64,000 bases of DNA from Eledone cirrhosa (GCA_964016885.1 OZ024757.1:5828001-5892000), one strand, 5' to 3'. Positions 1-64,000 are shown, counted from the first letter of the stretch. A program made the numbers and translations. Notes: a model not told the origin generated them from the letters alone.

Positions 1-178
1 ATATAATAGTTGTAATGTCACTGGTGCTGATCTATATCAGCCTTTCCCTTGGACAACATGACATATAGTCTATATATATTGGACAATATTATATATAGTG
101 TATATGTGGTGTATATAGTAGTTGTGACAATATTCTATATACATATGTACACACACACTGACAAACATGTATATACAT

Positions 179-240
179 ATAGAAGGGTCGGATGAGAAGT
201 TCATAGACTGACCAAGTTACTCTCATGGAATGAGACAATG
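179..240 (+). mobile_element. Mariner-like terminal inverted repeat remnant
   Basis: ta-gaagggtcggatgagaagttcatagactgacc resembles mariner TIRs (TA-CGAGGG...AAAAGT). No partner TIR was seen. Confidence 0.4.
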
Positions 241-768
241 TATACACAAATATATACTATATATATGTATACAAACACATATATATTGTATAGTGAAGTC
301 ATACAACATATGGTAATATCATGTTTTCAATTGTCAGTTAGGGAGGTACATTGTGTTCTTAAGCAAGACACATCATTCCACATGTCTCTAATCTCCACAG
401 CTGAAAAAGACAAGTATCAGCTTTAGTTGGAGGTTTAGCATGGGTTGTATCATTCTCTGCCTCCAACATTTTCCCTGCAGCCACAAACCCAGGCTTTACT
501 ACCTGCAATAGAGAGAAGAGGGAGATAGTTATATACTGGGGCCTGACAAACCACTTCCTATTTGTCCCCACACTGCTGATTTCTTCCTCAAAATTAGAAA
601 GACAGCAGCCCCCTTGAGGAAGTAGTCTCATGAGGTGGGGTGGATGTTGTAGTGGGTGTCTCTGGCTATTCTCTGTGGTAACACCTTTGCCATTTTGTCT
701 GTAGGGTGGGGCTGAATCACAGCTCAGACTGAAATATAAAGTCTGTCCCTCTCCCGTTATTTTCGTTG

Positions 769-949
769 GATTGGCAGTGTCGGTAGAGCGTCGGACGCCA
801 AGCTTTGTAGCATAGAGTTACCTCCCTTTATGATCTGAGTTCAAATCCCGCCGAGGTTAACTTTGCCTTTGATCCTTACGAGGTCGATAAAATAAAGTAC
901 CAGTAATACACTGCGATAATTACTCGCCTTGTGCCAAAAGTAGAAACAA
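769..949 (+). mobile_element. tRNA-derived SINE (MetaSINE-like core)
   Basis: A box tggcagtgtcgg, B box gagttcaaatcc, core gcctttgatccttacgaggtcgataaaataaagtaccag, and a 12-bp TSD ttattttcgttg (757-768/950-961). Confidence 0.85.
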
Positions 950-1479
950 TTATTTTCGTTGTTTGATTCGTTTTTTCTTTTTTTTTCCATTACGTAAATA
1001 TTTTATTACCTTTAATAATGTGTTTTGGTTTAATATGAACAGTTATATAACATTAATAACGTTATTTATTCAAATCTGAATAAAGTACTAGCATATCTAT
1101 TGAACGTATGAATCTAAACTATAATAAAAGAAGGAGCGCGGGACTGCGTACAGTTTCTAATTGTTTATCCCATTAATAAAATAAGTTAGATTACTTTGAA
1201 TAAATAATGAATGACTATTACATAATTTATCTACTAAATTTCGGGGCTGTTGATTAAATATATTTTGTTTGTTTAAAAATTCACTTCTTTAAAATTTCTG
1301 AAATGCCAACACTTCCGGTTGGTCATCACTTCAATAAACTATTAATTTTCTGTCACTAATTTTCTCCTAATGCAGTTTATATATAATATCGTCTTTTTTA
1401 ATGTATCATGGATTACGTTACTGATTACATAAGACAGTGTAACACAGTCTTCGTTCAATTTCTGTGTATTATATATTGT

Positions 1480-1669
1480 CAAGGCGGTGGATTGGCAGTC
1501 TTGGTAGAGCGTCGGACGCCATGCTTTGACGCATAGAGTTACGGCCCTTGTCATTCTGAGTTCAAATCCCGCCGAGGTTAACTTTGCCTTTCATCCTTAC
1601 GGGGTCGATAAAATAAAGTACCAGTAATACACTGGATAAATTACTGGCCTTGTGCCTAACGTTGAAACA
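1480..1669 (+). mobile_element. tRNA-derived SINE, same family
   Basis: A/B boxes, same core, TSD attatatattgt (1468-1479/1670-1681). Confidence 0.88.
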
Positions 1670-2861
1670 ATTATATATTGTAAATTACGATTTTATTTGA
1701 TGTATCATATCTACATGTATATATATATACTTGCGTATAATATCAATATACACACTACACATGCTAGCTGAAAACCACCCGAAGGTAGCATGTGTAGTGT
1801 GTATATTGATATTACACGCAGGTATATATACATGTATCATATATACCTGCGTATAATATCAATATACACACTACACACGCTACCTTCGGGTGGTTTTCTG
1901 GTAGTTCATATAACGGAAGTTGTTTCTGAATGTATTAAATTGTGTGGGGGACTTTTAAGTCATGACACCGGTGTCAACTAGACGGTGAAATATTACCATT
2001 TATATCAGCTCCATTGTTACAACTTAAACCTCATCTAATTTTATCTTTTATGGTGATTATTTCATATTAAGGTGGACGTTAATGTTTGTAAATAACATAA
2101 GGTGACTTATTTACCTTATAGTTGTTGTTTTATCACCTGTATTATTAAATATTGAAGGGGTTGTTCAACATTTTACAGGACAGGAAAATATTATTTTAAT
2201 CAGAAATCAGTGATAATTTAGTTTTTACTAACTTTTCTTGACTTTATATTTGGTCTTGAGAACTAAAGTACGTATTATTTCCTTTTCCACCACAACACAA
2301 ACATTGTGAACTTTTCTATCTGAAGTGAAATATCTTGATTTATTACAACACCTACACACACACACACACACATACGTCTATTACTCTCTCTTATACCTAC
2401 ACACTGTATGTCTGTATATATATGTATATATATTAACCTTGATCTTTTGAAATTATTGATACTAATTCTCTTGTCACCTGAACTGTCCCCAATAACAAGA
2501 ACCTTAACTATAGAAGTCTTATTCGCTGTTTTATGAGATGAGGACGTTATTGTGAATAGAGCTTCTCTCACTTTAACAATAATAATAGTGGTATATTCCA
2601 CAATAATCAAACACACACATATATATATATAGCCACTTGCCTTTTATTCATCCAAGATCAGTCTTACACTGACATATGTCTTATTACTTGTACCAATTAA
2701 ATGCTACATTACAACTTGTAGAAGAAGAAAGCAGACTTCTGCAGTCTTTTATGGACCCTTTGTATATTAGAATACATGGCATCTATTAACGATACCTACA
2801 TTTCTTAATGTATCAGTAGAAGTGGTGAGAATCCTTTATGTAAAGATCTCTAGCTAGAAAT

Positions 2862-3527
2862 ATGTCTGAATATAGCTGTGAGATTTGTAGGAAAACTTTC
2901 TCTTCAAAACTGAAACTATCCTCACACGAGAAAATACACAGAGGAGCAAAACCCTTCCATTGTGAAATATGTGGGAAATCTTGTGTCTTGAACAGTGATT
3001 TAAAAAGGCATATAAGAACACACACTGGAGAAAAACCTTTTGCATGTGAAATATGTGGGAACTCTTTTCCTCATGTTGCTAATCTTGTAAAACACAAAAG
3101 AATACATACTGGTGAAAAACCTTATTCATGTGAAATATGTGGGAAATCTTTTTCTAGTAATTCTATTCTTGTACAGCACAAAAGAATACACACAGGAGAA
3201 AGGCCTTTTTCATGTGACATATGTGGGAAATCTTTTTCTCAGAGTTCTCATATTGAACATCACAAAAGAATACACACTGGTGAAAAACCTTATTCATGTG
3301 ACATATGTGGGAAATCTTTCTCTAGTAATTCTACACTTGTAGTTCACAAAAGAACACACACGGGTGAAAAACCCTTCCATTGTGAAATATGTGGGAAATC
3401 TTTTTCTAATAGTTCTCATCTTGTAAAACACAAAAGAAAACACACTTGTGAAAAACCTTATTCATGTGAAATATGTGGGAAATCTTTCTCTCAGAATTCG
3501 TCACTGGTTGTTCACCTACGTAGTTAA
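2862..3527 (+). CDS. Tandem C2H2 (Kruppel-type) zinc-finger protein, 7 complete fingers plus an 8th lacking its final His
   Basis: CxxC-x12-HxxxH repeats with TGEKP linkers. ATG at 2862, possible splice acceptor (cag/tag) near 2813-2818, AATAAA near 4652. No KRAB/BTB-type effector domain is visible. Confidence 0.9.
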   Translation: MSEYSCEICRKTFSSKLKLSSHEKIHRGAKPFHCEICGKSCVLNSDLKRHIRTHTGEKPFACEICGNSFPHVANLVKHKRIHTGEKPYSCEICGKSFSSNSILVQHKRIHTGERPFSCDICGKSFSQSSHIEHHKRIHTGEKPYSCDICGKSFSSNSTLVVHKRTHTGEKPFHCEICGKSFSNSSHLVKHKRKHTCEKPYSCEICGKSFSQNSSLVVHLRS

Positions 3528-3637
3528 CACTTGCGATAAACCCCATCACTCTGAAATGTGAAACACACAAATATACAGACACACTCTGGACTGAAGTATA
3601 TGAAATGTGAAGCTTGAAAAATCCTTATCTTATACTT

Positions 3638-4142
3638 ATCATCATCATCATCATCACGGTTTTCCCTCCATTCTTCCACACTAGCATAAGTTAGACGGGT
3701 TGTCCTGTTGTGGGCAATGCCAGGTCAGGTAACTGATTTTGGCTTGATTTCTACAGCTGGATGCCCTTCCTAACACAAAACCTCATTTACAGTGAGTGGT
3801 GGGTGCTTTCTTTACCATGGTATCTACATGACTACTTTACAGTGTGGGCTGGGTGCTTTTTTTGTCGTGATATCTCCATGACCATTTTTGCAGTGGGTAG
3901 GGATGGGGAGATATTGTCTATATGCTTCAGCTTCGGCTTGTACCCGTGTGAAGTCGGGTCTTCTGTATTACCGACTGACATCAGAGGTCACGGTCCTGTG
4001 TCATTGTATTTGAGAGGCACAATTGGGCAAGGTCAGCTTTTATCACCTCATCTCAGGTCTTCCTGGTTCTCCCCACTCCATGGCTTACATCGACTTTTAG
4101 AACTCTGCACCTGTTAATGCAGCTGTCATCCTTCATACGCAT
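3638..4142 (-). mobile_element. RTE LINE 3' end with (GAT)n tail
   Basis: The minus strand translates to MRMKDDSCINRCRVLKVD..GVGRTRKT*DEVIKADL, homologous to ~13005-13190, followed by the same 3' region and a (cat)n tract at 3638-3656. Confidence 0.8.
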
Positions 4143-4143
4143 C

Positions 4144-4179
<36 letters not shown>

Positions 4180-4184
<5 letters not shown>

Positions 4185-4420
4185 CTCAATCAAACAAGAA
4201 ACATACTGCCATATATTGAAGATTACTACAATAACTAGGGAGCCGAGGACAAGACGTACCAGACATTCCTACCGAAGAATGGATGCCCTGATGAGCTGGC
4301 TCCTGTGGTGGATACCTAACCATAGTAAGACCCTAGTGGGATGACTGAAAATGTCCTACATAGATCAGATGTCTAGGGATGTTCAGCTGGGGACTAATGA
4401 TCTCAAGAAGGCCACGAAAT
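4180..4420 (+). mobile_element. RTE/RTEX-like LINE 3' fragment (partial paralog at ~9010-9200)
   Basis: R..RHSYRR..LMSWLLWWIPNH.K..VG...SYIDQM.RD pattern. Confidence 0.55.
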
Positions 4421-5779
4421 AATATATATATATATTGATGAACATTTATTATTCTCCTTCTCTGGAAGAAATCACCTGTTCCAACCTGGTGAGTGAAGGG
4501 CTCCACCAAGCTTCAAATGTCCACAGTGACACCCCTATGACTCCATCAATATAAAAAAAACAAACAAGATTGATGTGTTTATATGTGTTATTTTACAAAC
4601 ACTAACTGGTTTATGTTTATATTTATGACAAAATATCCACATTTATGTGTAAATAAAAACAATTTTATAACTTTAATATTTGTTGATGGTACTTTCATGA
4701 CAGTTGAAATTATGACTTTTTTTTAGAAATAATTCACATTTGAAAATACTTTACAACTTTCTTCTCTTGCCAAACAAAGGTTTGGTAGGACCCTTCAGTT
4801 CTGTCAAAGACATGACAACCTCTTTAGTACTGGTGCCACAATAAAATACACTCAGTAGAATGTAGAATAACCACTGCCCCCTGGTTTGTAAAGACCTGTC
4901 CCACCCTTGCTAGCAGGGAAAGTAGACATTAAATGATGATCTATGATGTCATTGGTGCCAAGTTGTTTCAGCTATTCCCTTGGACAACATTATATATAAT
5001 GTGTATGTAGTATATATATAGTTTATATATTGTCTATATGTAGCATATACTCTATATATAGTGTATACATTGTGTAAATGTAGCACATACACTATATACA
5101 TATTATTTATATGTATAGTGTATATTTTGTGTATCATCATTATATCTACTATTCCATGCTTGCAACAGTTGTACAGGTCCTTCTCAGCATGGCATCTCTC
5201 CACTAGATGCGTTCCTTCATCTCTTCCAGTTTTAGCGTTTTGAGTTCTCACAACATTTGACCCTGATTTTCTTGGTCATCCTCTACTGTGGCTTCCTTCC
5301 ATTTTGTCTGTAGGGTGGGGCTGAATCACAGCTCAGACTGGAATATAGTGTCTGTCCCTTTCCCTCTTCCATTAGTGACATTGCTTGATTCCTTTTTCTT
5401 CTCTTCGTTTCCATTTCTTAAATATTTTATTACCTTTAATAATGTATTTTGGTTTAATATGAACAGTTATATAAAATTCCGAATGTTATTTACACAAATC
5501 TGAATAAAGATTAGCTTATTGATTGAATGTGTGAATTAATATAACTGAAGTTGTTTCTGAATGTATTAAATTATGTAGGGGACTTTTAAGTCATGTCACC
5601 ATCCGGAAAAGGAAACACAGTCAACGACACCACGTACCTGCCATCTTAAGTATAACTTTAATTAATCTAATTATATTTTATGTAGTAATTATCTCATGTT
5701 AAAGTGAAAGTTAATATTGTGTAGATAATATAGAGTGAGCTACATGTTTCAAGGTAGGTGTTCCTACATGATTAAATAT

Positions 5780-6070
5780 TTCATTTCATGTGAGAAATCT
5801 TTTACAGATAGTTTGGTACTTAATAAACATATATGTCTTCAGACTGGAGGAAAGAAACTTCCAGTGTGAAACATGTTGGACATCTTTTATTCAGAATTCT
5901 ACTCAAGTTGGCCACATATTCAGACTGCAGAAAAAGGACTTTCCCCAGTGAAACATGTGGGAAATATTTTGTGTCTAACAGTAACTTAGAAACACACACT
6001 GGGGATAAAACTATTTAACTGTGAACCCTGAGATACCCTTCCTTTTACCAGTCTAAACTTATTGTCCACC
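5780..6070 (+). pseudogene. Decayed C2H2 zinc-finger array
   Basis: Remnants such as tgtgaaacatgt, ETCGKYFVSNSNL and HTGDK, broken by frameshifts and stops. Confidence 0.75.
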
Positions 6071-6959
6071 AACCTCAAAAATGTAACCATAACACTTCTA
6101 CAGACACAATTTCTTAAATATGTTTTTAAATGGAATTAAAATCCTTTCCATGTCTAACTTTTGTCTTCCTAGATTCATTTTCTGACATTTCCTGTCTAAC
6201 TGGCCCTAACAAGCCGCTCATGCTGATGTTAAGGTATTGTTCCCAAAATAAATAATATCAAAATCTCATAGATACAATATTTTGTGAGATAATTATGTTT
6301 ACTGGGAAAATATAACAGTAAATATAGAGTAACGTTAATGATAAAGGCTTAACTAAACCTAGAAGAAAAGCAGACGTTACTGGATATTAATTCAGTGATT
6401 AGTGCTAAGGGAGACAACACCGCCTGGCTTAAATTAAGTCCCAGGTTGGTATGGTCAAGTAAACTTATAATTAAAGGTTTTCCTGCCGTGACAATAAACT
6501 ATAATGGCATATATATGTGTGTGTGTGTATATATATATATATATACTATTAGTAATAAACGGAAGATATATACTTTATATCATCTCTTTATTTCATTATA
6601 TATATTTCGAAGATGCAAAGTTTTATGTATAACAGGAAGCAACACATGTTCTCCTTAGAGAAAATACAGAGAAATTGTATAATTTGGACAGATCAGTGAC
6701 TAGCAGGCATACATATGTATGTATATATATATATATATATATATATGAAAAATGATGAAATGATGATATATACATACGTATATATATGCCTGCTAGTCTA
6801 CCAACATATCAGGAAAAAATTATACATTTTCTATGTATCTTCTCTAAGGAGAACATGTTTTGCTTCCTGTATATATATATACTCAAATAATGAATTAAAA
6901 CACATCAAATATGTTTAGAATTTTGTGTTACTCAATAAGCAAGATCAATAGATTTTATC

Positions 6960-7180
6960 TAGAGCCATAACGACCAAATACAAAGATATATGTATATATA
7001 TATAGAGAGAGAGAGAGAGACATAACAACCAAATATAAAGATATATATATATATAGAGAGAGAGAGAGACATAACAACCAAATATAAAGATATATATATA
7101 TAGATAGAGAGAGAGAGAGAGAGACATAACAACCAAATACAAATATAAATATATATATAGAGCGAGAGAAAGAGCAATAT
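6960..7180. repeat. ~50-60 bp minisatellite (cataacaaccaaatataaaga + (TA)n(GA)n)
   Basis: Four copies are visible. Confidence 0.8.
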
Positions 7181-7322
7181 ATCATATATCCTATACAATA
7201 TGTGGCTCTTTCTCTCTGTATATATAACCAAGTGAAAAGATATATGTATATATCTTTTCACTTGGTTATATATATATTATAAGAACAGATTAAAGTTTAA
7301 GCAAAGAATCACTGCTTTCACC

Positions 7323-7729
7323 TCTGGAGAGGTTTGGGGAGTATGTGTGTGTTTTTGTAGGATGTTAGTCATGGTAAGTTTTAACTGTGAGAGTTTATTC
7401 TCGAGATCCTACGAAAACACACACATACTCACCACAACCTCTCCAGACCACAACTTGCTACCCTAAGTTAACCTCAGATCTAAGAATCTTGTATACTTCT
7501 CATCGGACAAGGGAAAATAATTTTGTTATTACCAGAGAGGCCTACAACAACCGAGCCCACCAATATCTCAACTACGACAGTCTCTACTCGGACGTCACTG
7601 GAATTACACCCACACTGATAGAGAACCAGATCAACACTGCCTCGACCAACATCTCGAAGGCTCCTGAAGAGATTCCGGTAGAATTACATAACAAGAAACA
7701 GCAGACTGCCCAACTTCTGCCATCTGATC
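7323..7729 (+). mobile_element. Penelope-type RT N-terminal fragment with a 5' inverted segment
   Basis: Frameshifted SDKG-x-x-FC..Y...A..YL...Y and NSRLPNFCHLI (compare the PLE motif LPxFYxLxKxHK). 7323-7363 is the reverse complement of 7406-7447. Confidence 0.6.
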
Positions 7730-8197
7730 ATTTTACAGGACAGGAAAATGTTTTTTTAATCAGAAATCTGTGAATAATTAGTTTTTACTAAATTTTCTTG
7801 ACTTTATTTGACAACTAAAGTACGTATTATTTCATTTTCCATCACAACACAAACATTGTGAACTTTTTAGTATCTAAAGTGAAATATCTTGATTATTACA
7901 ACACGTACACACATATTTCTACACACACGTCTATTTCTCTCTCTCATACGTAAACACTGTATGTCTGTATATATATATATATATGTGTATATATATTAAC
8001 CTTCATCTTTTGAAATTATGGATATTAATTCTCTTGTCACCTGAACTGTCCTCAATAACAAGAACCTTAACTATAGAAGTTTATTCGTCGGTTTTGGGAG
8101 CTGAGGATTTTAGTATGAATAGAGCTTCTCTCACTTTAGCAAAAATAATAGTGGTATACTCCACAATAATCACTTATATATATGTATATATATATAA

Positions 8198-8381
8198 AGC
8201 ACCCAGCACTCACTGTAAATGAGGTTGGTGTTAGGAAGGGCATCCAGCTGTAGAAATCAAGCCAGAATCAGTTCCCGTATGAGCAAGACAAGGTCAGCTG
8301 ACCGGACACTGCCCACAACAGGACAACACATCTAACCCATGCTAGAATAGAAGAACGGACCTAAAACGGTGATGATGATGA
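8198..8381 (+). mobile_element. RTE-tail SINE or LINE 3' end
   Basis: ttggtgttaggaagggcatccagctgtagaaa...aacccatgctag...(gat)n, shared with 13380-13530. It is absent from the paralogous site near 2625. Confidence 0.75.
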
Positions 8382-8622
8382 TATATATATATAAGCACTT
8401 GCTTTTTTTCTCTAAGATCAGTCTTATGCTGTCATATGTCTTATTACTTGTACCAACTGAATGCTACATTACAACTTTGTAGAAGAAGAAAGCGGAGTTC
8501 TGCAGTCTTTTATGGACCCTTTGTATATTAGACTACATGGTATCTATTAACCATATCTACATATCTTAATGTATCAGTAGAAGTGGTGATAATCCTTTAT
8601 GTAAAGATCACTAGCTAGAAAT

Positions 8623-8874
8623 ATGTCTGAATATAGCTGTGAGATTTGCAGGAAAACTTTCTCTTCAAAACTGAAACTATCCTCACACGAGAAAATACAC
8701 ACTGGAGAAAAACCCTTCCACTGTGAAATATGTGGGAAATCTTTTACTGATAATTCTAATCTTGTCATCCACATACGGAGTCACACTGGAGAGAAACCCT
8801 TCCATTGTGAAATATGTGGGAAATCTTTCACATGGAATTCTTCGCTGGTTGTTCACAAATGTAGTCAACACTAG
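8623..8874 (+). CDS. Short 3-finger C2H2 paralog of 2862..3527 (possibly a pseudogene)
   Basis: Finger 1 is identical at the protein level ([26 protein letters not shown]) and the flanks are homologous. The third finger ends HKCSQH-stop. Confidence 0.75.
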
Positions 8875-9386
8875 TGATAAACCCCATCACTGTGAAATGT
8901 GAAACACACAAATATACAGACACACTCTGGAAAGAAGAAAATAAATATATATATGTGTGTTTGTCTGTGTGTGTATATATATACATATATAAATATATAT
9001 ATTGCTACTGAGGATAGGATGACCTGATGAGCTGCCTCCTGTGGTAGATACCTAAACATTGTAAGACCCTAGTGGGATGACTGAGATTGACCTACATAGA
9101 TCAGATGTCACAGGATGTCCAGCTGGAGATTAATGATCTCAGGAATGCCATGGAAGATCATGACATCTAAAAAAGAAGTGTAGAATTGTTCTGGCAAATC
9201 CACCTGACCTAATAAATGATAATAATAATAAGATATATTGATGAACATTTATTATGGTGAAATATGTTGAAAATCATTCTCAGATGTTTTGTATTGTAAT
9301 CCACAATGAAGTTCTACTTCATGAAGTTCTACTTCATATTATTTGGCATTAAGGTTTCTTATAGAGACTCCTCATTTCATTGTTGA

Positions 9387-9702
9387 GGGTGGTGGATTGG
9401 CAGAATCAGTAGAGTGTCAGACGATATGCTTTGTGTCATAAAGTTACATTCTGTATTAAAATCCTGCTGAGGTTAGCTTTACTCTTCTTCCTCAGAGGTT
9501 CAGTAAAATAAAGTACCAGTAATGCACTGGGGTTGAGTTAAAAGTAGAAACAGTTATTTAAAGTCTATAAAACAATGGATGGAATGCTTTCTGCCATATT
9601 TGTTCTGGTTCTCTGCTCTGGGTTTAAATCCTGCTGAGGTCAACTTTGCCTTTCATCCATTCAAGGTTGATAACAAAAAAGTACCAGTCTACCACTGGGG
9701 TC
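9387..9702 (+). mobile_element. Two older SINE copies in tandem
   Basis: Head ggtggattggcagaatcagtagag, plus two degraded cores each ending aagtaccag. Confidence 0.7.
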
Positions 9703-10499
9703 TGTTCTTCCTCTCCATATTTCTTTCTCACTTCCTCTCTCTCATTCTCTCTCCTTCTCTGGAAGAAATCAACTGTTCAAACCTGGTGAGTGAAAGCTTC
9801 ACCAAGCTTCAAATGTCCACAGTGGCACCCTTATAACTACATCATAAAAAAAACAACAAGATCAATGTGTTTATTTTATAAACCTTAACTGTTTTATATT
9901 CATATTTGTGACAAAATATCTACATTTATGTGTAAATAAAACCAATTCTATAACTTTAATATTTGTTGATGGTACTTTCATGAGAATTCAAATTATGACT
10001 TTTTAAAAAATAATTCACATTTGAAAATACTTTACAATTTTCTTCTCTTTTTCTTCACCCATTCCTGAGAGGGTTGTAGGGGTTAGACTCCTCACACACC
10101 CCTTCTACGTGCTGTTTGTAAAATTTCTCCAATACACTACACACACACAACAACACATCACTCTGCACACACACACCACATCAAAACACCACAATACACC
10201 ACAACAGACACATCATTCCACACCACACCACATACAAACCATGTAGTTATACCAACCCAGTATCTTAGTTTTAGTGATATTTGTGTAACAAATCTCAACA
10301 TCCCAGATCTTAGCAAGTGGAGTGGAACTCATCAGATTGGACATTAAATGATGAGCTGTGACATCATTGGTGTCAATCTGTTTCAGCCATTCTTTGACCA
10401 ACATTATATATAGTGTATGTATGTAATATATATATATATAGAAATCATATATATATATATACAGTATTTATATGTTCAAGAGAGTAGGTGGAGGGGTGT

Positions 10500-13400
10500 G
10501 TGGGTAAAAACAATGCTATAAACCTCTCTGGGTGGGAAATGACATAGGGCTGGGTGGAGTAGGAATTATGTTAGCAGAGAAATGGGTAGATAAGGTAATT
10601 GCCATAAATAGAGTTAACAACAGAATAATTAAAATAAGACTAGTTCTAAATAGAACAACAATGACAATAATATCCACTTATGTACCCCAATCTGGTCTAC
10701 CTGACGTAATAAAAGACAGGTTCTATGATTTGCTAATGTTCACTTCCTCCCAAATAAACCTCAGTGACTGCATAATTATTGCTGGTGACCTAAAAGGTCA
10801 CATAGGACAACATAGTGATGGCTATGATGGAATCCATGGAGGCTATGGGTTTGGTACTAGAAATGAGGAAGGCTTCAGGATCCTGGAATTTTGTGACACT
10901 AATAACCTATCTGTAACACAAACTTCAAAAATGAGAAAACCACTTGATCACCTGTAGATCAGGGGAATATGCCAGCCAGATATATTATATCCTTACTAGA
11001 AGGTGTGACTGTGTCTGTTGTAAACACTAAATCCCTCCCCCGTGAAGAATGCACCTCCCAACATAGCCTAGTAGTTAGTTACCTCACAGTCAGGAATAGA
11101 GGTACTCGACGACAGAGGAGGCCTACCTTAAGGAGAAGAGTATGGAAGTTGAAGGACCCCATAGCCAGTGACAAATTTAAAAGCTTATTGATGCCTTTGA
11201 CAATAAGGAAGAGCAATTAGAGACGTGCAATATAGAGGAACAGTGGGACTTCTTGAAAGTTAACCTGCTGCAGGCGACAGATGAAATCTGTGGCTGGAGC
11301 AGACCTAAAGGCAGGTGGAGAGTAACTTGGAAGTGGAACAGTAAGGTGGAGGAGTCAATCAAGGTCAGAAAGAAGGCTTGGAAAGTATGGGGGAAGTAGA
11401 GAACACTATCATGTGGCCAGGAGAGAAGCTAGGAGACAAGTGTACTCTGCAAGAAGGGAAGCAGAGAATAGAAAGTTCAAGCATGTTCTACAACGTGAGG
11501 TGTTCAGGATCGCAAAAGAAAGTGTCAAGGAAAACCGTGATATTGTTGGGGAGAAGTGTGTCTGTAATGATGATGGTGTACTTGCCCTCACTGATACTGA
11601 TAAGAAGGTAGCTTGGAAGTGTCACTACGAGGGACTACTAAAAGAGGAGAATAAATGAGAAAAAAGATAGTCTACCCCAAATCGATCCAATAGAGGGACC
11701 AGCAGTGCAAGTTAATGGTAGTATAGTAAGTAAGGCAATCAAAGATATGAAGACGGGCAAGGCAGCTGGGATTTGGAGATAGTTGTTGAGATGTTGAAAG
11801 CATCTGGAATGGTGGGACATACTATGGACACCCAGGTCACAGAAAGAGTTATAGCACAACTAATCAGAGACCAAATAGATCTAGATGAAATGTAGTTTGG
11901 GTTCGTGCCAGGTAAAAGTACCACAGATGCTATTTTCTTTGTTCAGCAACTACAGAAGTACCTAGCTAAAAGTAAACCCCTTATATTTAGCTTTTGTTGA
12001 CTTGGAGAAAGCCTTTGACAGAGTCCCCCGCTCCATTATCTGGTGGGCCCTTAGAAATGTAAGAGTAGATGAATGGCTTGTGAGAGCTAGACAAGCCATG
12101 TATAAAGAAACAGTCAGTAAGGTTAGAATTAACAATGAACATAGTGTAGAATTTAGTGTAAAAGTAGGTGTTCAGCAAGGCCCCATCCTTAGCTTCCTCC
12201 TGTTTATTATTGCCCTACAAGCTATAACAGAGGGGTTTAAGACCAGCTGCCCACGGGAACTTCTATATTCAGATGATCTAACTCTCCTAGCCAAATCTAT
12301 GGCTGAACTACAGAAGAAATTCCCAAAATGGAGGCATAGCCTTGAATCAAAAGGCCTTAAAGTTAACTTGTCTAAGACTAAAGGTCTAGTATGTAGAAAA
12401 GAAAATAGGGCACTGGTGCCATGCTCTGTGTGTAGGAAAGGAGTAGGTAGAAATTCCATTCTATGTCCCAAATGCAAACTATGGGTACATAAAAGATGTA
12501 GTGAGATCACAGGTAAGCTATCTAAGAATGTAGATTTTATATGTGGCCGATGCTCAGGTGAAATAAGCAGCAAGTACCCACAGGATACTAGAACCTTCTA
12601 CTGCCCAGATGGTTCTATAGAAATAGTGGACACTTTCTGTTGCCTGGATGACAAAATCAGCAGTGGAGGAGGGTGTTCTGAAAGTGTAGTAGTCAGAGTT
12701 AGAACGGGATGGAGAAAGTTCAGAGAGCTAATACTGCTGCTAGACACAAACATTTCTCTCTAAAAATGAAAGGCTGATTGTATGATGCCTGTATACGAAC
12801 AGCAATGTTACATGGCAGTGAGACATGGGCATTGTGTGCAGAGGACCTGCACAGATTGGAAAGGAATGAGGCATGCATGCTACATTGGACGTGTAATTGT
12901 AATATACATGAAAGGCAAAACATAATCGAACTAAGTGAGAATTAGGCATAAGAGGGATCAGATGCTGTTTACTTGAGAGAAGATTACATTGGTATGGTCA
13001 TGTGATGCGAATGAAAGATGACAGCTTTATAAAAATGTGCAGGGTGATCAAAATTGATGGAAGTTACGGAGTAGGTAGACCCAGAAAAAACTGGGACGAC
13101 ATAAAATCCAACCTTGCACACTTACACCTCTCTTAGACAATGTCACTGGATCGAGATATATGGTGCCACACAGTAACAGAGAAGACCTGCCTTCCCTATG
13201 TGTAAAGTTAACCTACAGTCAGTAGGCCCCTCCTAACCAAATATACACCCAACCCATACACCCTACTCCATGCTCGCACTCCCACCAACACCACCCTGTC
13301 TCTGTAAAGTTATGTTGGTGCTACAACATCCAGTCCAAGCTAAAGGGGTCGTGTAGGTGTCATCACGAAAAGGCTCCCAGTCCACTCTGGAAATGTGGTT

Positions 13401-13531
13401 GGTGTTAGGAAGGGCATCCAGCTGTAGAAAACCTGCCAGATACAGTCCTATACGAGCGAGACACGGTCACCCGATCATTTCCTATCTAACCCATGCTAGC
13501 GTGGAAGATGGACATTAAACGATGATGATGA
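10500..13531 (+). pseudogene. Decayed RTE-clade LINE (APE endonuclease + RT)
   Basis: GVGIML, IIAGDLKGHIG, GFGTRNEEG, DLEKAFDRVP, VGVQQGPILS and LLYSDDL motifs. Many stops and frameshifts, an internal deletion near 11830, and a (gat)n tail. Confidence 0.93.
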
Positions 13532-14145
13532 ATTGTATTAATATATATACATACATAATAATACAAGGACGAATAGTTACTGCTTCATTACATTTATTGG
13601 TTGGTGACACATGTTTCACTATTGATCAGCTCAAGGTTTGATCTGTATCAATACAGATCAAACCTTGAGCTGATCAATAACGAAACATGTGTCACCAACC
13701 AATAAAAGTAATGAAGGTGTAACCTTTTGTCCTTGTATTATTCTATTACACTCTGTCTAGCTCCACACTTCACTACAGACGTGAACCTAAAGATGGAGTG
13801 CTCACCCAGGTGAACCTACAGTAACTCCGTGTTACACTCCCTGGATATATACATATATATAATGTGGGTAATATTAAATATTATCCAATTACAAGTATGA
13901 CAATAGCTCAATGTAAAACAACAAATATAATACAGAGGTGAAATATAATTTATTAATAACATTTTTTGTATTAATTTTTTTATAAATTTTAATAATATTC
14001 AGCTTTTTACTCTACATCGATTAATTATTTTATTGTATTTGCTAATATATTATTGTAAAGTTATTATTAATAATTTTAAAAATAATTCTCTAGTTGTATA
14101 ATCATTAGCCCTAATATTTATTATTGTTATTATTACACCTTGACT

Positions 14146-14310
14146 AGGGCAGTGGATTGGTAGAGGGTCGGACACCGTGCTTTGCAGCATAGAGTTACGG
14201 CCCTTTACGGTCTGAGTTGAAATCCTGCCGATGATAACTTTGCCATTGATAAAATAAATTACCAGTAATGCACTGGGGTAATTGCCGGCCTTGTGCCAAA
14301 ATTAGAAACA
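14146..14310 (+). mobile_element. SINE copy
   Basis: Same head, B box and tail (ggccttgtgccaaaattagaaac), flanked by attattaca on both sides. Confidence 0.8.
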
Positions 14311-14458
14311 ATTATTACATTTGAAGTATAACAGATTATCTATATACTTAAGACTGAAAGATGTAGTTGAACTTTTTATTATAAATATATTAAAAATATA
14401 TTTTGAAGATGTATTTTTACATTCTTAAATTTATATTTGATCCATGCACTAGCTTTAG

Positions 14459-16672
14459 TCATCATCATCATCATTTTATGACCGCTTTTCTCTGCTTGCA
14501 AGGGTGGGACGGGTCCTATTCAGCACAGCATCACTCCCCTTGTCACGGTCCTTCGTCATCTCCTCCGTGTGTTTCAGTGATCTGAGGTCTGCTCTCACCA
14601 CCTCCACCCATGTTTTTCGTGGTCTTCCTCTATTGTGTCTTCTTTCTACCGGGATTTCTTGGCACTTCTTTACCCAGTGGTCATCCTCCATGTTCATCAC
14701 ATGTCCATACCATCTCAGTCTTCTCTCCCGCACACCACAACTTATCCCTCTTATATCCAGTTTCTTTCTCAACTCGTCTATGCTTGGTCGTTCACGCATA
14801 TTGACATTGCACATCCAACAGAGCATGCTCGCTTCATTTCTCTGCAGCCATCACATATTCTCTGTACTTGCTGTCCATGTCTCACTACCATGCAGCATTG
14901 CACATCTCACACAGGCATCATATAACCGGCCTTTCGTATGCAGGGAGAAACCCTTACTTGTGAACAGAGGAAGCAGCTCCCTAAACTTCTTCCAACCCGT
15001 CCTTATTCTAGATACTATGGCCTCGGAACACTCTCCTCCCATGCTAATCTGATCACCTAGGTACCGGAAGCTATCAACCACTTCTATAGAGCCATATGCA
15101 TTGGAAAAATGTGTCTATCACTGTGATTACTACAGTCAACTTTCCCTGTACATCTACTGCATACATAGTTTTCCATACCTGTTAGTTTACCTGCTATCCC
15201 ACTACATCTCTTGTGTACCCAAGATCCGCATTACGTAGATTTTATAGAATTTATGCCAGTTCCTTTTCTACATATCGAACATGGCCATTTCCCTGATGTA
15301 ATCAGAGTATTGTCCTCTCTGTCCTTCTATGTTCACTCTCAGTCCTCTTGCTTCCAACTGCTGTTTCCATAGCCAGATTTTATTCTCTAGCTCCTCTACT
15401 GATTCTGCTATAAGAACCAGATCATCAGCATAGAGAAGTTCCCATGGGTATCCAGTCTTAAACTCCTCTGTTATGGCTTGGAGGACTATAATAAACAAGA
15501 GCGGGCTGAGGACCGAACACTGATGTACACCTACTTGTATCTGGAACTCCTCACTAGACTCCATTCCTACCCTCAATTTACTGACAGCACCCCCTGAACA
15601 CAGCTTGCACTGTCCTCAGAAGCCATTCCTCTACACCTAGTTTCCTTAGGGACCACCAAATGACAGATTGGGGTACCCTATCAAAGGCCTTCTCTAAGTC
15701 AACAAAAGCTAAGTATAGTGACTTATTCTTCTCTAAGAACCTCTCTTGTAGTTGTCTCACTAAGAAGAGGGCATGTTGTACTTTTCTGAGGCACAAAACC
15801 AAACTGCATCTAATCTAATTTGACCCTTTCTCTAATTAGTTGCACTAATATTCTCTCTGCCACTTTCATAACCTGATCCATCAGCTTTATGCCCATATAA
15901 TTGCTCCTCTACAGAGCATCCCCTTTACCTTTGTACCAATTTATGAGAATACTGCAGCACCAGTCTTTGGGTATGACACCACCATATATAGCTTGATTGA
16001 TGATGTGTACAACCAGTTTAGTGCCTACTTTTCCTGATGCCTTCAGCATCTCAGCAACTATCCCGGACGGTCCAGCTGCCTTACCATTTTTCATTTCCTT
16101 AATTGCCTCTTGTACCCTATATTGGCCAATCTCAATAGCTGGTCCCTCTGTCGGGTTTACTGGGGATAGTTTCCCTCTCTCCCATTCATTCTCCACATTC
16201 ATCAGCCTCTCATGATGACATTTCCAGGCCTCCTATTTTTGATAAGTCGTAACACTAAGTACACCGTCATCATTCCGGACACACTTATCTCCAACATCAT
16301 CCTGATTTACACTGACACACTGCCTTGCAATGTGGAACACCGCACGCCTCTGATCTTCCCATCACAGAACATTGGCAAACCTCCTACTCTCAGCCTCCGT
16401 GCGTGCTAAGTACACCTGACGTCTAGCTTCTTTCTTAGCGGCCGTATATCCTATTCCACTCCCACCATTTTTCCAAGGCTTCCATGCTAGTCTTTTGTCT
16501 CTAATGGCCTTATCTACCGTGTTGTCCCACCACCAGGTCACTCTCTGTCTGGTCGGAGCTCTGCTCCAGCCACAAGTTTCTTCAGTAGCCTGCAGTAAGT
16601 TGTCACGTAAGAATTTCCAGTTATCATCTATGTCATACAACTCTAAAACGTCTTCTTTCTCGTCATACACAT
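14459..16672 (-). pseudogene. Decayed, 5'-truncated RTE-clade LINE of a second subfamily
   Basis: KAAGPSG, FVDLEKAFDRVP, LLYADDL, FRYLGD, RLRWYGHV and RGRPRKTW motifs, with a (gat)n tail at 14459-14475. Confidence 0.93.
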
Positions 16673-17079
16673 CTTGAAGGGCTTAAGAGATTTAATATTC
16701 TTAAGATTTAGATGTTTAAACTAATTTTAGTCAATTAAATGTGTTGTTTGTTTTGCTTGTATTCACTTCTTTAAAAACAAACCACAGTGCTGCTACCACG
16801 GTTGTTATGGCTACCTCCCACCACTCCTCTCTCTATCAATGGCAGCAGACGACCAAGAAAAATATATTAAAATATTATAAATATATCGTATAATATCCTT
16901 ACAGCTGGCTTATTTTATCTAACTTTGTCTTGTTTATCTCATTCTGTTCTTTATAAACCCATTTATAACATTTTATTAGGTTTTCTCAACGTAAACATCG
17001 GCGGTTGTCCCCTCTCTCTATATCTTATACTCCCTCTCTCTGTATATCATACTCTCTCTCTCTCTCTCTCCATTATAAC

Positions 17080-17450
17080 ATGTTAGAAATAACAGCCAAA
17101 TCTCTCGTAAAACATAAACCTCAATGCCTTAGAACCTGCTAAAAATAGCAGTCAAACCTCCCTCCCACGCTCATCACTACCATAGAACCTACTAGAAACA
17201 GCAGCTAATTCATTATTATTCCTTGTCTTCAAGAGGATGCAGGAAATAGCAACTAACTTGATGAAGAAAATATCAGAAATAACAACTAGATCTTCCTTAA
17301 ATAAAACACACACGTGGTCCTTGTAAAATGCTAGAAATACCAGTCAAATAACGTAACCAGATAACTTTTAATATAATAGTAACAAAAAAAATGTGCTTCA
17401 AAGTATAACTAAAAATGCTAGAAAAAGCAGCTAAATCTACTCAAACATCT
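17080..17450. repeat. Degenerate tandem repeat anchored on tagaaatarcagcyaaat
   Basis: About seven spaced copies of the anchor. Confidence 0.6.
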
Positions 17451-17719
17451 ACTCGTCTTCTTAAAGTATCCTCTAATCGTATATTTTAATCTCGTCTCAA
17501 GAATCGTAATCTACGTATTTTGCTACATCTACTGTATAAGTCCCGTCTGTAAAGTATTATAACTTGTGTATTGTTCACTCGATCTCGCTAACATTTTACA
17601 CATTGCCAAAGGAGGATACGAGACGTGGCAATAACAACTATTTATTGCATAATTGTTACTTTCAAAGTGATTATCGCCATTTTTCTAATCCTTGTGTGAC
17701 TTTGTGTTAAAAAATCTCC

Positions 17720-18105
17720 AGAGAGAGAGATAGATAGATAGAGAGAGAGAAGGCTGTGTGAGAGGGGAAATAAAGAGAGAGAGAGAGAGAATGCTGTGTG
17801 AGAGGGGAAAGAGAGAGAGAGAGAGAGAGAATGCTGTGTGAGAGGGGAAAGAGAGAGAGAGAAGACTGTGTGAGAGGGGAAAGAGAGAGAGAGAGAGAGA
17901 AGGCTGAGTGAGAGCAGAAAGAGAGAGAGAGAATGTCTATAGGAGGGAAACAGAGACAGAAAGAAAGAGATAAAAAAGGAAGAGGGAGAGAGAGTGAGAG
18001 AAGGGACTGGCAAAAAAGAGAGAGAAAGAAGAGGTTGTGTGAGAGGGGAAAGAAAGAGAAAGAAGGGGTTGTATGAGAGGGGAAAGAGAGAGAGGGTGAG
18101 AGAGT
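17720..18105. repeat. GA-rich minisatellite (ctgtgtgagaggggaaa(ga)n)
   Basis: The unit recurs at least 6 times. Confidence 0.8.
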
Positions 18106-18223
18106 AAGTAACCACGTGAGAAGAGAAGCAGACGACAATAGAAAATATTAAACACGATATTAGAAAAATATTTTTGTAAACATGACAATATTTTATATAT
18201 ACATACATGTATAGATAAATACT

Positions 18224-18261
<38 letters not shown>

Positions 18262-18386
18262 ATATATTCATACATGCATAGATAAATACATACACACATA
18301 TATATATATATTTTTTATATATTCATACATGCATAGATAAATACATATATATATATATATATCCATGCATATAGATAAATACATAG

Positions 18387-18468
<82 letters not shown>

Positions 18469-18751
18469 GCATAGATAAATACATACACATATATATGTGA
18501 GCATTTTAAGTTTTTCCAAATCAAACGGTGAGTATTTTAAACTTTATTTTATCATGAGTTAAGGCTTTATTGATTCTTCCCTGGATTTCACTAAATTCTG
18601 TGGAGGAATCTATTTCTTGATTCTCTTTCAGTTGAGTTTCAATTATTTTTCCCACATCTTACCTTAACTATATTCCCCATCTTGACTCTATAGTCACTTA
18701 TATATTATGGAATACTGTTGGCTTCTTGCTACGATGTTTTCTATACCTTTC

Positions 18752-18809
<58 letters not shown>

Positions 18810-19116
18810 TATAATATATATATATAGTTACGTATATATATAATATATATATATATAGTTACGTATATATATAATATATATATATATAGTATATAATATA
18901 TATATAGTTACAGACACACAATTATACATACGTAACTATATTCTTCGTTTTGAATAATATATATCTGTTAGAACACGAAAAGTGTGAAACAACAGAATGT
19001 TCACTTTGCGTGTTCTAACATATATGCCTAACATCTTCATAAATTTTTCGGGGATAGCCGTGGTGGTGGTGATCGTATGTCATTGGCTAATTTTCAACCA
19101 ATCAGAGTAAGTGTTG

Positions 19117-19191
<75 letters not shown>

Positions 19192-19689
19192 TATTCCCCC
19201 TCTCTCTATATATATCTTACGCTTTCGCTTTACACTCCTCCCCTTCAATAACACATTTCCCCCTCTCTATATATCTCTTCCACTGTTACTTACGCCTGTT
19301 TCTCTCTATCTGTTCCGTCTCTATATATATCTCTCTTACTCTTTCGCTTTGCACTCCTCCCCTTCAATACCATCTCTCCCCCTCTCTATATATTTGTTAC
19401 TCTATCGCTGCACGCTCCTCTCCTTCAATATATCAATTACACACGCTTTACACTCCTTTATCCCCAGCGCCCCTATATATACACCCCCTCCCGCATCTAT
19501 ATTTTAATGTACCGTTGCACCGTGAATATATGTGTCTATATATATATACATATATATTGTATATACACATTCATGTATGTGTATACACACTCATGTATGT
19601 ATATACACTGGTTTTATGTGTGTATTGTAAATTTGTACTGTTAAAACACGAAACTAACATTCGATTGACACTTTGATTACCTGTACAGG

Positions 19690-19745
19690 CAATAGTTATT
19701 AGAATGCTGTTGAAGTGTGTATATATTTTTGGGGGACATCCTGTA
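19690..19745 (-). mobile_element. Tc1/mariner-like TIR remnant
   Basis: The minus strand reads TA-CAGGATGTCCCCCAAAA. No partner was found. Confidence 0.45.
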
Positions 19746-20516
19746 TATACACACATTATATATAATACAATAAACAGATAAATACACACATATATATATG
19801 AGCTTATTTAATTATAAATATTGTGAATTTTTAACTCAGTTCAATTATATATATAAATGGCTTCTACAGGACTAGAACTGTTTCATTCGAAAGAAATCAT
19901 CATAATATTGAGAGGGGGGACTAGATAAAATATTTCAAATCAAATGTGTATAAGTTATAAGTTAAAATGTATAAATAGAGACGATAGTGGAGGTATATCT
20001 GTTTAGTGGAACAGTAGACGATAGAATTAAATACAGACGAGAATCTCCCTTTAATGAAACAGCAGACGATAGAATTAAGGCAATTTAAATTTTAAGCATT
20101 TGCATTTCATCGTTACGGGGTCGATAAAATAAAGTACCAGTAATACACTGTCACTATAAGTAGACGACTTTCAAATTGAATTGTTGGTTCCATTTCTTTA
20201 GTATTTTCAATTGTAGTTATCTACTTAAAAAGCGTTACACGGTTAGAGACATAATTGGTAAGTTATATCTTCCCTATTAAACCATTGCATTATTTCGCCT
20301 ACAATATAACAAAAATGAAATGTTCTTTAAAGAAACAGGAATATAACTTTATAAAAAAAAAAGTTGCATCCGCTTCTTTAATCATTGATAATTTTTTCGT
20401 TTTAATATTAATTGTTTTTTGTAGTTGTTTATATTAAAAATCTTACTGTAATATTTACTTAAACGAAGGCAGACATCTAAACTTATAGATTAATCTTGAG
20501 CGAAGGACTAGATAAA

Positions 20517-20587
<71 letters not shown>

Positions 20588-20885
20588 GAAGAATGATAAC
20601 ATTTCAAGCAAAGAGTTTAATTAGGTAATGACTTACAAATTTGTTTCAGTATATATTTAATATAATATTAATATATTTTGTAATATTATTAACTAATTAT
20701 TATAATTAGCGCTTCAGGCTTTGTCTATATACTGAAACAAATTTGTAAGTCATTACCTAATTAAACTCTTTGCTTGAAATTTTATCACTCTTCGTTTTGA
20801 ATTTCTCCTAAGTATTCAATACTCTGTTGAGAAATACATTTTACATAAACAGTCTTTGTACCATTTATACGGTATTAATTACTTA

Positions 20886-20920
<35 letters not shown>

Positions 20921-20994
20921 CGTATGATTAGAACTGTGTTTATTATTAATATTTTAATGGATTTAATGAAAAATTTTAGGTGTTCATATATATA

Positions 20995-21060
20995 TTCTAA
21001 AACTGCGCGAAATCGTGAATCCGCGATAGTTGAACCGCCAAGTAGCGAGGTATCACTGTA
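20995..21060 (-). mobile_element. Tigger/pogo-like MITE terminus
   Basis: The minus strand reads TA-CAGTGATACCTCGCTACTTGGCGGTTCAACTATCGCGGATTCACG. Confidence 0.55.
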
Positions 21061-21086
21061 TATATGTTTAAATATATAGTGTAGCT

Positions 21087-21551
21087 GTGATGTATCTCGC
21101 GAGTGAATCGAGACCTGTCACTGATTTTGGTGTCCCCACTGCCGATGTGAATGAGCAACGCTGCACTTGTGAATTGGGTCTTGATGTTGCAGGCAGTTCA
21201 TATACTTACAATGATGCGGTCCCACAAGCTTGTTCACATTCCTGTGCTAATAATCTAGATGGGCGTATTAAATTGGATGTGAAAGCAGCTTACCGGATGC
21301 GGAATCGGGAGAAGTTGAGACAAAAACAGGCCGATTATAGAGCTGTGAATTTTGCTAAATTAACACAAAAACAGGCCAAGTATAGATGTTCAAAACGGTA
21401 TGAGTTGGCAAACAAGCAGGCCAAGTATAGATCTGCAAATTCAGCTATTATATCTCAAAAGCAAGCCGAGCGTAGAGCTTCTAAACGTACCGAGTTGGCT
21501 AAAGAGCAGACCGAGTACAGATCTGCAAATATCTTATTGCACAAACAATAA
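21087..21551 (+). other. Coding-like fragment with 15-aa K/R/Q-rich helical repeats, probably TE or virus derived
   Basis: Five to six 45-bp units of the form KQAxYR...; GC content is higher than the flanks, and there is an in-frame ATG at 21090. Confidence 0.45.
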
Positions 21552-21574
21552 TTCTGCACAAATGTTGCTCCATT

Positions 21575-21757
21575 ATTTTGGCAGTATTGGTAGAGGGTCG
21601 GATGCCATGCTTTCCAGCATAGTTACGTCCCTTTACGATCTGAGTTCAAATCCTGCCGAGGTTGACTTTGCCTTTCATCCTTACGGGGTAGATAAAATAA
21701 AGTACCAGTAATGCACTGGGTAATTGCTGGCCTTGTGCCTAAAGTAGAAACAATTAT
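21575..21757 (+). mobile_element. SINE copy
   Basis: A/B boxes, core and tail match 1480..1669. Confidence 0.85.
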
Positions 21758-21939
21758 TAGATCTAATGTTGCAACGATACAGTTAAATGTTGTCTGTGTA
21801 TTTTAAAAAAGATTTGCTTATAATCTTTTCAAATTTCATTACGCCAATGATTCAAGCTCAAATTGACATTATCTAAAAAATTGTACAAACAGCGGTGGAT
21901 TAGCAGTAGTGAACAGATAAATCAGTCAATTTATTAAGA

Positions 21940-22597
21940 TTGACTTGGCATCAATCAGCAAGACCTTCATTAGCTGCTCTCCAGCCATCTATTTAAAGCT
22001 GTATACATCTATGGTACGAATACACTTGGAGTTCGCGTCATCAGTCTGGAACCCCTATCTTGCTCAGAACATTGACCTCCTGGAAACTGTTCAGAGACAT
22101 GCAACCAAGCGCATACCCTCCATCAGACACCTACCATACCCTGAATATTTTGCTTCCCTCTGGCAATGGACTTGGTAAACACCCACAAAGTTATTAACCA
22201 TCCGACCAACAACAACCCCGAACACCTTTTTGATCTCCATGTGTCTAACACGTGGACATGCCTACAAAGTCAGAAAACAACACAGCTCCCATGACTTTAG
22301 GAAATATTTCTTCATGCTCAGAGTTGCTGAAGGATGGAACAAACTTCCTGCATCAGTTGTTAGCTGATGACACACTGCATCCTTTAAAACCATCATACAT
22401 TCCGAAATACACCAAAACTACACCCGATGTCCCCCTTCCATACACATGCACATATGTGTATATCATGACTCATGCACTGTTCTTTTTTCCTGACGTTTTT
22501 ATATTACCCTATGTATTATATATGCACTTTTGATGAGTTGTAGTGCACCTCAGCATTGTACACAATATTTTCATTATTATTATCATTATTATTATTA
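21940..22597 (+). pseudogene. CR1-group LINE 3' fragment
   Basis: LYTSMVRIHLEFASSVWNPY..LETVQRHATK, TRGHAYK and F..RV..GWNKLP motifs, with an (att)n tail. Confidence 0.88.
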
Positions 22598-23065
22598 CAC
22601 TCATTGATCCATTTTGCACTAACTCTGCATCAAGCACCCTCACCTAAATATTAACCAATCAAGGATCCAATACAGCTATCTGTTGGATGAGTATTGTATA
22701 GTGCCAAAAACGAAACCAATCAGTTTAGCAGAAAATTTCCAGACAAGAAACACGCATATTTTGCTATCCTCAAACATGTTTACACATGGCATGAAATATA
22801 ACTAATCCGAGATGGCTAGGTTTCATCTTCTAACTGGATATACGAAATCCATTATGTCTTGACAACAACATGAGGTAACATTATGTTATTCACAGACACA
22901 CTTTGTACACTGTTCCATATCAGAATGTATTTCCTTCGTCACATTCACAAACAGTATTGAAAATATGTTCTTCGGCAAATAAAAATGTTTTGTTCATAAT
23001 ATTTCAACTAGCGATTGCTCTACTCCACGCACGACCACCATAAATTAATGACCAGCTCAACACAA

Positions 23066-23237
23066 GTATTGGTAGAGCGTCAGACACCATGCTTTGCAGT
23101 ATTGTTATGGTCCTTTGCATTCTAAGTTCAAATCCTGCCGAGGTTAACTTCGACTTTCATACTTACTAATTCGATAAAATAAAGTACCAGTAATGGACTG
23201 CCGTAATGGATTTGTGCCGAAAAATAGAAACACTATT
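23066..23237 (+). mobile_element. SINE copy
   Basis: ggtagagcgtcagac...gttcaaatcc...gataaaataaagtaccag. Confidence 0.8.
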
Positions 23238-23788
23238 AATGTGCAATAAGAGCAAAATATAACGACATTGCTCAATTATTTTATCTAATGTTGTAATAAC
23301 ACAAGGAAATGTTGTTTGTGTATTTTTTTTTATATTTGCTCATAGGCTTTTACAATTTCGCTCAGCCAACAACTATTAAAAAGTGAGTTGCTTAAGATAA
23401 CAATTTAATCACAAATTGTTGCTATCTTTTAATACACTCCAACAAGTCATCAAATTATGTACAATAAAAACAAATCTTATTAATTTGCTCAGGGAATATA
23501 AAGAAAATGTATATACACTGATAATTGCAATTGTATGTAAATATTTTGTTTTTGTATTGTTTATTTTATGTTTTCTATTATGTATAATATATTGATTTAA
23601 TATTGATTGTTTTTTGTAGTTGTTTATATTAAAAGTCTGAAAATATTTTTATACATCTTACACTAATATTTATAAGATAATTTATAATAACAATTACATA
23701 ATCTAATTACATTACAACGATAATTTATTATTAATATATATCCTCTTTAACTAGAGTTATTACAAGCGTTGCCTTAAAAAAATATTAA

Positions 23789-24745
23789 ACTAGACATGAA
23801 AAATGCGCAAGCTCAAAAGTGCCACAGAATGTTATAATAAACCTTCAAAAGTGTGGGACTAGAGTTGTTGCTAAAAAATATTGTAATCATTATATATCGT
23901 ACATTCTGTGGCATCCTTTATAAAAATAGCTTAAACCAACGAAGCCTTTATTTTTACGCTATTTCACTTAGTTAATTCTTAGAGTGTAACATATAAAAAT
24001 AAATATATCTATGTTTAATGTAATAACAGCTATAAATAATTACGTAATATTATTATCATATACTCATAGTAACAAAATAATTGTGTTGAAAATTAATATG
24101 ATGCTTATATGAACGATCAAATCTATAATGATAATTTCTTAAATATACTAATAGTAAAATAATTTAGTTATCTATTGTTACATTTTCATAGAACTATAAT
24201 ATTAACAATCGTATTGCATTATCAAATTTTTATCACTACAAACTTTCATATTGGAATTACCTTAAGCCACTTATTATTACTTCGCTTTCGTACTTTTACA
24301 GCTGTAGATATTGCGCTGTATCTTATATCTAATATCAATATCTCATGGTAATTTGCATGCAGTGTAAAATAGGTTTATTAATAACTTTAATATGAAATGT
24401 ATTATACAGGGCTGCGGAGCCGGCCAAAAATTGACTGGCTCCAACTCAGGATCCGATATTCCCTTATTTCCTAAATTTCAGCTCCGCAGCTCTGTTATTA
24501 TATTAATTAATTTATTTTATAGTTGTAAATCATATTTTTATATGTTGCACTCTAAGAATTAACTAAGTGAAATAGCGTAAAAATAAAGGCTTCGTTGGTT
24601 TAAGCTATTTTTATAAAGGATGCCACAGAATGTACGATATATAATGATTACAATATTTTTTAGCAACAACTCTAGTCCCACACTTTTGAAGGTTTATTAT
24701 AACATTCTGTGGCACTTTTGAGCTTGGGCATTTTTCATGTCTAGT
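23789..24745. mobile_element. Fold-back/MITE-like element with ~210-bp terminal inverted repeats
   Basis: 23789-24001 is the near-perfect reverse complement of 24533-24745. The ends read actag...ctagt. Confidence 0.8.
24407..24494. mobile_element. 88-bp hAT-like MITE nested in the fold-back element
   Basis: TIRs cagggctgcggagc / gctccgcagctctg, with an 8-bp TSD gtattata/ttattata (7 of 8 match). Confidence 0.7.
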
Positions 24746-24949
24746 ATATATATACTTACATAAATATTTATAGAGAAAATGACAGAAAATAGTAACCCTT
24801 AAAATACTACAATCTAGTGATAGTAGTAGTAATAGCAGTAGTAGTAGTGGTGGTGGTTGTAGTAGTAGAAATAGTAGTGTTGATGGTGGTAATAGTAGTA
24901 GTAGTAGTAGTAGGTGTAGTAAAAGTAGTGTTGGTAGTAGTAGTGGTGA

Positions 24950-24985
<36 letters not shown>

Positions 24986-25044
24986 AAGTAGTATTGTTGG
25001 TTGTAATAGTAGTAGTGTTGGTAGTAGTAGTATCAATAATAGTA

Positions 25045-28000
25045 GTAGCAGTAGCAGTAACCTCTTAACACGTTGTTGCCATAGTAATAGTAATACTATA
25101 GTAGTTGTAGTAGTAGCAGTAGCAGTAACCCCTTAACACGTTGTTGCCATAGTAATAGTAATACTATAGTAGTTGTAGTAGTAGCAGTAGCAGTAACCCC
25201 TTAACACGTTGTTGCCATAGTAATAGTAATACTATAGTAGTTGTAGTAGTAGCAGTAACCCCTTAACACGTTGTTGCCATAGTAATAGTAATACTATAGT
25301 AGTTGTAGTAGTAGCAGTAGCAGTAACCCCTTAACACGTTGTTGCCATAGTAATAGTAATACTATAGTAGTTGTAGTAGTAGCAGTAGCAGTAACCCCTT
25401 AACACGTTGTTGCCATAGTAATAGTAATACTATAGTAGTTGTAGTAGTAGCAGTAGCAGTAACCCCTTAACACGTTGTTGCCATAGTAATAGTAATACTA
25501 TAGTAGTTGTAGTAGTAGCAGTAGCAGTAACGCCTTAACACGTTGTTGCCATAGTAATAGTAATACTATAGTAGTTGTAGTAGTAGCAGTAGCAGTAACC
25601 CCTTAACATGTTGTTGCCATAGTAATAGTAATACTATAGTAGTTGTAGTAGTAGTAGTAGCAGTAACCCCTTAACATGTTGTTGCCATAGTAATAGTAAT
25701 ACTATAGTAGTTGTAGTAGTAGCAGTAGCAGTAACCCCTTAACACGTTGTTGCCATAGTAATAGTAATACTATAGTAGTTGTAGTAGTAGCAGTAGCAGT
25801 AACCCCTTAACACGTTGTTGCCATAGTAATAGTAATACTATAGTAGTAGTAGCAGTAGCAATAACCCCTTAACACGTTGTTGCCATAGTAATAGTAATAC
25901 TATAGTAGTTGTAGTAGTAGCAGTAGCAGTAACCCCTTAACACGTTGTTGCCATAGTAATAGTAATACAATAGTAGTTGTAGTAGTAGCAGTAGCAGTAA
26001 CCCCTTAACACGTTGTTGCCATAGTAATAGTAATACTATAGTAGTTGTAGTAGTAGCAGTAGCAGTAACCCCTTAACAGGTTGTTGCCATAGTAATAGTA
26101 ATACTATAGTAGTAGTAGCAGTAGCAATAACCCCTTAACACGTTGTTGCCATAGTAATAGTAATACTATAGTAGTTGTAGTAGTAGCAGTAGCAGTAACC
26201 CCTTAACACGTTGTTGCCATAGTAATAGTAATACTATAGTAGTAGTAGCAGTAGCAATAACCCCTTAACACGTTGTTGCCATAGTAATAGTAATACTATA
26301 GTAGTTGTAGTAGTAGCAGTAGCAGTAACCCCTTAACACGTTGTTGCCATAGTAATAGTAATACTATAGTAGTTGTAGTAGTAGCAGTAGCAGTAACCCC
26401 TTAACACGTTGTTGCCATAGTAATAGTAATACAATAGTAGTTGTAGTAGTAGCAGTAGCAGTAACCCCTTAACACGTTGTTGCCATAGTAATAGTAATAC
26501 TATAGTAGTTGTAGTAGTAGCAGTAGCAGTAAACCCTTAAAACGTTGTTGCCATAGTAATAGTAATACTATAGTAGTTGTAGTAGTAGCACTAGCAGTAA
26601 ACCCTTAACATGTTGTTGCCATAGTAATAGTAATACTATAGTAGTAGTAGCAGTAGCAGTAACCCCTTAACACGTTGTTGCCATAGTAATAGTAATACTA
26701 TAGTAGTTGTAGTAGTAGCAGTAGCAGTAACCCGTTAACCCGTTGTTGCCATAGTAATAGTAATACTATAGTAGTTGTAGTAGTAGCAGTAGCAGTAACC
26801 CGTTAACCCGTTGTTGCCATAGTAATAGTAATACTATAGTAGTTGTAGTAGTAGCAGTAGCAGTAACCCCTTAACACGTTGTTGCCATAGTAATAGTAAT
26901 ACTATAGTAGTTGTAGTAGTAGCAGTAGCAGTAACCCCTTAACACGTTGTTGCCATAGTAATAGTAATACTATAGTAGTTGTAGTAGTAGCAGTAACCCC
27001 TTAACACGTTGTTGCCATAGTAATAGTAATACTATAGTAGTTGTAGTAGTAGCAGTAGCAGTAACCCGTTAACCCGTTGTTGCCATAGTAATAGTAATAC
27101 TATAGTAGTTGTAGTAGTAGCAGTAACCCCTTAACACGTTGTTGCCATAGTAATAGTAATACTATAGTAGTTGTAGTAGTAGCAGTAGCAGTTACCCCTT
27201 AACACGTTGTTGCCATAGTAATAGTAATACTATAGTAGTTGTAGTAGTAGCAGTAGCAGTAACCCCTTAACACGTTGTTGCCATAGTAATAGTAATACTA
27301 TAGTAGTTGTAGTTGTAGCAGTAGCAGTAACCCCTTAACACGTTGTTGCCATAGTAATAGTAATACTATAGTAGTTGTAGTAGTAGCAGTAACCCCTTAA
27401 CACGTTGTTGCCATAGTAATAGTAATACTATAGTAGTTGTAGTAGTAGCAGTAGCAGTAACCCCTTAACACGTTGTTGCCATAGCAATAGTAATACTATA
27501 GTAGTTGTAGTAGTAGCAGTAGCAGTAACCCCTTAACACGTTGTTGCCATAGTAATAGTAATACAATAGTAGTTGTAGTAGTAGCAGTAGCAGTAACCCC
27601 TTAACACGTTGTTGCCATAGTAATAGAAATACTATAGTAGTTGTAGTAGTAGCAGTAGCAGTAACCCCTTAACAGGTTGTTGCCATAGTAATAGTAATAC
27701 TATAGTAGTAGTAGCAGTAGCAATAACCCCTTAACACGTTGTTGCCATAGTAATAGTAATACTATAGTAGTTGTAGTAGTAGCAGTAGCAGTAACCCCTT
27801 AACACGTTGTTGCCATAGTAATAGTAATACTATAGTAGTAGTAGCAGTAGCAATAACCCCTTAACACGTTGTTGCCATAGTAATAGTAATACTATAGTAG
27901 TTGTAGTAGTAGCAGTAGCAGTAACCCCTTAACACGTTGTTGCCATAGTAATAGTAATACTATAGTAGTTGTAGTAGTAGCAGTAGCAGTAACCCCTTAA

Positions 28001-29852
28001 CACGTTGTTGCCATAGTAATAGTAATACAATAGTAGTTGTAGTAGTAGCAGTAGCAGTAACCCCTTAACACGTTGTTGCCATAGTAATAGTAATACTATA
28101 GTAGTTGTAGTAGTAGCAGTAGCAGTAAACCCTTAAAACGTTGTTGCCATAGTAATAGTAATACTATAGTAGTTGTAGTAGTAGCACTAGCAGTAAACCC
28201 TTAACATGTTGTTGCCATAGTAATAGTAATACTATAGTAGTAGTAGCAGTAGCAGTAACCCCTTAACACGTTGTTGCCATAGTAATAGTAATACTATAGT
28301 AGTTGTAGTAGTAGCAGTAGCAGTAACCCGTTAACCCGTTGTTGCCATAGTAATAGTAATACTATAGTAGTTGTAGTAGTAGCAGTAGCAGTAACCCGTT
28401 AACCCGTTGTTGCCATAGTAATAGTAATACTATAGTAGTTGTAGTAGTAGCAGTAGCAGTAACCCCTTAACACGTTGTTGCCATAGTAATAGTAATACTA
28501 TAGTAGTTGTAGTAGTAGCAGTAGCAGTAACCCCTTAACACGTTGTTGCCATAGTAATAGTAATACTATAGTAGTTGTAGTAGTAGCAGTAACCCCTTAA
28601 CACGTTGTTGCCATAGTAATAGTAATACTATAGTAGTTGTAGTAGTAGCAGTAGCAGTAACCCGTTAACCCGTTGTTGCCATAGTAATAGTAATACTATA
28701 GTAGTTGTAGTAGTAGCAGTAACCCCTTAACACGTTGTTGCCATAGTAATAGTAATACTATAGTAGTTGTAGTAGTAGCAGTAGCAGTAACCCCTTAACA
28801 CGTTGTTGCCATAGTAATAGTAATACTATAGTAGTTGTAGTAGTAGCAGTAGCAGTAACCCCTTAACACGTTGTTGCCATAGTAATAGTAATACTATAGT
28901 AGTTGTAGTTGTAGCAGTAGCAGTAACCCCTTAACACGTTGTTGCCATAGTAATAGTAATACTATAGTAGTTGTAGTAGTAGCAGTAACCCCTTAACACG
29001 TTGTTGCCATAGTAATAGTAATACTATAGTAGTTGTAGTAGTAGCAGTAGCAGTAACCCCTTAACACGTTGTTGCCATAGCAATAGTAATACTATAGTAG
29101 TTGTAGTAGTAGCAGTAGCAGTAACCCCTTAACACGTTGTTGCCATAGTAATAGTAATACTATAGTAGTTGTAGTAGTAGCAGTAACCCCTTAACACGTT
29201 GTTGCCATAGTAATAGTAATACTATAGTAGTTGTAGTAGTAGCAGTAGCAGTAACCCCTTAACACGTTGTTGCCATAGCAATAGTAATACTATAGTAGTT
29301 GTAGTAGTAGCAGTAGCAGTAACCCCTTAACACGTTGTTGCCATAGTAATAGTAATACTATAGTAGTTGTAGTAGTAGCAGTAGCAGTAACCCCTTAACA
29401 CGTTGTTGCCATAGCAATAGTAATACTATAGTAGTTGTAGTAGTAGCAGTAGCAGTAACCCCTTAACACGTTGTTGCCATAGTAATAGTAATACTATAGT
29501 AGTTGTAGTAGTAGCAGTAGCAGTAACCCGTTAACCCGTTGTTGCCATAGTAATAGTAATACTATAGTAGTTGTAGTAGTAGCAGTAGCAGTAACCCCTT
29601 AACACGTTGTTGCCATAGTAATAGTAATACTATAGTAGTTGTAGTAGTAGCAGTAGCAGTAACCCCTTAACACGTTGTTGCCATAGTAATAGTAATACTA
29701 TAGTAGTTGTAGTAGTAGCAGTAGCAGTAACCCCTTAACACGTTGTTGCCATAGTAATAGTAATACTATAGTAGTTGTAGTAGTAAGAGTAGCAGTAACC
29801 CCTTAACACGTTGTTGCCATAGTAATAGTAATACTATAGTAGTTGTAGTAGT
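25045..29852. repeat. 68-bp satellite array 1 (~70 units, with 62-bp variants)
   Basis: Unit aaccccttaacacgttgttgccatagtaatagtaatactatagtagttgtagtagtagcagtagcagt. Confidence 0.97.
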
Positions 29853-29977
29853 AAGAGAACAAAAGTTTGTTGTACAAACTTTTGTTCCATTTTTCTGTTG
29901 TTGTTGTTGTTGTTGTTTACAGTGACGGAGGGGGGGGCAAAAGCTAAAAACACCAACATTATCTCTGTTGTTAGTAA

Positions 29978-30566
29978 TATAATTATATTGGCATAGGTTA
30001 AGTTTAACGTCCGAGATAATGAAAGTAGATTTTCTGACACGTGAATCTGTTTGTTTTGTTTTTTACAATGACAGTTACGATACAGTTTGTTTATTTACAA
30101 CAGGTCTCTATAGTGATATGGTGTTAATTAGTATTGCGTGTGTGATTATTTTTTCTTTTTCTTTTTTTGTGTATTGTGTGTACGGAAAATGACGTTGTGT
30201 GTTGAAAGAAATACATTTTTTTAAAAATAACTACATAGTTAGACGGTCTAATAAGGATGTTGATAAGGTAGGTCAATTTATGTGTTATATGCAACAAACG
30301 TCTAACTATGTAGTTATTTAAAAAAATGTATTTCTTTCAACACACAACGTCATTTTCCGTACACACAATACACAAAAAAAGAAAAAGAAAAAAGAATCAC
30401 ACACGCAATACTAATTAACACCATATCACTATAGAGACCTGTTGTAAATAAACAAACTGTATCGTAACTGTCACTGTAAAAAAAACAAAAAAAACACATT
30501 CACTTGTCAGAAAATCTACTTTCATTATCTCGGACGTTAAACTTAACCTATGCCAATATAATTATA
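29978..30566. mobile_element. Palindromic MITE with ~265-bp arms and a ~53-bp spacer
   Basis: 29978-30245 is the reverse complement of 30299-30566. Termini are tattggcatagg...cctatgccaata in a TA context. Confidence 0.8.
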
Positions 30567-30639
30567 ATTATTTCTACCAGGCAGAAGGCCAAATATAGTT
30601 TACGATGTGGTGACGATAGGGGGACGGGGGGACTCAGTA

Positions 30640-30642
30640 TAG

Positions 30643-30675
<33 letters not shown>

Positions 30676-30911
30676 AAATATTTCTACTATTACAACTACG
30701 ACAACTAATACTACTTATTACTACTTCTACTATTACAACAAGAATTACTACAGCTACTACTACTATTATTACTACTACTAATACTACTGTTACTATGACA
30801 ACTACTACTACTACTACTACAACAATAATTACTACTAATACTATTACAACTATAATTTACTACTACGATTACTACAACTGCTATTACAACTATAATTACT
30901 ACTACTGCTAT

Positions 30912-30952
<41 letters not shown>

Positions 30953-30956
30953 TAAT

Positions 30957-31003
<47 letters not shown>

Positions 31004-31375
31004 ACTACTATTACAACTATAATTACTACTACTACTATTACAACTATAATTACTACAACAACTACTACTACTACTAACTACTATTATAACTAATTACTAC
31101 TACTACTATTACAACTATAATAACTACAACAACTACTACTACTACTGCTATTACTAACTACTATTACAACTATAATTACTACTACTATTACTACAACTAC
31201 TATTACAACTATAATTACTACAACTACTACTACTACTACTGCTATTACAACTATAATTACTACTACTATTACTACAACTGCTATTACAACTATAATTACT
31301 ACAACAACTACTACTACTACTGCTATTACTAACTACTAGTACAACTATAATTACGACAACTACTACTACCACCAC
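30640..31375. repeat. (ACT)n-based compound microsatellite
   Basis: actactact runs with a recurring attacaactataatt. Confidence 0.9.
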
Positions 31376-31399
31376 CAATATTGACCCTACGATGAAAGT

Positions 31400-31707
31400 C
31401 CAAATTAAACCGACCCCAATAGTAGACTGGTAGTTCATTTAATCCCACCGCTAGAAGTTTAAAAGTTGATCTGGGCACGTAAAGAGATTTTGCACGAATA
31501 CCACAAGACACTTTCTGTTCGAAACTCTACCGATTCTGCCAACCCATTCTATTTTCTAACATAAGCATAAGGCAGGCCGCACATTTTAGAGGGACGGGTC
31601 GGGGTATACTGTGGTTTTTAAACAAGATTCCCTCAGTATTTAACTGGTATCTGCTTTTTAAAGTTTGTATTTGACCAGAAGAGCTATTTCGATAAGGATA
31701 ATAATTA

Positions 31708-31745
<38 letters not shown>

Positions 31746-32570
31746 ATGGTTTCTGATTTAGAGACAAGGCCAACAATGTTGATTAAATCAACCCAGTGCG
31801 TTACTGGTACTTTAGTTTATCGACCCAGTAAAGATGAAAGGCAAAGTTTTGAACCCAAAACGTAAAGAACCGTTGATGATTTTCTACTTAAGACACAAGA
31901 CCAGTAATTTGGGGAGAGGTGAAAGTCGATTAAATCGACACCAGTGCTTTATAAAAGTACTACTACTACTAATACTAGTTAATAGTTGTAAAAGTTTGTT
32001 TGTTTTTAACTTAGAGGCACAAGACCACAAGTTCTTAAAGTTAGGATGGTCTGTTTTAGTTGGTTTTAAGTACCCCCTGACCAAGGCCACACTGTGGTGA
32101 CATGAAGGGTGGGGTTGGCATATGAAACGTCTATTTATTAGTACCTGATTCGTACTTTTCTTTCCTGTATAGATCGACCCGGCGGGATCTGAACTAAGAA
32201 CGTTGTGTCCATGACTAAATAAAGACAAGTAAATTGTCTGACGGGCGCTCTACCAGTTATGCCCCAATATTTCTGATATATATCTTTATCACAAGGACGT
32301 TGAATATGGACATCATACAAAAGAAAAATATAAAAAATTAAAAATAAATAACAAAATGTGAGGGAGGGAGAGTGGGGGGGGGGTTTATATAGAAATCTTG
32401 TAGGGGAGGGGGGCACTAAAAATAATCGATTCGAAGGATCAATTGATTAGATCAATCCTGGAAGTATAAAAGACAAAAGTTGATTTCACCGGTATTTGAA
32501 CTGAAAAACGTAACGAGACAAACAGAACAAACACTACAAGTTATTTTGTCCGACGCTCTAACGATTCTAA
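31400..32570 (-). mobile_element. Cluster of old, reverse-oriented SINE fragments
   Basis: ctggtactttagtttatcgaccc (~31803), ctctaccgattctgcca (~31525), tctgacgggcgctctacc (~32237) and tccgacgctctaacgattct (~32549). Confidence 0.65.
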
Positions 32571-32627
32571 TGATATATAATGACACAGACACAACACTTT
32601 GTAAGGGTCGATTTAATATATATATAT

Positions 32628-32760
32628 AATTAAGTTTGTATGTACATATGTGTATATATATATATATATATATGTAAATATAATTGAGTTTATATGTACA
32701 TATGTGTATATATATATATACATATGGGTATATATATATACATATAAATATACACATGGG

Positions 32761-32809
<49 letters not shown>

Positions 32810-32812
32810 GTA

Positions 32813-32864
<52 letters not shown>

Positions 32865-32872
32865 ATTATATG

Positions 32873-32904
<32 letters not shown>

Positions 32905-32927
32905 ATTATATGTATATATAATAATAT

Positions 32928-32962
<35 letters not shown>

Positions 32963-32963
32963 A

Positions 32964-33018
<55 letters not shown>

Positions 33019-33019
33019 A

Positions 33020-33068
<49 letters not shown>

Positions 33069-33069
33069 A

Positions 33070-33126
<57 letters not shown>

Positions 33127-33134
33127 ATTATATG

Positions 33135-33166
<32 letters not shown>

Positions 33167-33174
33167 ATTATATG

Positions 33175-33206
<32 letters not shown>

Positions 33207-33214
33207 ATTATATG

Positions 33215-33246
<32 letters not shown>

Positions 33247-33254
33247 ATTATATG

Positions 33255-33286
<32 letters not shown>

Positions 33287-33345
33287 ATTATATGTATATA
33301 TATATATATATATACATATATATACATATATATTTATATATATAC

Positions 33346-33377
<32 letters not shown>

Positions 33378-33393
33378 TCATATAGATATATAC

Positions 33394-33442
<49 letters not shown>

Positions 33443-33473
33443 TATACATATATATATATACATATATATATAT

Positions 33474-33530
<57 letters not shown>

Positions 33531-33540
33531 TATATACGTG

Positions 33541-33575
<35 letters not shown>

Positions 33576-33580
33576 GCATG

Positions 33581-33620
<40 letters not shown>

Positions 33621-33640
33621 TGTATGTATATAAATGTATG

Positions 33641-33680
<40 letters not shown>

Positions 33681-33716
33681 TATATGTATGTATATATATA
33701 CGTATATATATATATT
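32628..33716. repeat. (TA)n/TATG microsatellite with a taattatatg sub-repeat
   Basis: Directly visible. Confidence 0.95.
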
Positions 33717-34314
33717 ATGTCAGGTCACCAGTTGGTGCTACTGGTAACATGTATCCCAGTACAACCTGTCTCATGGTCGGGTCGTTGGCGACTAAACTGG
33801 CAACCCCACCAAGGTTTCTTGGTGAGGAGGGTGACTTTGGACATCCTGCAGGACTAAAAACAAAACCTGTCAAAGGGCAAATAGCTCTTAAAAGTCAATG
33901 GCCATCCAAAATCACCGGGAGAGATGACCCCTTAGCCTTTGTCAAGGCAGAATTCTAGGAGAAGGAAAACTCTGATATAACACCTGCAACCCTGATGGTA
34001 TCCAATGATGTTGACTTGTTCTTCTTTTTGGTAAATATCATCTTGGTTAAGAGAGTGGGACTGGCTTTGTGCAGTGCCTTTGCTCACTATAAAAGCTTCA
34101 CGGCACAGGCATTGCTTTTATCTGGAGATCTCTCTGCACTTGTCGTCACATGGTACCATGGGCCCAGCACTATGTGTCAATAATTGTCACAAGTGTAGTG
34201 TTTGTACCAGAGTTTTCAAGTCGCTGGCTGGACTAAAAAGTCACATTCGGTAGGGGTTCTCCTACATGGATATAAAGTAGTGGCCGTACTCGAAAACGAG
34301 TTGGCAGCCACCAT
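33717..34314 (+). mobile_element. Non-autonomous, internally deleted RTE derivative (5' UTR joined to the 3' end)
   Basis: RTE 5'UTR-like ctaggagaaggaaaactctga; the 3' part encodes the C-terminal zinc finger CHKCSVC...SLAGLKSH; terminal stem-loop gtggccgtactcgaaaacgagttggcagccac. Confidence 0.65.
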
Positions 34315-34532
34315 GTATGTGTTTATTTGTGTATATTACATATATATATATGTGGGTTTTAGCCTCTGTGTATGTGTGTGTGTATATTACATTTATATAT
34401 ATATATATATGGGTTTTAGCCTGTGTATTGTGTATATTACATATATATGTGTGTGTGTGTGTGTGTGTGTTTCAGTCTGTGTGTATTGTGTATATTACAT
34501 ATATATGTGTGTATGTTTCAGCCTCTCTCTGT

Positions 34533-34577
<45 letters not shown>

Positions 34578-34818
34578 ATATAGTAACCATACATACAATG
34601 TACACATGTGTTTATCGTAATGTGTAAACTAGCTTGCGTGTACTTAAATAAACCCTCAGTTACATACACACATCAGTCGTTTGTATATGTATGTGTATAT
34701 ACACACATATATATATATATATATATATGTGTGTATGTAAACATTTATACTTTTAATACATGAACATTTTACGCACTATTTATACATACCGATACAAAAC
34801 TTTTAACACACACATACA

Positions 34819-34874
<56 letters not shown>

Positions 34875-34935
34875 TATATATATATATACACTATATATAT
34901 ATATATATACACTATATATATATATATATATACAC

Positions 34936-34968
<33 letters not shown>

Positions 34969-35273
34969 ATATATTTATATATAGAATCTCCCTCTCATTT
35001 ATATACCCTGACATACTATTTGTATACTACTACCACCACTACTACTACTACTACTACTACATGAACTGGGGGCTACATAACTTTACACACACAACTGTCT
35101 GATACATATACAGTATAATGGTGTATATATATATATTATATATATATATATTATATATATATATATATATTGGTTTATGTATATATATATACTTACATAA
35201 ATATTTATAGAGAAAATGACAGAAAATAGTAACCCTTAAAATACTACAATCTAGTGATAGTAGTAGTAATAGC

Positions 35274-35318
<45 letters not shown>

Positions 35319-35344
35319 GTTGGTTGTAGTGGTGATGGTGGTAA

Positions 35345-35377
<33 letters not shown>

Positions 35378-35504
35378 GCGTAGTAAAAGTAGTGTTGGTA
35401 GTAGTAGTGGTGATAGTAGTAGTAGTAGTGGTGGTAGTAGTAGTAGAAGTAGTATTGTTGGTTGTAATAGTAGTAGTGTTGGTAGTAGTAGTATCAATAA
35501 TAGT

Positions 35505-38500
35505 AGTAGCAGTAGCAGTAACCTCTTAACACGTTGTTGCCATAGTAATAGTAATACTATAGTAGTTGTAGTAGTAGCAGTAGCAGTAGCCCCTTAACAC
35601 GTTGTTGCCATAGTAATAGTAATACTATAGTAGTTGTAGTAGTAGCAGTAGCAGTAGCCCCTTAACACGTTGTTGCCATAGTAATAGTAATACTATAGTA
35701 GTAGTAGTAGTAGCAGTAACCTCTTAACATGTTGTTGCCATAGTAATAGCAATACTATAGTAGTTGTAGTAGTAGCAGTAGCAGTAACCCCTTAACACGT
35801 TGTTGCCATAGTAATAGTAATACTATAGTAGTTGTAGTAGTAGCAGTAGCAGTAGCCCCTTAACACGTTGTTGCCATAGTAATAGTAATACTATAGTAGT
35901 TGTAGTAGTAGCAGTAGCAGTAACCCCTTAACACGTTGTTGCCATAGTAATAGTAATACTATAGTAGTAGTAGCAGTAGCAGTAGCAGTAACCCCTTAAC
36001 ACGTTGTTGCCATAGTAATAGTAATACTATAGTAGTAGTAGCAGTAGCAGTAGCCCCTTAACACGTTGTTGCCATAGTAATAGTAATACTATAGTAGTTG
36101 TAGTAGTAGCAGTAGCAGTAACCTCTTAACATGTTGTTGCCATAGTAATAGTAATACTATAGTAGTAGTAGCAGTAGCAGTAACCCCTTAACACGTTGTT
36201 GCCATAGTAATAGTAATACTATAGTAGTTGTAGCAGTAGCAGTAACCCCTTAACACGTTGTTGCCATAGTAATAGTAATACTATAGTAGTAGTAGCAGTA
36301 GCAGTAACCCCTTAACACGTTGTTGCCATAGTAATAGTAATACTATAGTAGTAGTAGTAGTAGTAGTAGCAGTAACCCCTTAACACGTTGTTGCCATAGT
36401 AATAGTAATACTATAGTAGTAGTAGCAGTAGCAGTAGCAGTAACCCCTTAACACGTTGTTGCCATAGTAATAGTAATACTATAGTAGTTGTAGTAGTAGC
36501 AGTAGCAGTAACCCCTTAACACGTTGTTGCCATAGTAATAGTAATACTATAGTAGTTGTAGTAGTAGCAGTAGCAGTAACCCCTTAACACGTTGTTGCCA
36601 TAGTAATAGTAATACTATAGTAGTTGTAGTAGTAGCAGTAGCAGTAACCCCTTAACACGTTGTTGCCATAGTAATAGTAATACTATAGTAGTTGTAGTAG
36701 TAGCAGTAGCAGTAACCCCTTAACACGTTGTTGCCATAGTAATAGTAATACTATAGTAGTTGTAGTAGTAGCAGTAGCAGTAACCCCTTAACACGTTGTT
36801 GCCATAGTAATAGTAATACTATAGTAGTTGTAGTAGTAGCAGTAGCAGTAACCCCTTAACACGTTGTTGCCATAGTAATAGTAATACTATAGTAGTTGTA
36901 GTAGTAGCAGTAGCAGTAACCCCTTAACACGTTGTTGCCATAGTAATAGTAATACTATAGTAGTTGTAGTAGTAGCAGTAGCAGTAACCCCTTAACACGT
37001 TGTTGCCATAGTAATAGTAATACTATAGTAGTTGTAGTAGTAGCAGTAGCAGTAACCCCTTAACACGTTGTTGCCATAGTAATAGTAATACTATAGTAGT
37101 TGTAGTAGTAGCAGTAGCAGTAACCCCTTAACACGTTGTTGCCATAGTAATAGTAATACATAGTAGTTGTAGTAGTAGCAGTAGCAGTAACCCCTTAACA
37201 CGTTGTTGCCATAGTAATAGTAATACTATAGTAGTTGTAGTAGTAGCAGTAGCAGTAACCCCTTAACACGGTTGCCATAGTAATAGTAATACTATAGTAG
37301 TTGTAGTAGTAGCAGTAGCAGTAACCCCTTAACACGTTGTTGCCATAGTAATAGTAATACTATAGTAGTTGTAGTAGTAGCAGTAGCAGTAACCCCTTAA
37401 CACGTTGTTGCCATAGTAATAGTAATACTATAGTAGTTGTAGTAGTAGCAGTAGCAGTAACCCCTTAACACGTTGTTGCCATAGTAATAGTAATACTATA
37501 GTAGTTGTAGTAGTAGCAGTAGCAGTAACCCCTTAACACGTTGTTGCCATAGTAATAGTAATACTATAGTAGTTGTAGTAGTAGCAGTAGCAGTAACCCC
37601 TTAACACGTTGTTGCCATAGTAATAGTAATACTATAGTAGTTGTAGTAGTAGCAGTAGCAGTAACCCTTAACACGTTGTTGCCATAGTAATAGTAATACT
37701 ATAGTAGTTGTAGTAGTAGCAGTAGCAGTAACCCCTTAACACGTTGTTGCCATAGTAATAGTAATACTATAGTAGTTGTAGTAGTAGCAGTAGCAGTAAC
37801 CCCTTAACACGTTGTTGCCATAGTAATAGTAATACTATAGTAGTTGTAGTAGTAGCAGTAACCCCTTAACACGTTGTTGCCATAGTAATAGTAATACTAT
37901 AGTAGTTGTAGTAGTAGCAGTAGCAGTAACCCCTTAACACGTTGTTGCCATAGTAATAGTAATACTATAGTAGTTGTAGTAGTAGCAGTAGCAGTAACCT
38001 TAACACGTTGTTGCCATAGTAATAGTAATACTATAGTAGTTAGTAGTAGTAGCAGTAACCTCTTAACACGTTGTTGCCATAGTAATAGTAATACTATAGT
38101 AGTTGTAGTAGTAGCAGTAGCAGTAACCCCTTAACACGTTGTTGCCATAGTAATAGTAATACTATAGTAGTTGTAGTAGTAGCAGTAGCAGTAACCCTTA
38201 ACACGTTGTTGCCATAGTAATAGTAATACTATAGTAGTTGTAGTAGTAGCAGTAGCAGTAACCCCTTAACACGTTGTTGCCATAGTAATAGTAATACTAT
38301 AGTAGTTGTAGTAGTAGCAGTAGCAGTAACCCCTTAACACGTTGTTGCCATAGTAATAGTAATACTATAGTAGTTGTAGTTGTAGTAGTAGCAGTAACCC
38401 CTTAACACGTTGTTGCCATAGTAATAGTAATACTATAGTAGTTGTAGTAGTAGTAGTAGTAGCAGTAACCCCTTAACACGTTGTTGCCATAGTAATAGTA

Positions 38501-38608
38501 ATACTATAGTAGTTGTAGTAGTAGCAGTAGCAGTAACCCCTTAACACGTTGTTGCCATAGTAATAGTAATACTATAGTAGTTGTAGTAGTAGCAGTAGCA
38601 GTAACCCC
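35505..38608. repeat. 68-bp satellite array 2, running into the gap
   Basis: Same unit as array 1 and preceded by the same leader (35180-35520, matching 24745-25060). Confidence 0.97.
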
Positions 38609-38808
38609 NNNNNNNNNNNNNNNNNNNNNNNNNNNNNNNNNNNNNNNNNNNNNNNNNNNNNNNNNNNNNNNNNNNNNNNNNNNNNNNNNNNNNNNNNNNN
38701 NNNNNNNNNNNNNNNNNNNNNNNNNNNNNNNNNNNNNNNNNNNNNNNNNNNNNNNNNNNNNNNNNNNNNNNNNNNNNNNNNNNNNNNNNNNNNNNNNNNN
38801 NNNNNNNN
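38609..38808. other. Assembly gap (200 N)
   Basis: Run of N. The true distance across it is unknown. Confidence 0.99.
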
Positions 38809-46080
<7,272 letters not shown>

Positions 46081-49000
46081 ATAATATAAGATCAAAAGAT
46101 GGTTAAAGGAGTTCAATATATTTTATTATGCGCATTTCAAAAACAAACATCATCAAACAATAATATTTGTGTTTTCATCAGATAAAACAGGAGAACATGA
46201 TATGAAGGCTAAAAAAACACTTGTTGATAGTGCAGTTTTAAATCAACATATGAAAAGTGGTTTTAGATTGATGTGTGATATTGGGAAAAATATTTTATTT
46301 AGAGAGGGGGGGAGAGAAAAGGATGAAAAAGGGAAGGAGATGAGAGGGAGAGATGGGTGATAGAGAGAAAGAGATAGTTTTTATAACAGAGAGGAGATAT
46401 ATTTTATATAGAGGGGTTGAAAACCGTTGGAAGATACTGTATAAATTAAAAATTTGAAAATTAACGAAGGGAGGATATGTGCGAGGAAAAAATATATTAT
46501 ATTTAGGGAGGGGTGGGGGTGGAAAGGATGAAAAAAAGGGGAGGAGATGAGAGTGAAGGTGGAAAGGGAGAGATGGGTGATAGAGAGAAAGAGATAGTTT
46601 TTATAACTGAGAAAAAGATATAATGTTTTAATATAGAGAGGTTGGGAACCGTTGGAAGATAATGTATAAATTAAAGGAATTTGAAAATTAACGAAGGGAA
46701 ATTATGTATGGAGATAGAGAGAAAAAAATAACGAAGGGAGATTATGTCTGGAGATAGAGAGAAAAAAAAAATTAAAAAAAAAAAAAAAAAAAAAATAATA
46801 ATTGTGGGTGAATATTCAAAAGGAGAAATGTAGGAATCTTAAAATTAGCAAAGAGAAAATGTTTATGTATAGGATTTGAGAAAAATAATGTGAAGTTAAA
46901 GTTTTTATATTGAATTCATATGTATTAATAATGAGTTCGTTGATGGGGAGAAAAAAATAATAATAAATTAAGGATGAAATTGAGATTAAAAAGATTTATG
47001 ATAGAGAGAAAAAATAATAATGATTGCGGATGAATACTCAAAATGTCAAAAACAAATGTTATTGTTTTACGAAGAGATATAATGAGGGTGATGAGTAAAC
47101 GGGTATTATAGAGTGTATAATGCCCTTTAAAGTAAGGTAGATGGGTATATTTTAAAGAATATATGAGTATATATTAAAAAAAATATATATAATAATAAAT
47201 TAAGGATGAAATTGAGATTAAAAAGATTTATGATAGAGGGAAAAAAAAATAATAATGATTGCGGATGAATATTCAAAATGTCAAAAACAAATGTTATTGT
47301 TTTACGAGAAGATAGGATGAGGTAAATGAATAAACGAGTACTATAGAGTGTATAATGCCCTTTAAAGTAAGGTGGATGGGTATATTTTAAAGAGGTGTAT
47401 GTATATGTGCCTTTGAGAAAAGATTCTAAATTGATAAAGAATTGAATATTAACTGTATACTTTGTGAAAAGTTCTATGGAATTTATGAAGGCAGATGGAA
47501 AACAAATCCGAGCGTCTATTTATTATGGATTCTAGGTTAGAGATAATGGTAAATTTTTCATTTAGGCAGAGATTACAGATTTTAGATAGAGAACTGTTCA
47601 AGTACGAGGATGCAGAAGAAATCTTTTTCCAAAAGATGTTATATTTAATGTTTTTGTCTTTTAAGGACCATATGAGTTCTGAGAGAGCAGTGTTAGTTCT
47701 TTTAAGTTTGTATTTGAAAGATGAATGATGATTATAGAGACGAGCTTTAAAAGAGGTGGAAGTGGAGCCAAAATAGGTGAAGGAGTTGGTGCTAGTTATA
47801 ATTTTACATTCATAAATTAAGTTTTTATCGAGGCAATGGTTGTTGAGAGGACATTTATTTTTAATGCGGCAGTTGCAATTAGAGAGATTATTAATGAGTG
47901 ATCTAGTGTTATCTATAGAAGGAATTGGATTGGAGAAGTTGTTTGCGATAGGAATAATAGTTTCTTGATTTAGAGTTGGATTATGAACATTTAGCGAAGT
48001 TGTGTTTGACGTTGCATTTGGGTTTACAGAAGTTAGCCTAGGGTTTACAATGACGTCAGGAGTACTATTATTGTTATTATGAGATTCAATATTGGAAGGA
48101 AGAGATTTAGTATTTAATATTTTGTTGTTGTGTTTAGAAATGATGTTGGAAATATTGGAGGATGTAGAATACGAAAATTTAATGGTGTGTTTGTTAAATA
48201 TTTTACTATAGATATGTGAGGGAGGGAAGCATTTATTTAAGGCACTAAAAAATAATTTAGGAATATTGTTATTAATAGAGATGGAGAAAGGAGCATTATA
48301 CCAGATTATGTTTTTGTATCTAGGTCTTTTATTAAAATTATTGGAATGGTTATGATTAAATATTCTACTGTAAGTTTTCCTAGAATTTGTTTCTTTATTA
48401 TATTTGATTTTATCTGGATAGCCAGCTTTAGAAAGTGCGTTATTATAGTAATTGGCGTTAGCATCAAAGATGTTTTTATTAGAAGATATGTTAGATATTC
48501 TATTTCCAATATTATTAACTATAGCATTCTTGATATTGGTAGGATGGTTAGATTTAAAGTTAACATAATTAAGATTCTCATTGTTTTTATGGTAAGGGTA
48601 ATATAGGCCAGTGTCAAGATTAAGAGATACATCCAAGAAATTAGCTAGTTTGGTACTATTATCAAATTCAATTTTTAGGTTATGTTGGTTAAAGAGATTA
48701 CGTATATTGTTCTTAATAATATTAAGTTTAACTATATTGCAATTTAGGATAGTAAAGAGTCCATCGTCACGATAAATTCCACCGCGAATTTGAGGAATTT
48801 TCCGACTCAAAGAGTTCAAAATGAAGATACCAATTAAATCAGTCAATTGGGATGAATCGGATGCTCCCATTGTGATGTCGAAGTTGTTAGAGGTATCGGC
48901 TCTGGTCCAATATTCGTTGTTGAACTCTAGGATGGTTTTACGTGCGGTGAGGATGATGTGAAGTTCATCTGTGGTGATGTCAGAATATTTAAGTGCGAAA

Positions 49001-49162
49001 GATAGAGCATTATTGAGAAGTGAAGGCGAAATGGAGGAATAGTAGCTGGCAATATCGAATTGAATAAATTTTAGTTTGTTTTTATTATCCAATTTGTTGA
49101 ACCAGCCAATCACTTCAGAAGTACCAAACCATAAATTTAGGTTTAAAGAAGAGCAATTAGAA
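46081..49162 (-). mobile_element. Inverted, further-truncated second copy of the same PLE
   Basis: Reverse complement of 49654-52730. The ORF 47449-49162 differs by L/I, R/L and a 3-aa indel. Confidence 0.95.
46121..46187 (-). ncRNA. Type I hammerhead ribozyme (inverted copy)
   Basis: Reverse complement of 52624-52690. Confidence 0.85.
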
Positions 49163-49174
49163 TTGTTGGAAGGA

Positions 49175-51376
49175 AATCCTCCTTCCAACAAAAATCTAGC
49201 ACAATTCGAGGAAGAATTAACTAAAATTATAAAAAATCTTAAATTCAAGAGATACCCTTACAAAGGACAAGAGCACCTTGTAAATCTCAAGAACACAATC
49301 TCTAACCTAAATTCCTCAAAAAATGTTTTAGTCCACTCTGACAAAACCAATAACCTATATGGTATTTCCAAGGATAATTATAACAACCTTATCCTAAAGG
49401 AACTTAGGAAAAAGTATCGTAAAACCAACCATGAAAATTTAGAATGCATAAACCTTGAAGCCTATGAGATTATGTCAAAACTTGGCATTGAAAAAAAGAC
49501 CGAACCATTCCTCCCAAGAACTCCGAGGATAAATCTCAAGGATCACAAAAACAATTTTCGCACTGAACTACCTGTTAGATTAATCGCCCCCTCTAAATCT
49601 GATCTGGGGGTTGTTAGTAAAGCCATCTTGGATAGGATTATCCCACAGGTTAGTTCTAATTGCTCTTCTTTAAACCTAAATTTATGGTTTGGTACTTCTG
49701 AAGTGATTGGCTGGTTCAACAAATTGGATAATAAAAACAAACTAAAATTTATTCAATTCGATATTGCCAGCTACTATTCCTCCATTTCGCCTTCACTTCT
49801 CAATAATGCTCTATCTTTCGCACTTAAATATTCTGACATCACCACAGATGAACTTCACATCATCCTCACCGCACGTAAAACCATCCTAGAGTTCAACAAC
49901 GAATATTGGACCAGAGCCGATACCTCTAACAACTTCGACATCACAATGGGAGCATCCGATTCATCCCAATTGACTGATTTAATTGGTATCTTCATTTTGA
50001 ACTCTTTGAGTCGGAAAATTCCTCAACTTCGCGGTGGAATTTATCGTGACGATGGACTCTTTACTATCCTAAATTGCAATATAGTTAAACTTAATATTAT
50101 TAAGAACAATATACGTAATCTCTTTAACCAACATAACCTAAAAATTGAATTTGATAATAGTACCAAACTAGCTAATTTCTTGGATGTATCTCTTAATCTT
50201 GACACTGGCCTATATTACCCTTACCATAAAAACAATGAGAATCTTAATTATGTTAACTTTAAATCTAACCATCCTACCAATATCAAGAATGCTATAGTTA
50301 ATAATATTGGAAATAGAATATCTAACATATCTTCTAATAAAAACATCTTTGATGCTAACGCCAATTACTATAATAACGCACTTTCTAAAGCTGGCTATCC
50401 AGATAAAATCAAATATAATAAAGAAACAAATTCTAGGAAAACTTACAGTAGAATATTTAATCATAACCATTCCAATAATTTTAATAAAAGACCTAGATAC
50501 AAAAACATAATCTGGTATAATGCTCCTTTCTCCATCTCTATTAATAACAATATTCCTAAATTATTTTTTAGTGCCTTAAATAAATGCTTCCCTCCCTCAC
50601 ATATCTATAGTAAAATATTTAACAAACACACCATTAAATTTTCGTATTCTACATCCTCCAATATTTCCAACATCATTTCTAAACACAACAACAAAATATT
50701 AAATACTAAATCTCTTCCTTCCAATATTGAATCTCATAATAACAATAATAGTACTCCTGACGTCATTGTAAACCCTAGGCTAACTTCTGTAAACCCAAAT
50801 GCAACGTCAAACACAACTTCGCTAAATGTTCATAATCCAACTCTAAATCAAGAAACTATTATTCCTATTATTCCTATCGCAAACAACTTCTCCAATCCAA
50901 TTCCTTCTATAGATAACACTAGATCACTCATTAATAATCTCTCTAATTGCAACTGCCGCATTAAAAATAAATGTCCTCTCAACAACCATTGCCTCGATAA
51001 AAACTTAATTTATGAATGTAAAATTATAACTAGCACCAACTCCTTCACCTATTTTGGCTCCACTTCCACCTCTTTTAAAGCTCGTCTCTATAATCATCAT
51101 TCATCTTTCAAATACAAACTTAAAAGAACTAACACTGCTCTCTCAGAACTCATATGGTCCTTAAAAGACAAAAACATTAAATATAACATCTTTTGGAAAA
51201 AGATTTCTTCTGCATCCTCGTACTTGAACAGTTCTCTATCTAAAATCTGTAATCTCTGCCTAAATGAAAAATTTACCATTATCTCTAACCTAGAATCCAT
51301 AATAAATAGACGCTCGGATTTGTTTTCCATCTGCCGTCATAAATTCCATAGAACTTTTCACAAAGTATACAGTTAA
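49175..51376 (+). CDS. PLE polyprotein (RT + GIY-YIG endonuclease), open frame with the N-terminus missing
   Basis: SDKTNNLY, LKDHK, FDIASYYSSI, FDITMG, IYRDDGL and NFLDV motifs; a CNCR..CPL...C linker; then LIY...YFG.T...FKARLYNH..SF...CNLCLNEK...NRRSDL..CRH. The first ~33 aa of the listed 49076 ORF come from the inverted arm and the junction. Confidence 0.9.
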   Translation, partial: NPPSNKNLAQFEEELTKIIKNLKFKRYPYKGQEHLVNLKNTISNLNSSKNVLVHSDKTNNLYGISKDNYNNLILKELRKKYRKTNHENLECINLEAYEIMSKLGIEKKTEPFLPRTPRINLKDHKNNFRTELPVRLIAPSKSDLGVVSKAILDRIIPQVSSNCSSLNLNLWFGTSEVIGWFNKLDNKNKLKFIQFDIASYYSSISPSLLNNALSFALKYSDITTDELHIILTARKTILEFNNEYWTRADTSNNFDITMGASDSSQLTDLIGIFILNSLSRKIPQLRGGIYRDDGLFTILNCNIVKLNIIKNNIRNLFNQHNLKIEFDNSTKLANFLDVSLNLDTGLYYPYHKNNENLNYVNFKSNHPTNIKNAIVNNIGNRISNISSNKNIFDANANYYNNALSKAGYPDKIKYNKETNSRKTYSRIFNHNHSNNFNKRPRYKNIIWYNAPFSISINNNIPKLFFSALNKCFPPSHIYSKIFNKHTIKFSYSTSSNISNIISKHNNKILNTKSLPSNIESHNNNNSTPDVIVNPRLTSVNPNATSNTTSLNVHNPTLNQETIIPIIPIANNFSNPIPSIDNTRSLINNLSNCNCRIKNKCPLNNHCLDKNLIYECKIITSTNSFTYFGSTSTSFKARLYNHHSSFKYKLKRTNTALSELIWSLKDKNIKYNIFWKKISSASSYLNSSLSKICNLCLNEKFTIISNLESIINRRSDLFSICRHKFHRTFHKVYS

Positions 51377-52623
51377 TATTCAATTCTTTATCAATTTAGA
51401 ATCTTTTCTCAAAGGCACATATACATACACCTCTTTAAAATATACCCATCCACCTTACTTTAAAGGGCATTATACACTCTATAGTACTCGTTTATTCATT
51501 TACCTCATCCTATCTTCTCGTAAAACAATAACATTTGTTTTTGACATTTTGAATATTCATCCGCAATCATTATTATTTTTTTTCCCTCTATCATAAATCT
51601 TTTTAATCTCAATTTCATCCTTAATTTATTATTATATATATTTTTTTTTAATATATACTCATATATTCTTTAAAATATACCCATCTACCTTACTTTAAAG
51701 GGCATTATACACTCTATAATACCCGTTCTCTCATCACCCTCATTATATCTCTTCGTAAAACAATAACATTTGTTTTGACATTTTGAGTATTCATCCGCAA
51801 TCATTATTATTTTTTCTCTCTATCATAAATCTTTTTAATCTCAATTTCATCCTTAATTTATTATTATTTTTTTCTCCCCATCAACGAACTCATTATTAAT
51901 ACATATGAATTCAATATAAAAACTTTAACTTCACATTATTTTTCTCAAATCCTATACATAAACATTTTCTCTTTGCTAATTTTAAGATTCCTACATTTCT
52001 CCTTTTGAATATTCACCCACAATTATTATTTTTTTTTTTTTTTTTTCTCTCTATCTCCATACATAATCTCCCTTCGTTATTTTTTTCTCTCTATCTCCAT
52101 ACATAATTTCCCTTCGTTAATTTTCAAATTCCTTTAATTTATACATTATCTTCCAACGGTTCCCAACCTCTCTATATTAAAACATTATATCTTTTTCTCA
52201 GTTATAAAAACTATCTCTTTCTCTCTATCACCCATCTCTCCCTTTCCACCTTCACTCTCATCTCCTCCCCTTTTTTTCATCCTTTCCACCCCCACCCCTC
52301 CCTAAATATAATATATTTTTTCCTCGCACATATCCTCCCTTCGTTAATTTTCAAAATTTTTAATTTATACAGTATCTTCCAACGGTTTTCAACCCCTCTA
52401 TATAAAATATATCTCCTCTCTGTTATAAAAACTATCTCTTTCTCTCTATCACCCATCTCTCCCTCTCATCTCCTTCCCTTTTCTTCCTTTTCTCTCCCCC
52501 CCTCTCTAAATAAAATATTTTTCCCAATATCACACATCAATCTAAAACCACTTTTCATATGTTGATTTAAAACTGCACTATCAACAAGTGTTTTTTTTTT
52601 AGCCTTCATATCATGTTCTCCTG

Positions 52624-52690
52624 TTTTATCTGATGAAAACACAAATATTATTGTTTGATGATGTTTGTTTTTGAAATGCGCATAATAAAA
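52624..52690 (+). ncRNA. Type I hammerhead ribozyme
   Basis: Stem I ttttat/ataaaa; CTGATGA at 52630-36; long G-U-rich stem II; GAAA at 52673-76; palindromic stem III ATGCGCAT; AUA cleavage triplet ending at 52684. Confidence 0.85.
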
Positions 52691-52815
52691 TATATTGAAC
52701 TCCTTTAACCATCTTTTGATCTCATATTATGCATACTCCAGTCCACAAACTGTAGAGTGCTTCTTATCCGATATCTGCATTGCTTTATTGTACTACAATA
52801 AAACTCACCTCCTAC

Positions 52816-56470
<3,655 letters not shown>

Positions 56471-56965
56471 AACTTTGAAATGTTTTGGCCAGTATTGGCC
56501 CAGGCCATGTCTAACTTAATAGCACCACCTGGCGAAGTCTTTCAATTCAGGATTTGGGCACCATGGCCCATTCGAGAAGAGAATTACTGTTTGCGGAGAC
56601 ATATCCGGGTGTGGGTGGTTTGTCCGGGATTACTTGGAGGAATTTGTCCAAAGACTTCTTGAATTTTGTGTGGTCAGTTTCTGTTTTGACGTGTCCTGGT
56701 GTGATGTTGAAGAGAGCAGGGCCGATTGAGGTGAAATAATTGTGCCGTATTGTTGTTATGAGTTGCGATTTAGATTTTTGAATGGGACGGATAGCACGGG
56801 GCCCAAGCCTTGGGTGTATCTTGAAGGCGATGCCAACATCATTTGGGCAGTGATGATGGAACATTTTCCACATCATGCAGATAATATAACGCTCACGGCG
56901 ACGTTGGAGTGAGTAAAGTTTCAGGTTTTCCAATCGACCCCAGTAGTCAAGGTCTGACATGCCAT
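56471..56965 (-). mobile_element. CR1-group LINE 3' end inserted in (TA)n
   Basis: Open frame [22 protein letters not shown]...[19 protein letters not shown]...NSL, followed by a short 3' UTR. Confidence 0.85.
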
Positions 56966-56974
56966 CTATCTATA

Positions 56975-57013
<39 letters not shown>

Positions 57014-57129
57014 GTATATATATATGTATATATATATGAATATATATATGTATATATATATATATATGTATATATATATGTATATGTATATATATATGTA
57101 TATATATATGTATATGTATATATATATGT

Positions 57130-57171
<42 letters not shown>

Positions 57172-57350
57172 ATATATGTATATGTATATATATATGTATA
57201 TATATATGTATATATATATATGTATATGTATATATATATATGTATATGTATATATATATGTATATATATATGTATATGTATATATATATGTATATATATA
57301 TGTATATGTATATGTATATATATATGTATATATATATGTATATATATATG

Positions 57351-57383
<33 letters not shown>

Positions 57384-57412
57384 GTATATATATATATATG
57401 TATATATATATG

Positions 57413-57443
<31 letters not shown>

Positions 57444-57478
57444 GTATATATATATGTATATATATATATATGTATATA

Positions 57479-57521
<43 letters not shown>

Positions 57522-57522
57522 G

Positions 57523-57586
<64 letters not shown>

Positions 57587-57616
57587 TGTATATGTATATA
57601 TATGTATATATATATG

Positions 57617-57687
<71 letters not shown>

Positions 57688-57708
57688 TTGTATATATATA
57701 TATATGTA

Positions 57709-57751
<43 letters not shown>

Positions 57752-57846
57752 GTATATATATATATGTATATGTATATATATATATTTGTATATATATATA
57801 TATGTATGTATATATATTTGTATATATATATATATGTATGTATATG

Positions 57847-57912
<66 letters not shown>

Positions 57913-58449
57913 CATACATATATATATATATACAAATAAGTGACCTGACATAAGTGTGTATGTATGTATATGTATGTATATATGTATGTATATATATATA
58001 TGTATGTATATATGTATATATATGTATATATGTATGTATATATGTGTATATATGTATATATGTATGTATATATGTATGTATGTATATATGTATATATATG
58101 TATGTATATATGTATATATATGTATGTATGTATGTATATATATGTATATATGTATGTATGTATATATATGTATATATGTATATATGTATATATATATATA
58201 TATGTATATATATGTATATATGTATATATATAAATATGTATATATGTATATATATAAATATGTATATATGTATATATATAAATATGTATATATGTATATA
58301 TATAAATATGTATATATGTATATATATAAATATGTATATATGTATATATATAAATATGTATATATGTATATATATAAATATGTATATATGTATATATATG
58401 AATGTGTATATATGTATATATGTAGATATGTATATATATATGTATGTAT
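56966..58449. repeat. (TA)n/TATG microsatellite
   Basis: Directly visible. It includes a 24-bp sub-repeat at ~58230-58390. Confidence 0.97.
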
Positions 58450-58858
58450 GGAGAGATGACCCCTTAGCCTTTGTCAAGGCAGAATTCTAGGAGAAGGAAA
58501 ACTCTGATATAACACCTGCAACCCTGATGGTATCCAATGATGTTGACTTGTTCTTCTTTTTGGTAAATATCATCTTGGTTAAGAGAGTGGGACTGGCTTT
58601 GTGCAGTGCCTTTGCTCACTATAAAAGCTTCACGGCACAGGCATTGCTTTATATCTGGAGATCTCTCTGCATTTGTCGTCACATGGTACCATGGGCCCAG
58701 CACTATGTGTCAATAATTGTCACAAGTGTAGTGTTTGTACCAGAGCTTTCAAGTCGCTGGCTGGACTAAAAAGTCACACTCGTTCAGCGCATCAGTAGGG
58801 GTTCTCCTACATGGATATAAAGTAGTGGCCGTACTCGAAAACGAGTTGGCAGCCACCA
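58450..58858 (+). mobile_element. 5'-truncated second copy of the RTE derivative at 33717
   Basis: Near-identical to 33918-34314 and encodes an intact [22 protein letters not shown]. Confidence 0.8.
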
Positions 58859-63915
<5,057 letters not shown>

Positions 63916-63929
63916 ATACTCCATATAAT

Positions 63930-64000
63930 ATACTCCAGTCCTACAAACTGCAGAGTGCTTCTTATCCGATATCTGCATTGCTTTATTGTACTACAATAAA
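63930..64000 (+). mobile_element. Solo copy of the PLE 3'-terminal extension
   Basis: Matches 52733-52802 with two differences. Confidence 0.8.

Follow-up and report, generated by a model that had tools for sequence, protein, structure and literature searches.

Inverted 5′-truncated copies are described as a frequent feature of Penelope-like retroelements (PLEs) (Craig et al. 2021, PMC8557442), and head-to-head repeats with palindromes at their junctions are common among them (Arkhipova et al. 2013, PMC3846280). The account of Craig et al. leaves open how PLEs make inverted 5′ copies and one-sided tails (PMC8557442). For a Poseidon PLE acting on AT-rich DNA in vitro, both strands are nicked and extended, and reverse transcription starts at two internal sites on the RNA; the interval between these sites is the tail (Frangieh et al. 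2024, PMC11167929).

Elements of the Hydra clade, as characterized by Craig et al., share a DKT motif, a CxCX5C linker, an endonuclease (EN) domain that lacks CCHH but carries CxxC and CxH motifs by the conserved E and N, an N-terminal RWK motif with no GxKF/Y, a hammerhead ribozyme, and insertion into (TA)n (PMC8557442). They are generally shorter than 3 kb, which is a tendency rather than a rule, and the clade is known from Octopus bimaculoides through Hydra-1_Obim (PMC8557442). For Octopus vulgaris, 31 recently active Penelope-like families have been counted (PMC13282606), and the family described here may be among them under a generic name. Our literature search, which left most subscription papers and Repbase outside its reach, returned no paper on the present family, nor one on the end structure of Hydra-clade elements beyond Craig et al. 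Here we describe a locus of Eledone cirrhosa that is a head-to-head join of two 5′-truncated copies of a Hydra-type PLE inside a (TA)n field.

Two element copies joined head to head in a (TA)n field

The window analysed is a stretch of 64,000 nt from the E. cirrhosa assembly, taken as one strand (GCA_964016885.1 OZ024757.1:5828001-5892000). The (−) copy occupies 46081–49162; it is inverted, has the deeper 5′ truncation, and ends at the commonest 3′ end of the family, ∼52730 in (+) coordinates. The (+) copy extends from ∼49175 to 52815, is likewise 5′-truncated, and measures at least 3.64 kb including its 3′ tail. An earlier reading of the sequence alone had proposed two near-identical inverted arms, 46081–49162 (−) and 49654–52730 (+), and alignment bears this out. 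Global alignment of these arms gives eight substitutions and eight gap events in 3063 columns (0.26% substitutions), and blastn gives 98.7% identity over 3101 columns between 49654–52735 (+) and 49162–46076 (−). In the blastn alignment, five of the eight gap differences lie in homopolymer runs, and one gap reflects a tandem duplication of 9 bp, in frame, that only the (+) arm has. The low rate of substitution supports a young age for the two arms, and with it the recent activity that the same reading had suggested; both arms likely stem from one recent insertion event. The symmetry that it had assumed, a dimer arranged around a ∼490-bp spacer, does not hold. Positions 49163–49653 are the in-frame 5′ coding part of the (+) copy and contain DKT and RT motifs 1–2, which rules out a ‘spacer’ of non-element DNA.

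A hairpin marks the point at which the two copies meet. It spans 49163–49191, at the 5′ break of the (+) copy, with a 12-bp stem that pairs 49163–49174 with 49180–49191 around a 5-nt loop. Its folding energy is −20.7 kcal/mol (z −5.8), a value equalled by none of 200 shuffled sequences, and four further nucleotides that match the beginning of the (−) arm lengthen it. Target DNA, TA or otherwise, is absent from the junction, where the 5′ breaks meet directly through the hairpin. Among the matches listed from four sequencing runs, no read or contig spans the junction at 49162|49163.

TA repeats had been predicted on both sides of the element, and both are present. To the left, the insertion target is a (TA)n/(TATATG)n field at 38810–46088 that carries G on the + strand from ∼41500 on; it begins at the edge of an assembly gap of 200 N (38609–38808), 7.3 kb from the element. 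The right (TA)n/(TATATG)n field occupies 52816–63917, also carries G on the + strand, and is interrupted by two unrelated islands. Breaks in the alternating pattern number 7–13 per kb in the left field, 1–3 per kb in the right field beside the element, and 25 per kb at 56970–58440. The TA field gathers insertions: besides a LINE-like fragment and one more island, it holds a tail piece belonging to the same family. This separate tail-only piece lies at 63922–64000 (+), has 94% identity, is preceded by TA, and continues beyond the end of the window.

The encoded protein and its assignment to the Hydra clade

The ORF of the (+) copy (49175–51376, +) is stop-free over 733 codons and encodes DKT, the RT and thumb, an N-rich linker, CxCX5C, and a putative GIY-YIG domain without CCHH that carries CxxC and CxH. 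The ORF remnant of the (−) copy (47449–49162, −) is stop-free over 570 codons and encodes RT motifs A–E, the thumb, the N-rich linker, CxCX5C, and GIY-YIG; the copy begins after RT motif 2 and has neither DKT nor RT motifs 1–2. Both frames run to the same stop codon. Relative to 85 homologs that start with Met, the (+) copy is short by a median of 61 N-terminal residues, a loss that takes in RWK and the start codon; the first Met in frame (residue 137 of P0001) comes after DKT. The proposal that both arms carry open RT/GIY-YIG frames thus stands as regards the lack of stops but not as regards completeness, since both copies are 5′-truncated and neither frame is whole. Neither copy looks autonomous because of this truncation and the missing start codon. 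An autonomous dimer is ruled out by the lack of a start codon before DKT.

YRDD and the other RT motifs align with 14 homologs, and an AlphaFold model of the protein (mean pLDDT 73) finds its best fold matches among reverse transcriptases, with TERT at rank 2. The GIY-YIG domain is assigned provisionally from the motifs LIYEC..YFG, R, H, E, and N, set against the published description. A local copy of Pfam gives no significant match for the element protein or for three of its homologs, and a profile search of PDB sequences gives zero matches for the element protein. A protein database search returns 154 homologs at E ≤ 1e-20, with a top identity of ∼40%, and among the named relatives the nearest carries the annotation of a GATA zinc finger protein. 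No relative of the element was found in the viral collection.

Motif comparisons support the Hydra-type clade that had been suggested for this element, and both the CNCR-x-CPL-x-C linker and the extra CxxC behind that suggestion are present. The single ORF combines the RT with a C-terminal GIY-YIG, a domain order unlike that of Naiad and Chlamys with their N-terminal EN. The (+) copy encodes HSDKT, and DKT occurs in 75 of the 88 homologs of at least 640 aa; the linker CNCRIKNKC, a CxCX5C motif found in the same number of these homologs (75/88), is encoded in both arms. CCHH is absent, with a single Cys between the GIY-like and YIG-like motifs that is unconserved in the alignment. The CxxC motif (CNLCLNE) is accompanied by a CxH motif that reads CRH in the (+) arm and CLH in the (−) arm; among the long homologs, CxxC is found in 86 and CxH in 85 of 88. 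The RWK region has been removed here by 5′ truncation; a strict RWK pattern occurs in 53 of the 88, and the two nearest rows read RWR and RWM. At 3.64 kb or more, the element exceeds the <3 kb tendency of the clade even in its truncated form. The insertion has an inverted copy and a one-sided tail and no direct pLTR upstream; many relatives carry direct terminal repeats. The EN lacks the CCHH of Neptune, Nematis, and Penelope/Poseidon, and the linker is not the CX2-5CxxC of Neptune and Nematis. In place of the N-terminal EN, DKA, and lack of a canonical hammerhead that mark Naiad and Chlamys, the element has a C-terminal EN, DKT, and a hammerhead motif.

We built a quick tree of 72 rows, which comprise 70 of the 88 long homologs, P0054, and the query; all are database homologs and all are Hydra-like by motif. 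The query groups with P0003 and P0054 (Argonauta hians protein, 38% identity) with an SH-aLRT of 100, in a group whose branches are long and compositionally odd and may reflect attraction. This Argonauta homolog, the C2H2 arrays, and the zinc-finger clusters of octopuses together point to a probable cephalopod host. Judged on its protein motifs, the element appears to be a new, divergent family of the known Hydra clade, in a known architecture.

The 3′ UTR, hammerhead motif, and tail

The 3′ UTR of the (+) copy (51377–52730, +) is 1.35 kb long and contains a 235-bp tandem duplication at 51432–51867 and a ∼220-bp duplication at 52101–52522. Near its end is a type I hammerhead ribozyme motif (52622–52692, +; core at 52630) with a long stem II and an AUA cleavage triplet, and the same descriptor matches the (−) arm at 46119–46189 (−); both are candidate ribozymes by sequence motif. 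The custom descriptor matches both arms and nowhere else in the window, and it matches none of 2000 shuffled UTRs; Rfam at its gathering threshold returned nothing in the window. The minimum-energy fold (z −1.6) does not contain stem III, which is weak. Two listed family variants within the motif (52654–5) fall at loop positions of stem II.

The arms have unequal 3′ ends. The (+) arm continues for ∼85 nt (52731–52815, +) without a counterpart in the (−) arm, and this tail is present in a subset of the family copies elsewhere. The element thus has two 3′ ends, 100 and 185 nt after the hammerhead core. An exact 24-nt pattern from the tail matched zero metagenome stretches.

Family copies in independent reads and related loci

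Eight of the 12 sequencing runs listed, from four studies and five organism labels, contain 0.24–0.63 of the sampled words. We aligned four of them (X1, X4, X7, and X10) to 48900–52815; the evidence below draws on these four and leaves aside X8 (share 0.24), X2, X3, X5, and X6. Pieces at ≥95% identity make up 62 of 91 in X1, 4445 of 6827 in X4, 8 of 12 in X7, and 7066 of 10822 in X10. Depth in X1 and X4 climbs steeply toward the 3′ end, as expected of many 5′-truncated copies, and this summed depth does not equal copy number. The loose ends of 181 and 272 X10 reads at 52727 and 52730, where the (−) arm ends, continue as (TA)n; a loose end at 52717 in X4 is AT-rich but not (TA)n. The element thus belongs to a family of many copies, most of which run into (TA)n at the end point of the (−) arm, and the X10 loose ends lend independent support to the TA-microsatellite targeting that the sequence-only reading had proposed. 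The tail is covered by ∼1200 X10 reads at 52732 and 52744, in reduced-representation (RAD) data that perhaps derive from few loci. In X4, 23 contigs carry a variant at 52732, and in X7 one contig spans 52701–52761, a borderline bridge. The tail also follows AT-rich DNA that lacks the element end, as seen in loose ends before 52745 in X1, X4, and X7.

Variants within the family connect the two arms. From the 40 variant rows listed, of 428, we checked 31 sites that lie where the element is duplicated. At 26 of these both arms have the (+) allele, at four the (−) arm has the allele of the other runs, and one is ambiguous. The arms are sisters within a diverse family, as indicated by these shared alleles together with the 0.26% divergence. 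The 9-bp duplication is missing from 52 of 342 X10 reads and so segregates in the family.

We also compared 77 related metagenome loci, all on short-read contigs that could include assembler artefacts. An inverted match on the 5′ side was flagged in four, and three were kept (L005, L050, and L063); in each of these, the 5′ end of the element adjoins, at the contig edge, an inverted segment of the ORF interior, and none has a junction hairpin. L029 was left out of this count, since its inverted match is distant and only 28 bp long. By hand count, 51 of the 77 loci match the hammerhead descriptor on the element strand, and in 11 loci TA follows the hammerhead core at 65–168 nt. Two relatives, L021 and L037, contain tail-to-tail pairs across TA.

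Origin and age of the pair

With slightly better than even confidence, we attribute the pair to a single recent event of two-strand priming. The protein would have been supplied by a full-length copy at another site, given that both copies here lack a start codon. Its nuclease would nick both strands of the (TA)n target, and each nick would then prime reverse transcription. One cDNA would begin at the usual 3′ end of the family, ∼100 nt beyond the hammerhead core, whereas the start of the other would lie ∼85 nt deeper in the RNA and so yield the tail; the templates of both arms would derive from one source lineage. Both cDNAs would stop early, and their free ends would be joined via the short snap-back at 49163–49191. 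Consistent with two-strand priming, each arm lies at a different defined 3′ end and both 3′ ends face outward. Priming on two templates fits because the 9-bp indel between the arms also segregates in the family; together with the natural end of the (−) arm, this indel weakly favors two templates. Several observations count against two-strand priming. Slippage could produce the indel repeatedly, given that it is a tandem duplication; a single-template fold-back would account no less well for the hairpin and the shared alleles; and the biochemistry with two start sites was obtained for an element of another clade, whose tail measures 30–40 nt against ∼85 nt here. Moreover, the three relatives with an inverted ORF piece lack the hairpin, the tail-bearing RAD reads may stem from few loci, and the junction appears in no read or contig among the matches listed. 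The chief alternative, fold-back, posits one priming event, in which the cDNA reached ∼49175, snapped back, jumped ∼460 nt, and was recopied toward the 3′ end, after which the nuclease resolved the product at the usual 3′ end and left a one-sided tail. It has in its favor a 12-bp hairpin exactly at the break, with the added 4-nt match to the (−) arm start, and the 26 of 31 non-majority alleles that the arms share. Self-priming is also the published reading of junction palindromes (PMC3846280), as is EN-mediated resolution for the tail (PMC8557442). We nonetheless consider fold-back copying unlikely: arms made in this way should begin identical, whereas the 9-bp indel that distinguishes them segregates among family copies and the (+) arm alone departs from the other runs at four of 31 sites, so that the indel and all four sites would need later mutation or assembly error.

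Neither a long-read artefact nor a composite of independent events accounts well for the locus. A fold-back read would place a mirror of the right flank on the left. The k-mer cosine between the flanks is 0.991 in direct and 0.001 in mirrored orientation, which rules out a simple fold-back mirror; both flanks carry G on the + strand, and the left flank contains no mirrored copies of the tail or of the islands at 56468 and 58442. This shared strand polarity argues against a fold-back read chimera. The start of the left field at an N gap 7.3 kb away, its greater richness in pattern breaks than the right field beside the element, the concentration of gap differences in homopolymer runs (5/8), and the absence of the junction from independent pieces among the matches listed all favor a chimera or a misassembly near a contig end. 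We regard such an origin as improbable, because the (−) arm stops at a natural 3′ end of the family and carries both a real family indel allele and, at four sites where the (+) arm differs, the allele of the other runs, which a single-molecule chimera would not. An origin in two independent insertions into one TA field, or in later rearrangement (by recombination or break repair) between nearby copies, would suit a field that gathers insertions (the LINE-like fragment, the island, and the tail piece) and the tail-to-tail pairs across TA in L021 and L037. The junction points the other way, with no TA or other target DNA and with 5′ breaks that abut directly through the hairpin, and the arms are sisters in a diverse family; we give such separate origins very little credence.

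On two-strand priming, we tentatively conjecture, at somewhat less than even confidence, that the pair preserves two-ended priming as a genomic fossil: one PLE complex would have nicked both strands of a self-complementary TA target and made one cDNA from each of two fixed RT start sites ∼85 nt apart. If true, this would extend to the Hydra clade, in vivo, the two-start-site mechanism shown in vitro for one Poseidon element, and in a sub-lineage that is divergent, recently active, and probably cephalopod, with an unusually long tail and 3′ UTR. At a rate of 0.0036 per site per million years (PMC13282606), the insertion would be ∼0.4 million years old, if the octopus rate applies to this host and all eight substitutions arose after insertion. 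Template differences or assembly errors would make the age younger, and gene conversion between the arms would hide it.

Comparison with known elements

The layout of the locus is already known, since inverted 5′-truncated copies, junction palindromes, tails, and TA targeting have all been published for PLEs. The sequence-only reading had taken an inverted copy that holds most of the ORF to be unusual. This view is not sustained: such 5′-truncated copies are described as frequent, the Hydra-clade family Penelope-13_HM (Repbase; File S1 of PMC8557442) has one of 966 nt compared with 3082 nt here, and three of our 77 loci have an inverted ORF piece. As in the Hydra clade of Craig et al. (PMC8557442), the element has an RT and C-terminal GIY-YIG in one ORF, DKT, CxCX5C, no CCHH, CxxC and CxH, a 3′ hammerhead motif ∼100 nt from the end, and a (TA)n target. 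It departs from the clade as there described in its length (at least 3.64 kb compared with generally <3 kb), its 1.35-kb duplicated 3′ UTR, its ∼70 extra N-rich linker residues (99 compared with mostly 25–39), and a hammerhead motif whose stem II region spans 36 nt and whose triplet is AUA. Its protein differs widely from that of Hydra-1_Obim, as judged by eye.

Beyond the Hydra clade, the element resembles PAc, the Poseidon element of Anolis carolinensis, in that two alternative 3′ ends delimit the tail and the target is AT-rich; its nicking and extension of both strands in vitro supplies the model applied here (PMC11167929). PAc belongs instead to the Penelope/Poseidon clade, and its tail, which lies inside the ORF start, is ∼30–40 nt long, compared with ∼85 nt here (PMC11167929). 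The EN+ Penelope elements of Adineta vaga share the head-to-head repeats, the junction palindromes, the optional one-sided tail, and asparagine-rich inserts between the RT and EN (PMC3846280). Unlike the present family, they are of the canonical Penelope type, and the inverted parts in the published examples are pLTR-sized; they also have target-site duplications, which are unreadable here in the TA repeats (PMC3846280).

The architecture itself is not new, and what the locus adds is a divergent family of the little-studied Hydra clade that goes undetected by the local Pfam copy. In a family this young and multi-copy, with long inverted arms and two defined 3′ ends, many natural events are available, and the alleles carried by their arms can separate two-template priming from fold-back copying. 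A related outcome is familiar from L1, where 5′ inversions arise by twin priming: both target strands prime reverse transcription, which generates an inverted 5′ segment. Twin priming of L1 inverts a non-overlapping part of one RNA, whereas in this locus the duplication covers 3.08 kb and each arm extends to a 3′ end of the element.

Sequence context of the head-to-head pair

The TA fields on either side of the head-to-head pair of Hydra-type Penelope-like element (PLE) copies (38810–46080 and 52816–63917; ∼18 kb in total) are strand-polar, with G on the plus strand and C nearly absent. Within the left field, short patches of C polarity near 39660–39900 and 40800–41480 look like local inversions. 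The right field is broken by two islands. One, at 56468–56969 on the minus strand, has a translation that resembles the 3′ end of a LINE, presumably of the L2/CR1 type; a Pfam search of this island returned no match. The other is a 416 bp non-TA segment at 58442–58857. At the right edge of the window, preceded by TA, lies a further piece of the PLE family (63922–64000) that consists only of tail, the ∼85 nt sequence found at the 3′ end of the plus copy. It continues beyond the window end and could be either a very short copy or the beginning of a full-length unit.

Two arrays of one and the same 68-bp TAG-rich minisatellite unit (94–96% matches) occupy 25040–29853 (72 copies) and 35501–38608 (46 copies), the second stopping at the N gap. 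The window also contains C2H2 zinc-finger arrays at 2844–3527 (Pfam zf-C2H2) and 8698–8898, and a broken non-LTR retroelement at 10508–14850 with Pfam matches to RVT_1 and a PHD finger within 11966–12760.

Related elements in other sequences

Four independent sequencing runs (X1, X4, X7, and X10) contain near-identical copies of the PLE family under three organism labels; the run listing holds five labels. The coded names are compatible with three origins of these copies: closely related hosts, mixing of samples, or horizontal transfer. The database homolog P0054 from Argonauta hians is a Hydra-type PLE protein, although its source annotation reads ‘GATA zinc finger domain-containing protein 14-like’.

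Hydra-like relatives also occur in metagenome loci. In L021 (2504–3117) and L037 (2498–2988) they lie tail-to-tail with a short (TA)n stretch between them, and in L057 (1–160) a strong palindrome (fold −36 kcal/mol) is found where the ORF breaks 5′. The relative in L005 breaks 5′ at position 65, adjoining its inverted piece, at a KSxxxPP motif, as does the plus copy in the window; this common position may be a coincidence.
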